NCBI GenBank assembly: GCA_051439505.1
Contig: JBFRWI010000132.1
Coordinates: 1 to 64,000 of the forward strand
DNA from: Hormoscilla sp.
GTDB lineage: Bacteria; Cyanobacteriota; Cyanobacteriia; Cyanobacteriales; Desertifilaceae
DNA length: 64,000 nt
Direction: 5' to 3'
Position 1 is the stretch's first letter, and each line of letters starts with the position of its first letter. The position numbers and the translations under genes were made by a program. Below are positions 1 to 64,000 of this stretch, piece after piece. The notes below the pieces were generated by a model. That model ran no database searches. It saw only the letters and a program-made list of their open reading frames with translations, and was not told the DNA's origin.

Positions 1-312
1 ACGTGAGTTCGACGGATGGGAAAACCCTGATTTCTCATCCGGTTGAAAATGCCTCAAACCCGCATGATTGCGTTCGGGAGATCCCCAACTACGAACTACG
101 AACCGCGCAGCGTTGCGAGGTACGTTAGCGTAGCGGCGCGACGCAGGAGCGCTAGCAATCTCGAACTACGAACTCACGTTAACCAGCCACCAGTCGATGG
201 ACTTACGCCAAGACACTTGCAGGGTAGGCACTGCCACCGATGACACCGCCGACTTGACAAGGTGGTGATGGGTAAGCACTGGTAACTGGTCGCTGGTCGC
301 TGGCCGCTGACC

Positions 313-822
313 CTAGATATCCTTTTCGCCGAATTCGCGGGTCATGTGGTCAAAGGGCTGGTCTACAAAATCCGTATTTTCCACCCCAGCAGCTGCCGCT
401 TGTTCCTTAACAATCTCTTTCATGATTTGAATTCCCCGCACCGTGGGGCCAATGGGAACTCCCAGGGAGTTGTAGGTTTCCCGCAAACCAAAGAGCACCC
501 GCTCATCCAGTACGCCAGGGTCTCCAGCCACCAGGGCATAGCTGGCATAACGCAGATAATAATCCATATCCCGCAGGCAGGCTGCATAGCGGCGAGTTGT
601 ATAGGAATTACCGCCCGGACGAAGCAGTTCTGGTACTTCCTCATATAACTGGGAAGCTGCCTGCTTCACAATATTAGCGGCGTTACCATTGATTACTGCA
701 GCTGTCTGCACTCGTGCTAGACCGCTATTAAAATATGCTTTCAGCCGGTCGATCGCATCTCGGTCTAGATACCGACCGGTAACATCATAAGTGGAAATCA
801 AGCTTGTGACTGCGTCCTGCAT
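313..822 (-). CDS. apcF: Allophycocyanin beta-18 core subunit
   Basis: [14 protein letters not shown] start, [25 protein letters not shown] chromophore motif, 169 aa, divergent from glnA. Confidence 0.93.
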
Positions 823-865
823 GCAACTGCTCTCCGGTAAACTGCATTTTGTAGTGGTTTACTAT

Positions 866-930
866 TTCCCAGCCCAGTAGTCGCCGTCGCCCGATCGCCA
901 ATGCTCAAGCCTGCTTCACTGGGCTGGGAA
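866..930. promoter_or_regulatory. 13-bp inverted repeat upstream of apcF
   Basis: ttcccagcccagt (866-878) pairs with actgggctgggaa (918-930). Confidence 0.45.
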
Positions 931-1128
931 TAACATCCAATTTTACTATGAAAGAGCGCAGACGCTTATAGTTAAAATATTAATTTTTGTTAACAACCTT
1001 GACATGGGCTAACATAGTAAGTTATACACAATAGATTGGCAATGAATAAATTTGGCCCATTGGGGCACCAACCGCGCTCTAGATTTTGAGAGTATTGCCA
1101 GCTATCGTCTTTGAGTAAGACAGATCCT

Positions 1129-1142
1129 GTAATAAGTTGTAC
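1129..1142. promoter_or_regulatory. Candidate NtcA box (distal)
   Basis: tGTA-ataagttg-TACa matches GTA-N8-TAC. Confidence 0.5.
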
Positions 1143-1474
1143 AACCACACCGACGATCTTGGTTGTTAATTACCAATTATTGACAGTTAATCCCAATAGT
1201 CAGAACTTTTCATAAGTTGCTCTTTGCTAAATTCAATTGTAAATTTTCAATCCCACTGCTGGTATCATCGGTAAAAACCTGCAACGCCTTTGCTGCTTTT
1301 GCTTGGGGTCCGACTGCTACCGGTCGCAACCGCAAACGCTAGCACAACTGACAGGCCCGATAGTGAACCTGCTGAAGGCCAGGCTGTCCAGCACAATTAC
1401 TCGTTCGCCTCTTGCCGATCCCAATCGATCTGCTTGTCTAGAGTCATTTTCCTCACTGCCCTTTCCAAAAATCT

Positions 1475-1488
1475 GTAGCTGTTGATAC
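1475..1488. promoter_or_regulatory. Candidate NtcA box (middle)
   Basis: GTA-gctgttga-TAC. Confidence 0.55.
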
Positions 1489-1579
1489 CATATTAGCGAC
1501 TTTTGGGCTAGCTAAACACAAATCTGTTAAGTTCACGACAATGTTTAACATTTGATGACGTGCAAAAGGCCAAGATTTT

Positions 1580-1621
1580 GTAGTGACAGATACAAAATCT
1601 CGCCACTGCTATCCCTAGGAT
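1580..1621 (+). promoter_or_regulatory. Canonical NtcA-activated promoter of glnA
   Basis: GTA-gtgacaga-TAC (1580-1593), 22-nt spacer, TAGGAT -10 box (1616-1621). Confidence 0.88.
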
Positions 1622-1836
1622 GAGGCAGGTAAATGGGAGTGGCCAAAATAGATGAACAGGTAACGGGTCTGTCTCCAGTGCTGGAGACAATGGGAGTAGC
1701 AGTCTCCGGTGTCACAAGCTGTCGCAGCAGGTACTGGAGACCTCCTCGGACAATTGCTTGTCAGCCCCACCGACTTCCATCCCACAGGCACCAGATCGGA
1801 TGATCGCGATCTGGCAAAGTAAATAAGGAGTTAAGC

Positions 1837-3258
1837 ATGGCAGAGACGGCGCAAGAAGTCTTGAAGATGATTCAAGACCAAGACATCAAGATCGTAGACC
1901 TGAAATTTATCGACACGCCAGGGATCTGGCAGCACTGCTCGTTTTATCGGGATCTCATTGACGAGGACGCTTTCACCGATGGCGTAGCCTTCGATGGTTC
2001 TAGCATTCGGGGTTGGAAAGCGATTAATGAATCTGATATGATGATGGTGCCAGACCCGAAAACGGCTTGGATCGACCCCTTCATGGAAGAGCCGACCCTA
2101 AGCATGATCTGTAGCATCAAAGAACCCAGAAGCGGTGAATGGTACAGCCGCGACCCCCGCACTATTGCCCAGAAGGCGATCGACTACCTAACTTCCACCG
2201 GTATTGGTGATATGGCCTTTTTTGGTCCGGAAGCAGAGTTCTTCGTGTTTGAAGATGTCCGCTTTGACCAGACGGAGAACAAAGGGTTCTACTATGTAGA
2301 CTCGGTAGAGGGACGATGGAATTCTGGTAAAGAGGAACCGGGTGGCAACCTGGCCTACAAACCCCGCTACAAAGAAGGTTACTTCCCAGTGTCGCCGACA
2401 GATACCCTGCAAGACATGCGGACGGAAATGCTGTTGACGATGGGAGAATGTGGGGTCCCGATCGAAAAGCACCACCACGAGGTAGCCACCGGCGGGCAGA
2501 ATGAATTGGGTATTCGCTTTGCGCCCTTGGTAAACGCTGCTGACAACTTAATGATCTACAAATATGCGATCAAGAATGTTGCCAAGCGCTACGGCAAGAC
2601 TGTTACATTCATGCCTAAGCCACTGTTCAACGACAATGGTTCGGGGATGCACACCCACCAGTCCATTTGGAAAGATGGTCAACCTCTATTTTATGGAGAT
2701 GGCTACGCCAACCTGTCTCAGTTAGCATTGCACTATATTGGCGGTCTGCTCAAGCACGCACCAGCGTTGCTGGCATTTACCAACCCTACCACCAACTCTT
2801 ACAAGCGGTTGGTGCCTGGGTTTGAAGCCCCTGTAAACCTGGCCTACTCTCAAGGAAACCGTTCCGCCTCCATCCGCATTCCGCTCACCGGTACTAACCC
2901 GAAGGCGAAGCGGTTAGAGTTCCGCTGTCCGGATGCTACTTGTAACCCCTATCTGGCATTTGCGGCTATGCTATGTGCCGGTTTAGATGGCATCAAAAAT
3001 GAGATCGACCCGGGTGAATCCCTGGATGTGGATATCTATGACCTCTCTCCAGAGGAGTTGGCGAAAGTTCCTTCCACTCCCGCTTCTCTGTTAGATGCCC
3101 TGAAAGCACTGGAAGCGGATCACGAATTCCTGACCGTTGGCGGCGTGTTTACAGAAGACTTCATCACCAACTGGATTGAGTACAAACTGGATAATGAAGT
3201 GAACCCGATGCGGCTACGTCCCCATCCCTACGAGTTTGCTCTATACTACGATGTCTAG
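1837..3258 (+). CDS. glnA: Glutamine synthetase type I
   Basis: [44 protein letters not shown] motifs; aaggag RBS. Confidence 0.98.
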
Positions 3259-3286
3259 TTTTTGTCAAGTAGATTGAATTCAGATA

Positions 3287-3314
3287 GCAGCCACCCGACG
3301 CGGTGGCTGTTTTG
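3287..3314 (+). terminator. Intrinsic terminator after glnA
   Basis: cagccacc-cgacgc-ggtggctg stem-loop followed by a T run. Confidence 0.7.
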
Positions 3315-3392
3315 CTTTTGGATGTTCTTGCCGTTGCGGTTTTTCGTTACAATTATTTACAGTAGTTAAAGATTATTCATATCCCGCCAACT

Positions 3393-4451
3393 ATGTCGGA
3401 CACTTTAACCAAACTGGCCTATGAAACGGTTCAGCAGAGCCAAAGTTATTTTGCTTTAGCTCATAAAACTATCAGTTCGCGATTGCGTTCCCTGGTGGAT
3501 CCTCCGGTCGAGCAGAAGACTAAACCATTGCCGCCGCAGGTGTTACAAGACATGCAGCAAAGGCTGAATCGGCTAATGGAAGCCGACTGGTCGGATGCCG
3601 AACGGGGCCTGTATCCGGCGAGTCTGCTGTTCGATCGCCCTTGGTCGGACTTTTTCCTTTACTATCCAGTGGTATGGCTAGACTTGCCACAAAGATGGGA
3701 ACGAATCAAACAAAAGAGATATCAAGAATTTTCGCCAGAGATTGAGACAGAAGGCTATCCCAGCTATTACCTGCAAAACTTCCATCACCAGACTGACGGC
3801 TATTTAAGCGAGATGTCGGCTAATTTGTATGACTTGCAGGTGGAACTTCTGTTTAATGGTACAGCGGATGCGATGCGCCGGCGGATTTTGGCTCCCCTGA
3901 AGCAAGGACTGACAGGGTTTCAGGGCATTTCTCCCAGACAAATTCGGGTACTGGATGTGGCTTGTGGAACTGGCAGAACTCTGAAATTCCTGCGGGGAAC
4001 TTTGCCTTTGGCAAGTCTGTACGGTATGGATCTGTCGCCTGCTTACTTGCGCAAGGCAAATCAATTGTTATCGGAAATTCCTGGGGAATTACCTCAACTT
4101 TTACAGGGGAATGCAGAAGAATTACCCTATCTGGATAACTACTTCCATGGAGTCACTAGCGTTTTTCTGTTCCACGAAATGCCAGCTGGGGTGCGTCAGC
4201 AGGTCATCAATGAATGCTTTCGGGTGACTCAACCAGGGGGACTGTTTATTATCTGCGATTCAATTCAACTGCCTGATGCGCCTGAGTTTAAGGTAATGAT
4301 GGAAAACTTTGCCGCCATTTTCCACGAACCCTACTACAAAGACTATATTAGTGATGATTTGATAGGACGCTTAGAGTCGGCAGGCTTCACTAATATAGAG
4401 ACTCAGGTACATTTCATGAGCAAGTATTTGATTGCTCGCAAACCCGCATGA
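3393..4451 (+). CDS. Class I SAM-dependent methyltransferase
   Basis: VLDVACGTG motif I, DLSPAYL, GNAEELPY. Confidence 0.9.
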   Translation: MSDTLTKLAYETVQQSQSYFALAHKTISSRLRSLVDPPVEQKTKPLPPQVLQDMQQRLNRLMEADWSDAERGLYPASLLFDRPWSDFFLYYPVVWLDLPQRWERIKQKRYQEFSPEIETEGYPSYYLQNFHHQTDGYLSEMSANLYDLQVELLFNGTADAMRRRILAPLKQGLTGFQGISPRQIRVLDVACGTGRTLKFLRGTLPLASLYGMDLSPAYLRKANQLLSEIPGELPQLLQGNAEELPYLDNYFHGVTSVFLFHEMPAGVRQQVINECFRVTQPGGLFIICDSIQLPDAPEFKVMMENFAAIFHEPYYKDYISDDLIGRLESAGFTNIETQVHFMSKYLIARKPA

Positions 4452-5209
4452 TAGAATCTTACCCTCATTCCCGGTGGCGTTTAATTCCCCTGCTGCGATC
4501 GTCTGGGCGGATCCAGATGGCGATCGACCGTTGGTTATTGGAGCAACACAGGCTGGGTTTACATCCTCCCACCCTGAGGTTTTATACTTGGGAGTCAGCG
4601 ACAATTTCTCTGGGTTATCATCAACGCCAATGGCCGGAATTTTGGAATAATCTGACTTGGCAAGGTACACCGGTGGAGTTGGTGAGACGCCCGAGTGGAG
4701 GCCGGGCGGTGCTGCATCAGGGGGATTTAACTTATGCTGTAATAACTTCGGGACTTCCTGCCAGACGCCGGGAAGCCTACGAACATATTTGTGAGTTTTT
4801 GATTGCTGGTTGGCGATCGCTGGGTTTAGAATTACATTACGGTTCTGCTGGGCGGGGCTACATCCACAACCCCAGTTGCTTTGCTACGGCGACAGAGGCC
4901 GATCTTATTTCTGCATGTGGCGGTAAGTTTATTGGTAGCGCCCAACTGCGACGGGGTAAAGCTATTTTACAACATGGTTCCATGCCCTTAGAACCCGATC
5001 GGGCTTTGTTTACTCGGGTATTCGAGACTGAGGCCCCTGCTTCCGTGCAGCTACCGATAGGCGATCGGGGGGATGCCTTAATTGAAATTGTAGTGGAAGC
5101 TTTAACTGATGCAGCCAGTCATTGTTTCGGAGTCGAGTTCGTGAGACAATCCTTATCAGAGTCCGAGTGGCAGGCAATTAGGCAGGTGTCTCCTCAATTG
5201 CTTAAGTAG
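4448..5209 (+). CDS. Lipoate-protein ligase / octanoyltransferase family protein
   Basis: MAIDRWLL, RRPSGGRAVLH, KFIGSAQ, LQHGS; ATGA overlap with the upstream gene. Confidence 0.9.
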   Translation: MIESYPHSRWRLIPLLRSSGRIQMAIDRWLLEQHRLGLHPPTLRFYTWESATISLGYHQRQWPEFWNNLTWQGTPVELVRRPSGGRAVLHQGDLTYAVITSGLPARRREAYEHICEFLIAGWRSLGLELHYGSAGRGYIHNPSCFATATEADLISACGGKFIGSAQLRRGKAILQHGSMPLEPDRALFTRVFETEAPASVQLPIGDRGDALIEIVVEALTDAASHCFGVEFVRQSLSESEWQAIRQVSPQLLK

Positions 5210-5266
5210 GGACGACCATATTAAGCTATCGGACAAGCGCTGTTAAATTTTAATGGATAGATCGAA

Positions 5267-8200
5267 ATGCACCAACTATCTCCAGAGAAAGATCAGTATT
5301 TTTCCCCTCTGTCACGAGGACAGCAAGCCTTATGGTTCATCTACCAGAAGGATCCAGAAAGCGTAGCTTACAACATATTTATAACCACTCGTCTGGCTGG
5401 AGAGTTAAACCTAGAGGCTTGGCGAAGGGCCTGGCAGAAGCTGGTCGGACGACATTCGATCCTGCGAACTACCTATAGGACTCGGGACGGCAAACCCGTT
5501 GCAGTAGTTAGTCAAGACTGCAACGTCAAGATTGAGGTAACAGACGCTTCTAGGTGGGGGTCCGACGAATTAAAGGCCAAAATTATGGCAGCAGTAGAGC
5601 GTCCCTTCAATTTAGAAACGGGTCCGATAATGCGCTTGGATCTGTTTACCCGATCGCCCCAGGAGTACGTCCAATTGATAACCATGCACCACATTGCAGG
5701 CGATCGCTGGTCGTTTGACTTGCTCCTCAAAGAGTTCCAAGTGTTATACGCGGCTGAGGTCAAGAACCTCCCAGAAGCAGAAATTACTAACTTGCTTGCC
5801 GATTCTCCCTGGCAATACGCCGACTATGTATCCTGGCAGTCCGAGATGTTGGCATCTGCCCGAGGAGAACAGCTATTTCGCTACTGGCAGAAACAACTCA
5901 GTGACTGCTTGCCGATTTTGAACCTGCCAACAGATAAAGCCCGACCCAGGGTTTTAAGCGGTCAGAATCAATTCCATATTGTCGAGCTCGACCAAGGACT
6001 GATTGAGAAACTGCGACAACTGGCTTTTGCCCAGGGAGTAAGTCTTTACCGGACTCTGCTGGCTGCCTTCTTTGTCCTGCTAAATCGCTTATCGGGTCAA
6101 GAAGACATCCTGCTAGGAAGCGCAATGGCAGCTAGGTGGAGCGCTGAGGAGTTTAAAAGCATTGTCGGTTACTTTAGCAACGAAGTAGTATTGCGGGCAA
6201 CTCTTACGGAGAACCCCACCTTCACAAAATTTCTCGCCTGCATCCACCGCACGGTAACAGAGGCTCAAGCTCATCAAGATTATCCGTTTGATTTATTAGT
6301 AGAACGGCTTAACCCTCGCCGAGATGCGAGCCGAAACCCTCTAACTCAAGTCGATTTCACTTGGCGCAAGCATCGCTGGCATCAGTCGAGAAAACTGGAG
6401 AAAGGGCTGTCGATGGAGCCATACTTAGCGGGACGCCAACGGGAAACTCAATTCGATCTGGCTTTGGGAATTGAGGAAATTGGCAAATCTCTTTATGGGA
6501 TCTGGGAATATAGTGCTGACCTCTTTGATGCAGATACCATTTGCCTCTGGGCGAGACATTTTATTTGCTTGCTAGAGTCTATTGTCGCCAATCCAGAACA
6601 GCGCGTTGCCTTTTTACCCCTGCTGAGGTCAGAGGAACGAGATCGATTGTTGGTGCAATGGAACTCTAATGTTGCAGAGTATCCCCAAGATAAGTACATT
6701 CATCAGTTATTTGAAGAGCAGGTAGAGCGGACGCCAGATTCGGTGGCTGTAGTTTTTGAGAAGCAAGAAGTTACATATCGAGAATTGAACCAACGCGCGA
6801 ATCAATTGGCTCGCTATTTACAATCTCTCGGAGTCGGTCTGGAGGTACTGGTGGGGATTTGCATAGAGCGCTCGGTCGAAATGGTGGTGGGATTGTTGGG
6901 CATTCTCAAGGCTGGCGGGGCGTATTTGCCCTTAGACCCGAGCTATCCGCGCGATCGCCTGGCTTATTTGTTAGAAGATTCGGGAGTAACTTTGCTGTTA
7001 GCTTCCGAAAAGTCAGTGGCTCGATTCCGAGAAAGCAAAAGCAAAGAACAGGTTGTTTTCTTGGATAAAGATTGGCAGGTCATTTCTCAGTATAGTGCGG
7101 AAAATATTGCTCTTGCTGCCAAACCAGATTCTTTGGCTTATGTCATCTACACTTCAGGTTCTACCGGAAAGCCAAAAGGGGTGGAAATCGAGCATAAAAG
7201 TCTGATAAATGCTTATCGAGGATGGGAGCAAGCCTACGAGCTACCTTCACAGAGCAGCCATCTGCAAATGGCGAGTTTCTCCTTTGATGTCTTTACGGGA
7301 GATTGGGTTCGCGCCCTTTGCTCGGGAGCTAAATTAGTTCTATGTCCGAGGGAGTTTTTGTTAGAACCAGAAAAGCTGTATCAATTGATGCTCCAAGAGC
7401 AAGTCGATTGCGCTGAATTTGTGCCTGCGGTGATGAGGAACTTAATCGAGTATTTGGAGAACACCGAGCAAAACCTAGATTTCATGAGGGTATTGGCGAT
7501 CGGTTCTGATAGCTGGTCCGTGCAAGAATACGAACGATTTCGGCAATTCTGCGGTTCGGGAACTCGGTTAGTGAATTCTTATGGAGTCAGCGAAGCAACC
7601 ATTGACAGTTGCTATTTTGAAAACGCCAATATCCAGCGACCCCTTGAGTCTCCAGTTCCTATCGGTAAACCCTTTGCCAACGCTCTTCTCTATATTCTCG
7701 ACGCTCATCTCCAACCGGTTCCCATCGGCGTACCAGGAGAACTGCATATCGGTGGCATCGGTTTAGCCCGAGGCTATCTCAACCGTCCGGAGTTAACTGC
7801 AAAAAAGTTTATTGCTAATCCTTTTAGCCCAGAAGAGGGAGCGCGTCTGTACAAAACCGGAGATAAGGCACGCTATCTCCCGGACGGCAACATTGAACTT
7901 CTCGGTCGCATCGACAACCAGGTAAAAATTCGAGGCTTCCGAATCGAACCAGGAGAAATCGAGGCGCTGCTGGCGAAGCGCCCGGAGGTTCGGCAAACTA
8001 CAGTCATAGTTCGTGAAGACCAACCGAACAACAAGCGCCTTGTGGCTTATGTAGTTCCCAATCGATTTCTTGAAGAACCAGATGAGCCAATTCACGAGCA
8101 AGAGTCGTCCGACGCAAAAGCCAAAGAGGAATTGCAACAAGAGCAGGTATCTCAGTGGGAAGAAGTCTTTAACGACATCTATCGGAATTATTCCCCAAAC

Positions 8201-10636
8201 CAGGAACTCGAATTTTACATCGAAGGCTGGGAGAGCAGCTATACTTATGCGCCGATGCTAGGGTCGGAAGTACGGGAGTGGATGGAGCAGACCGTTGCCA
8301 GAATTCTGTCCCTGCGCCCTTCTCGCGTCTTGGAAATGGGGTGTGGCAGTGGTCTGATGACATTCCGAATCGCCCCCCATTGCACCCAGTACCGCGCTAC
8401 GGATCTTTCGGCTAAATCTCTGGCAATTCTCCAGCAGCAATTAGACCGGGCGGGGCGCGAGCTGCCCGTAACCCTCGAACAAAGGGGAGCCGATGACTTT
8501 GAGGGAATAGAATCTGATAGCTTCGATGCGGCGATCGTGGTCTCGGTGGTTCAATATTTCCCCAGTATCGATTATTTAGTCAGGGTTTTGGAAGGAGCGG
8601 TGCGGACGGTAAAGCCGGGGGGATTTATTTTCTTGAGCGACCTGCGCAGCCTGCCCCTTTTGGAAGCTTTCCATACATCGGTGCGACTGTATCAAGCTTC
8701 TCCCAATGCCTCCCTGAAACGGTTACGGCAAAATGTGAAAGAGCGGGTGCGAGATGAAAAGCAGCTCGTTATCGATCCGGCATTTTTTACCGCCCTGCAA
8801 GAGCATTTACCGCAGATTAGCCATGTAGAAATTATCCTCGAACGCGGTCGCTACCACAACGAGCTGACTAAGTTTCGATATGACGTTATTCTGCATATCG
8901 ATCGCGACATCCCTCCCACCAAGCAGATAGAATGGATCGACTGGGAGCAAGAGAAATTGAGCGTAGCCTCGGTTCGACAGTTATTAGTGGAAAAAGAACC
9001 CGAGCTTCTGGGCATTGCCCGCGTGCCGAATGCTCGAATTATGGTGGACGTGCGAGCGGTGGAATTGCTGGCTGCTTTCCAGGAAAACGAACTGCAAACA
9101 GCGGAGGATCTGCGAGGGGCTCTACGGGATGCCGGTGAAAGTGGAGTCGATCCCGAAGAGTTTTGGGCTTTGAGCGACGATTTGGCTTATGCGATCGATA
9201 TTACTTGGTCTGACTCTAGGGGCGACGGTCGCTATGACGTACTATTCCAGCGGCAGAAGACTCCAGCAGATGGAGTCGCACCAATAGTTTTCCCTCCGCG
9301 CGATCGCCATCTATCTTCCCAGAAAAATTGGAGTGACTTTGCCAATAACCCCTTGTATGGGAAGCAAGTTCGGGAACTAACACCAAAACTGCGTGCTTTT
9401 CTCAAGGAAAAGCTGCCCGAGTATATGGTGCCCTCTGCCTTTGTGATGCTAGATTCCCTGCCCCTGACTCCCAACGGCAAAGTTGACCGCCGAGCCCTGC
9501 CAGCACCGGACGTAACTAGCACCGGTAGCGATGCTACTTTTATTGCACCTCGCGATACCCTAGAATTGCAACTAGCACAAATCTGGTCCGATGTTTTGGA
9601 AGTTTCTCCCGTAGGAGTCCGAGATAACTTCTTTGACATCGGCGGTCATTCCTTGTTAGCGATCGGCTTAATTGCTCGGGTGCAACGGCAGTTCGGCAAA
9701 AATCTGTCTTTGGCGACACTCTTGCAAAGTCCGACCATCGAACAGCTCGCTACTTCTGTTCGCTCCGGCGATGATTCTCCGTCAATGTCACCCCTAGTGG
9801 CACTTCAGCCCGATGGAGACTTACCACCTCTGTTCTTAATCCCTCCCAGCAGCGGCACGGTCTTATTTTATCTGGATTTAGCGCGCAATCTGGGAACAGA
9901 TCAACCCATTTACGGCTTGCAAGCACCCGGTCTCAATGGGGAATGCTCGCCTTTTAATACTCTCAAGGAACTCGCCACTCACCACCTAAAAGCAATTAAA
10001 ACCATTCAACCTCATGGTCCTTACTATTTGGTTGGTTTTTGCGTCGGCGGTCACTTAGCCTTAGAAATGGCACAACAGTTACGCCAACAAGGGGATACCC
10101 TAGCATTGCTAGCATTAATAGAAGCCTCTGCTCCAGAACACCACAGGCTTCTAGTTGACATTACGCCTGGAAGGAACTTAGGCCAGGATATTTATTATCC
10201 GAGAGTATTTGCTGAAGAAATGAGCGCACCCCGGGGAAAAGAAGTTCCGGTATCTTTCGAGGAACTGCAACAACTGATGCCGTCCCAGCGATTGGGATAT
10301 GTTCTAGAACGAGCGAAGATGTTCGATCTCCTGCCAGAGGAAGTAAGAGTGGAGGATTTGGAAAATTTGTTTGAGGTTTTTCAAGCCACAGCTATTGCGG
10401 CTTATAACTATGAAGCGCGACCTTATCAGGGGAATATCGATCTGTTCAATGCCAGCCACCAGCCGATAGACATAGCTGGCGATCGCACTTTAGGTTGGGG
10501 ATATTTAGTCGCTGGAGAAATTGAAATTCACGAGATTTCGGGGGACCATTTCTCTATTATCCGGGAACCTCAAGTGCGGGTTTTAGCAGAACGGCTGAAG
10601 CAGGCCCGCGATCGGGCCCTCCGGCTCGTCAATTAA
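5267..10636 (+). CDS. Single-module NRPS: C - A (interrupted by methyltransferase) - PCP - TE
   Basis: C: HHIAGDRWS; A: YTSGSTGKPKG, YKTGD, KIRGFRIEPGEIE, NGKVDR; MT: VLEMGCGSG; PCP: FFDIGGHSLL; TE: GFCVGG and GDHFS. Confidence 0.95.
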   Translation: MHQLSPEKDQYFSPLSRGQQALWFIYQKDPESVAYNIFITTRLAGELNLEAWRRAWQKLVGRHSILRTTYRTRDGKPVAVVSQDCNVKIEVTDASRWGSDELKAKIMAAVERPFNLETGPIMRLDLFTRSPQEYVQLITMHHIAGDRWSFDLLLKEFQVLYAAEVKNLPEAEITNLLADSPWQYADYVSWQSEMLASARGEQLFRYWQKQLSDCLPILNLPTDKARPRVLSGQNQFHIVELDQGLIEKLRQLAFAQGVSLYRTLLAAFFVLLNRLSGQEDILLGSAMAARWSAEEFKSIVGYFSNEVVLRATLTENPTFTKFLACIHRTVTEAQAHQDYPFDLLVERLNPRRDASRNPLTQVDFTWRKHRWHQSRKLEKGLSMEPYLAGRQRETQFDLALGIEEIGKSLYGIWEYSADLFDADTICLWARHFICLLESIVANPEQRVAFLPLLRSEERDRLLVQWNSNVAEYPQDKYIHQLFEEQVERTPDSVAVVFEKQEVTYRELNQRANQLARYLQSLGVGLEVLVGICIERSVEMVVGLLGILKAGGAYLPLDPSYPRDRLAYLLEDSGVTLLLASEKSVARFRESKSKEQVVFLDKDWQVISQYSAENIALAAKPDSLAYVIYTSGSTGKPKGVEIEHKSLINAYRGWEQAYELPSQSSHLQMASFSFDVFTGDWVRALCSGAKLVLCPREFLLEPEKLYQLMLQEQVDCAEFVPAVMRNLIEYLENTEQNLDFMRVLAIGSDSWSVQEYERFRQFCGSGTRLVNSYGVSEATIDSCYFENANIQRPLESPVPIGKPFANALLYILDAHLQPVPIGVPGELHIGGIGLARGYLNRPELTAKKFIANPFSPEEGARLYKTGDKARYLPDGNIELLGRIDNQVKIRGFRIEPGEIEALLAKRPEVRQTTVIVREDQPNNKRLVAYVVPNRFLEEPDEPIHEQESSDAKAKEELQQEQVSQWEEVFNDIYRNYSPNQELEFYIEGWESSYTYAPMLGSEVREWMEQTVARILSLRPSRVLEMGCGSGLMTFRIAPHCTQYRATDLSAKSLAILQQQLDRAGRELPVTLEQRGADDFEGIESDSFDAAIVVSVVQYFPSIDYLVRVLEGAVRTVKPGGFIFLSDLRSLPLLEAFHTSVRLYQASPNASLKRLRQNVKERVRDEKQLVIDPAFFTALQEHLPQISHVEIILERGRYHNELTKFRYDVILHIDRDIPPTKQIEWIDWEQEKLSVASVRQLLVEKEPELLGIARVPNARIMVDVRAVELLAAFQENELQTAEDLRGALRDAGESGVDPEEFWALSDDLAYAIDITWSDSRGDGRYDVLFQRQKTPADGVAPIVFPPRDRHLSSQKNWSDFANNPLYGKQVRELTPKLRAFLKEKLPEYMVPSAFVMLDSLPLTPNGKVDRRALPAPDVTSTGSDATFIAPRDTLELQLAQIWSDVLEVSPVGVRDNFFDIGGHSLLAIGLIARVQRQFGKNLSLATLLQSPTIEQLATSVRSGDDSPSMSPLVALQPDGDLPPLFLIPPSSGTVLFYLDLARNLGTDQPIYGLQAPGLNGECSPFNTLKELATHHLKAIKTIQPHGPYYLVGFCVGGHLALEMAQQLRQQGDTLALLALIEASAPEHHRLLVDITPGRNLGQDIYYPRVFAEEMSAPRGKEVPVSFEELQQLMPSQRLGYVLERAKMFDLLPEEVRVEDLENLFEVFQATAIAAYNYEARPYQGNIDLFNASHQPIDIAGDRTLGWGYLVAGEIEIHEISGDHFSIIREPQVRVLAERLKQARDRALRLVN

Positions 10637-10904
10637 TATTCGACCTATGGGCAACATCTAGTTTTGCCTAGTTTATTCCTACCGCCTGTGCGAGACATTA
10701 ATCGATCGCATCAAATTCGGGGGGCGATCGACTCATTTTTGTCCCCAAGTTAATTGATTCTCCCCCCGTTCGGTTTTGACTTGTTGTATTGTATAATACC
10801 TAGGGGAGTAAGAGATTTATGCATCCCCTACTCCCCTATTCTTGAACCATCCTCTTGTGGCGACCTCCCGAAAGCCGATCGCCTAGGATCGAGTGATCTA
10901 AATT

Positions 10905-11132
10905 TTAGAGCATGCCAGCGCTGCTCAGGCCCAATATAGCACCGGCTCCTAGGATGTGACCCAAGCTGGTGGTGGCCAGCATCTCAGCCAAGCCCATACC
11001 CCCGAAAAAGGGTGATGCTGGCAATCCTGGACCCACACCCTTCTGTTGGATGAAGAGCTTGCCCAGGGCGATCGCCACTATATTGCAGATAACCATCGTC
11101 ACGCCTACACTCACAGACCACTCTGTACTCAT
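10905..11132 (-). CDS. psaK: Photosystem I subunit PsaK
   Basis: WSVSVGVTMVICN...LATTSLGHILGAGAILGL; start moved to the internal ATG at 11132 (75 aa). Confidence 0.9.
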   Translation of the reverse strand: MSTEWSVSVGVTMVICNIVAIALGKLFIQQKGVGPGLPASPFFGGMGLAEMLATTSLGHILGAGAILGLSSAGML

Positions 11133-11367
11133 ACCTATTCTCCTGCCTCGATTTATTTTTACAAGCTTTAATAATTGTAAATTACTTTTTGACAAAGGCA
11201 TCATTTCGTTTCATAAATTAACATAACTTAACATTCAACGGCCCAGCCAGAAGCCAAAATGGGTAGTAGTTGTCACTGGTTAGTTGTCAGGATATCTGAT
11301 ATCCGATTGCTGGTGGGCCTGGTACGCGATCGCTATTCATAAGCGGTTATGATATTATTAATAAATA

Positions 11368-11410
11368 ATTAACAATTCACAATTAACAATTCACAATTAA
11401 CAATTCACAA
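11368..11410. repeat. 14-bp tandem repeat (aattaacaattcac) x3
   Basis: Read directly, immediately upstream of trpF. Confidence 0.85.
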
Positions 11411-11413
11411 GAT

Positions 11414-12040
11414 ATGCGAGTCAAGATTTGCGGGATTACAATAGCAGAACAAGGGATGGCGATCGCCCAGTTAGGAGCAACAGCACTAGGGTTTATCTGC
11501 GTGCGGGAGTCGTCTCGTTACATAACGCCTGAAAATATCCGGATAGTGGTAGAGCAGTTGCCAGGAGAGATCGATCGCATCGGCGTGTTTGCCAACGCCC
11601 CCTTAGAAGAAATCTGTCAAGCGGTGGCAACTGCTCAATTGAGTGGCGTTCAGCTGCATGGCAGCGAGTCACTGGAAGATTGCATCCAGCTGCGTCGGGC
11701 CCTGCCGACAATAGAAATTATTAAAGCCCTGAGAGTAAAGAAGCAAGAAGCCTTAAATCAGGCAGATATGTACATTGACTGTGTAGATGCTATATTGCTA
11801 GACGCCTACCATCCAGAAAAGCTGGGAGGTACTGGCAAAACCCTCGACTGGTCTGGCTTAAAGCAATTTCATCCCCGGTGCCCCTGGTTTCTTGCCGGTG
11901 GCTTAACACCAGACAATGTCCGATCGGCCCTGGATATAGTTCACCCCGATGGTATCGATCTATCCAGCGGTGTGGAGCGTCAACCTGGAGATAAGGATCT
12001 GGCGAAAATTGCCCGCCTATTTGAGAAACTGCGGCTCTAG
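11414..12040 (+). CDS. trpF: Phosphoribosylanthranilate isomerase
   Basis: [36 protein letters not shown]. Confidence 0.96.
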
Positions 12041-12064
12041 TTCCGTTTACTGTTCTTGGGAGCC

Positions 12065-12757
12065 TCAGTTCTTGGGAGCCTCAAATTTATAGCCAACTCC
12101 CCGTACTGTATGAATCAGTGTTAGTTGATTGTCAGTTTCCAGCTTTCTGCGAATTTGACCGATATGTACGTCCACAACTCGCAGATCCCCTTCATATTCG
12201 TACTCCCATACTTGTTTAATCAGTTCAGCACGACGCCAAGCTCGACCGGGATGGCTAGCTAAAAAGTACAGCAGGTCGAATTCCAGAGCAGTCAAAGAAA
12301 CTGGCTGATTATCCAGATTAACTTCCCGACTGAGGGGGTCGATGGCTAGCCGGTCAAAAATTAAGGGTTCCTGCGGAGGGGGCGTTACCGTTCGCTGGCG
12401 CTTCAAAATCGCCTCCACTCGGTATTTCAGTTCTTCGAGATTAAAGGGTTTGGTGAGGTAGTCATCGGCCCCCTTGGAAAACCCGGTGATTTTATCGGTG
12501 GGATCGGCCCGGGAGGTGAGCATGAGCACAAATACATCGGTGCGACTCTGCATTTCCTGACAGAGGTTATAACCAAGAGCATCCGGTAGGTTCACATCCA
12601 GAATCACCAAGTCTGGCTGAAATTGCTCAAACAGCCTCATGCCTGTCTTACCGTCGGCGGCAGACTGCATTTGATAATTTTGTTTGGCCAAAAAGCGATG
12701 GATCAGATTGCGAATGGCAGGATCGTCGTCAACTACGAGAATTTTGACTGGAAGCAT
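12065..12757 (-). CDS. OmpR-family response regulator
   Basis: ILVVDDD, ILDVNLP, GADDYLTKPF receiver; VDVHIGQIRRKL and TVRGVGY winged helix. Confidence 0.95.
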   Translation of the reverse strand: MLPVKILVVDDDPAIRNLIHRFLAKQNYQMQSAADGKTGMRLFEQFQPDLVILDVNLPDALGYNLCQEMQSRTDVFVLMLTSRADPTDKITGFSKGADDYLTKPFNLEELKYRVEAILKRQRTVTPPPQEPLIFDRLAIDPLSREVNLDNQPVSLTALEFDLLYFLASHPGRAWRRAELIKQVWEYEYEGDLRVVDVHIGQIRRKLETDNQLTLIHTVRGVGYKFEAPKN

Positions 12758-12808
12758 ATCGATAACCTGAAGAGGGTTAACTAGATGTTAATAGCACAGG
12801 GGTGATGG

Positions 12809-12955
12809 TTGTCAGTTGTCAGTAGTCAGTAGTCAGTAGTCAGTAGTCAGTAGTCAGTAGTCAGTAGTCAGTTGTTGGTTGTCAGTTGTCAGTAGTCAGT
12901 AGTCAGTTGTTGGTTGTCAGTTGTCAGTTGTTGGTTGTCAGTTGTTGGTTGTCAC
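12809..12955. repeat. Heptamer short tandem repeat array (gtcagta/gtcagtt/gttggtt), STRR-like
   Basis: About 20 consecutive 7-mers. Confidence 0.9.
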
Positions 12956-13235
12956 TGGTCAATTGTCAGGCGGTCACGGCAAGGCCGAGGTCGCCGAGCA
13001 TCGGTGGAGTTGTGCAACGCCTAAAAAACAAATGCACGCAACCTCCTCACCGCCAGATGGCCACCGACCGAGTCGCAAAGAATGACATTTGCTTCTTGAC
13101 AAGAGCTACCTGCGATAATTATCATTCGTCAATGCCTGAGTGCCAACTATTGGCATGTTGCTGTTGACCACTACGATCCTTTTTGCTATACTGATAGTAG
13201 TGAGCCCTTTTGCAAGTGAATATACTGATTGAGCC

Positions 13236-13859
13236 GTGACCGATCAAAGTCCTTACGAACAGCTAGGCGTCTCGCCTGATGCCTCCTTCGAGGAAATCCA
13301 ATCAGCCCGTAAGCGCCTCACAGATAAATATAGTGGCGATCGCCTCTCTGTGGAAACCATCGAAGCTGCCTATGATGCAGTGCTGATGGAGCGGTTGCGG
13401 CTACGCCAAGAAGGAAAAATTAAGGTGCCAGAGGGGATTAGATTTCCCGAAAAGTTAAAGAAGGCACCAACCTCTACCCCAAGTCCTACCAACAAGCCCC
13501 TCTGGCTGGAAAGGTTACTTGACACCCCTACTCAGGCAGATATTCTTTTGCCAATGGGTGTCTTCCTGGTGCTAATTGTCTTTAGCGCCTCTACTGTGGA
13601 TCCGGACCAAACTGTCTGGTTGCAGCTGGCTTTGGCCGTTGGGTTCTCAGCTACTGTCTATTTTCTCAATCGCAAAGAAGGCAAGTTTGGACGCTCTGTG
13701 TTGCTAACTCTGGGCGGTCTGTTTGTAGGCTTGATCCTCGGAGGAATACTATACAGGGGACTGGAAAGTTTGGCAATGGTCGATCGAGGATTTAGCAATC
13801 AGTTTGCAGCCAGTGTGACTTTTTTCATCCTGTGGCTAGTTAGCAGTTTCCTGCGCTAA
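13236..13859 (+). CDS. CPP1-like J-domain-like membrane protein
   Basis: SPYEQLGVSPDASFEEIQ, IEAAYDAVLMERLRLRQEGKIKVPEGIRF, hydrophobic C-terminus. Confidence 0.85.
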   Translation: MTDQSPYEQLGVSPDASFEEIQSARKRLTDKYSGDRLSVETIEAAYDAVLMERLRLRQEGKIKVPEGIRFPEKLKKAPTSTPSPTNKPLWLERLLDTPTQADILLPMGVFLVLIVFSASTVDPDQTVWLQLALAVGFSATVYFLNRKEGKFGRSVLLTLGGLFVGLILGGILYRGLESLAMVDRGFSNQFAASVTFFILWLVSSFLR

Positions 13860-13926
13860 TGGCTAATGGCTAATGGCTAATGGCTGATGGCTAATGGCTA
13901 ATGGCTAATGGCTAATGGCTAATGGC
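13856..13926. repeat. Heptamer tandem repeat (ctaatgg) about x10
   Basis: Read directly. Confidence 0.9.
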
Positions 13927-14037
13927 CCACATCTGCCCTAGGACTAACAATTAGCCATTAACAATTAGCAAGAAGCGTTATTAATTACCAATTGGCTCGA
14001 AGTGAACGATCGCGCGATCGCCTAATCACAGATTGCG

Positions 14038-14841
14038 CTATTTTTTGGCTATGGGCATGGCCACAGCTTTGTCAACTTTTTTGCCATTATATCCAGAAGC
14101 TAGGTACTGCTCCAGATGACGATAGATAACTACAGGTTTAGTAACTTGTAAAGTAAAAAACTCCACAGCAACTTTGCCATCGGGCCAAACCCGAACTTTG
14201 GGACAGAGGTCTTTGGGTGCTGTTGATGTTTTCCACTGCCATTTAACTTGGGCGGGCAGTTCGTTAATTATCCGGTGATTGCTCCATTGGCAATGTTTGC
14301 CCAAACATCCAAATTCCTCTAGTTCTCGGCGCAGCAGAGAGGCGATCAGAAAAGACAATGGGGATCGATCGCCCTCCAATGCTTCCATAAAATCCGGTAA
14401 TGCCCCAGCTGGATGAGGCGGATTTAAATCATCGCCACTATCTACCAGAGCATTTTCTAGCTCTGCCGTTGTACTCAGGGCCTCTGGCACTGCCCAGGTA
14501 ACGCCAACACCATTATCCTGCTGGCGATACAGATAACTTACCAACCTCCATCCCGATTTCAGTTTTAACCCTGGCAACTTGCTAAACACCGAGCCAGGAT
14601 TAACGGTACTTATAAACCAACTCCTGACTATGTTAGATTCTGGAATCTGGGCGTCTAGATCGCTGGAAAAGTTAAACAAATCCCCCAGTTGATCCAAAGA
14701 TTCTGGTTCGGGTAGAGCGTCTAGTTCCTCCAAGGAAATCCACTCTTTGGGATGGTTTTCTGAGTCCGGCACCGCCAGCATAGTTTTGATATACTGTCTG
14801 ATTTTTTTGACCGTTGCCAGGGGAAATGTTTGAATAGACAT
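14038..14841 (-). CDS. Hypothetical protein
   Basis: 267-aa ORF co-oriented with smc and the PRC gene; no recognised motif. Confidence 0.7.
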   Translation of the reverse strand: MSIQTFPLATVKKIRQYIKTMLAVPDSENHPKEWISLEELDALPEPESLDQLGDLFNFSSDLDAQIPESNIVRSWFISTVNPGSVFSKLPGLKLKSGWRLVSYLYRQQDNGVGVTWAVPEALSTTAELENALVDSGDDLNPPHPAGALPDFMEALEGDRSPLSFLIASLLRRELEEFGCLGKHCQWSNHRIINELPAQVKWQWKTSTAPKDLCPKVRVWPDGKVAVEFFTLQVTKPVVIYRHLEQYLASGYNGKKVDKAVAMPIAKK

Positions 14842-14920
14842 AGTTTTCGTCTAGCTGAGTCCCAGGCGCAGCCGTGGGGCGAGCTGCTGGGGTATTTCCT
14901 GCAAGACTTCAATAGCATTA

Positions 14921-15889
14921 CTAATAATCCATCTCTCCTTCGTACTCTGATTTCTTAGCTTTTTTCGGGATGTTTACGCGCGGGGGTTTGTATGCTTCGG
15001 GCTCATCATCAGCCCAGGCATCTTTGGACATGTCGTCGTAATCATCGGAGTAGTATTCGTGAGACTTTGGTTCGGCATAGGTTTTCTGGCCGTATTGTTC
15101 GTCAGACCTTGTCTCACCCCAGTTATCTTGTTCCAGTTCGGAGTATACCGGTTCTGGCTCCAACTTGCGCATCGGTTCCGGTTCCGGTTCTTGCCAATTA
15201 TCCTCATTCCAGGTCTCTTCAACTACCGGTTCAGCTTCGCGGATTGGTTTGGCAGTTCTGACGGGAGTTCCCGGACCCAGCTGTTTGTCTGTCTGAATCG
15301 TGGGGATCATGTAGGCTTCTTCTGCTTCTCGTTCCCAGGGAGCTTGGCCAATTCCCAGGCGATCGAGCCATCCTATACTCAGCTGAATCAACTGTTCTTC
15401 AGCACCTTCAAACACGATCAGACGGTTTGGGCCACTGCTGACGATTTGGTCGATCGGCAATTCATAGGTACTGACAATCTGATCGGGAATCTGGGGGATC
15501 CCTAATGAGGCAACGATCAAAGCGCAAACCTTATAGTCATTGTTGTCAAATTTGAAGCCCCTTACCCTACCTAGCATCTCGCCTGCTTCCGTGATCACTT
15601 CGCTGTTAATCAGGCTACTGTATGCTTCGACATCAATATCTTCAATGACGTTTTCATCGTCAACTAGAATTACGTCGCCAATCTGACGAATGCTGCTCAA
15701 ATACATATACCGTGGTATCGAGGATACCAATCCTGTTAGCAAGTTCTCTCGCAAACTAACTGCTACAACCTCTTGGCGATCGATATCTACCCACAGTTGA
15801 CTCACCACCCCTAGGCGCTTGCCAGTATCGCGGGTGATCACTTGGGTTCCCAGAAAGTCTGAGCGTTGGATGATTTGTTCGGGTATCAT
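14921..15889 (-). CDS. PRC-barrel domain protein with acidic tail
   Basis: Two PRC-like repeats (LGTQVITRDTGKRLG, LINSEVITEAGEMLGRV); follows smc. Confidence 0.88.
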   Translation of the reverse strand: MIPEQIIQRSDFLGTQVITRDTGKRLGVVSQLWVDIDRQEVVAVSLRENLLTGLVSSIPRYMYLSSIRQIGDVILVDDENVIEDIDVEAYSSLINSEVITEAGEMLGRVRGFKFDNNDYKVCALIVASLGIPQIPDQIVSTYELPIDQIVSSGPNRLIVFEGAEEQLIQLSIGWLDRLGIGQAPWEREAEEAYMIPTIQTDKQLGPGTPVRTAKPIREAEPVVEETWNEDNWQEPEPEPMRKLEPEPVYSELEQDNWGETRSDEQYGQKTYAEPKSHEYYSDDYDDMSKDAWADDEPEAYKPPRVNIPKKAKKSEYEGEMDY

Positions 15890-15959
15890 TATATGGGCAG
15901 AGTCCTGTTGCTCTTATCAAATCCACTTCTACTGATAATACTATTAGCTAATCGATACT

Positions 15960-18900
15960 CTAGGTCGGTTGGGGCGGTATTTTGATCCCCAGCACTTGGG
16001 TATGGGCTCCTCGGGCTTGGGTAACGCCAATGGTACGTTCTGAAGATTCAATCATGGGCCGTCGCAGACTCACTACTATAAACTGTGCTTGCATAGCTTG
16101 TTGTTTGATCATTTTAGCTAACTTTTCGACGTTGGCTCCATCCAGGAACATATCCACTTCATCAAAGGCGTAGAAGGGCGAGGGGCGATACCGTTGCAGA
16201 GCAAAGATAAAACTTAGAGCTGTCAAGGATTTTTCGCCGCCGGACATGGATGCTAACCGCTGCACTGGCTTTCCTTTCGGATGGGCTACCAGGTTGAGTC
16301 CGCCGCTGGTGGGGTCTTGAGGAGTCTCTAGCTGCAAGTAGCCGTCACCATCGGAAAGTTCGGCAAAAATGGTCTGGAAGTTTTCGTTCACTGCGTCGAA
16401 GGCCCCTTTGAATGCTTTCCGCCGCAGGGTGGTGAAGTTCTCGATCCGCAGTAGCAGTTCCGTCCGCTCTTTCTCTAGTATGGTTAGTTTCTCTGTAAGT
16501 TCCCCCAGGCGTGTTTGAGTCTGTTCGTATTCTTCGATCGCTAGCATGTTGACTGGTTCGAGTGCTTGCAGGCGCTTAGAGAGGCTGCGCAGTTCTTTTT
16601 GCAACTGCGATATGCTGATATCTTCTGGTACTGTCGGTAATGGATCGGGCAGTTCACTCTTCACGTTTTCCAGCTGAGTTGACAATGTCTCCCGTTCCTG
16701 GCGACTCTTTTGCTGCGCTTCCATCAGCTTGCTGAGCTGGAATTGCAGTTGTTGTTGCTGCAGGTGCAATTCCCGCAGTTTAACTTCCACCCGATCGCGT
16801 TCCTGTTTGACTGTTGTTATGTGAGCGGAAATTTCCGAGAACTGTCTTTGGGTTTCGACTATCTTACAGCTGACTGCCGAGAGCTGAGAGTCTCTAGCTT
16901 CCGACTCTTGAGCTAGGGACTCGATTCCTTGGGTTAATTCTACTATACGCTGTTCCAATTGCTGGATTTTTGTACTGGTGCGATCGCGCTGATTTGAAAG
17001 ATCCTGCAATCGCTGCTGGGACTCTCCCAGCGCCTGTTGGCGTTCTGACAGCTGGGATTCTTTTTCTCTGATGGTCGCCTGTAGCTGTTGCCACTCACTT
17101 GTCGTTTCATCTTTCTCCAGTTCTGCCAGGGCTTGTCGATATTCCACCAGCTTAGCCTCCAACCCTGGTAACTGATCGTGCAGCACCTGCAAGCGTTCGC
17201 TGGTAGTGGTTGCTTCGGTCTGATTTTTTGTCAACTGCCGGTTTGCTTGCTCCTTTTGCTCTGATATTGTTTTAATCTCTTTTTGCAGCTGTTCTAAGTG
17301 TAGCTGATTTTCCCTGCGATTGCCCTTTGCTTCCACTAACTGGACCGACTGCTGTTCTTTGGCCCGTTCCAGACGCTGTATTTCTGCTTCACAACTCCTC
17401 AAAATGAGGGCGATCTCCTGCAAACGTTCTCTCAGGGCCAGGACTTCCGCTGATTCTGTGGCTTCTTGGGTGCCAAAATGCAGCCCCGAACGTTGGTTGC
17501 TACTGCCACCGGTCATCGCCCCAGAAGCCTCCAGCAGTTCTCCCGACAGGGTCACGATGCGGCCCCTTCCCATCTGCTGACGGGCTGTTTCTAGGTCAGT
17601 AAAGACTGCGCTATTCCCGAAGACATAGGCAAATATATTCCGATAGCGAGGGTCGCATTCGATCAGGTTAATGGCGTAGTCAATAAATCCTTTTGCCCAG
17701 CGCATCTGCATGGGGAAGGAAAACCTCGGTGGCCTAATTTTGTTTAATGGTAAGAAAGTGGCGCGACCGGCACGTTCCTGTTTCAGCAGCGCGATCGATG
17801 CTGCGGCCACGCCATCATCTTCGACTACCAAATTCCCCATGCGCCCCCCTGCCGCTATTTCCAATGCTAACTGATAGCGCGGTTCGACGATTCCCAGCTG
17901 GGCCACTAATCCACAAACTCCTGGTATGCTTCTTTTCAAGATCAGTTTGCTAGCATAGGTACCCTGGACTTCTTGCTGGGCTTGGGCTTGTGCTTCTAGC
18001 TTATCTAGTTGTCGCTGCTTGTCTCGCTGCTCAGAGAGCAGCCGTTTTTGCGTTTGCAGCTGGGTTTGCAGTCCTGATTCTACAGCTGCTACCGAGTCGG
18101 CCATCCCTTGGATTTCTCTCTGGCAGCCGGTTATTTTCCCCTGTAATTCTTCTTTGAGTACACCGAAGCTAGTAATTTTTGGATCTAGGGTCTCGATCAG
18201 CTGTTGTTGTTCCTCTATCGCCCGGGTGAGCTGGTGCTGGCGTTCTCCTAACTGGGCCAGTTCGGCCCGTTGGGGGTCTAGGGTTTCCAGGATGCTCTCT
18301 ATCTGCCGGTTCAACTCCGCTTGTTTCTGTACCCATTCTTGGGCGGCGCTGGCGATCGCACTTGTGGCTTCTCGACATTGCTCCAAGTCTGCTTGGGCCG
18401 CAGTCACTTCCCCTTCTCTTGACTGGCGGTGCAATGTCTCTTGCTGGTATTCTGCTTCTAAAGTCTCTATAGCTTGTCTGGCTGTCTGAATTTCTTGGGA
18501 GCTGCTAGCTGTCGTTGCTTTCATGTTTTCAGACTTGCTTCTGGCTTCCCGTTGCCGCTGTTCCATCTGCCGCTGTTCTGCTTGCTGGGTCGCTAGGGTT
18601 GATTGTAAGGCCAGCATTTCTTCTTCTCCCAAGGCTTTTACCCTGGTGTTGAGGCTGTCGAGTTCGGAAGTTACTTGACTTATTTGAGTTGTACCGATCC
18701 TATCTTCTTCTTTGAGCCGCTCCTGGGTGCGATCGCCCGCTTCTATCTGCTCTCCCAACTGCCAGACTTGCTGCTTGAGCGATCGCCATTTGAGCACCAC
18801 TTCCCACTGTTGTTGCTGCTGTAGTCGAGCCCGCAACTGCTGGTATTGTTCGGCCTTGGTCCGGTCAGCCGCCAGGCGATCGCGCTGGCCCATCAGTTCC

Positions 18901-19493
18901 TTTTCAATAATCCGAGAATTTTGTTCGCGTTCCTTGACAGCATCTAACTTTTCTTTGGCCTGGTCAATTTTGCGATCGAACTCGGCTACGCCAGCCAATT
19001 CATCAATAATCTCCCGCCTGGCCCTGGAGTTCATCGAGATAATGCTAGTAACATCCCCTTGTAGCACCACGTTATAGCCTTCTGGATAAATCCGCAGGCG
19101 GTTGAGTTCTGCATGCAGTTCCGTGAGGGTGGCCGTTTCACCGTTGATGTAGTATGTCGAGGTGTAGCCCTTACGGGTGACTCTGATTCTGCGGCTAACA
19201 GTCCAGTCGGTCGATTCGCTTACGCTATCTAACCCCAAGTCAAAGGTGACCGTAACGCTAGCTTCTTTGGTTTTGCGGTCCTTTTGCTTGTGATTTATCA
19301 GATCGGGTAGGCGTTCTGCCCGCATGCCCTTAGAACTGGACAACCCCAGGCAAAACAGCAGGGCGTCCAAGATATTTGATTTGCCCGAACCGTTTGGTCC
19401 AGAAACCACGGTAAACCCCGGCAGCAACGGAATTGCCGTTGTGCCGCCGAAGGACTTGAAGTTGGTCAGTTCCAGGCGCTTGATATGCACCAT
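15960..19493 (-). CDS. smc: Chromosome segregation protein SMC
   Basis: NFKSF, GPNGSGKSN Walker A, coiled coils, hinge GRATFLPL, SGGEKSL, FDEVD. Confidence 0.97.
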   Translation of the reverse strand: MVHIKRLELTNFKSFGGTTAIPLLPGFTVVSGPNGSGKSNILDALLFCLGLSSSKGMRAERLPDLINHKQKDRKTKEASVTVTFDLGLDSVSESTDWTVSRRIRVTRKGYTSTYYINGETATLTELHAELNRLRIYPEGYNVVLQGDVTSIISMNSRARREIIDELAGVAEFDRKIDQAKEKLDAVKEREQNSRIIEKELMGQRDRLAADRTKAEQYQQLRARLQQQQQWEVVLKWRSLKQQVWQLGEQIEAGDRTQERLKEEDRIGTTQISQVTSELDSLNTRVKALGEEEMLALQSTLATQQAEQRQMEQRQREARSKSENMKATTASSSQEIQTARQAIETLEAEYQQETLHRQSREGEVTAAQADLEQCREATSAIASAAQEWVQKQAELNRQIESILETLDPQRAELAQLGERQHQLTRAIEEQQQLIETLDPKITSFGVLKEELQGKITGCQREIQGMADSVAAVESGLQTQLQTQKRLLSEQRDKQRQLDKLEAQAQAQQEVQGTYASKLILKRSIPGVCGLVAQLGIVEPRYQLALEIAAGGRMGNLVVEDDGVAAASIALLKQERAGRATFLPLNKIRPPRFSFPMQMRWAKGFIDYAINLIECDPRYRNIFAYVFGNSAVFTDLETARQQMGRGRIVTLSGELLEASGAMTGGSSNQRSGLHFGTQEATESAEVLALRERLQEIALILRSCEAEIQRLERAKEQQSVQLVEAKGNRRENQLHLEQLQKEIKTISEQKEQANRQLTKNQTEATTTSERLQVLHDQLPGLEAKLVEYRQALAELEKDETTSEWQQLQATIREKESQLSERQQALGESQQRLQDLSNQRDRTSTKIQQLEQRIVELTQGIESLAQESEARDSQLSAVSCKIVETQRQFSEISAHITTVKQERDRVEVKLRELHLQQQQLQFQLSKLMEAQQKSRQERETLSTQLENVKSELPDPLPTVPEDISISQLQKELRSLSKRLQALEPVNMLAIEEYEQTQTRLGELTEKLTILEKERTELLLRIENFTTLRRKAFKGAFDAVNENFQTIFAELSDGDGYLQLETPQDPTSGGLNLVAHPKGKPVQRLASMSGGEKSLTALSFIFALQRYRPSPFYAFDEVDMFLDGANVEKLAKMIKQQAMQAQFIVVSLRRPMIESSERTIGVTQARGAHTQVLGIKIPPQPT

Positions 19494-19557
19494 AGACGCC
19501 TCGACTTTTGTCAGTGGTCGGTAGGGTGGGCACCGCCCACCATTGGCGGGTGCGGGC

Positions 19558-19631
19558 TTGCTAATTGCTAATTGCTAATTGCTAATTGCTAATTGCTAAT
19601 TGCTAATTGCTAATTGCTAATTGCTAATTGC
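19558..19631. repeat. Heptamer tandem repeat (ttgctaa) about x10
   Basis: Read directly. Confidence 0.9.
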
Positions 19632-19888
19632 CAAGAGGTAATTAATCTATTAATGACTATAAATGAATATCTAGATTAACCATTGACAATTAGCCATTAG
19701 CAGCCCCGTACATCGGTTTAATTGTGCAACCCCGAATTTGTCAGAGTCGGTAGTAGCAACTGGTGATGAGCGATCGCCACAGTATTATTATTATTCATGC
19801 TCCCATACGAGAACCACGCCTGTAGTCATGCTTGTTACGGAAATTTTTTGGGTACAGGCGGGGGTGTGGTCCCCACTGCTGGTTACTG

Positions 19889-20087
19889 GGGTGTTGTCAT
19901 GCATTTGTTGGTACACCGGAGTTCTCGCGGGGTGCGGGCGAAGCATTCTGAGAGAACAGCTGTCATCTATGGTCATAATTTGTCGCCAGAATGCTAGCTG
20001 CTGCGCAGCCCCTGCGAAGCCGCGCCCCTACAGGGTCTCCTACAGCTGGTATATCCCAGAAACGATCGACGGGTTTTGACCACACCC
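19889..20087. mobile_element. MITE-like element related to those at 36460 and 37156
   Basis: Right end cgggttttgaccacaccc, degenerate left end gggtgttgtca, flanking direct repeat ggttactg (19881-19888 and 20088-20095). Confidence 0.6.
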
Positions 20088-20291
20088 GGTTACTGGATCG
20101 GGGGTGGGCGGTGCCCACCCTACTGATTTTAGCCCTGGCGCTTATCCCGTTCCCGGCGTCGGCGATCGCGCCAATCTGCCAGGGTAAGATAGACAATGCC
20201 TCCAGTGACAATCACCAGCAGCCCGAAGCCAAACAAAACTCCGACGTTAAACAGAACAGTAGATTCCATTGCCGACCAAATAGCACGTCAA

Positions 20292-20381
20292 TCAGAAGCC
20301 GTTGCGACCCCACACGACCATAGAGATCGAGAAGGTGAAGCAAACTAGCAGCGAAACCCAACCTAAGGAAAGAATGTCCAT
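20292..20381 (-). CDS. petN: Cytochrome b6f complex subunit PetN
   Basis: Hand translation [29 protein letters not shown] (29 aa); below the ORF-track size cut-off. Confidence 0.95.
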
Positions 20382-20638
20382 AATTACTCTGTGATGGTAG
20401 CTCCAAAGACGATCATATTCCAAATTGTACTTGCTGGGCAGCATTATGGGGCGGTTTGACCACCGGCATCTGGCCTGATTATACCACTTACCGGGTAATT
20501 GTCAAGATTTGTGTTCGGTTACGGGCTGGGCTGAGGAGCCCCTGATATGATAAAGTTCTGTGGGTACGTGGCGTTGCACCTGTTGCTACCGTCACATAGT
20601 CGTGAGTCCCACGCTTAAAGGAGAAATAAGGAGAAATA

Positions 20639-21058
20639 ATGACCCGCGCCATAATGGAAACCGAAAAGGGCACGATCAATCTGGAATTGTTCGCTCAAGA
20701 TGCACCCAATACTGTCCAGAATTTTGTTGACTTGACAAATAAAGGCTTTTATGATGGTCTCACTTTCCATCGCGTCATCCCTGACTTTGTGATTCAAGGG
20801 GGCTGTCCTAAGGGAAATGGTACGGGAGGTCCGGGATACACCATCAAATGTGAGATTAACGAGAATAAGCATTTAGCTGGCAGTTTGTCAATGGCTCATG
20901 CGGGTCGCGATACGGGTGGCAGTCAGTTCTTTATTTGCCATTCTCCTCAGTCTCATTTGGATGGAAAACATACGGTTTTTGGCAAAACTGAGGATATGGA
21001 TGTAGTTAATGCTATCCGCCAAGGTGACAAGATTGTTTCTGTCAAAATTGAGGAATAG
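20639..21058 (+). CDS. Cyclophilin-type peptidyl-prolyl cis-trans isomerase
   Basis: [45 protein letters not shown]. Confidence 0.95.
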
Positions 21059-21115
21059 CAGGGATAGTCATCAAGAAAGCAACCCGAACAGGGTAGGGCG
21101 CAGATGAACTAGCGG

Positions 21116-21150
21116 CACCTATTTCCCAGGCAGAGTTTGGGAAATAGGTG
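21116..21150. terminator. Stem-loop after the cyclophilin gene
   Basis: cacctatttccc...gggaaataggtg inverted repeat. Confidence 0.55.
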
Positions 21151-21752
21151 ATGAATAAGCTGTTGTGCTAAAAATTGCACCCAGATGTAATATTGTCATC
21201 CAGACTGAAACCATTTGGTAGCTGGAGATCGGAGGCTTGGAAAATAACGTAGTTTGTTGAAGTGGGAACGTAAAATGGCGATCGCCTCTTTCTGGAAAAA
21301 TTTTTCAGCAATTTGAGAAAAATTCCCAAAACTTTACATAATTCAGGTTACCAATGTCCGGCGATAATTGTCAAGTTTTCCCGACCTTAGCCATTCCTCA
21401 TAATTATATATATGCGAGATCGAGTCTTTTTATGGCAAGGATCTCAATTTTGTCAAAGATAAAATTTTATCGGTAGCATCTCAGAAAAGCTTGCTTGAAA
21501 AATTGAACATGGAAAATTGAACATTGAGCAAGAGTTAATTAGCGAACAAGATTATAATAATTTTGAATTTATAATTGTGAATTATGGTATTATAGGTACA
21601 AAAGCCCACCCACGAACTCTATCTTTCGGGAGATGCGATCGCTGCAAATGCTAGATGCTATAGTCTCAAAAGCATAATTTTCGCGATCTGCTTGACAGAA
21701 TCAAGGTTAGGAGTGTATAATGTTGTAAGTAGATAGCAGTAAGGATAAAAAG

Positions 21753-23066
21753 ATGGAACAAGAAGAAAACTATCAAGGCAGTATATTAGTCATAGACGAC
21801 CTGCCAGAAAATTTGCGGCTGTTAGTTAATATCTTGAGGGATAGAGGTTATAAAGTCCGGGCAAATCCCAATCCTACGTTGGCCCTTAAAGGAATTCACA
21901 ATTCGATTCCGGACTTGATTTTACTGGACATTATGATGCCGGAGATCGACGGATATCAAGTCTGCGAGCAGTTGAAGGCAGATGAACGAACTAGGGATAT
22001 CCCGGTGATCTTTCTCAGTGCGCTGAATGAGGTACTAGATAAGGTGAAAGCTTTTTCGATCGGCGGCATAGATTACATTACGAAACCATTTCAAGAAGAA
22101 GAAGTGTTGATCCGGGTAAAAACCCATTTGGAGAATAGTTTTTTGCAAAAAAGAATCGCAGCCAAAAATCAAGAATTAACGAAAGCATTGCAATATCTGC
22201 AAAATACCCAAGCACAGTTGATTCACACGGAAAAAATGTCGAGCTTGGGGAAAATGGTGGCTGGAGTGGCTCACGAAATTAATAACCCGGTAAATTTTAT
22301 CTATGGGAATATAAATTATGTAGGTGATTATGTACGAGACTTGTACGAATTGATTGAGGCATATCAGCAGGCATGCCCTAATCCAGATGAAAAAGTTGAA
22401 GAAATAACTGAAAGAATAGATCTGGAATTTTTGACAGAAGACTTGCATAAAATGCTGTATTCTATGCAGACAGGGGCCGAGCGCATTCGGGAAATTGTCC
22501 TCGGTTTGCGTAATTTCTCCCGCCTGGGGGAATCTCAAATGAAGGCTGTAGATATTCACGAGGGCATTGAATCGAGTTTAATGCTGTTGCAGCATAAACT
22601 CAGAAAAACAGAGGAAGAGGAAGAAGCAGACGGAGAAAAAGCCAAACGTGCGGCAATTGAGGTGATTAAAAACTATGGCGAGTTGCCCAAGGTTATATGT
22701 CATGCAGCGCAGCTGAATCAGGTGTTTATGAATATTATTACCAATGCTATTGATGCTTTAGAGCCCATCAGGTACAATGCGCAAGAGTCAAAGGCCGCGA
22801 TCGCAATTAGCACGGCAGTAGAAAACTCAAAAAATATTGTCATCAAAATTGCCGATAACGGTCCCGGCATGGCGGAGTCCGTGATGCAGAAGATATTTGA
22901 CCCCTTCTTTACCACCAAACCGGTCGGGTTTGGGACTGGCTTGGGGCTGTCCATCAGCTATTCTATTATAGTAGAACTGCATCAGGGTCAGCTCAATTGT
23001 ACGAGTAATCCGGGAGAGGGGACTGAGTTTACTATCTCTATTCCCCATGCAACAACCGTCAATTGA
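21753..23066 (+). CDS. Hybrid histidine kinase (REC-HisKA-HATPase)
   Basis: LILLDIMMP receiver, [10 protein letters not shown]-box, [25 protein letters not shown]. Confidence 0.95.
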
Positions 23067-23080
23067 GGAAAATAAATAAA

Positions 23081-24376
23081 ATGGAGCGAGAGGGCGATCG
23101 CCAGGCCGATATAGTAGTGATAGATGACTTGGCTGATAATTTACATCTGTTAGTTAAGATTTTGAAACCCCAAGGCTATAAAGTGAGACCGATCACCAGC
23201 ATTAAAATCGCAATGACCTGCATTCACAATACCCTGCCGGATTTAATCTTGCTAGATATTATGATGCCGGAAATAAATGGCTATGAAGTCTGCGAGAGGT
23301 TGAAAGCAGATATCCGGACTAGAGACATTCCAGTAATTTTTATCAGCGCTATGAATGATGTGCTAGATAAGGTGAAAGCTTTTTCGGTGGGCGGGATAGA
23401 CTACATCACTAAACCTTTTCAGAAAGAAGAAGTGTTAGTCAGAGTGAAAACCCACTTGGAAAAGAGTTTTCTCCAAAAAAGAATTACAGCTAAAAATGAG
23501 GAATTGACTAAGACAGTGCAACAGTTGCGAAATACCCAAGCACAACTGATCCACACGGAAAAAATGTCGAGTTTAGGTAAAATGGTAGCAGGGGTGGCTC
23601 ATGAAATAAATAATCCAGTCAATTTTATCTATGGCAATATCAATTATGTGGGTGATTACGTGCAAGAGTTGCTGGAAGTGATTGAGGCATATCAGCAGTC
23701 ATACCCCAATCCCACAGAGGAAGTTAAAGCAAAAATAGAAAGCAGCGACCTGGAATTTGTGACAGAAGACTTGCAAAATATGTTAGAGTCGATGCAGACA
23801 GGGGCCGATCGCATTCGGGAAATTGTCCTCGGTTTGCGGAATTTCTCCCACCTGGGAGAATCTCAAGTGAAGGCCGTAGATATTCACGAGGGCATTGAAT
23901 CAACTTTAATGCTATTGCAGCATAGACTCAGAGAAGAAGAAAACCGTGCGGGCATTGAGGTGATGAAAAACTACGGCGAGTTGCCCAAGGTGACATGTCA
24001 TGCAGCGCAGATGAATCAGGTATTTATGAATATTATTACCAATGCTATTGATGCTTTAAGTGAAATCAGGTATAATCAGAAAGAGTCAAAGGCCGCGATC
24101 GCAATTAGCACTGAGATAAGAGAGGATGAAAATCTAGTCATCCGGATAGCTGATAACGGTCCGGGGATGAGTGAGTCCGTGATGCCGAAGATATTTGACC
24201 CCTTCTTTAGCACCAAACCGGTAGGGTCGGGGACTGGCCTGGGGCTGTCCATTAGCTATTATATTATAGTAGAATTGCATCAAGGTCAGCTCAATTGCAC
24301 GAGTAAACCGGGAGAGGATACTGAATTTACGATCTCTATTCCGATGAAACCACCGTCCAGTGAGGAGAAGAAATAA
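23081..24376 (+). CDS. Hybrid histidine kinase (REC-HisKA-HATPase), paralog
   Basis: Same motifs as 21753-23066; ATG at 23081 preferred over the TTG at 23063. Confidence 0.93.
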   Translation: MEREGDRQADIVVIDDLADNLHLLVKILKPQGYKVRPITSIKIAMTCIHNTLPDLILLDIMMPEINGYEVCERLKADIRTRDIPVIFISAMNDVLDKVKAFSVGGIDYITKPFQKEEVLVRVKTHLEKSFLQKRITAKNEELTKTVQQLRNTQAQLIHTEKMSSLGKMVAGVAHEINNPVNFIYGNINYVGDYVQELLEVIEAYQQSYPNPTEEVKAKIESSDLEFVTEDLQNMLESMQTGADRIREIVLGLRNFSHLGESQVKAVDIHEGIESTLMLLQHRLREEENRAGIEVMKNYGELPKVTCHAAQMNQVFMNIITNAIDALSEIRYNQKESKAAIAISTEIREDENLVIRIADNGPGMSESVMPKIFDPFFSTKPVGSGTGLGLSISYYIIVELHQGQLNCTSKPGEDTEFTISIPMKPPSSEEKK

Positions 24377-24377
24377 A

Positions 24378-25802
24378 ATGGATCGAGAGGGCGATCGCAA
24401 AGCTAATATATTAGTAATAGATGACTTGCCAGAAAATTTGCGTCTGTTAGTTAATATGTTGACAGACAAAGGCTATAAGGTGAGAGCTACTCCTAGTGGC
24501 AAGCTAGCCATCAAGGGCATTCATAAGGCCCCACCGGATTTAATATTGCTGGATATTATGATGCCGGAAATGAATGGCTATGAAGTCTGCGAGCAATTGA
24601 AAGCAGATGAACAGACTAAAGACATTCCGGTGATTTTTCTCAGCGCCCTGAATGAAGTGCTAGATAAGGTGAAGGCTTTTTCTATGGGAGGAATAGACTA
24701 CATCACGAAACCATTTCAGACGGAAGAAGTGTTGGCGCGGGTACATACTCATTTAGAAAAAAGTTTCCTGCAAAAAAGTCTGCAAGCAAAGAATGAGGAA
24801 TTGGCGGCCACCCTGCAACAGTTGAAAGCTACCCAAGAAGAACTGATTCAATCGGAAAAAATGGCGGCCCTGGGACAACTGGTAGCAGGAGTGGCCCATG
24901 AAGTGAATACTCCCTTAGGGGCCATTCGTTCCTCGGTGGAGAATATCTCCTCCTTTTTAAGTGAAAACCTGGAACATCTGCCCTCATTCTTTCAAGGTCT
25001 CTCCCCAGAGGAACAGCATTACTTCTTTACCTTGCTGCAAAAGTCGATCGAGCAAGAAACTTCCCTCTCTAGCAAGGAAAAACGTCAATATAAACGCGGG
25101 TTAAAGCGACAAATGGAAGCAGCAGAGATTGATAATGCTGATAGTCTGGCTAGTACCCTGGTAAATATAGGCGTATATGATGACGTTCAACCCTTTTTGC
25201 CCTTGTTAAAAGACCCCGAAAGTGACAATATCCTCAAAACTGCCTATCAATTTGCTACGGTGCAGAAAAGCACCAGAACCATCGCTACAGCGACCGATCG
25301 GGCGGCGAAAGTGGTATATGCCCTGAAAACCTATGCCCGTTATGATAGTTCTGGACAAAAAGTACGTGCTAAGATCGGCGAGGGGATTGAAACCGTATTA
25401 ACCCTTTATCACAACCAAATCAAGCAGGGTGTAGAGGTGGTCAGGAACTATGACGAATCTCTGCCAGCAATACTTTGCTATCCCGACGACCTGAATCAAG
25501 TTTGGACGAATCTGATCCATAATGCCTTGCAAGCGATGAACAATCGAGGTACGATCGCCATTGAGGTCGCCAGGCAAGATGACCGGGTGCGAATTGACCT
25601 GACCGATAGCGGTCCCGGTATTCCTCCGGAGATTCAGCCGAAAATATTCGATCCCTTCTTTACCACTAAACCCCCGGGAGAAGGAAGTGGCCTGGGATTG
25701 GACATCGTCAAGAAGATAGTTGTCAAGCATGAAGGTACAATAGAGGTCAACTCGGTGCCAGGGAAAACCACATTTACGGTATACCTGCCAATACGAGAAT
25801 AA
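24378..25802 (+). CDS. Hybrid histidine kinase (REC-HisKA-insert-HATPase)
   Basis: Receiver, GVAHEVNTP, NQVWTNLIHNA, DSGPG, GSGLGL; ATG at 24378 preferred. Confidence 0.93.
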   Translation: MDREGDRKANILVIDDLPENLRLLVNMLTDKGYKVRATPSGKLAIKGIHKAPPDLILLDIMMPEMNGYEVCEQLKADEQTKDIPVIFLSALNEVLDKVKAFSMGGIDYITKPFQTEEVLARVHTHLEKSFLQKSLQAKNEELAATLQQLKATQEELIQSEKMAALGQLVAGVAHEVNTPLGAIRSSVENISSFLSENLEHLPSFFQGLSPEEQHYFFTLLQKSIEQETSLSSKEKRQYKRGLKRQMEAAEIDNADSLASTLVNIGVYDDVQPFLPLLKDPESDNILKTAYQFATVQKSTRTIATATDRAAKVVYALKTYARYDSSGQKVRAKIGEGIETVLTLYHNQIKQGVEVVRNYDESLPAILCYPDDLNQVWTNLIHNALQAMNNRGTIAIEVARQDDRVRIDLTDSGPGIPPEIQPKIFDPFFTTKPPGEGSGLGLDIVKKIVVKHEGTIEVNSVPGKTTFTVYLPIRE

Positions 25803-25839
25803 GGTAAACTGTCATTGAAGTCAAGATCGAGGAGGAACG

Positions 25840-26244
25840 GTGTCTAAGCCAGTCATTTTATGTGTGGATGATGAAGGTATCATCTTGCTGAGTATGGAGA
25901 TGCAACTGCAAAAAGCATTTGCCGAAAAATATCTCTATGAAACTGCGGAAAGTGCCGATGAAGCGATCGAACTGATCGAGGAACTAGAAGCGGAAGGTGC
26001 TGACGTGCTCGTGATAGTTTCTGATTGGTTAATGCCGGGGATGAAAGGAGATGAATTGCTAATCAAGATTCATGAAAGAACGCCAAGAACGATTAAGATT
26101 ATGTTAACGGGACAAGCGGATTCCGAAGCAATAGAACGGGCCAAAACTGAAGCTAATTTACACCGGTACTTGCAGAAGCCTTGGCATGCAGATGATTTAA
26201 TTGAGGCGATCGAGTCAGGGTTGGCAAAATTGCAGCAGGAATAG
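25840..26244 (+). CDS. Single-domain response regulator
   Basis: ILCVDDE, VSDWLMPGMKG, MLTGQA, KPW; ggagg RBS before GTG. Confidence 0.92.
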   Translation: MSKPVILCVDDEGIILLSMEMQLQKAFAEKYLYETAESADEAIELIEELEAEGADVLVIVSDWLMPGMKGDELLIKIHERTPRTIKIMLTGQADSEAIERAKTEANLHRYLQKPWHADDLIEAIESGLAKLQQE

Positions 26245-26420
26245 AAGCTGAAAAAGCTACGATCTTGATGATGGACTGACGTAAGCAATTCAAAATTCAA
26301 AGTTCAAAATTCAAAATTGTGAATCTCTTTGAGTACAAGGCTTTCGGCGGAATGAAGCTAAGTGTGGTAAATTGGGGTATTGAGAAGAAAGAATGAAAAA
26401 ATGGAAATGAACAATTAACA

Positions 26421-28028
26421 ATGAACAGAAGAATCACAACAGCAATAATTGGCACGGCAGCAATGGCGGCGATCGTCCTGCCAGCGATCGCCTCAATTCC
26501 CGATGTGAACAGGACAATAAAAGAGATTACTGTCCGTATAGATGGAGACAGCAGAGGTGGTAGTGGTGTGATAGCTTACAAAAAGGGGAACACTTACTAT
26601 GTGTTGACGAACTCTCATGTAGTAAACCTTCCGGAAAGCTATAGCATTGTCACGGAAAATGGCACCCGTTATCCTGTAGATTCAGGGGACATCCTGCACA
26701 TGCAAGGAGTAGATTTAGCAGTATTGCCTTTCACTAGCAATGCCGAGTACCGAGTGGCCCAGCTAGGAGATTCCGATCGCCTGGTCTCCGGAGAAGTGAT
26801 TCACGTAGCAGGATGGCCCCGATCGGGCGGTTCTTTGCGACAGCGGATCTTTATTCACACGGAAGGGAAATTAACTCAAGGAGGGGCAGCTTTAAGCTAT
26901 ACTAATCTGGTCAGAGCGGGAATGAGTGGCGGTCCGATATTAGACAGTCAGTCGAGGTTAATTGGCATTAATCGCTTGGTGAGATTAGAGGGTGACAGCG
27001 ATAAAATAGTGGCATCGGGAGTAGCGATTAACAGGTTTTTGAACTGGTGGCAAAGGGTAGCCCAGCCGCCAAAACCGACAGGGCCAGCAAATGCAAATGT
27101 GACAGGCATTACCTCGGTAAATAGTGGTGTAGACTTTGCTTTAGCTGGGACGATCGAAGGAAAAAATGGGTCGATAAGTTCGGTAGCTATTAGTAGTGCT
27201 AATGCCAGGCAGGGGCAGTTGGTGGCTAGTGGGAATAGTGATGGGACAATATCGGTGTGGAATCTGGTGGACGGGAAAGCGATCGCTACCCTGCAAGGTC
27301 ATGAAAAACCGGTGAATACTGTAGTAATTAGCCCCGATGGGAAGATGCTAGTCAGTGGCAGTGACGATCATACCATAAAAATTTGGAATATGTCCAATGG
27401 GGAACTAGAACGCAGTCTCGAAGGACATGCCTTAGCAGTGTCGGCCCTGGCGATCGCCCCAGATGGAAAAACCCTAGTGTCGGGCAGTTGGGACAAAACC
27501 ATCAAGATTTGGGATCTTCCGACAGGGGAGTTGCAAAAGACGATCGCGGGACATACAGCATTGGTGAGTGCCTTGACCATAAGTCCAGATGGAAGAATTT
27601 TAGCTAGCGGGTCTCAGGATAAAACGATCCGCCTGTGGCATCTGCAAACAGCACAACCCCTGGGAGTCCTGCGAGGACATAGACTGTCGGTGTTGAGTAT
27701 CGCCATTAGTGCCGATGGCCGGATATTAGCCAGCGGCAGTGGAGACGGGACGATCGGGATCTGGGATTTGAGCAAGGGTGAGAGAATCAACACCTTGAGA
27801 GGGCATACAGATGGGGTTTGGTCTGTTAAAATCAGTCCAGATGGTCGGACAGCGATCAGCGGGAGCTGGGATAGGTCGATCAAGCTGTGGGATCTGAGCA
27901 GTATGAGACTGAACAGAACCCTCACAGGACATGCAGGTTATATTAATTCTGTAGCCTTGAGTGACGATGGACAGACAATGGTGAGTGGAGATTGGAATAG
28001 CAAAATCAATATTTGGAGAAGAAAGTAG
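26421..28028 (+). CDS. Trypsin-like (S1) serine protease fused to a WD40 propeller
   Basis: Signal-like N-terminus, TNSHVV / DLAVL / GMSGGP triad, about 7 GH...SGS.D.TI.IW repeats. Confidence 0.9.
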   Translation: MNRRITTAIIGTAAMAAIVLPAIASIPDVNRTIKEITVRIDGDSRGGSGVIAYKKGNTYYVLTNSHVVNLPESYSIVTENGTRYPVDSGDILHMQGVDLAVLPFTSNAEYRVAQLGDSDRLVSGEVIHVAGWPRSGGSLRQRIFIHTEGKLTQGGAALSYTNLVRAGMSGGPILDSQSRLIGINRLVRLEGDSDKIVASGVAINRFLNWWQRVAQPPKPTGPANANVTGITSVNSGVDFALAGTIEGKNGSISSVAISSANARQGQLVASGNSDGTISVWNLVDGKAIATLQGHEKPVNTVVISPDGKMLVSGSDDHTIKIWNMSNGELERSLEGHALAVSALAIAPDGKTLVSGSWDKTIKIWDLPTGELQKTIAGHTALVSALTISPDGRILASGSQDKTIRLWHLQTAQPLGVLRGHRLSVLSIAISADGRILASGSGDGTIGIWDLSKGERINTLRGHTDGVWSVKISPDGRTAISGSWDRSIKLWDLSSMRLNRTLTGHAGYINSVALSDDGQTMVSGDWNSKINIWRRK

Positions 28029-28175
28029 CCTGCTGGCAGGCAAAGCTCAACTCAAAGAGGTAAAATAGAGCGTGAGGGGAAAGCGCCTATGGCAGTTACG
28101 GCTCTCCTCACTGCCAAGTACAGGTTTCCAGAGATAAGTTGATTGCAGTCAGCGAAAAAATGCGGGAAATAAGCG

Positions 28176-30620
28176 ATGTTTGAATATTTTACAGAACAAG
28201 CCATTAAGGTGATTATGCTCGCTCAGGAAGAGGCCCGTCGCCTGGGACATAACTTCGTAGGCACCGAACAAATCCTCCTGGGTTTAATTGGGGAAGGCAC
28301 GGGGATAGCAGCAAAAGTCCTCAACGAACAGGGTGTAAATCTCAAGGATGTGCGGACGGAGGTAGAAAAAATTATCGGTCGGGGTTCGGGATTTACGCCA
28401 GTGGAAATTCCGTTTACGCCGAGGGTAAAGCGGATTTTCGAGTCATCCCTGAACGAAGCTCGCCAATTGGGACATAATTACATAGGCACCGAACACCTGC
28501 TCCTGGGACTGATTCAGGACAGGGATGGAGTAGCGGCGAAGGTACTGCAAAATATGGGGATTGACGCCAACGCGATGCGGACGCAAGTGATTCGCATGCT
28601 GGGAGAAGAAGCAGCGGTAAGCGTGGGTGGAAGCTCAAATAACGGCAAGGTGCCCACCCTGGATGAGTTTGGCACGAATCTGACGAAACTGGCAGCACAG
28701 GGGAAACTGGACCCGGTGGTGGGTCGGCAACCGGAAATTGAACGGGTAATACAAATTCTGGGTCGGCGGACGAAGAATAATCCGGTGCTGATCGGAGAAC
28801 CGGGGGTGGGGAAAACCGCGATCGCGGAAGGGTTGGCCCATCGGATAGTCAACAAGAACGTGCCGGAAATCCTAGAAAATAAGCAAATCATTAGCCTGGA
28901 ATTGGGAATGCTAGTGGCAGGAACCCGGTTCCGAGGGGAATTTGAAGAGCGGTTGAAGAAAATTATCGCCGAAGTCCGCTCGTCGGACAACATTATCCTG
29001 GTAATTGATGAAATCCATACGATAATCGGGGCAGGTTCGGTAGAAGGCAGTCTGGATGCGGCTAACATTCTCAAGCCATCATTGGCGAGAGGAGAACTGC
29101 AATGTATTGGGGCCACGACAATGGACGAATACCGCAAGTATATCGAGCGGGATGCGGCCCTGGAACGTCGGTTCCAACCAGTGAAGGTGGGAGAACCCAG
29201 CGTGGAAGAGACGATCGAGATTCTCTACGGTCTGCGTTCGGCCTACGAACAGCATCACCAACTGAAAATATCCGATGAGGCGATCGCCGCAGCAGCGAAC
29301 CTCTCGGACCGCTATATCTCGGACCGGTTTTTGCCAGATAAGGCGATCGACTTGATTGATGAAGCAGGTTCCCGGGTGCGGCTGTTCAATTCTAAACTGC
29401 CGCCAGAGGTGAAGGAACAGAAGCGACAGCTGCGAGAATTAATTAAGGAAAAAGAGGCGGCGGTTAAGGATCAAGACTTTGATAAGGCGGGAAAACTGCG
29501 CGATCGGGAGTTAGCAATTAAAGAGGAGATTCAAGCGGCGACGAGCAATAAAATCAATATTGCTCCGGTGGTCAGCGCAGAAGACATCGCCCAGATCGTA
29601 TCTTCTTGGACGGGGGTACCAGTGCTGAAGCTGACAGAATCGGAATCGGAACTGTTGCTGCACATGGAGGATACCCTGCATCAGCGCTTGATCGGTCAAG
29701 AGGAAGCAGTGACAGCGGTATCTCGCGCTATTCGTCGGGCCCGCGTAGGTCTGAAAAACCCCAACCGCCCGATCGCCAGTTTCATCTTTTCGGGACCGAC
29801 GGGTGTGGGCAAAACGGAACTGACAAAAGCTTTAGCAGCCTATTTCTTCGGTTCGGAAGAGGCGATGATTCGGTTAGATATGTCAGAATACATGGAACGT
29901 CACACGGTATCAAAACTGATCGGTGCGCCTCCGGGATTTGTAGGTTATCAGGAAGGGGGTCAACTGACAGAAGCGGTGCGCCGCCGTCCCTACACTGTGG
30001 TGCTATTTGATGAAATTGAAAAAGCCCACCCGGATGTCTTTAACCTGATGCTGCAAATTTTTGAAGACGGTCGCCTGACGGATGCGAAGGGTCGGACTGT
30101 GGACTTCAAGAATACCCTGCTGATCATGACCTCTAACATCGGGTCCAAGGTGATTGAAAAAGGTGGGGGAGGCTTAGGATTCGAGTTTGAGGAAAATAGC
30201 GCTGATGCTCAGTATAACCGGATTAAAGCTTTGGTGAATGAGGAACTGAAGCAGTATTTCCGCCCCGAGTTCCTCAACCGCTTGGATGAGATTATCGTCT
30301 TCCGTCAGCTGAACAAAGAACAGGTGAAAGATATCTCGGAGATCATGCTGCGGGAAGTCTTCAGTCGCCTCACGGAACAGGGTATTACTTTAGAAGTTAC
30401 CGATGCTTTCAAAGAACTCTTGGTCAAGGAGGGATACAACCCTGCATACGGGGCACGACCCCTGCGGCGAGCGATTATGCGCTTGTTGGAAGATGTCCTG
30501 GCCGAAGAGTTGCTCTCCGGTCGCATCACTGAGGGCGATCGGGCGATCGTGGATGTTGACGAAGAGGGTAAAGTTAAGGTAACCTGCGCCGAGAAGAAGC
30601 AGTTGCTCTCTGTTGGTTAA
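28176..30620 (+). CDS. clpC: ATP-dependent Clp protease ATPase subunit ClpC
   Basis: Two Clp-N repeats, GEPGVGKT and GPTGVGKT Walker A motifs, UVR-like middle domain, LGF ClpP loop, GARPLRR. Confidence 0.93.
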
Positions 30621-30687
30621 TGGCAAGCATAAGTAATCGGACAAAATGACCGATCGCATTTTCTCAAGGGGCGATCGCCTTTAATTA

Positions 30688-30720
30688 AGAAACCCGGTTT
30701 TCGGTAAAAACCGGGTTTCT
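30688..30720. terminator. Stem-loop after clpC
   Basis: agaaacccggtttt...aaaaccgggtttct. Confidence 0.6.
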
Positions 30721-30922
30721 GGCCGAGGGGCGATCGCGGAAGTAAAACACGGACTACCACTAAACAATTCAAAATTCAAAATTCAAAATTGGGAAAGCCC
30801 TTGAGGGCAAGGATCTCAGCTTTTTGGCCTATGCAATTTAAATGCGCGACAGCTTATGACAGCAAATTTAGACTCCTTTATCTAATTCTCCAACAGCTAC
30901 CCAACGGACTAAGTCTTTTTGG

Positions 30923-31165
30923 GTGGGCGAAAGCAAGCTTCTGCTACAAGATGCGATCGCAGTTGCCATAGAAGAAACTCGGCAGATGATGGCAGCAGGG
31001 ATAGACATCAGGGATTCCTGTGTAGTTACACCGTTAGAATGGACTGCCAATAAATATCCAGAAATTGCCGAATATTGCAATCAATATTTAATGAAACTGG
31101 TGGAAGAACAAATCGAGCAAATAAATGATTCGACCTCAGATGAGCAAATAGTCGATATTTTTTGA
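30923..31165 (+). CDS. Small hypothetical protein
   Basis: 80-aa GTG-start ORF with protein-like composition. Confidence 0.55.
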   Translation: MGESKLLLQDAIAVAIEETRQMMAAGIDIRDSCVVTPLEWTANKYPEIAEYCNQYLMKLVEEQIEQINDSTSDEQIVDIF

Positions 31166-31227
31166 TGACAAGCATTGTTAAGTAAATTATTTCAAGATAG
31201 ATTAAATGATAATGGCACACATCTTGG

Positions 31228-31331
31228 GCGAAACCCAACCTACATATAAGTATTAATTCGTAGGCTGGGTTTCCCAACGTTACCCAGCAGTTACCTGATG
31301 GTTGGGTTTCGCGCTTTGCGAAACCCAACCA
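31228..31331. repeat. Cluster of gcgaaacccaacc / ggttgggtttcgc palindromic repeats
   Basis: The motif and its reverse complement recur about four times. Confidence 0.6.
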
Positions 31332-31615
31332 GGAGATGATTATAAATAATTATAGCAGTTCTCATCCTTTGTGTGATATGCGATTGGTGAGATTGCTTCG
31401 GGGGGGGGTTAACGCATAAAGCATAAGTTGATCGCTACGTACCCCCCCCTCGCAATGACAAATAGACAATTTAGCTGTACCACATCTATTTGAGAAACGC
31501 TATATTTTGCGGAAGATGTCGGGTTGAATCTGGAATATAAAATATAAGGATTAAATAGTCGATCCTGGGGTTGGGTGCATAAGCCAAGCAAATTAACTAC
31601 AGGAGAAACCCTGAT

Positions 31616-33406
31616 ATGGCTCGAATTAACGGTACGCGGGGGGGCGATATTCTCTCGGGCACGTCGGAACAGGACGTGATTCGAGGTAGAGCCGGTAACG
31701 ATCGGCTTTTGGGCGATCGCGGAAATGACGTGCTCTATGGCAATGCAGGCCGGGATACCTTAACAGGAGGGGACGGCAGTGACATCTTCGTGCTTAGCGG
31801 CGGTCGCGATCTAATTACCGACTTTACTGACGGTGAGGACTTGATGGGATTACCGGGTCGCGTCAGCTTCTCGCAGCTACAGATCTCTGCTGGCACCGGG
31901 GCTAATGCCGGAGACACGATTATCTCTTTTGGACGCTTTCAGGTAGCAGTCTTGGAGGGGGTGAACAGCAGCCAGATCGACGCCGCTGATTTCACAAACG
32001 ATCTGACACCCATATCGGAACCGACGCCGACAGATCCGCCATCAAATGGCAATTTTAACATTGAATTCGACTATCGCTTTGACAGCAGCGGATTTTTCAA
32101 TGACCCGGCACGCCGGGCGGCATTAGAAGCTGCTGCTGATATCTGGGAGGGTTTTATTCAAGACGAGTTTCCCGATGTTCCAGCTGGGATTGAATTTACT
32201 GTAAATAATCCTTCTGTCTCAGGCCGGGAAGAACGGATCGTCTTGAATTCGGAAATTGACGATTTGCTGATTTTCGTGGGGGCGCGTCCATTGCCTGGCA
32301 GCACTCTGGGGGAAGCTGGACCTGATGGGGTGGATGCTGCTGGAACTGTTTTCTCCAACCGCCTCTTAGGCAGCAATTTTGAGCCTTGGGTGGGAGGGTT
32401 GACCTTCGATACTGATGCGAATTGGTTTTTTGACTCCACGCCCAATACAGATGGGGACATTCCTTTCGGGCAAAGCGATTTTATCAGTACGGCTTTGCAT
32501 GAAATCGGGCATGTTTTGGGCTTTGGTACTGCTGACATTTTCGAGCAAATCGGTGCCGGGGGGACTTTTGATGGTCCCAATGCTTTGAATGTAAATGGGG
32601 GCCGACCTATTCCTCTGGAAGGGAATTTGTCTCATGTTGAAGAGGGGTTTTTGAATGATACTGTCTTGCTGGACCCCACAAGCAGGAACGGCACCCGCAC
32701 ATTGCCTACTCAGGTTGATTTGGCTTTGTTGGCTGATATCGGCTATGAAATACCCGGCTTTATACCTCAAGGATCGACGCCCCCGATCGCTACTTCTGGG
32801 GATGACCTGATCTTCGGGACAATTTTGGCTGATGCGATCGACGGTTTAGGTGGTGACGACCAAATTCAAGGCGATCGGGGGAACGATCGGCTGAATGGAG
32901 GTTCTGGGAATGATAACCTTTTTGGTCAAGCAGGTAACGATACCATGAATGGGGACGCTGGGGATGACCAACTTGTGGGAAATGAGGGTAATGACATTCT
33001 CAATGGTGGCTCTAATAATGATACCCTCTTCGGTGGCACGGGTAACGATATCCTGAATGGCGATGGGGGGAATGACTTCCTGATTGGAGAAGCAGGGGAT
33101 GATTTGCTCGATGGTGGTGCTGGCGATGATAACCTTTTTGGTGATGGGGGCCGGGATACGTTCTTCTTTGGTGCTAACAATGGTGAAGACACTATTACCG
33201 ACTTTGACATTGCTACTGAAAGGATCCAGATAGCATCTGGTCTGGGTTTTGCGACGGGTGCAGATGTGCTGGCTACTCTCTCTCGGACTTTCATTAATAC
33301 TTCTGTCTTCACCCTGAGTCCGGGGAACTCGATCGAGGTCTTTCATGAGGATGTATCTAACATCAATAATACTCCTCTGACAGCAGCCAATTTCGTTATT
33401 GTCTGA
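31616..33406 (+). CDS. RTX (hemolysin-type Ca-binding) protein with central zinc metalloprotease domain
   Basis: GGxGxDxLx nonapeptides at both ends; HEIGHVLGF zinc motif. Confidence 0.9.
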   Translation: MARINGTRGGDILSGTSEQDVIRGRAGNDRLLGDRGNDVLYGNAGRDTLTGGDGSDIFVLSGGRDLITDFTDGEDLMGLPGRVSFSQLQISAGTGANAGDTIISFGRFQVAVLEGVNSSQIDAADFTNDLTPISEPTPTDPPSNGNFNIEFDYRFDSSGFFNDPARRAALEAAADIWEGFIQDEFPDVPAGIEFTVNNPSVSGREERIVLNSEIDDLLIFVGARPLPGSTLGEAGPDGVDAAGTVFSNRLLGSNFEPWVGGLTFDTDANWFFDSTPNTDGDIPFGQSDFISTALHEIGHVLGFGTADIFEQIGAGGTFDGPNALNVNGGRPIPLEGNLSHVEEGFLNDTVLLDPTSRNGTRTLPTQVDLALLADIGYEIPGFIPQGSTPPIATSGDDLIFGTILADAIDGLGGDDQIQGDRGNDRLNGGSGNDNLFGQAGNDTMNGDAGDDQLVGNEGNDILNGGSNNDTLFGGTGNDILNGDGGNDFLIGEAGDDLLDGGAGDDNLFGDGGRDTFFFGANNGEDTITDFDIATERIQIASGLGFATGADVLATLSRTFINTSVFTLSPGNSIEVFHEDVSNINNTPLTAANFVIV

Positions 33407-33945
33407 TCTGTTTTACCGACATAAAATTGCGATCGCATTATTTCTGGTCCGTAGATTACGGGGCGATCGCATGATGTCGGGGCGATCGCGGTTGTTACAT
33501 TTTCCATGGGGCCGGGGCACGGCGATCGTTATTTGGTCATATTTACCGATAATTTGCGGATGCCGTGCCCCTACGTAACATTGGCGATCGCATTATGTGG
33601 GGGAGTCGGTAACAGGGCGATCGCATTATATCGGGCCACATAATCTGATTAGCCTAATATTTCATTAACTGCGATCGCCACATCAGGAAAGCCCAGGATC
33701 GACAAACTTGCACCTCGCCCCAACTGGCGAACATTTTGATAGCCATCGGGAGTCGGTTCCCGATAAACTTCAATAGATTGCCCATTTATATCTAAGCTGT
33801 CGCCCATTTAAATTGCATGGCTCCAAATGCTGAAACCCTTGCTGTCAAATATTTCCCAAATTTTTAATTTTGAATTTTAAATTTTGAATTGCTTATTGTC
33901 CCCCACCTTAAGTCGGGCTAAAGGATGGTGACAACGAACATGGGT

Positions 33946-34695
33946 TTACTTTTGCTTTGGCTTAACGGACTTTTGTAAGGCGAAAAACTCGTAACCATAG
34001 TAATCATGGTATTCCCGATACATTTCAACCTCGCGCTGCTCATTTTCCAAGACAGCTAACGCCTCTGAATCATTGCTGTACAACTCGCGCAGGCGATCGA
34101 TTCTGGCTGCCAATGGCTGATAGTAGTTCCACCAAGCCTGTTCTGGAAGGGTAAAGTGTCCCACTATGTCGTATCCACAGTCGGGAATCAGGTTTAATAG
34201 CTGCTCTACGGTCCGCATCCCAGGATAGTTTTCCTGCCAATAATCTTGAATTATTTTCGGGGGGTTATCCTGCAACCAAACCAGTTCTGAAACCACTAAA
34301 TATCCTCCCGGTTTAATCAAAGGACGCCACTGCTTTAATCCTTGTTCAAAGCCCATGATATAAATCGACCCTTCCGCCCATAGCAGGTCAAAGGTCTGGT
34401 CGGGAAAAGATAAGTCAAACATCGATCGGTTCAAACAGGTAATCCGATCGAGTAAACCGGAATCTGCTGCTGCTGCTTCCAGCCGATCTAAGAAGGGTTG
34501 ATGGGTATCGATCGCGACAATCTTCCCGTCAGTCAACCTGGCCAGTTCTAGGGTTTGTGCCCCGGGACCGCAACCAATATCGAGAATAGTCGGCTGGGAT
34601 AATAAGGGAAGCATCCCATATGCTTGGCGAGTATACTCGTCGCCACCCGGACTTTCCTTGGGTAAGTTTGAGTGAATTTCAAAGAATATTTCCAT
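33946..34695 (-). CDS. Class I SAM-dependent methyltransferase
   Basis: ILDIGCGPG, FDLLWAEGSIY, LIKPGGYL. Confidence 0.9.
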   Translation of the reverse strand: MEIFFEIHSNLPKESPGGDEYTRQAYGMLPLLSQPTILDIGCGPGAQTLELARLTDGKIVAIDTHQPFLDRLEAAAADSGLLDRITCLNRSMFDLSFPDQTFDLLWAEGSIYIMGFEQGLKQWRPLIKPGGYLVVSELVWLQDNPPKIIQDYWQENYPGMRTVEQLLNLIPDCGYDIVGHFTLPEQAWWNYYQPLAARIDRLRELYSNDSEALAVLENEQREVEMYREYHDYYGYEFFALQKSVKPKQK

Positions 34696-34721
34696 ACCGG
34701 TTTTGGTGGGCAGTGCCCACC

Positions 34722-35675
34722 CTACTGAATTACAACTTGAGGAATTAACAATATTTTATCCTCTTCATTGCCCAGCTTGCCAATTCCTAATAAACGTCCA
34801 TCCTCATGCTTTACCCTCACTATTTTATCGCCATCTTCATCAGATATATTATAAATTTCTGCTGCATTTTTTACTGTTAAACGTTGACCATTACACCAGC
34901 GTCGCGCTTTGTCTGCCGGAAGTTCGATCGCCCCTAAATGTGCCAGGGCGACATCTGGGGATATGGGACTAAATCTTTGCTGTTGCAACTGAGATTCAAA
35001 CTCATCAAAAGTTAAACTATCTGCTAAACTGAAGCCACTACTATAAGTGCGATCGAGGGCGGCGAGGGTGCCACCAACCTGCAAAGCGGCCCCTAAGTCC
35101 CGGGCGATCGCGCGAATATAGGTGCCCGGACCGCAGGCGATCGCCACATCAAGTTCTGCAAACTCTCCCGATCGCCAATCCAAAACATCTATACTATAAA
35201 CTTCCACAGAACGGGCCTGAACCTGAATCTTTTCGCCACTCCGGGCCATATTATAGAGGCGTTTACCCTGCACTTGAATGGCGCTATAATTGGGAGGCAC
35301 CTGCTGAATCTTACCCTCAAACTGCTTCAGGGCCGATCGCACGGTATCCAGGGTTAAATGACCCGCAATTTGAGTAGAGATAACCTCCCCTTGGGTATCA
35401 TCAGTAGTAGTAGTAACTCCCAGGCGAATAGTGCCATGATAAGCTTTATCTTGAGGGAGAAACTGTAATAGTCGCGTCGCCTTCGAGAGGGCGATCGGCA
35501 AAACCCCAGTCGCCGCCGGGTCTAAAGTACCTGCATGTCCCACCCGCTTCAGGCGCAGCAAGCGCCGCACCCGGGCGACACAGTCATGAGATGTTAAACC
35601 CGCTGGTTTATTTAAGTTAAGAAAACCTGTCACAGTTAACCGTTTACAATCAATATTTTTGCTAGAGATAGGCAA
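34722..35675 (-). CDS. truB: tRNA pseudouridine(55) synthase
   Basis: [35 protein letters not shown]; true start may be a little downstream (near 35636). Confidence 0.95.
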
Positions 35676-36459
35676 TTAAAACGAGTAAAGGATTAATTCC
35701 GATCGCGTTACCATTCGGTTGAAAACCGACTAAAAACATTATCATTTTAGCTCATATATTTTTTCTGTGTAAAGTTGCTCATCTTTTCTGATGGAGGATC
35801 TCAATGCCGCCGTGCCCCGGTTGTTTCATTCCCCGATCGGGGAAGCGTATTTGTAAAGAAAGGGGAAACCATAGCGCAATAGTAACTGAGCTGCGGCAAA
35901 GATGGCTGTCTGGAGCTATAAATTATAATATCAATTGACATATAGCGCCCTGCACCCCCCTTCCGATCTGAAAAAGAGAGAACAAAAAAGGCCCTTTTGG
36001 GAAACCACCCATTTTTACGGTCTAATATACCCCCCCCCTGTGGAGTTGTACAAAAATGGCCTTTTTTGAAAATGGCTTTTGTTACTCCCCCAATTTCGGT
36101 AGCAATTCAAAATTCAAAATTTAAACTTTCCACTTTGGGAAGTCTTTGGCATCCAGTATCTGTCTTACTTTCATCTCCAGATCGGTTGCGAATATTGGTA
36201 AATTACGATGACTGCGCTACATATAGTTGCGCTTTACCTTGAGGTATTGGGGTCGCCCTTCCGATATTGAGAGAGAACAAAATAGGCCATTTTTGGGAAA
36301 ACAGCCTATTTTTACGATCCATAACCTCTCCCTCACAGGGGTAGGTTTTTGACATTTTGGTTTGTTTGAGGGGGTGAAGGAGTGAGGGGGTGAGGGGGGA
36401 TAAAAGTCAATAAACATGGCTCGCTAATAGACAATTATGACAAAATGCCGCTCCCTCAA

Positions 36460-36609
36460 GGGTGTGGTCAAAACCCGTTGATCGTTCGGGCGGCCCTCTC
36501 AGTCGCCGGATCCCCCCAAACCCCCCTTAGAAAGGGGGGCTTCCGGAGCCCCCCCTTTTGGAAGGGGGGGTTTGGGGGGGATCCTCTGCAACTACTTTTG
36601 ACCACACCC
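36460..36609. mobile_element. 150-bp MITE with 14-bp terminal inverted repeats and 9-bp target duplication
   Basis: gggtgtggtcaaaa...ttttgaccacaccc flanked by ctccctcaa on both sides. Confidence 0.88.
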
Positions 36610-36620
36610 CTCCCTCAAGG

Positions 36621-36840
36621 GAAAAGGTTCTTCTCTCGGCGAGGAAAGGATCTTTTCTCACCGAGAAAAGGATCTTTTCTCACCGAGAAAAGGTTCTTCT
36701 CTCACCGAGGAAAGGATCTTTTCTCACCGAGGAAAGGATCTTTTCTCACCGAGAAAAGGTTCTTCTCTCACCGAGAAAAGGTTCTTCTCTCACCGAGAAA
36801 AATTTCTTTTCCCATAGCGGAAAAATTTCTTTTCCCATAG
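36621..36840. repeat. 22-bp tandem repeat x10
   Basis: Unit gRaaaggWtcttYtctcaccga x8 plus two diverged copies; no spacers. Confidence 0.9.
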
Positions 36841-36858
36841 GAGAACCTTCGCCGGGTA

Positions 36859-36990
36859 TGGAATTGTAAGCATATGGCTAACGCTCAACTGCAGATTAAG
36901 TTATCACAAATTAGCTCTGAATTTGGATACAATCTACCAACTATCTGCACTCCATATCAGTTGATGGCATATGAAGTTATGGGAGAATAA
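36859..36990 (+). pseudogene. C-terminal fragment of a PIN/VapC-like protein
   Basis: Hand translation WNCKHMANAQLQIKLSQISSEFGYNLPTICTPYQLMAYEVMGE*; WNCKH.AN and P.ICTP resemble a PIN-family C-terminus; no 5' part present. Confidence 0.6.
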
Positions 36991-36993
36991 ACC

Positions 36994-37173
36994 ATGTGGA
37001 AAGATGAAATACTCGAAGAAATTCACAAATACCGAGAAGAATATGCCCGATCTTTTAACTACGACCTGAAGGCAATCTTTGAAGATTTGCGTAAAAAAGA
37101 AAACGCTCATCCGGAAAAACTTGTGGAACTTCCCATCAAGCGGAGACCTAACAATGGGTGTGGTCAAAAGTAG
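36994..37173 (+). CDS. Small hypothetical protein (PIN-associated), 3' end altered by MITE insertion
   Basis: Hand translation MWKDEILEEIHKYREEYARSFNYDLKAIFEDLRKKE...; the stop now lies inside the MITE end. Confidence 0.65.
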   Translation: MWKDEILEEIHKYREEYARSFNYDLKAIFEDLRKKENAHPEKLVELPIKRRPNNGCGQK

Positions 37174-37304
37174 TTGGAAAGGATCCCCCCCAAACCCCCC
37201 CTTCCAAAGGGGGGGGTTCCGGAAGCCCCCCTTTTTAAGGGGGGGTTGGGGGGATCCGGCGACTGGGAGGGCCAATGAATGATCAACGGGTTTTGACCAC
37301 ACCC
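37156..37304. mobile_element. 149-bp MITE, inverted copy of 36460-36609
   Basis: Same terminal inverted repeats, flanked by the 9-bp duplication cctaacaat. Confidence 0.88.
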
Positions 37305-37588
37305 CCTAACAATCAGTCTGGGGAACAAACCGGTCCGCAATAGTCAAATTCCTCTCTAGTCTCCTGGCCCGCCGGGGGTTCAAACCCCCGCGTTACCAGG
37401 CGGAGCCAGGTAACGAGGCTAAAGTGGGTTGAAAACCGACTGAAAATCTTATGGAAAAAATATTTTACCTCTCTGTGCCCATCGTTAAGATGCTCCGCCT
37501 CTTAACGATGGTAATACACTTTCTCGACAATGCTTTTAGCGGGCCAGGAGGCCGATCGAGGGGCTGGGGGGGCTGGGGGACTTCATAT

Positions 37589-38152
37589 TTACATCCCCAA
37601 CAATCGTCTAATTTCCACTTGCAGATACCGAAAGGCCAAGGGATTAACATAACCTTGAGAGAAAGTTTCTCTGGACTGATAGCCCTGCTGAGTAGGTTGT
37701 CGAAATACAATCAATTGATTAGCACGCAAATTAATCAGCCAATATTCTCTAATCCCTGCTAATGCGTAAACCTGGCTTTTCACCTCCCGATCCTTACTCA
37801 GACTAGAATCAGAGTATTCTATTACCCAGAAAATATTTTCTGGGTAGGGATGATGTTCTCGATATTCTCGTCCCAGACGCTGCACCACCGCAATATCTGG
37901 TTCCGGTTCCGAGTTACTATTCAGTAGTGTAACGGGCTTTGCTTGCCGGACTTTCGCCCGATCGCCTAATAAATATATCAGATACTCTGCCGCCTCATCG
38001 CTAGCATAAGCATGGGGTTGTCCTTCTGGGGGCATTTCTACAATGTCTCCATTCAGCAACTCTACCTGCCGCCCTGCTAAAATACCCGCTGCCACCATGC
38101 TATGGTAATCAGCAATTGTCCATTTTGCGGTTGCGATCGTCACCGGCGTCAT
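37589..38152 (-). CDS. Uma2 (DUF820) family endonuclease-like protein
   Basis: VELLNGDIVEMPP, SEPEPDIAVV, IEYSDSSL.KDR, YALAGIREYWLINL. Confidence 0.92.
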   Translation of the reverse strand: MTPVTIATAKWTIADYHSMVAAGILAGRQVELLNGDIVEMPPEGQPHAYASDEAAEYLIYLLGDRAKVRQAKPVTLLNSNSEPEPDIAVVQRLGREYREHHPYPENIFWVIEYSDSSLSKDREVKSQVYALAGIREYWLINLRANQLIVFRQPTQQGYQSRETFSQGYVNPLAFRYLQVEIRRLLGM

Positions 38153-38299
38153 ATCCTCTAATCCTATCTTTTATCATAACTAATAGCAAGCACCATTGTC
38201 AAGGGAATTAACCAAAAAATATGCTGATTATAGAGGCGATCGATCTGATCGCGCAATTGTATTATACCAATACCAAATAATTTTAGTCGGTTTTAACCG

Positions 38300-38385
38300 A
38301 CTTTAGCTATTAGCCGGGGGTGGGATACCCCCGGCGGGCTAACTTTAGCTATTAGCCGGGGGTGGGATACCCCCGGCGGGCTAAC
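38300..38385. repeat. 42-bp tandem duplication containing a GC hairpin
   Basis: actttagctattagccgggggtgggatacccccggcgggcta x2. Confidence 0.85.
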
Positions 38386-38393
38386 GGGAAAGA

Positions 38394-39980
38394 CTAATCA
38401 CCGATCGCAGGCGATCGGGCGAACAAAGTGGAGGTATCCTGTAAAGCCACAGAAGTATTTGGCATCAGAGTCGGGACCGAGTCTCGCAACCGGGCAGTCA
38501 ACTGCACCGTTGTCGCATCGTACATCTGGGTAACCATTTTCGGATACAAACCAATGCCAATAATAGGTACCAACAAACAAGCAATAATGAACACTTCGCG
38601 CGGTTCGGCATCGACCAGCACTTCATGTTCCACTAACTCCTTGTTTTCCGGTCCGTAGCAGATCTCCCGCAGCATAGACAGCAAATAAATCGGAGTCACT
38701 ATTACCCCCACAGCGGCCAGGAAGACCACCACCACCTTAAAGGTTGAACTGTAGGCATCGCTAGTAGAAAACCCGACAAACACCATCACCTCGGCCACAA
38801 ATCCACTCATTCCCGGCAATGCCAAGGATGCCATAGAACAAGCAGTCCACATAGCGAAAACCTTGCGCATCTTCTGGCCCACGCCGCCCATTTCATCTAG
38901 CATCAGGGTGTGCGTGCGATCGTAAGTAGCACCCACCAGGAAGAACAAACTCGCCCCAATCAAACCGTGGGAAATCATTTGCATCACCGCACCGCTTAAT
39001 CCCAGGTCCGTAAAAGAGGCAATGCCGATCAACACGAAACCCATGTGGGAAATCGAAGAATAGGCAATTTTCCGCTTCAGGTTGCGCTGGGCAAAGGAAG
39101 TCAACCCCGCATAAACGATATTCACGACCCCCAGAATTACCAAGGCCGGGGCAAAGAAAGCATGGGCATCGGGCAGCATTTGAGCGTTCATTCTAATGAG
39201 GGCATATCCCCCCATTTTCAGCAGAATGCCAGCTAGTAACATATGCACCGGGGCAGTAGCTTCCCCGTGGGCATCGGGAAGCCAAGTATGGAAGGGAATA
39301 ATTGGCAGCTTCACCGCGTAGGCAATGAAGAAAGCAGCATATAGCAACAACTGTAAATTGAGCGCGTATTCCTTAGCCGCGATCGCCCTCATATCGAAGG
39401 TAACAGTATCGCCATAGAAAGCCATGGCCAAAGCCGCGAGCAAAATAAACAGAGAGGCCCCAGCAGTGTAGAGGATAAACTTAGTAGCCGCATACAGACG
39501 CTTTTTGCCTCCCCAAATAGCCAGCAGCATATAAACAGGAAGCAACTCCAGTTCCCAGGCCAGGAAGAACAACAGCAGATCCTGGACCGCAAAAACAGCG
39601 ATTTGACCGCCGTACATAGCCAGCATCAAAAAGTAAAACAGCTTGGGCTTCATGCTCACTGGCCAGGATGCCAACATTGCCAGAGTAGTAATAAAGCCAG
39701 TCAGGAGCACCAGCGGCATAGATAAGCCATCCACCCCCACAGACCAATTCAAATCTATCTGAGGCACCCAAGCATATTGTTCCACCAACTGCAACTCGGG
39801 ATTATTCATGTCGTACTCAGTGCAGAAGGCGTAAATAATGAAAGCAAAATCAATTAGCCCCACCGTTAGACCGTACCAGCGCACAGTCTTCCCGTCCCCC
39901 TTGTCTGGGATCAAAGGTATCAGTAGCGAAGCGACAATAGGAAACAGAATTATTGTTGTTAGCCAGGGAAAATTTGCCAT
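38394..39980 (-). CDS. ndhD: NDH-1 subunit 4 (NdhD1 type)
   Basis: [35 protein letters not shown]; downstream of ndhF. Confidence 0.96.
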
Positions 39981-40004
39981 TTTTAATTTTTAATTGCTGA
40001 TTCA

Positions 40005-40138
40005 GTAGGGTGGGCACTGCCCACCTTACCGCTACTAACTCGATGTCGGGTCTGTACCGCCCACCTTATTACTGGTGGGCGATGCCCACCCTACCCCATT
40101 GGTGGTGGGCGATGCCTGGTGGGCGATGCCCACCCTAC
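40005..40138. repeat. Cluster of GGTGGGC..GCCCACC palindromes
   Basis: At least three complete copies plus partial copies between ndhF and ndhD. Confidence 0.8.
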
Positions 40139-40144
40139 GTTCAA

Positions 40145-42229
<2,085 letters not shown>

Positions 42230-42320
42230 CGCTAACGCCTACTTTATATTTCTTCACTATTTTTACCAAACCGTTAACAATTGTGACACATGGAGCCAGG
42301 TGTAAGTCAAGCTCAAGTTA

Positions 42321-42356
42321 AAATCCGCCATCTGCATCCAGTCAGATGGCGGATTT
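42321..42356. terminator. Stem-loop between the thioredoxin gene and ndhF
   Basis: aaatccgccatctg...cagatggcggattt. Confidence 0.6.
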
Positions 42357-42381
42357 GATAACCGGCGGTTAGGGAGCGGGC

Positions 42382-42771
42382 TTAAATCATGGCCGCCGGT
42401 TCTGAGCTTTCTGCGGCTGTCACCAGCGAGATGGATGTCGAAGCTGTCTGGCCTATAACTAGAGCCTCCAGTTGTCGGCGCAGATCTTCAGCACTGTGAA
42501 ATCCTTCGATCCGATGTCGGACTTGGCCACCTTCAAATAGGAGCAATGTTGGTAATGTCCTGAGTCGATAGGCGTTGGCGAGTTTCAAAGAGCGATCGGC
42601 ATTGATCCCAACCATCTTCATACCTGTACCCCATTGAGCCTGAAACTTATTCAGGGCTGGGGGGATCAGCCGACAAATACCACACCAAGGGGCCCAAAAA
42701 TACACTAAAACCGGGGTGGAAGCTTCCTCTACTTCTGAAGAAAAAGTCCCTTCACTGACCGACAAGATCAT
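42382..42771 (-). CDS. trxC: Atypical thioredoxin (TrxC-like)
   Basis: FWAPWCGICR active site lacking Pro; position between an NnrU-like gene and ndhF. Confidence 0.75.
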   Translation of the reverse strand: MILSVSEGTFSSEVEEASTPVLVYFWAPWCGICRLIPPALNKFQAQWGTGMKMVGINADRSLKLANAYRLRTLPTLLLFEGGQVRHRIEGFHSAEDLRRQLEALVIGQTASTSISLVTAAESSEPAAMI

Positions 42772-42888
42772 GATCTTACAGATTTATTATCTTTTTTCGT
42801 ATCCGATTGGGATCATGCTACATCGATTTTGGATCCTTTGACTCACTGAATTGAAAAATTGGCGTTGCACATTTTTACCGATGATAGC

Positions 42889-43602
42889 CTAAAACTCAAC
42901 GCGGCTGGTAGTGACGATCAACCAGGGATGGGCCCACCACAGCAGTCCGATAAAAGCAAGGACGCCCAAATAAGCGGGGCGGATAAACTCTTGCCATTGC
43001 AGGGTTTGACGCCCCTGGGCGATCGCCAGAAAAGGGACGATCGAGGTGTTCGCCTTGACGGTTTCAAAGGCTGTACCATAGCGGTCCGCGAGACGGCGAT
43101 CGCCATGCCAGACGCCAAATATATGATGTAGCACCAAACCGATGGACGTTACCAGAGTAAAGGTACTACCAATCCAGAGGGTATGGGCGATACACCAAAT
43201 CACCTGTCCTACCATCTGGGGATGACGGGTGACGCGAATAATGCCAGTAGAGTACAGATGTACTTGAGGCTTTTGCACCGCCGCAATTTCCAGGAGATTG
43301 AAAGTAGCTGGGTATAGAAAAAAGAAGGAAATGGCAGATAGCACCCATACTAAAGGTTTCACCACTGCTACATCCTGTACCTGCCAAAGTTGCCAGCCAT
43401 CATAGCGGTGGTTAAAGAAGTATACGATCAGTACCACCGCTAGAGGCAGACTGACTAGGGCAAAGAGGACGCGATAAAGTCGGACGCCCATCAGTTTTTC
43501 GCCCCAAGGACGCATCGCAGCTAGTCCGCTGTGGGCAACAGCAAAACCCAGCAGCAGTCCGATCATAATTAAATGGCTGTTCGTCAAGCAATTCTCAAGC
43601 AT
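42889..43602 (-). CDS. NnrU-family membrane protein (Z-ISO-like zeta-carotene isomerase)
   Basis: AHSGLAA, YFFNHRYDG, GIIRVTRHPQMVGQ, WHGDRRL; start moved to the ATG at 43602. Confidence 0.85.
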   Translation of the reverse strand: MLENCLTNSHLIMIGLLLGFAVAHSGLAAMRPWGEKLMGVRLYRVLFALVSLPLAVVLIVYFFNHRYDGWQLWQVQDVAVVKPLVWVLSAISFFFLYPATFNLLEIAAVQKPQVHLYSTGIIRVTRHPQMVGQVIWCIAHTLWIGSTFTLVTSIGLVLHHIFGVWHGDRRLADRYGTAFETVKANTSIVPFLAIAQGRQTLQWQEFIRPAYLGVLAFIGLLWWAHPWLIVTTSRVEF

Positions 43603-43615
43603 AAACAGTAAGAAC

Positions 43616-45475
43616 TTAAAATAGTAAGTCGAGATCGAATTCTCTGAGATCCAGCAGTCTAAATACACCCCCTGTACCCTCAACTGTAGCAATCATCAGA
43701 CCAGAAGTATGAAACGGGGCGATCGCACTTATCTGCTGCTGTACATCAATCTTCCCCACCACCGTTCCCTGCCGATCCAACAAGATAATTTTTCCCAGCA
43801 TATCAGCAACCACATAACCCCAGGATGTGGCCGCCAGGAATTTGGGATCGGGTAAGTCCACTTTCACCTGCCGGATGCGAAAAGGCTTGAGGTCGATTAA
43901 TAGTAGAGATTTCTGGTTATTTGCTTGGGTAGCTAGCAGTCGATACTGTACCCCAGCAGCAGCGATCGCCCGATCCAGCAGCACTGGCAGCATCCAGCGG
44001 CCCACCTTAGTGCCCCGCCGGGTAAAAACCGACAGTTGCGTCCCGGTCTTACCAGAAGCTAACGCCGCCACATGCCGTGAATCAAGCACCAGTAGCTGAG
44101 ATGGTGCCGATTTCAGTTCCACAGCGATCGATTTAGGATGAATAGTCAAGGTTTGACCGCCAGTTATGTGAGAGCCGATTTCCCAATCCCGCAAATCGAA
44201 CAGCCGTAATTGCTTGTCAGAAGTAGCTGCTGCTATCCAACGTCCTCTGGTTTCGACATCTGCCACAAATTCACCGTCTTCTTTGGTTATCAATCCGATC
44301 GAAACAACTGAGTACTCATAGGTTTCATAGCTGAGGAAATAAATCGATCGCTCGGCGATCATAAAACATCCTTGTGGAGAGCCGAGCAATTTTTGCATCG
44401 ACTCACTCAGATGCACCCGAGACAGATGAAATGTTTCACCCCTATTGATTCCATCTGGATAAATCTGACATTCCACAACCGCTCCTGCGGCCCAATATAC
44501 CTTATCTAGAGATTTAACATCTTCAGACTCTTTCCCAGATGCTGTTTCCTGTGAAGATACCACTGCCAGAGCAGTTATAGGCGCTCCAACCCGCTTAGTC
44601 CAAACAGCCCGGTCTCCTACTGGCACATCAGGCAAAACCTCCGACCCATGGCTCAAAGAATAAGTTGATTTCTCGGAGGACTTCATCCGTTCAACTGCTA
44701 CTTGAATTGCCTGCAACATGTCTGATGCTGTATGATATCGGCGAGCTGGCAGCTTTTCTAAAGCCGTAGCGATCACCCGTTGCAAATCTTCAGGCACGTA
44801 GTTGGGAATCTCCACCCGCTGGTTCAGATGAGCTGTCATTAGCTGGCCAGGTGCCCCCGAAAAAGGCCGATCGCCCACCAGCAATTCAAATAGCATAATA
44901 CCTACAGCATAAATATCACAGCTAATATTATATTGGCCGTAAAACCGTTCGGGAGCCATGTAAGCTGGAGAACCCGTATTATCCTCAGATTCTATCATCT
45001 CCTGAGTTAAGCGGGCTATGCCAAAATCGGAAATCCGGGCGATCGGGCCACCTGGCCTTAAATTGAGCAAAATATTATCTGGCTTGATATCGCAATGAAC
45101 AATGCCACGACTATGGGCATGGTCCAAACCCGCAAGCACCTCTGTCATCAGCCTCAAATTCTGCTCCCAAGACAAAGGCGAATCTGACTCCATCCAAGTC
45201 CGCAGAGTCCCGCCCTCGCAATAATCCATCACCAAGTAGCGACCCCTATTACTATGCTCGATCGCCCTAAAGGTGACGATATTAGGATGCTGTAAGCTCA
45301 ACAGAAAGCGCAACTCCCGCAGAAACTTATTGGTGGGGAATCGATACTTGTCTAAATCTTTCAGAGCTACGAGCTGACCTGTTTGGCGATGACAACCGCA
45401 GAATACCCGACCAAATTGCCCTTGTCCCACCAGTCCCAATATCCTGTACTTGGATAATTGTGATTTTCTGTTCAT
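43616..45475 (-). CDS. Ser/Thr protein kinase (SpkG-like) with beta-rich C-terminus
   Basis: GQGQFG, VALK, HCDIKPDN, DFG, YMAPE. Confidence 0.9.
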   Translation of the reverse strand: MNRKSQLSKYRILGLVGQGQFGRVFCGCHRQTGQLVALKDLDKYRFPTNKFLRELRFLLSLQHPNIVTFRAIEHSNRGRYLVMDYCEGGTLRTWMESDSPLSWEQNLRLMTEVLAGLDHAHSRGIVHCDIKPDNILLNLRPGGPIARISDFGIARLTQEMIESEDNTGSPAYMAPERFYGQYNISCDIYAVGIMLFELLVGDRPFSGAPGQLMTAHLNQRVEIPNYVPEDLQRVIATALEKLPARRYHTASDMLQAIQVAVERMKSSEKSTYSLSHGSEVLPDVPVGDRAVWTKRVGAPITALAVVSSQETASGKESEDVKSLDKVYWAAGAVVECQIYPDGINRGETFHLSRVHLSESMQKLLGSPQGCFMIAERSIYFLSYETYEYSVVSIGLITKEDGEFVADVETRGRWIAAATSDKQLRLFDLRDWEIGSHITGGQTLTIHPKSIAVELKSAPSQLLVLDSRHVAALASGKTGTQLSVFTRRGTKVGRWMLPVLLDRAIAAAGVQYRLLATQANNQKSLLLIDLKPFRIRQVKVDLPDPKFLAATSWGYVVADMLGKIILLDRQGTVVGKIDVQQQISAIAPFHTSGLMIATVEGTGGVFRLLDLREFDLDLLF

Positions 45476-45508
45476 TGTTCATTGCTAATTGCTAATTGAG
45501 AATTGACA

Positions 45509-45595
45509 ATTTGCCTCGTTACCTGGGGACCGCCTGGTAACGCCATTACCCATTTGCCTCGTTACCTGGGGACCGCCTGGTAACGTCATTCCCCA
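45509..45595. repeat. Tandem duplication of a hairpin repeat
   Basis: atttgcctcgttacctggggaccgcctggtaacg x2; a related inverted copy lies near 37391-37418. Confidence 0.75.
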
Positions 45596-46255
45596 TTAGC
45601 TATTAACTAGCTTTTGCATTATTTCTGCATGTTCCATCTGGTTTTCTACCATTTCTGAAACTGGCTTCAACCTTTCTTCTAACCCCAAGACAAATTGATT
45701 GCCTTCTGCTCCCAACGATTCGCAGCTCGTTTGGATGCACTCTAGTTCTTTGCCCGTCAACTGGCTAAAGAATGAACTCAAAACTCCCGCATCCAGAAAA
45801 CATGCCGGGATATCGCCTTTAGGAGCATGAGCTGCAAAGGGCGAATTCACAATTTTCACCACCAAAAATCCTTGCTGATGGTAGCTATTGTCCAAATCTA
45901 TTTTACCCCAACCGTGGGTTTGCCAGCATTGTTGCAGGCATTGGACAAACTCCACCATTGCCATCTCCGCCAGGGGCTTTTTATAGTAGTCGCTCAGTTC
46001 TTCACAGAAGCGAGCGTAGAAATTTTCCCCCCACCAGCGACCGCAGTTATACAATACTAGACGGGATGCTTGACCTGTTTCCTTGTCCAATCCCGAATAT
46101 ATCGCTTGCAGTAGGGTTTCTGGCATGGCTATCAGGCGATCGCCCCGGCGATTTTCCAGCAAACCCATTTCCAGTTCGCTGCGCACGTATACGTCGCTCG
46201 CAAAGTAATTCCCGGGTATGCTCTTATCTACGATCAAATCGGCTACCGAAATCAT
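45596..46255 (-). CDS. V4R domain protein
   Basis: HGWGKID, PACFLDAG, ECIQTSCESLGAEGNQF. Confidence 0.85.
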   Translation of the reverse strand: MISVADLIVDKSIPGNYFASDVYVRSELEMGLLENRRGDRLIAMPETLLQAIYSGLDKETGQASRLVLYNCGRWWGENFYARFCEELSDYYKKPLAEMAMVEFVQCLQQCWQTHGWGKIDLDNSYHQQGFLVVKIVNSPFAAHAPKGDIPACFLDAGVLSSFFSQLTGKELECIQTSCESLGAEGNQFVLGLEERLKPVSEMVENQMEHAEIMQKLVNS

Positions 46256-46310
46256 TTCCCCAATTCCTTTTTCTCCTGTACCTCAACTTTTCTGGCGTCC
46301 CAAATGGCAG

Positions 46311-46772
46311 CTATTCATTGAGCAACGTTTCTTTCGCTATTGTTAATGACGGTTTGAGTAAGCCTAGCTGTTCTTTACTCATGACTTGACTTAATTGCTG
46401 CCAGAGCAATCTATACAGTTTTGTCTCTATCTGTGAACTATTGTAAGTCTCCACAATTACATCTAGCCAACCCAGGAATCTCTCCTTGACAAACGACTCG
46501 TCATTCAGCAGCATTGCCATTCCACAATAGCGCAGCATCAGCATAGCATTTTTTAAGCTCCGTTCTAAATCGCTTGTTTTTTCCTTGGGTAGTTGCGCTT
46601 CCAACTGGGAAGCTACTGCTTCCATAATCTCTAGTTCCTTGTCTCGCAGATGCTGATATGTTTCCACGCGAGATGGTAATGATTCTACATACTGGCCGAT
46701 GATTTTCAGTTCTTCGGGTTTGAGATAACGACTTTCTGCTTCGTTAAAAATTGCTTCAAGTTTTGGATGCAT
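46311..46772 (-). CDS. Phycobiliprotein-like (globin-fold) protein
   Basis: EAESRYL..EL and LRYCGMAMLLND resemble phycobiliprotein helices. Confidence 0.75.
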   Translation of the reverse strand: MHPKLEAIFNEAESRYLKPEELKIIGQYVESLPSRVETYQHLRDKELEIMEAVASQLEAQLPKEKTSDLERSLKNAMLMLRYCGMAMLLNDESFVKERFLGWLDVIVETYNSSQIETKLYRLLWQQLSQVMSKEQLGLLKPSLTIAKETLLNE

Positions 46773-46796
46773 AAATTTTTACGTGTGACATTCCTT

Positions 46797-47111
46797 TCAG
46801 AACAGACTGGAAAAATCATCCAGAGTAAATTCATTGGAGCCGGACTCTGCTGCTGGAGCGCTCGTGTCTGGCACTGGCGCTGCTACTTGCTTTCCTTCCC
46901 AAGCGAAGCAGCTAAAAAACTGACGCACGCTCAGCATCTGCGACAGCGGTTCGTTGCTTCCTTGCCAGGCCGCCTGCTTGATCTGCTGTACTAATATCGG
47001 CTGTAGATCCCAGTTGACCGCTGTAAAAAACTCTCCGACTGACCTTCGCAGCCATTCTTTTGAGATTCCTGCTACCTTACCATTTTGCTCCCCTATTGTC
47101 AACTGATTCAT
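46797..47111 (-). CDS. Small hypothetical protein of the V4R operon
   Basis: Internal repeat SVGEFFTAVNW / SVRQFFSCFAW; ATGA overlap with the upstream gene. Confidence 0.75.
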   Translation of the reverse strand: MNQLTIGEQNGKVAGISKEWLRRSVGEFFTAVNWDLQPILVQQIKQAAWQGSNEPLSQMLSVRQFFSCFAWEGKQVAAPVPDTSAPAAESGSNEFTLDDFSSLF

Positions 47112-47806
47112 AGCAGTCGTTCTCCTGAACGTAAGCGTTTTTCGATATCCCGAGCTGTGGCCCCCTCATTCAGCCAGAACCCAGCTGCATCAATCCGGTC
47201 TTTCCCGCCGATCAGGAATTTACAGTAAGTTTCGCCCATCGAGTAGCATTGGATTTCAATGCAGCTGAGTTGTTTGCGCACCAGTTCTGTAAAGAAGCCT
47301 GCGAATAGACCGGCGTATAGGTGGCAAACTGGCTTGCCCACATCTCCCAGGGTGCGGGCCACAGCCGAATCAAACAGGTTGATGAACATAAATCCCTGCT
47401 TGCGATCGCCCATATCCACTTCCCAACGACCCCAACCCTGAGAAGTAAACGGCCACCACCATGTTTCTAGTAAAAACATCAAGTTTGATTGCCGCATATT
47501 GCGTTCAAACTCTTTTTCAAACCACTTTTCAAAGAAGAAAGCATCTTTTTGGCCCCATTCGCAGCCGATCGTATACATAATAGCGGCTGAGGCATCTCCC
47601 ACTTCCTCCTCTAACCCTTCTACCAGACCGATAATGAAGTCTTCCGAAGTGAGGACGTTTTGAGCCCCATTCCAGTCTACGATGCTGCCCCGGTCCTGGT
47701 CGAACTGAAAAAAATCACCAAAGCCATAGTGATTGTGCTTCTTGGGGTACTTCTGCTTCAGTTTGTGCAGTAAGGGATTTGTATCTACCATAGTATGCCT
47801 AGCCAT
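47108..47806 (-). CDS. V4R domain protein
   Basis: QGWGRWEV, PVCHLYAGLFAGFF, CIEIQCYSMGETYCKF. Confidence 0.88.
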   Translation of the reverse strand: MARHTMVDTNPLLHKLKQKYPKKHNHYGFGDFFQFDQDRGSIVDWNGAQNVLTSEDFIIGLVEGLEEEVGDASAAIMYTIGCEWGQKDAFFFEKWFEKEFERNMRQSNLMFLLETWWWPFTSQGWGRWEVDMGDRKQGFMFINLFDSAVARTLGDVGKPVCHLYAGLFAGFFTELVRKQLSCIEIQCYSMGETYCKFLIGGKDRIDAAGFWLNEGATARDIEKRLRSGERLL

Positions 47807-47881
47807 GCGTGGTTAATTTGTCAAGGAGCGGAAATATCCAATCGTGCTCTACTATCGCCTAGTTCTCCTAGATGAGCGAAC

Positions 47882-48364
47882 TCAGGCATCCGTTGTCTTA
47901 GTCAAGTACGATCCGATCTGGAAGTCAGTATTTTCCAACTGCTTTAGGGTCGAGCGTGTGATCAGCTTGCCTGACTCTACCAGCACTTCGCCGGTGACTG
48001 GATGAAGCATATTCGTTTGGGCGCGACGACCAATAAGGGCCTCAATGTCCTGCAAGGATTTCACATACATCCCCGGAGGCAGTTCGACGACGACACCGTC
48101 TTGCAAAACTCTCGATTGGCAAGCTAGTCGGGAATTGGGCTTACAAGAGGTAATAATCTCTAGAGTACGTTGTTCGCGGCGAGACATGGCCGAAAGGAAA
48201 TCCATGCCCTGCTTGATATACACGTGGCAGGTAGCACACATACCCCGTCCGCCGCATTCCTTGAGCACATCTAATTCCGTATCAATCAGGATAGACAGGA
48301 GATTGCCATTGGTTTCCACCTCAGTGAAGGTGGAGATCGGTTCTAGCTTGACAATTTTGACCAT
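47882..48364 (-). CDS. 2Fe-2S ferredoxin with C-terminal extension
   Basis: CGGRGMCATC...RLACQ (Cx5Cx2C...C). Confidence 0.9.
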   Translation of the reverse strand: MVKIVKLEPISTFTEVETNGNLLSILIDTELDVLKECGGRGMCATCHVYIKQGMDFLSAMSRREQRTLEIITSCKPNSRLACQSRVLQDGVVVELPPGMYVKSLQDIEALIGRRAQTNMLHPVTGEVLVESGKLITRSTLKQLENTDFQIGSYLTKTTDA

Positions 48365-48398
48365 TTATACCTTCTCCGTTTGCGCGTTGGCCTATTGA

Positions 48399-49283
48399 CT
48401 AGGGTAACAACAGTTCTTTTTGTTGGGGGTTGAGGGCTTTTTGCTCAACTAGGGCGGGGAAGTCGCGGATCACCTTGGCACATCTGTTGATGAATGCTGC
48501 TACCCAGGACTGAATCGAGGAGATTTCCTGCTCTGTGACTTCCCCAGACTCTGACTGGGAGGACTCACCATTGAAGCTAATTTCCGCTTTGCGGTTGACT
48601 TGGAAGTGGTTGAGCCACTCAATATTCTGCGGGCGAGAAGTCTTCCAGTAATTGCTAATCACAGCTACTCCTAGGTATTGCGTGGTGAACTCAGACAGCT
48701 GATTGAGGGCTGCCAGAATTTCTTTGAGGGTAACTTGGTGCGTCCCATTCTTGGCGTCCGGTTGCGGCGAGGCGGCGTCATGGAAGCCATTGCGCGAACC
48801 GGTAGATGTGCCTGATGCTGTTTTTGCTACGGGAGCGGGGACAGCTGCGGTTTGCCCGGGCTTGGTCCCGTCGGAGGCAGCAGGCTTCCAGTACTCTTGA
48901 CCCGACAGGGTGATATTACCAGCTAGCAGGCGAAATGTGGCTACACCCGTGGAGAGGTCGGCGCTCAGTGCTGCTTTAAGTTTTTGCAGAGCCGGTAAAT
49001 AATCGGAGTAGACTAGACCGCTGCTAGTCAGCACCAGCAGGATCATGTCGGAAGCTAGTTTGTAAATATATACTTGGTGTGCTGCGAATTGAAATTCAAA
49101 AGACTCAAAGCTCTCAGGCGTCGTCTCCACTACCTGGCGGATGCCCTGAGCTAGGGCTTCTTTTTGCTGAAAGTTCAGGGCGCTATCCACGCCACAAAAG
49201 TAGGGGCGCGATCGCCTATCCATTAAGGCCACACCCGCAATTCCTGGTAAATTCAGAAAGTCCTTGACTACCTCCCGGTTCAT
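48399..49283 (-). CDS. Hypothetical protein, first gene of the V4R operon
   Basis: 294 aa; two domains joined by an Ala/Pro/Ser/Thr-rich linker. Confidence 0.75.
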   Translation of the reverse strand: MNREVVKDFLNLPGIAGVALMDRRSRPYFCGVDSALNFQQKEALAQGIRQVVETTPESFESFEFQFAAHQVYIYKLASDMILLVLTSSGLVYSDYLPALQKLKAALSADLSTGVATFRLLAGNITLSGQEYWKPAASDGTKPGQTAAVPAPVAKTASGTSTGSRNGFHDAASPQPDAKNGTHQVTLKEILAALNQLSEFTTQYLGVAVISNYWKTSRPQNIEWLNHFQVNRKAEISFNGESSQSESGEVTEQEISSIQSWVAAFINRCAKVIRDFPALVEQKALNPQQKELLLP

Positions 49284-49586
49284 ATATCTCAGAGTACGTC
49301 TATTTATTTTGTTGCCGTTTCATGCCACTTTCGTTATTGTGGGGAGGTTCTTAACCGTAACAATTGTGGTACATCTGTACAACAGCCAGCAACCGATTGA
49401 GAACCCTGCTGGATTTTGGGGGCCTGTGGTTTGAACGGTACTCTCCAAGAGCCGGCCCGATCATTATCTCCTGCATCTCACCCTCCATCGGGGTCGGTGA
49501 TGTCCCGTACAACAGGCCCCGACCTGCTGACTGCGTGTCTGTTGAGCCCTGTGCGGAGTAGGTGGTGCCGATTTTAGGTATAGCAA

Positions 49587-50642
49587 ATGTCTGATGACCT
49601 TCGTTTCACTTTAGAGCAATTACGGATTCTCAAAGCGATCGCCGCTGAGGGCAGCTTCAAGCGTGCTGCTGACAGTCTCTATGTCTCGCAACCGGCAGTT
49701 AGCCTGCAAGTGCAAAACTTGGAGCGGCAGTTAGAGGTGCCTTTGTTCGACCGGGGGGGCCGACGCGCTCAACTGACGGAAGCTGGCCATCTGCTGCTCA
49801 ACTACGGAGAAAAAATCCTGTCCCTGTGCCGGGAAACCTGTCGGGCGATCGAGGATCTCCAAAATCTCCAAGGTGGCACCTTGATAGTTGGCGCTTCCCA
49901 GACGACGGGGACTTATTTACTGCCCCGGATGATTGGTTTGTTCCGGTCTCGGTATCCGGATGTGGCCGTGCAATTACACGTTCATTCTACCCGCCGCACC
50001 TCTTGGAGCGTTGCCAATGGACAAGTTGACTTGGCTATAATTGGTGGTGAGGTTCCTGCTGAACTGCAAGAGTCTTTAGAAATTACTCCCTATGCTCAAG
50101 ATGAACTGGCTTTAATCTTACCTGTATTTCATCCTCTAGCAGCCTACCAGACCATTGAGCCTTCCGATCTCTACCAACTCCAGTTTATTGCCTTAGATTC
50201 CCAATCGACGATTAGAAAGGTGATTGACCAGGTTCTCACCCGTTGCGGCATCGATACTAGCAATCTCAAAATTGAGATGGAGTTGAATTCGATCGAAGCG
50301 ATTAAAAATGCGGTACAGGCGGGATTGGGCGCTGCCTTTGTCTCAGTTTCGGCAATTGAGAAGGAGTTGCAAATGAAACTCCTGCATCGAGCCAAAATTT
50401 CAGGGGTAGTGGTGCAGCGGATGCTGTCTGTGATTGTTAACCCGAATCGCTACCGCTCTAAGGCCGCAGAGGCTTTTAGCCGAGAGATCCTGCCCGGGTT
50501 TGCGATCGCAGGTTCCTTGGTGTTAACAGCAGAAACTACGGAACCCACACCGATCGCCACCGCTCCTGCGGCAGATGCCAAGCAGGAGCAAAGCTACCCA
50601 GCAGAAAGTATAGCAAAGGTTGTCAAAGATGCTCCGTCGTGA
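49587..50642 (+). CDS. LysR-family regulator (RbcR/Ycf30-like)
   Basis: [48 protein letters not shown]. Confidence 0.9.
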
Positions 50643-51208
50643 GCGAGGAATAATTGACAACGAACAAATACAACTGACAATGGATGTTTACTGCTTTTGC
50701 AGAACCTGTAGGATGCCTCTCAAACTGCTGGGACTCGGTGGGTTGGGCACGGCTTTCCATGGGCCGTGGTGAAGCGCCAGGGATTAGCATGGGAATATGG
50801 GGCATGATGTTGGGCGGAGCGATCTCCAGTCCCGCCGGTGGATCTCAAGCACGGATTTGTTGATTGTTACTGGTGTCACTGGGAGCGATGGTTTGATTTT
50901 TCCCCTTTTTGCGCCGCTCACTTCCCATTGAGATTGTCCTGGTAGTGACAATCTTGCCAGGGGCATCTATGGTTGCTGTAACAGCTATATATATTCCTCC
51001 TGATTTACAGACCGTGACGCGCGAATTCTGTTGCACAACTACATTATGTCAATCGGGCGATCGCAATAGTTGATACTGACGATGAAAAATCCCAGTTGAA
51101 AACTAACAATTTACAACTATCAATTTACAACTATCATCTCCTCTTTGGTGCAACAATTTTGGAGGTAATTAACTCGATAATTGTTAATTATCAAGCTATA
51201 ACTGTATA

Positions 51209-52543
51209 ATGAGCAAATTGAATCAACTAACTCCCAATTCAACCTTGGGTGATTTACCACTGCATGATTTCCAGGTTTCTCCGAAAACTAGAGGCAAGGT
51301 TCTCGCTAATGTTTTTGCCTTTCGACCGGAACTGCCTGGGGCGATCGTGGCCGATCGCTCTGGCATGATTGGCATGATTTCTCGGCGTAGGTTTAACGAT
51401 TGGATGAGTTCTCCCTATGGCATAGATGTTTTTCTCGAAAGTCCGATAGAAATATTTTCTCAGATGATTACTCAGAAGGTAAAATTGTTGCAATTGCCCG
51501 ATACAGAAAAGGTAGAAATAGCTGTAAAACAGGCACTCAGTCGGGCCGCAGAGGACATGTATGAGCCGATCGTTATTGTGTATAAAGACTTAAGCTTGCC
51601 AGATTTTCAAGCCTACTTTTTACTTGATGTTGTCACCCTCATTCTCGCTCAGAACCAAATTTTTACTGTTTTCAAGAAACAAGTCGAACAAGATATTTTT
51701 CAATCAAGCTGTCAATTAAAATTAGTAAAAGAGCACCAAAAAGTAGAGGAATACGATCGAATATTAAAGGAGCAAAAGGCGGCGATTGAAGAACGCAACC
51801 AGCTCTTAGAAATCCAGCGGATTGAACTGGCAAAGAAATCCCAAGAGATTGCTCAACTCAATCAAGGATTTCAGCGAATTGGGCAATTGATGTCTCAAAA
51901 AGCGACAAAAGCGTTTCGAGCTACTTTTTCAGGAGTAAATGTGATTTGTCGCCAGACTAACCAGATTGTGGATATCGGTCGGTTATTAAGTGAAGAATTG
52001 GAGCGAATTCAGGACACTTCCCAACTGATTAAAAAAGTGTCTCAGCAAGTCCGTCATTTAGCAATGAAGGCGGCAATTGTAGCCAATAATGCTGGCACGG
52101 AATTAAATAGTTTTAGCCAGATAACTACTGAAATTGGGAAATTGGTTAGTCAGACTTTTGAAGCTGGGCGTCAGATGGATCGTTCTGCCGATCGCTTCAT
52201 GCAGAAAATCCAAGAATTTACGGAGTCTGCCCATCGGGGAATGAGGGTGACAAAGTCTCTGATCCAAGAGATCCAACAGGCGGAGATGGCATTAGCGGAG
52301 TTGGAGTCATTGGTGCAACAGCACGACAGTAATTTTAGTCCTGAAAAGGGATCGGAAACTATGACCGCTGCTAAGGACCAAGAGGATCTAGAAGAGATAG
52401 AAAAGGGATCGCTGGCCCTAGTGGAAAAGTTGGCATTAGCAGAGGCGACGCTGTCTGATTTGCAGGAAATGACGCGGTATAAAGATTCTGCCATGATCCT
52501 GCGCAAGATCAGGCGAGCTTTGCATAAATACAAAACTTATTGA
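51209..52543 (+). CDS. Soluble protein with CBS-like N-terminus, coiled coil and degenerate MCP-like signalling region
   Basis: PELPGAIV..GMISRRRF; VRHLAMKAAIVANNAG...FSQITTEIGKL resembles the MCP hairpin LALNAAIEAARAG...FAVVA.EV.KL. Confidence 0.7.
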   Translation: MSKLNQLTPNSTLGDLPLHDFQVSPKTRGKVLANVFAFRPELPGAIVADRSGMIGMISRRRFNDWMSSPYGIDVFLESPIEIFSQMITQKVKLLQLPDTEKVEIAVKQALSRAAEDMYEPIVIVYKDLSLPDFQAYFLLDVVTLILAQNQIFTVFKKQVEQDIFQSSCQLKLVKEHQKVEEYDRILKEQKAAIEERNQLLEIQRIELAKKSQEIAQLNQGFQRIGQLMSQKATKAFRATFSGVNVICRQTNQIVDIGRLLSEELERIQDTSQLIKKVSQQVRHLAMKAAIVANNAGTELNSFSQITTEIGKLVSQTFEAGRQMDRSADRFMQKIQEFTESAHRGMRVTKSLIQEIQQAEMALAELESLVQQHDSNFSPEKGSETMTAAKDQEDLEEIEKGSLALVEKLALAEATLSDLQEMTRYKDSAMILRKIRRALHKYKTY

Positions 52544-52741
52544 ATGTTGGCTAGGCAGAATTGTGCAACCCAAAAATAGAATTAGATTAGATTTCGGCGT
52601 TGCACAACGACACCGATGATGAGGGCTGCTAATTGCTTATACTTCGTCCTCTGCCAGAGCGCAAATTTTAACAATTGGCTGCTATCATCGGTAAAAATGT
52701 GCAACAATCGACTTTCACTATTGTTCAAGCAGAAATTAAGG

Positions 52742-54223
52742 ATGAAAGATAGAGGATATAATAATTTGTTAGGATGGGGCAAGTATCGTAAAATTCTGAT
52801 ATCTGTGGCTCTGTTTCTGACTTTTGACCTCGGGGTTTTGATCCCGAATTTGCTCGTCTCTTCCCAACTAAAACAAGATGCGATCGGCATCAACCTCTCA
52901 GGTCGTCAGCGCATGCTTTCCCAACGCACGGTCAAAGCATTGCTGCTACTGCAACTTGCCCATCAGGCTAATAAAGATATTACTGTGGCTCAACAAGAAC
53001 TGGCGATCGCCTACAAGTTGTTTGACCAAACTCTGACTGCTTTCAATTCCGGTGGCATGGTAACGGGCGGTGACGGACAAGCTGTTTTTCTCGCATCTGT
53101 GGAGAGTGACAAGGCCAAGAGTCTCGTCAAACAGGCCCTGGAGATTTGGCTCCCTTATCAGCAGAAATTAATCCCTATTTTAACTGCGGAAAATACTATT
53201 GACCCAGAAAAGCTGGCTATTGCGATCGCCTATGGCCAACAGCAGAACCGGCAACTATTGTCCTTAATGAATAGCTTGACATTTGAATTAGAACAGATTG
53301 CCAATCACAAAGCTACCAATTTGCAGCTATTTCAAACTATTGGGATACTTCTGGCATTGTTAAACTTTTTTATTCTCTTGTATCACACCTTAATAAAATT
53401 AAAAGCTAGCGATGCCGAAATCGCCCATGCCCATGAGAAAATATCGGCCCTGAACCAGCAATTAACAGCGGAAAATCTCCGCCTAAATGCGGAGATAGAC
53501 GTGACGCGGAAACTGCAACAGATGATCCTACCTAAAGATCGGGAACTGAGTAAAATTAGAGATTTAGATATTGCTGGCTTTATGGAACCAGCGGCGGAGG
53601 TAGGTGGAGACTACTACGACGTGCTTCACAGCAATGGTCGAGTAAAAATAGGCATCGGCGATGTTACAGGACATGGGTTAGAATCAGGAGTATTGATGAT
53701 TATGGTGCAGACGGCAGTGCGCACTCTTCTGGCCAATAATGAAACGGACCCGGTGAAGTTTTTGAATGCTCTCAACAGCACGATTTACAATAACGTGCAG
53801 CGGATGAATTCTGAGAAAAACCTCACCCTCTGCTTACTAGATTACTCTGGTGGAGTTATTAGTTTGAGCGGACAGCATGAGGAGATGATTGTGGTGCGCT
53901 ATAGCGGTGTGGTAGAATGTATTGATACGATCGACCTCGGTTTCCCGATCGGGCTGGAGTCCGACATTACCGATTTCGTCGCTTCCACGAGGGTAGAGTT
54001 GCAGCCAGGGGACGTGGTGGTGCTGTATACTGATGGGATTACCGAAGCGGAAAATCCGCAAGGAGAGTTCTACGGACTAGAGAGGCTGTGTGAAGTAGTC
54101 AAGCAAAACTGGCAAGGTGATGCTGCTGACATCAGGCAGGCGGCGATCGCGGACCTGCGGCAGCATATTGGGGAGCAAAAGCTGTATGATGACATTACTT
54201 TGCTAGTCATCAAGCAAAAATAG
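52742..54223 (+). CDS. Membrane sensor: NarX/PilJ-type periplasmic domain plus SpoIIE/PP2C phosphatase
   Basis: TM1, INLSGRQRMLSQR, TM2, coiled coil, VGGDYYD, GDVTGHG, YTDGITE, DDIT; start taken at the ATG at 52742. Confidence 0.88.
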   Translation: MKDRGYNNLLGWGKYRKILISVALFLTFDLGVLIPNLLVSSQLKQDAIGINLSGRQRMLSQRTVKALLLLQLAHQANKDITVAQQELAIAYKLFDQTLTAFNSGGMVTGGDGQAVFLASVESDKAKSLVKQALEIWLPYQQKLIPILTAENTIDPEKLAIAIAYGQQQNRQLLSLMNSLTFELEQIANHKATNLQLFQTIGILLALLNFFILLYHTLIKLKASDAEIAHAHEKISALNQQLTAENLRLNAEIDVTRKLQQMILPKDRELSKIRDLDIAGFMEPAAEVGGDYYDVLHSNGRVKIGIGDVTGHGLESGVLMIMVQTAVRTLLANNETDPVKFLNALNSTIYNNVQRMNSEKNLTLCLLDYSGGVISLSGQHEEMIVVRYSGVVECIDTIDLGFPIGLESDITDFVASTRVELQPGDVVVLYTDGITEAENPQGEFYGLERLCEVVKQNWQGDAADIRQAAIADLRQHIGEQKLYDDITLLVIKQK

Positions 54224-54270
54224 CAGGCTCTCAGTTTCAACTCGCTAATAGGTATGAACGCTCTTCTGAT

Positions 54271-56766
54271 GTGATTGTGACAGATATTCTCTGGATCCTA
54301 GCTTGTTCGGGCTTGGTCTTCCTGATGCAACCGGGATTTATGTGCCTGGAGTCAGGGCTAACCAGGTCGAAAAACAGCATCAATGTTGCTATCAAAAATA
54401 TGGCCGACTTTGGCGTTTCCGCCGCCTTATTTTGGGTGTTTGGTTATGCCCTGATGTTTGGACCCTCCCTCTGGGGGTGGATAGGATCGGCAGGATTTGT
54501 CTTACATATAGAGTCTAACTCAGAACTAGCAGCCTTCTTTTTATTCCAGGCGATGTTTTGCGGCACCGCTACCACTATAGTATCTGGCGCTGTGGCAGAG
54601 CGGATGAAGTTTGCTGCCTATCTGCTCGTCGCTGGTTTAGTTTCCAGTCTGATTTATCCCATATTCGGTCATTGGGTATGGAACGGGGCCCTGTCGGGCA
54701 GCTTGACTGGCTGGCTGGGAAAAATGGGCTTTGTAGATTTTGCTGGCTCCACCGTGGTTCATAGCGTTGGCGCATGGGTTTCCTTAGCTGCTTTGCTGGT
54801 GGTCGGACCCCGCGTGGGCCGCTTTACCTACTCGGGGCGATCGCGCAAGATCCACGGTTCTAACCTGCAGCTTGCTGTCTTGGGGGCAATGCTGCTGTGG
54901 ATCGGTTGGATGGGGTTTAACGGTGGCAGCACCCTGGCCTTAAACGAGCAGGTAACCAGCATTATCGTCAATACGATCCTGGCTGGGACAGCTGGCATGA
55001 TTACTGCCGCCGCGATCGGTTGGCATCAGCGCCAAATACCGGAAGTAGAAATGCTGATTAATGGGTCGATCTCGGGGCTAGTATCGATCACCGCTTCCTG
55101 TCATGCCGTGACCACCCCACTGGCGGTGATTATTGGAGCCATTGGCAGCGCGGTGATGCTGTTGGTGGCCTATTGGTTACAGCGCTATCGGATTGATGAT
55201 GCTGTCGATGCCGTGGCGGTTCACGGGGGAGCCGGTGTTTGGGGCACCTTGGCAGTCGCCTTGTTTGGTCAGCCGGAGTTACTCAACACCGGTCTCTCTC
55301 GGTTGGCCCAGCTAGGGGTGCAGCTGTTGGGAATTTTAGTTTGTTCCTGTTGGGCATTTTTATTGACATATTGCCTATTGTCTGTTATTGATAAATTCTT
55401 AGCTCTGCGGGTTTCTCCCCAAGAAGAAAAGATCGGTCTGAATATATCAGAGCATCGGGTTAAAGCGGAAATTTACGATCTTCTCCAAGTCATGGAAGAC
55501 CATGTAAAAACGCAAGATTTAAGCTTGCGGGTGCCCGTGGAACCCTTTACTGAGGTAGGGCAAATTGCTTCTCGTTATAACCAGGTGATGGATGCCCTAC
55601 AGTCAGCATTTACGGAAACACAAGCTGTTGTCCAAATGGCAACAGATGCGATTATTACCTTCAGCAAACCCTCAATCAAAATTATCACAGCTAACCCCAG
55701 TGCCTCCAGAATATTTGGGTATCATCTCAGTCGTTTAGTGGGGATGGATATCTCAGGATTGCTGATTTTGCCAACTGGGATTACGCCAAACAAACTGCTG
55801 CAATATTTATTGACACCAGGACGTCATGAAATAGCCGGGCGTCGTGCCACAGGTGAGCATTTTCCTCTGGAAGCTACCGTAACGGAAGTTTTGTTAGGCG
55901 ATCGCTCTTTCTACACGGGCACATTTCGCGACATCAGCGATCGCAAACTGGTAGAAGCGGAACTGGCCAGGGCACACGAAGAAATCTCTGCCCTCAGCCA
56001 GCGTCTGCAAGTGGAAAATATCCGCCTGACTGCCGAACTAGATATCACGCGCCAACTGCAACATATGCTATTACCCAAGGATTCCGAACTGGAACAAATT
56101 CCCGGGTTAGATATTGCTGGCTTTATGGAACCAGCTAATGAGGTAGGGGGCGACTACTACGACGTATTGCAGCACAATGGACGAGTCAAAATTGCCATTG
56201 GCGATGTCACGGGACATGGACTAGAGTCAGGGGTATTGATGATTATGGTGCAAACTGCTGTGCGGACTCTGCTGGAAAACAATGAAACCGATCCCGTGAA
56301 ATTCTTGTCTACCCTCAACCACACGATTTACGACAACGTCCAGCGAATTAATTCCGATAAAAACCTTACCCTCTGCTTGCTAGACTATCAGTCTGGCAGA
56401 CTGCATTTGAGCGGACAGCATGAAGCGCTGATTGTGGTGCGATCGGGCGAAAAGGTAGAACTGATTGATACAATAGATTTAGGCTTTCCCATTGGACTGG
56501 AAGCAGACATTACTGATTTCATCGCCTCTGCTGAGGTGCAGTTACACCCAGGAAATGTGGTGGTGCTGTATACTGATGGGATTACCGAAGCAGAAGATAT
56601 TCATAAAGTCCAATATGGACTAGAGAGGTTATGTGAAGTGGTCCAGCAAAACTGGCTGCGATCGGCTGCCAAAATCAGGCAAGCGGTTATTGATGACGTG
56701 CGATCGCATATCGGCCAGCAAAAGGTATATGATGATATTACCTTGGTAGTAATTAAGCAAAAGTGA
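54271..56766 (+). CDS. Ammonium transporter (Amt) domain fused to PAS and SpoIIE/PP2C phosphatase
   Basis: LMQPGF..LESG, SGAVAER, DFAGSTVVH, GFNGGS, DDAVDAVAVHG; PAS NPSASRIFGY...FRDISDRK; PP2C motifs intact. Confidence 0.93.
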   Translation: MIVTDILWILACSGLVFLMQPGFMCLESGLTRSKNSINVAIKNMADFGVSAALFWVFGYALMFGPSLWGWIGSAGFVLHIESNSELAAFFLFQAMFCGTATTIVSGAVAERMKFAAYLLVAGLVSSLIYPIFGHWVWNGALSGSLTGWLGKMGFVDFAGSTVVHSVGAWVSLAALLVVGPRVGRFTYSGRSRKIHGSNLQLAVLGAMLLWIGWMGFNGGSTLALNEQVTSIIVNTILAGTAGMITAAAIGWHQRQIPEVEMLINGSISGLVSITASCHAVTTPLAVIIGAIGSAVMLLVAYWLQRYRIDDAVDAVAVHGGAGVWGTLAVALFGQPELLNTGLSRLAQLGVQLLGILVCSCWAFLLTYCLLSVIDKFLALRVSPQEEKIGLNISEHRVKAEIYDLLQVMEDHVKTQDLSLRVPVEPFTEVGQIASRYNQVMDALQSAFTETQAVVQMATDAIITFSKPSIKIITANPSASRIFGYHLSRLVGMDISGLLILPTGITPNKLLQYLLTPGRHEIAGRRATGEHFPLEATVTEVLLGDRSFYTGTFRDISDRKLVEAELARAHEEISALSQRLQVENIRLTAELDITRQLQHMLLPKDSELEQIPGLDIAGFMEPANEVGGDYYDVLQHNGRVKIAIGDVTGHGLESGVLMIMVQTAVRTLLENNETDPVKFLSTLNHTIYDNVQRINSDKNLTLCLLDYQSGRLHLSGQHEALIVVRSGEKVELIDTIDLGFPIGLEADITDFIASAEVQLHPGNVVVLYTDGITEAEDIHKVQYGLERLCEVVQQNWLRSAAKIRQAVIDDVRSHIGQQKVYDDITLVVIKQK

Positions 56767-56983
56767 CCCGATCGACTGCTATGATATAAATTTGATTTGC
56801 ATAACCGGGGCCAAGCCCCACGCGACTGCTGCCGACTTCAACTGACAAAAAATCAGGGCGAATTTATCACCCTCTTGATGGGTAATTTGACAATAGTGCT
56901 AGCTCTCAGTTATAATAAAAAGTAGGGTGGGCACCGCCCACCAGCACCGCCCACCAGTAGCTATACTCATCGCATCATCAACA

Positions 56984-57451
56984 ATGAACAATCTCGCGAA
57001 CAGTCCCGATATCGCCCATATATCGAAACTCAAGCAATTGTCGATCGGGCTTCCGGAGAAAATCCCATACATGAGGATGCTAGTATTGTTTGGTTCGAGG
57101 GCCAGGGGCGATACCCATGCCAAAAGTGATTGGGACTTTGCCGCAGTTTACGATGAAGAAATTCGTTATCTTCAGATTAAAGATAATGGTTTTCGCTGGT
57201 TTGAAGTGCCGCATTTGCTGGGGGAAGCTTTTGCACTCAATCCAGATATGATTGATGTCGTAGATTTAAATAAATGCTCGTCACTGATGGCCCATTATGT
57301 AGCACGTGATAGTATCCTATTATATGAAAAGGATGCGGGTCTCTTTGATGGTTTTCGGTCAAGGGCCTTAAAAAGTGATGCCGAACTGAACGCCATTCGC
57401 AAGGCCCTTAGAGAACAAGTTGAACAAAATTTACAAAGGTGGGGTGTATGA
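56984..57451 (+). CDS. MNT minimal nucleotidyltransferase antitoxin
   Basis: LFGSRARGD..KSDWD (GSx10DxD); start taken at the ATG at 56984. Confidence 0.88.
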   Translation: MNNLANSPDIAHISKLKQLSIGLPEKIPYMRMLVLFGSRARGDTHAKSDWDFAAVYDEEIRYLQIKDNGFRWFEVPHLLGEAFALNPDMIDVVDLNKCSSLMAHYVARDSILLYEKDAGLFDGFRSRALKSDAELNAIRKALREQVEQNLQRWGV

Positions 57452-57879
57452 CTGAAATTGATCCGGATATTGTTATAAATAAGCTAGTTTTTTTAGATAA
57501 ATATCTCAAAAAATTAGCTGACTTTGAGGATTTCAATCTGTCGGAGTATCTCAAGGATTTCAATCAGCAGTTAGTTGTAGAAAGACTGCTACAGTTAACC
57601 ATTCAAGTGGCGCTAGATATCAATAGATATTTACTCAAGCAACTTGAAATAGAGCAGCCCGAGAGTAATTTTGCAACATTTATAGAGGTTGGCAACTGTG
57701 GAATCATTACACCGGAGTTAGCAAAAGTATTAGCCCCTTCGGGAAGTTTACGTAATCGACTGGTTCATCTTTACGAAGAAATAGATCCGATGCGAGTACA
57801 TACCGATATTAATATAGCGTTGCAATATTATCCAATTTATCAAAGACAGGTGACAATTTACTTAGATTCGTTAGAATAG
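57448..57879 (+). CDS. HEPN (DUF86/HepT-like) RNase toxin
   Basis: RNRLVHLY (Rx4HxY); ATGA overlap with the MNT gene. Confidence 0.9.
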   Translation: MTEIDPDIVINKLVFLDKYLKKLADFEDFNLSEYLKDFNQQLVVERLLQLTIQVALDINRYLLKQLEIEQPESNFATFIEVGNCGIITPELAKVLAPSGSLRNRLVHLYEEIDPMRVHTDINIALQYYPIYQRQVTIYLDSLE

Positions 57880-58001
57880 GCTAATACCATTTTTGTAAAT
57901 ATCCCAGGTAGAACCTGGGAACGAAAGAATTTAGCCCGCGCAGGCGGGCTTTGTTTGTGTAGCCGGACCCTTTAGGGTTCGGGCGGGCGAGGCAGATTAC
58001 A

Positions 58002-59504
58002 TTAAAAGATTCCTCGGGCAGTATTCTCCACAAGATAGCCCTTCGATGCAATGAGATTAAGCCCCATCAAATCCCCTGGCTGAAGCTTTGGCAACTGCTG
58101 CACGAGGTCGAGAAAATTATCCTGTTCTTGACTGTCGATGATTCCTTCAGTCAAGGTCTTGAACTTGTTGATATAATCAGGTCGCTGAAACGGTCGCGCA
58201 CCATAGGAATGTGCATTTGCTACCGCTAGTTGGTCTTCCAGCTTAGAACCATCAGTAAATAAGACCTCAACCCGTGCCCCAAAGGCTCGTTCTTTGGGAT
58301 CCCGACTGTGATAGCGTCGCGTCCATTCGGGATCTTCCAGCGTGCGGACCTTCTGCCAAAGGCGAACCGTATCTTCCCGCTGGGCCCGTTCGGGGGTATA
58401 AGAATCAAAGTGATGCCAGCGTCCGTCTTGCAGGGCCACCGCAAAGATGTACATAATCGAATGATCTAGGGTTTCCCGGGTGGCCTTGGGGTTCATCTTC
58501 TGGGGATCCCCCGAACCCGTACCGATGACATAATGGGTTTGATGGCTGCCGTGAATCACTATTTCCTTAATCTTCTCGAAGTCGTCAATTTTTTCTCCTA
58601 GGCGAAATGCTAAATCGATCAGTCCTTGGGCTTGATACTCCGCAGAATGTTCCTTGGTGTAAGATTCCAGAATTGCTCGCTTGGGTTCCCCAGGTTCCGG
58701 GAGTGGCACCTCATATAGCGCATCTGGTCCGCTTAAAATCCAAGCAATAATACTGTCTTCCCCTTCGTAAATTGGTGATGGGGAACCCTCTCCCCGCATG
58801 CAGCGATCGACCGCTTCCAGCCCATTCTTGCCAGCATAGGCGGGGGCATAGGCTTTCCAGCTAGATATGTCCGCCTTGCGAGATTGTCGGGTGGTAATTG
58901 TCGTGTGGGCCGCCTGCTGAACGGCTTGGTAGATCGTTTCGGTATCCAGTCCTAACAGGGTGCCGATCGCCGCAGCTGCCGATGGTCCCAAATGAGCAAT
59001 ATGGTCGATCTTGTGCTCGTGAAGACAAATTCCTTTCACCAGATCGATCTGAATTTCATAGCCCGTAGCAATACCGCGAATCAGATCGGCTCCACTACAA
59101 CCGCATTGTTGAGCTGCTGCGATAATGGAGGGAATATTATCCCCCGGATGGGAGTAATCAGCAGCATGGAAAGTGTCGTGAAAGTCCAGTTCCCGTACAG
59201 CCACACTATTGGCCCAGGCTGCCCATTCTGCACATACTTTTGTTTCTGGGGGAACGCCAAATATTGTCGCACCACCACTGCGTAAATGAGCTAAGGCTTG
59301 AGCCCGGGCCGTTTGGACTGAATGATAGTTCAATGCCGCACATGCTGCTGCGGCATTGTCGATGATGCGGTTGATAATCATTTCCACAACGTCGGAGTCA
59401 ACCGCCACGGTATCTGATGCCACGGCGGCAATTTTCCAGGCCAACTGCTCTTCCCGGGGCAGGTATTCTTTAGAGGGATAGGTTCGGACTTGATTAATTT
59501 TCAT
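58002..59504 (-). CDS. prpD: MmgE/PrpD family protein (2-methylcitrate dehydratase-like)
   Basis: [50 protein letters not shown]. Confidence 0.85.
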
Positions 59505-59529
59505 GCTTTTTTCGGCTGTGGAAGTCTGA

Positions 59530-59572
59530 GAATTGAAAATTGAAAATTGAAAATTGAGAATGGAGAATTGAG
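59530..59572. repeat. Heptamer repeat (gaRaatt) about x6
   Basis: Read directly. Confidence 0.7.
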
Positions 59573-59684
59573 CTATTTTCCTTTCGACCTTCGCCCGACC
59601 TTAGCAATTATTCATATTTATTGCTAAGATGAAAAGTGAGATTATCCCATCCTCATCTTAATCCTCACATTCTTATTCAACGGG

Positions 59685-60437
59685 TTAGTATCGCAATGCA
59701 CCGCCGTTGATGTGAAGAGTTTGACCCGTAATGAAACTTGCTGCATCCGAGGCTAAAAAGACGCACATCTTGGCGATCTCTTCGGGTAGTCCCAAGCGTC
59801 CTTGGGGGACCATGGCAATTCGTTTTACCGTTTTTTCATCTGTGGAGGTTCCGAGGGTCGTATCTATGAGTCCTGGAACAATATGATTGACTGTAATTTT
59901 TTGTTTGGCTAATTCCACCGCTAAAGCTCTCGTCAGGCCGAGTGCTCCCATTTTCGAGGCGCAGACGTGAGACCATTCGGTACGACCGATGAAGGCATTG
60001 AGTCCCGATACATTAATAATCCGACCCCAGCCAGTAGCTATCATACTGGGCACGACGGCTCGACAACAGAAAAAGGGACCGTCCAAGTTGCCCGCCAGGA
60101 CGCTGCGCCACTCCTCTGTCGTCATCTCGGTTATCGGGCTCGATCGCCGCAGTCCGGTATTATTCACCAGAATATCAATTCGACCAAACTCTTCCAATAC
60201 CCGTGCTACCATAGCCTGAACTTGGCTTTCATCACCGACATCAGCCAGTAGGGGGATGGCCTTTACTCCTAATGCTTCCACCTCCTTTGCCGTAGATTCC
60301 GCTTCTTCGGCACTGGTGCGGGCATTGACCACCACATCAGCACCTTGCCCTGCCAGTTCCAGGGCGATCGCGCGACCGATATTCCGGCTGGAGCCAGTCA
60401 CTAGCGCTACTTTCCCCTGTAAATCTCTTTGAGTCAT
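59685..60437 (-). CDS. Short-chain dehydrogenase/reductase (FabG-like)
   Basis: TGSSRNIG, DILVNN, HIVPG, FITGQTLHING; start moved to the ATG at 60437. Confidence 0.9.
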   Translation of the reverse strand: MTQRDLQGKVALVTGSSRNIGRAIALELAGQGADVVVNARTSAEEAESTAKEVEALGVKAIPLLADVGDESQVQAMVARVLEEFGRIDILVNNTGLRRSSPITEMTTEEWRSVLAGNLDGPFFCCRAVVPSMIATGWGRIINVSGLNAFIGRTEWSHVCASKMGALGLTRALAVELAKQKITVNHIVPGLIDTTLGTSTDEKTVKRIAMVPQGRLGLPEEIAKMCVFLASDAASFITGQTLHINGGALRY

Positions 60438-60572
60438 ACTTAAATCCCTAAAACTTTTCCTTTTACTGTCGCTGATTTTTTCCCTTCTGACAACTGACAA
60501 CTATCAACTGACAACTGGCAACTTTGAATGGTGGGCGGTGCCCACCCTACCAATCCCCAATCGAAGCCCTCC

Positions 60573-61565
60573 TCAGCTATCTTTAATGGGGGAGATGGCG
60601 AGATAACCCTGTCTCAAGTATTTCTTAATTTTTTTATCTGCTGCCTTAAAAGCTGGCATCCCTTTGTACTCACCTGCCACTACATGAGCATTTGTCTCCG
60701 CCGTTCCCAGAAATGACTCCATTGTTGCCAGGTATTCCTCTATTTCTGAGAGTCTCGGTGAATAGACCTTATTTATGAATTCCAACTGTTTTGGGTTGAT
60801 GGACTTTTTCCCCGTGAACCCAAATATATTACAGGAAAGCAGGGCCTCGTTGCGAGCCTTCTCTGGATCGTTAAATTTTGCCGAAACGCTGTCAAATAGA
60901 TCCAGCCCGTATTTCTTACCTGTCATAGTAATGATACCTAGAATTTGCTGAAACAGGGGACTTTCACAAGTAGAGATTCGCTCCACACCCAGATCTGTAG
61001 ACATATCCCCTATGCTAAAACCCAGGCCATCCCGTCCTCTTCTGAGAACCTTGGCAATCTCCTCTATTGCCTGTAAACCGGCTATCGTTTCTATAGAAAC
61101 GATATAATTCTTATCTTCTCCAATCGTTTCCATGAGTCGTGCAATCTCATGACCTGATTCCCCCTTAGCGATGGTAACTGCATCAAAAGGAAACTGGGCG
61201 ATCGCCTTAATATCCTCTTCTAGCTCCTGAGGGTCTCCAGAATTTATTCTCACTATATACTCTACCGGTCCTGGTTTCGGCGGGATTTGGGAAATGCTCT
61301 CCCGCGCGACTTTTTTGAGATCGTAAGGGATGCTGTCCTCTAAATCCCAGATAATCCCATCTGCTGGGATTTCATTGTTTGCCACTTTTTCTCGGAATCG
61401 CGGCTTATTCAGAGGCACGAACAGATGAGACCGTCGTTTGAACTCAGTGCAGAACTCCCTGTCCGAGCAGTAGCCCTCTATATACCCATATAGCTTTTCC
61501 GATATTTCCAAGGGCCTCCTCTGCTCTGCCTCTGCCAGTACACAATCAAGCTCTAATTTTCCCAT
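60573..61565 (-). CDS. HpcH/HpaI aldolase / citrate lyase beta (CitE-like) family protein
   Basis: RRSHLFVP, DLEDSI, VRIN, IET..GL, GFTGKKSINPKQ. Confidence 0.82.
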   Translation of the reverse strand: MGKLELDCVLAEAEQRRPLEISEKLYGYIEGYCSDREFCTEFKRRSHLFVPLNKPRFREKVANNEIPADGIIWDLEDSIPYDLKKVARESISQIPPKPGPVEYIVRINSGDPQELEEDIKAIAQFPFDAVTIAKGESGHEIARLMETIGEDKNYIVSIETIAGLQAIEEIAKVLRRGRDGLGFSIGDMSTDLGVERISTCESPLFQQILGIITMTGKKYGLDLFDSVSAKFNDPEKARNEALLSCNIFGFTGKKSINPKQLEFINKVYSPRLSEIEEYLATMESFLGTAETNAHVVAGEYKGMPAFKAADKKIKKYLRQGYLAISPIKDS

Positions 61566-61873
61566 AACTTCTTTGGATCTACATTTTGTGAATTATACTA
61601 TACCGCTTCCTCTACCGCTGAAAGCATCTGTGTCCCCAGGTTTTTCCTGGGAGCGCCAATCGCACTACCGGTGGAGAAACCTCGTCCTAGTAGCACAACG
61701 GTACCCGTGCATGGTCCGGCTACAGGTTCCATACCCGCCAGCACCGGCTAGATGACAAAAGTGCAGTGTACCCCATACTCTACCATAGCGGCTGGAACCA
61801 GGGTAATAATTTTGCGCATTGCACTTCGACAGGATTAAACTGAAGCCACGCGCAGTTGTTGTTAATGACTTGT

Positions 61874-61915
61874 AACAACTGACAACTGACAACTGACAGC
61901 TGACAACTGACAACT
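61874..61915. repeat. Heptamer tandem repeat (acaactg) about x6
   Basis: Read directly; the same unit occurs at about 60489-60520. Confidence 0.85.
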
Positions 61916-61987
61916 TAATTGAGCATTGTCGAATATAATCGATAAATCTCGAAAAGTCAAGCCCTTAGTAAACAGGATTGAGCAGAC

Positions 61988-63106
61988 ATGCACATAGATG
62001 GTAAGTATCTTATATCGATCTGGCAGAAAATTAGAGGGCTAGTAGAGCCATTAGTCCTGGCGGTAGGCGCTGGCTTCCTGTCTAAGTGGATTGGGATTCC
62101 TGTAGCATGGCTAGTAGCGCCTTTGGTGGTGGGCATTGCTTATGCCTTTATTCAAGGTAGTCCCAAACCGATCCCTAAGAGTGCGATCACGGTTGGTAAA
62201 GCAATTATCGGCATTTCTTCTGCGGCTCGCTTCTCCCCAGATACGCTAATGCTAGCAAAGGAATATGCAGTGCCTCTGCTGTTGTGCATTTTGATAACGG
62301 GTGGCTTGAGTATGCTGAATGGTTACCTACTGTGGAAATGGACTGGGCTCGATCGCATGACAAGTTTTTTAGGGTCTATTCCGGGCTCTTCTTCTAACAT
62401 AGTGGCAATGTGTGAAGAGTTTGGCGCCGATGCCATGTCAGTGGCAGTGCTTCAGTATTACCGGATGATGTTTGTGGTTTTATTCGTACCCACAATAGCA
62501 AGATTTCTGTCTCCCACTGCTGCCGCAAACACAACGGCTACCTTGTTGCCGACAGCAGTTAACGAGCATCCAATTCCCATGTATGTGAATTTACTCGTCT
62601 TGGCGGCATGTTGTGGCTTAGGAATTTTACTAGGCAAGTGGCTGAAGCTGCCGACAACAGGATTTTTAGGTTCTTTTCTGCTGGGACTGTTGGTGTTCTG
62701 GAGTTTGCCCTACTCGTTTCACGTACCGCGATGGCTGTTTAATATCGGACTGCTTTTGGTGGGAATATCGGTCGGTCTGAAGTTTGACGATCGGGCAGTC
62801 CGCAAGCTTGGGAAAGCAGTGTTGCTCGAAGTTATTCTTGTGCTCGTACTGATGCTGTGTTGTGTTGGGATCGGCTATGAATTTCATCTGATAACTAAAG
62901 TCGATACAATGACGGCACTTCTAGGTTTTGTACCCGGAGGCATAGAGGCTATGATTGCGACAGTCACTGAGTTAGGAGGAGACACCGGTATGGCTTTGTC
63001 GATCCAGTTAACGCGGCAGATGTTGATTTTATTAGCCATTAATCTTTTGAACGTCTCGATCAATTTGACAAGAGGTAAAATGACTGAGATCGGTGAGGAA
63101 AGCTGA
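61988..63106 (+). CDS. AbrB-family (membrane duplication) protein
   Basis: About 10 TM segments in two homologous halves (GSIPG.. / GFVPGGIEAM, QYYR / QLTR). Confidence 0.8.
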   Translation: MHIDGKYLISIWQKIRGLVEPLVLAVGAGFLSKWIGIPVAWLVAPLVVGIAYAFIQGSPKPIPKSAITVGKAIIGISSAARFSPDTLMLAKEYAVPLLLCILITGGLSMLNGYLLWKWTGLDRMTSFLGSIPGSSSNIVAMCEEFGADAMSVAVLQYYRMMFVVLFVPTIARFLSPTAAANTTATLLPTAVNEHPIPMYVNLLVLAACCGLGILLGKWLKLPTTGFLGSFLLGLLVFWSLPYSFHVPRWLFNIGLLLVGISVGLKFDDRAVRKLGKAVLLEVILVLVLMLCCVGIGYEFHLITKVDTMTALLGFVPGGIEAMIATVTELGGDTGMALSIQLTRQMLILLAINLLNVSINLTRGKMTEIGEES

Positions 63107-63144
63107 GAATGGATAACCAGGATGTTTGGCATTTGTAAATGTTG

Positions 63145-63804
63145 TCACAGGGGTTGAAGACTGTCAGCAAGGGTAGCAACAGCGGCATCAACATTATTGC
63201 GCCCGGTTTCAGTAGCCGAAATCAACAGCATGAGTATATCCTGCTGTGGCTGACTGACGAAAATCATCCCACCCATTGGCTGAGTATTGCCCCCCATAGT
63301 TAAGCTACCAGTCCAGGGAATTAGCACCCTTCCCGACCCCAAAGCTCGAAAGCGATCGGGGATAAATCCCTCGCCGCGCCCGAAAGTATCGATCGCGATC
63401 TGTGCCAGAGTAGCAGCAGTCAAAGATCTGCTACTGCTGCGCGATCGCACCAGGACAGTATAGGCCAAATTCCCATCAGGGGATGAAAATAAAGGAGAAG
63501 TACCAACCGCACTGACCTGATATCCTTCCAGAATACCTACTTGAAAGCGTCCGGCAGGGTCTTGATAAGTGAGTCCCAAAGATAAAGATGCCGTCGGCGT
63601 TGTCGCCAATGCTGCTGCGAGTATTTTATTGTCGCAAAGCGTTTCCCCGTGAAAGCCCGCGCAGGCGGGCTTCGTCCTTGTCGCCCCACCCTTGAGGGTG
63701 GGGGTGTGGGTGGAAATGGTTGTCTGGTAAAACGGCGACCAGATAATCAGAACCAGGGCGGTCAGCAACATCAAACCAACTAGCCAAAAGCGATTACGTT
63801 TCAT
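63145..63804 (-). CDS. Hypothetical exported protein
   Basis: Signal-peptide-like N-terminus; YQDPAGRFQVGILEGY domain. Confidence 0.7.
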   Translation of the reverse strand: MKRNRFWLVGLMLLTALVLIIWSPFYQTTISTHTPTLKGGATRTKPACAGFHGETLCDNKILAAALATTPTASLSLGLTYQDPAGRFQVGILEGYQVSAVGTSPLFSSPDGNLAYTVLVRSRSSSRSLTAATLAQIAIDTFGRGEGFIPDRFRALGSGRVLIPWTGSLTMGGNTQPMGGMIFVSQPQQDILMLLISATETGRNNVDAAVATLADSLQPL

Positions 63805-63806
63805 AT

Positions 63807-64000
63807 TTACCTACCTAAAATAGCAGCAGAGTTACCGAAATAAAATACCCCAGCAATACAACCAGTCATCAAGGTAGCTAAGGTAGCGGCCCAGAGGGCT
63901 TTCCAGGCTACGGAACTAATATCTTTTCGCCGTTGAGGCACCAAACTCGTCAAACCGCCCACGAATATCCCCAAGGATCCGACATGGGCAAAACCGCAGA
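63807..64000 (-). CDS. 3' end of a NupC/CNT-family nucleoside transporter (cut by window edge)
   Basis: Hand translation CGFAHVGSLGIFVGGLTSLVPQRRKDISSVAWKALWAATLATLMTGCIAG...GR*. Confidence 0.8.
   Translation of the reverse strand, partial: CGFAHVGSLGIFVGGLTSLVPQRRKDISSVAWKALWAATLATLMTGCIAGVFYFGNSAAILGR

Follow-up and report, generated by a model that had tools for sequence, protein, structure and literature searches.

Nitrogen sensing in cyanobacteria is generally taught as an internal process that relies on 2-oxoglutarate, PII and NtcA. The described ammonium receptors closest to the protein considered below are Sd-Amt1 (Amt-HAMP-GGDEF; 8QJ3, 8QJ4 and 8QPF) and Ks-Amt5 (Amt-histidine kinase; 6EU6), and a phosphatase output is not mentioned in the main text of the papers describing them. 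Nitrate receptors with an N-box include McpN (PilJ-MCP) and the histidine kinases NarX and NarQ, and PMC6381276 names no phosphatase among the outputs of N-box proteins. In the freely readable literature we found no papers on fusions of Amt or PilJ to a PP2C phosphatase, though the 2009 review of Amt fusions by Tremblay and Hallenbeck may list some. Downstream of such phosphatases, two further systems serve for comparison: SiaA/SiaB/SiaC(/SiaD) of Pseudomonas, consisting of a membrane sensor PP2C, a GHKL-like kinase and a STAS-like phosphoprotein, and Slr1658/Slr1659 of Synechocystis, of which Slr1658 is known from mutants only (an iron-recovery defect and pgr5 up about 1000-fold), its signalling chain being stated in print as unknown.

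The window analysed here comprises 64,000 nt (positions 1 to 64,000, forward strand) of contig JBFRWI010000132.1 from the Hormoscilla sp. assembly GCA_051439505.1. Two adjacent genes on the plus strand, described in an earlier sequence-only reading as co-oriented and 47 bp apart, were both found exactly so: gene A (52742..54223), encoding a nitrate-type sensor phosphatase of 493 aa (TM-PilJ-TM-coiled coil-PP2C), and gene B (54271..56766), encoding an ammonium-receptor phosphatase of 831 aa (Amt-HAMP-PAS-coiled coil-PP2C). No terminator-like site is listed inside the spacer (54224..54270), both sides of which are spanned by a single contig of a relative about 92% identical. An alternative in-frame ATG for gene A lies at 52616, while the starts of its relatives fall near 52742. 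The upstream gene (51209..52543, plus strand) combines an N-terminal domain with a weak MCP-like coiled coil; this domain shares 34% identity with its counterpart in a PP2C gene that precedes Amt-PP2C in other genomes, and the gene is probably the first of an ancestral cluster.

Input domains of the two phosphatases

Gene A opens, as had been proposed, with a motif-bearing periplasmic domain: a four-helix PilJ/NarX-type domain (residues 39-199; 52856..53338), matched by PF13675 at residues 39-143 (E 6e-10), lies between two hydrophobic segments, the transmembrane residues 18-36 and 200-218 (52793-52849 and 53339-53395), and is followed by a SpoIIE match (PF07228) at residues 298-491. The N-box INLSGRQRMLSQ (residues 50-61; 52889..52924) agrees with the nitrate N-box of McpN at 11 of 12 positions and keeps the G-x-x-R nitrate ligands, G54 and R57 corresponding to G58 and R61 of McpN, so that the nitrate-type character once read from this motif holds as far as residue signatures in the literature can show it. 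The exact pattern [IVL]-[ND]-x-A-G-x-Q-R-M-L-[ST]-Q is missed by one residue, Ser replacing the consensus Ala at position 4; this excludes gene A from the strict pattern alone, since Ala occurs there in just 77% of the NarX family. The Ser variant is present in 55 of 119 homologues, and the N-box is unchanged in all 21 aligned PilJ-PP2C proteins, positions 1, 4 and 11 excepted. Gene A thus shares with McpN, NarX and NarQ the periplasmic four-helix domain, N-box/P-box, G-x-x-R and two TM helices, but differs from them in that no HAMP domain was detected, the output is a PP2C, position 4 of the N-box is Ser and the host is a cyanobacterium.

By sequence, the best solved relative of this sensor is the McpN ligand-binding domain (6GCV, E 2.4e-5). 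A structure model (pLDDT 86.6) gave no Foldseek match at E<=0.001, the top rows being McpN and NarQ, and a fold search returned four-helix ligand domains in general: a non-nitrate PilJ domain ranked top at Z 15.0, and McpN came third at Z 13.7. Proteobacterial members of the sensor subfamily adjoin ntrB/ntrCD, a NarK-like transporter or nirB (three loci scanned: L112, L113 and L209), and two more intact N-box receptors are encoded in the same Hormoscilla genome.

Gene B begins, again as claimed, with a complete Amt domain (54289..55461), PF00909 covering 396 of 399 model positions at residues 7-397, followed by PAS (450-557) and SpoIIE (636-829) matches. The domain has W137/S220, the Phe gate F96/F216 and the twin His H164/H318, together with the N1/N2 ligands Q20, E27, N43, D46, F47, T102 and S105, the switch residues K42 and Y117 and the exit residue N264. 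The ammonium-receptor (AmR) signature QX6EX15NX2D[F/T]X54-60TX2[S/T] is matched strictly at residues 20-105, and ammonium-type sensing by gene B is therefore borne out as far as published residue signatures go, bearing in mind that plant AMT1 and other true transporters carry this signature too. Within the genome it is matched by gene B and by an Amt-kinase on contig C63 and failed by the plain Amt on contig C197; a slightly looser form is matched by 43 of 54 Amt-PP2C relatives possessing the N-terminus, F/T being replaced by L, V or C in most of the other 11. A search of plasmids returned no full-length relative of gene B.

Sd-Amt1 and Ks-Amt5 are also the closest solved structures. Gene B resembles them in its complete Amt domain, full set of N1/N2 ligands, K/Y switch, exit Asn and HAMP-like linker, and is unlike them in having a PP2C phosphatase output placed after an extra PAS domain. 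The linker (residues 399-447; 55465..55611), for which there is no Pfam call, aligns with Sd-Amt1 up to Sd-Amt1 residue 449, the HAMP domain having been modelled at 404-450 in the Sd-Amt1 paper. A HAMP-like linker at about residues 399-447 had been overlooked in the earlier reading. The PAS domain (55618..55941) is FixL-like in sequence. Its helix aligned with the one that holds the heme-binding His in FixL has no His, and heme or oxygen sensing through this domain is consequently not supported.

The phosphatase domains and their candidate target

The PP2C/SpoIIE domains of gene A (53528..54220; D290, D307, G310, D431, G432 and D483) and gene B (56071..56763; D628, D645, G648, D769, G770 and D821) score 143 and 137 bits against the PF07228 cut-off of 25, with all metal-binding aspartates intact; the closest solved structure to that of gene A is 6K4E, and six conserved residues agree with the SiaA list. 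Their close relationship, noted previously, stands (75.4% identity), although it does not set the pair apart, since a paralogue on contig C43 is 73.8% and 73.0% identical to the domains of A and B. A recent tandem duplication was considered and rejected, as the two domains are no nearer to one another than to the C43 paralogue and a quick, unfinished tree does not group them as sisters. The A and B domains of the P0009/P0140 lineage do form a sister pair (SH-aLRT 99), pointing to gene conversion or an independent origin in that lineage. The subfamily has five members in this genome, namely A, B and three phosphatases with REC, dCache-HK-REC and ETR1_N inputs; four more PP2Cs are distant (22-29% identical), two of them located on contigs with canonical STAS genes (C165 and C57).

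The sequence-only reading had further supposed that both phosphatases act on one shared Ser/Thr-phosphorylated target, and this gains support from co-occurrence, a relic gene tail and a predicted complex, the likely target being, on sequence and model evidence, a Slr1659-type STAS protein encoded on contig C53. There, on the minus strand, a gene for a Slr1658-type, SiaB-like kinase (35378-35959) is followed by the slr1659-type STAS gene (35000-35344), these adjacent genes scoring 264 and 170 bits against NF047703 and NF047705 cut-offs of 100, with the proteins exceeding the cut-offs of NF052618/NF047703 and NF047705. This is the single Slr1659-type protein of the genome, which has nine other STAS-domain matches. 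The tail of gene B (56662..56727, plus strand) recurs at 36046-35981 of C53 with 61 of 66 nt matching (92%), 21 nt ahead of the slr1658-type start.

Among 41 genomes, the subfamily PP2C and Slr1658 are both present in 23 and both absent in 18, with no discordant case; these genomes are kin, and the count therefore does not represent 41 independent events. Joint loss of the two is seen in all four congeners; a LysR-PP2C remnant found in congeners directly abuts slr1658/slr1659 remnants. Genes of slr1658 and slr1659 type lie no more than 7 kb from 38 of 73 subfamily loci, and within 7 kb at 8 of 15 Amt-PP2C loci, the remaining seven of which show no nearby slr1658 (with flanks of just 1.5 kb for four of them). 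Subfamily PP2Cs with these neighbours are seen also in rhizobia, Beggiatoaceae and spirochaetes.

In the predicted complex of the gene A PP2C domain with the Slr1659-type protein, S63, invariant in 27 of 27 Slr1659-type proteins, contacts the catalytic aspartates D307 and D431. The complex, modelled with the PP2C of A, scored 0.67 against 0.00 for the best control, the controls being unrelated proteins from outside the genome's set of nine further STAS-domain proteins. The mark applied is reached by 116 of 157 solved pairs but by 2 of 215 mismatched ones; at least 92% of contacts were shared between runs, and partner pLDDT is at least 87. This pass may echo solved pairs of PP2C and STAS-like proteins.

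By analogy, the system formed by A, B and the C53 pair is best regarded as working like SiaABCD without being a member of it, scores against the SiaA/SiaB/SiaC families being 58 and 52 of 700 (NF038263), 23 of 85 (NF038262) and 19.7 of 24.5 (PF09345). Both combine a membrane sensor PP2C with a GHKL-like kinase and a STAS-like phosphoprotein that bears an equivalent N-S/T-S motif, whereas the acceptor is Ser here and Thr there, and five phosphatases would converge here on one target. Beside the C53 genes no SiaD cyclase was recognised; the neighbour covered, the next gene, lies on the opposite strand and encodes a Crp-family regulator. Compared with Synechocystis, the C53 proteins are likewise of the Slr1658/Slr1659 families, but here the module is tied to defined sensor phosphatases.

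Recurrence of the pair and its nitrogen context

A and B are neighbours in the one close relative and, judged by contig-length matches, share contigs in two further lineages; five contigs of 15,822 to 53,394 bp appear to carry both genes. The earlier reading had named as refuting the case in which the genes never adjoin in other genomes, and the close relative shows them adjoining. Co-occurrence of the two architectures, which that reading had proposed to look for, was found to that extent, but not across the phylum: both genes together are present in none of 400 other sampled cyanobacterial genomes, and each architecture (PilJ-PP2C or Amt-PP2C) is mostly found without the other. In the family where Amt-PP2C is most abundant, moreover, the gene A-type sensor was found in none of 23 genomes, and a broadly conserved operon was rejected. 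At 80 metagenome loci, mostly proteobacterial and many of them short, no Amt was found; a contig scan with a single sensor sequence as query gave no match, and a follow-up scan was dominated by the PP2C pattern.

In this assembly nirA and narB were found as fragments only and nrtP was undetected, which makes control of nitrate assimilation an unlikely output. No nifH was found in the assembly, the one match being ChlL. Between 50601 and 57000 there is no exact GTA-N8-TAC NtcA box, and a promoter scan stayed at chance level (11 observed, 10 expected). The sole RNA run bearing on co-transcription of A and B consists of contigs possibly containing DNA.

Proposed mechanism and competing readings

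We consider it probable, with moderate confidence, that A and B are membrane-anchored PP2Cs with nitrate- and ammonium-binding signatures which dephosphorylate Ser63 of the Slr1659-type protein, and that the Slr1658-type kinase re-phosphorylates it. In gene A, the G54/R57 pairs would hold a single nitrate or nitrite between them on the dimer axis, the arrangement seen with McpN and NarQ, and in gene B two ammonium ions would occupy the N1/N2 pocket of a trimer, as in Sd-Amt1 and Ks-Amt5. The signal would pass, in A, through TM2 and then the coiled coil and, in B, through HAMP, PAS and coiled coil, to alter the activity of a PP2C dimer, switching it either on or off. Genomic evidence, together with the predicted complex, strongly suggests that the Ser63 phosphate integrates A, B and the phosphatases with REC, dCache-HK-REC and ETR1_N inputs. 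The least secure step is the output, which would likely tune redox or photosynthetic gene expression or lifestyle and not nitrate assimilation, because slr1658 mutants of Synechocystis deregulate pgr5 and intact nirA, narB and nrtP are lacking here.

Under the same Slr1658/Slr1659 switch, A might instead sense another small anion or be an intact leftover in a cluster of interchangeable PP2C inputs; in a host apparently incapable of nitrate assimilation, it could be a relic not yet lost. This we regard as rather unlikely: the broken nirA and narB and missing nrtP, decay of the locus in all four congeners, the grouping of different PP2C inputs before slr1658 in other genomes and the Ser for Ala in the N-box speak for it, but the constancy of that motif in PilJ-PP2C proteins, the two further intact N-box receptors, the position of differences from the X1 relative (21 of 36 at third codon positions, among the differences listed within gene A) and the apparent recurrence of the combination in two other lineages speak against it. 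It is quite improbable that the genes form a dedicated two-gene nitrogen-status sensor controlling nitrogen assimilation in parallel to PII/NtcA, as the earlier reading came close to proposing; both signatures are intact, the co-oriented genes are 47 bp apart and their co-location recurs, yet that view fares badly against five subfamily phosphatases with unrelated inputs and one common candidate target, architectures that usually occur singly, and a genome lacking intact nitrate assimilation genes, while the congeners G002 and G004 retain nirA-nrtP-narB and have lost the sensors.

We give very little credence to the phosphatases acting on some other substrate, be it a canonical RsbV/SpoIIAA-type anti-sigma antagonist, PII or another phosphoprotein. 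The nine additional STAS-domain matches, and the fact that slr1658/slr1659 no longer adjoin A and B here, would allow it, but canonical STAS targets are better suited to the four distant PP2Cs, and co-occurrence, relic tail and synteny all favour Slr1659. Finally, gene B could be mainly an ammonium transporter or transceptor whose phosphatase is not gated by ammonium, every pore residue of transporting Amts being present and proven transporters falling within the signature cluster; N264 and F23/E27 agree, however, with non-conducting receptors and not with Af-Amt1, and a separate plain Amt is encoded on C197, making this extremely unlikely.

If the favoured reading, dephosphorylation of a common Slr1659-type protein, is true, A and B would mean that cyanobacteria can sense nitrate and ammonium outside the cell directly, B would represent a third output type of ammonium receptors, beyond kinase and diguanylate cyclase, and A would extend the N-box nitrate sensors to a phosphatase output. 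The two would also be the first defined inputs of the little-understood Slr1658/Slr1659 system, offering a proposed biochemical chain behind Slr1658, the Synechocystis regulator of pgr5. Very tentatively, Slr1658/Slr1659 may be a widespread multi-input phospho-hub through which some filamentous cyanobacteria read external nitrate (A) and ammonium (B) to adjust cyclic electron flow and redox genes (pgr5) without PII/NtcA, nitrate being in this organism, where assimilation is lost, purely a habitat or host cue.

Two sensor phosphatases and their inputs

The sequence-only reading had described adjacent genes with nitrate-type and ammonium-type inputs on PP2C/SpoIIE domains, and this pair proved real: gene A (52742-54223, 493 aa) lies 47 bp upstream of gene B (54271-56766, 831 aa) in the same orientation, in a cyanobacterial assembly of 6.47 Mb that is 93% complete. 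One protein encoded at a locus from the same family is identical to a protein of Roseofilum. Gene A carries a PilJ domain between two hydrophobic segments, followed by a coiled coil and a SpoIIE domain, and gene B a complete Amt domain, a linker aligning with the HAMP of Sd-Amt1, a PAS and a SpoIIE domain; both retain all six residues reported to be conserved in SiaA-PP2C. The individual modules are already known (literature consulted here includes PMC11152129, on ammonium receptors, PMC6381276, PMC8199190, PMC7647112, PMC5764959 and PMC12589917) and databases already hold both fusions under generic names; our literature search found no description of either fusion, nor of a link to Slr1658/Slr1659.

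Residues 50-61 of gene A agree at 11 of 12 positions with the N-box of McpN, with G54 and R57 as counterparts of the nitrate ligands; the departure from the consensus, Ser for Ala, is common to 55/119 homologues. Among solved structures, McpN-LBD was the sole match to the sensor profile with E<0.001. For the sensor model (pLDDT 86.6) Foldseek ranked McpN and NarQ at the top, none reaching E≤0.001, and because several four-helix ligand domains match it about equally in VIA-align, the ligand is not identifiable from the fold alone. Proteobacterial neighbour genes add support to the nitrate-type reading: at three loci of this sensor subfamily with scanned neighbours, the genes alongside are ntrB/ntrCD, nirB or one for a NarK-like transporter that scored below cut-off, and a fourth has a cyanase. 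By analogy, gene A would work like McpN and NarX.

In proteobacteria (L112, L113, L171, L177, L181 and L209) the same subfamily is joined to Hpt-HATPase domains of CheA-like type, with a gene of ~153 aa downstream, often within nitrate transport and assimilation clusters, and the two are possibly an undescribed nitrate signalling unit. The host genome encodes two further intact N-box receptors, at C10:1767-4556 (PilJ-HK-REC-Hpt) and C226:20702-22156 (PilJ-MCP, within a chemosensory gene cluster).

The solved structures nearest to gene B are Sd-Amt1 and Ks-Amt5, the two characterised ammonium receptors, and gene B, bearing the strict N1/N2 signature together with the Lys/Tyr switch and exit-blocking Asn, qualifies by sequence as a putative ammonium receptor. 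The signature also occurs in the Amt-kinase of contig C63 and is lacking in the plain Amt of C197; transporters exist among the proteins bearing it, according to PMC11152129. This Amt-kinase (C63:3656-6403, Amt-HAMP-PAS-histidine kinase) is a second ammonium-receptor-type protein, its Amt domain being 72% identical to that of gene B, and in the sample of the phylum Amt fusions of this kind outnumber Amt-PP2C.

Probable convergence on a Slr1658/Slr1659 switch

The pair had been proposed to form a separate dual nitrogen-sensing system with one shared phosphorylated target. The target has good genomic support (paralogue convergence, co-occurrence, synteny and a relic, plus a predicted complex) and can be named as an Slr1659-type protein, while the system is better seen as part of something larger, gene A and gene B being best read as two of the five inputs of one multi-input Slr1658/Slr1659 partner switch rather than a nitrogen-status system of their own. 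The host genome has five close PP2C paralogues (62-75% identical, with PilJ, Amt, REC, dCache-HK-REC and ETR1_N inputs) and a single slr1658/slr1659-type pair, on contig C53. Of 41 genomes, 23 have subfamily PP2C together with Slr1658, 18 have neither and none has one without the other, a figure that overstates independence as the genomes are kin. Both slr1658 and slr1659 lie within 7 kb in 38/73 subfamily PP2C loci from many phyla and in 8/15 Amt-PP2C loci.

On C53, a 66-nt copy of the gene B 3' end (92% identical, E 1e-20) lies 21 nt ahead of the slr1658 start. Its source could also be a paralogue, since lost, whose tail resembled that of gene B; the second-best paralogue reaches 79% over 48 nt. 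In all four congeners, the same LysR gene, or the spacer upstream of it, is followed by gene A remnants that adjoin slr1658/slr1659 remnants, and in X1, a sequencing run of a relative, a PP2C end lies ~200 nt ahead of slr1658-slr1659-crp. The relic, the remnants and the X1 contig together indicate that gene A, gene B and slr1658/slr1659 formerly made up one cluster, since split in the host genome.

S63 of the Slr1659-type STAS protein is invariant in 27/27 aligned members, and the motif containing it corresponds to the one with T68 in SiaC. The predicted complex of this protein with a gene A PP2C dimer scored 0.67 against 0.00 for the best control, the controls being unrelated proteins, with S63 touching D307 and D431, contact agreement of at least 92% and partner pLDDT of at least 87. 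The score mark is attained by 116/157 solved pairs and 2/215 mismatched pairs, and resemblance to PP2C and STAS structures already solved may account for the pass. The proposed partner switch would work like SiaABC, though its proteins fall outside those families.

The PP2C-slr1658-slr1659 triad also occurs in rhizobia with a sensor phosphatase of ~780 aa (L082, L084, L089, L091, L097, L100, L102 and L103), and in Spirochaeta a single ORF (L109:5513-8404) appears to join subfamily PP2C and an Slr1658-type domain, with an slr1659-type gene downstream of it.

Distribution and surroundings of the pair

In 400 other genomes of the phylum, the gene A sensor was matched in eight (on PP2C in two, on histidine kinase in four), full-length gene B in seven and both in none, and a PilJ neighbour was found at 0/15 Amt-PP2C loci. 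Adjacency is nevertheless shown in a relative by a 1,313-nt X1 contig (~92% identical) spanning the gene A end, the spacer and 1 kb of gene B, which is evidence of adjacency and not of a transcript. In a protein collection, 5/24 PilJ-PP2C contigs are the same size as one of 98 Amt-PP2C contigs (~0.07 expected by chance); they represent two lineages, whose identity to gene A is 68% and 59% and to gene B 71% and 64%, with the N-box and AmR signature in all, and we infer that both gene types share a contig there. The pair is rare, yet not unique.

Right after gene B, a nucleotidyltransferase and HepT-like toxin-antitoxin pair (56927-57879; second gene low in GC, 36%) occupies the ancestral place of slr1658/slr1659, followed at ~57900-58010 by a repeat of 55-70 nt that occurs dozens of times per genome in four congeners. 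Upstream, the gene at 51209-52543 joins an N-terminal domain without a Pfam match, presumably CBS-like, to a weak MCP-like coil; elsewhere this domain forms the start of PP2C, kinase and GGDEF-type proteins, and in X1 the gene upstream of gene A ends in PP2C instead. The window also holds a single-module NRPS (5267-10636; condensation, adenylation, methyltransferase, carrier and thioesterase domains), PrpD/MmgE dehydratase, short-chain dehydrogenase-like and citrate-lyase-like genes on the minus strand (58002-61565), and a cluster at 43616-49283 of two V4R proteins, a phycobilisome-like globin, a 2Fe-2S ferredoxin and a Ser/Thr kinase, resembling the slr0144-slr0152 cluster of Synechocystis.

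Possible output of the proposed switch and apparent loss of nitrate assimilation

Sll0537 is Synechocystis Amt3. A predicted network groups it with Slr1657-1660, with no Amt link drawn by that paper (PMC4614683, section 8). Mutants of Synechocystis slr1658 show poor recovery from iron limitation and an ~1000-fold rise in pgr5 expression, through a chain stated to be unknown in PMC7555055 and PMC6525291; these phenotypes are the only experimental hint on the output.

In the host, nirA on C226, away from contig ends, retains residues 57-215 only, as compared with 624-643-aa congener proteins, and narB there is in pieces; two other genes sit among these remnants (C226:32866-37083). The host assembly gave no NrtP match at E≤1e-8 with identity >45% and no NarK or NrtCD family matches, losses that refer to assembled DNA, as a second copy could sit in unassembled DNA. 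The nirA gene is intact in two congeners (G002 and G004) and two relatives (G005 and G008), and in G001 it is split by one stop; in G002 and G004 nirA-nrtP-narB is intact and the sensors are decayed, the reverse of the host. The broken assimilation genes and the three intact N-box receptors kept in the host genome argue that nitrate is likely read by this organism as a cue, not for assimilation.
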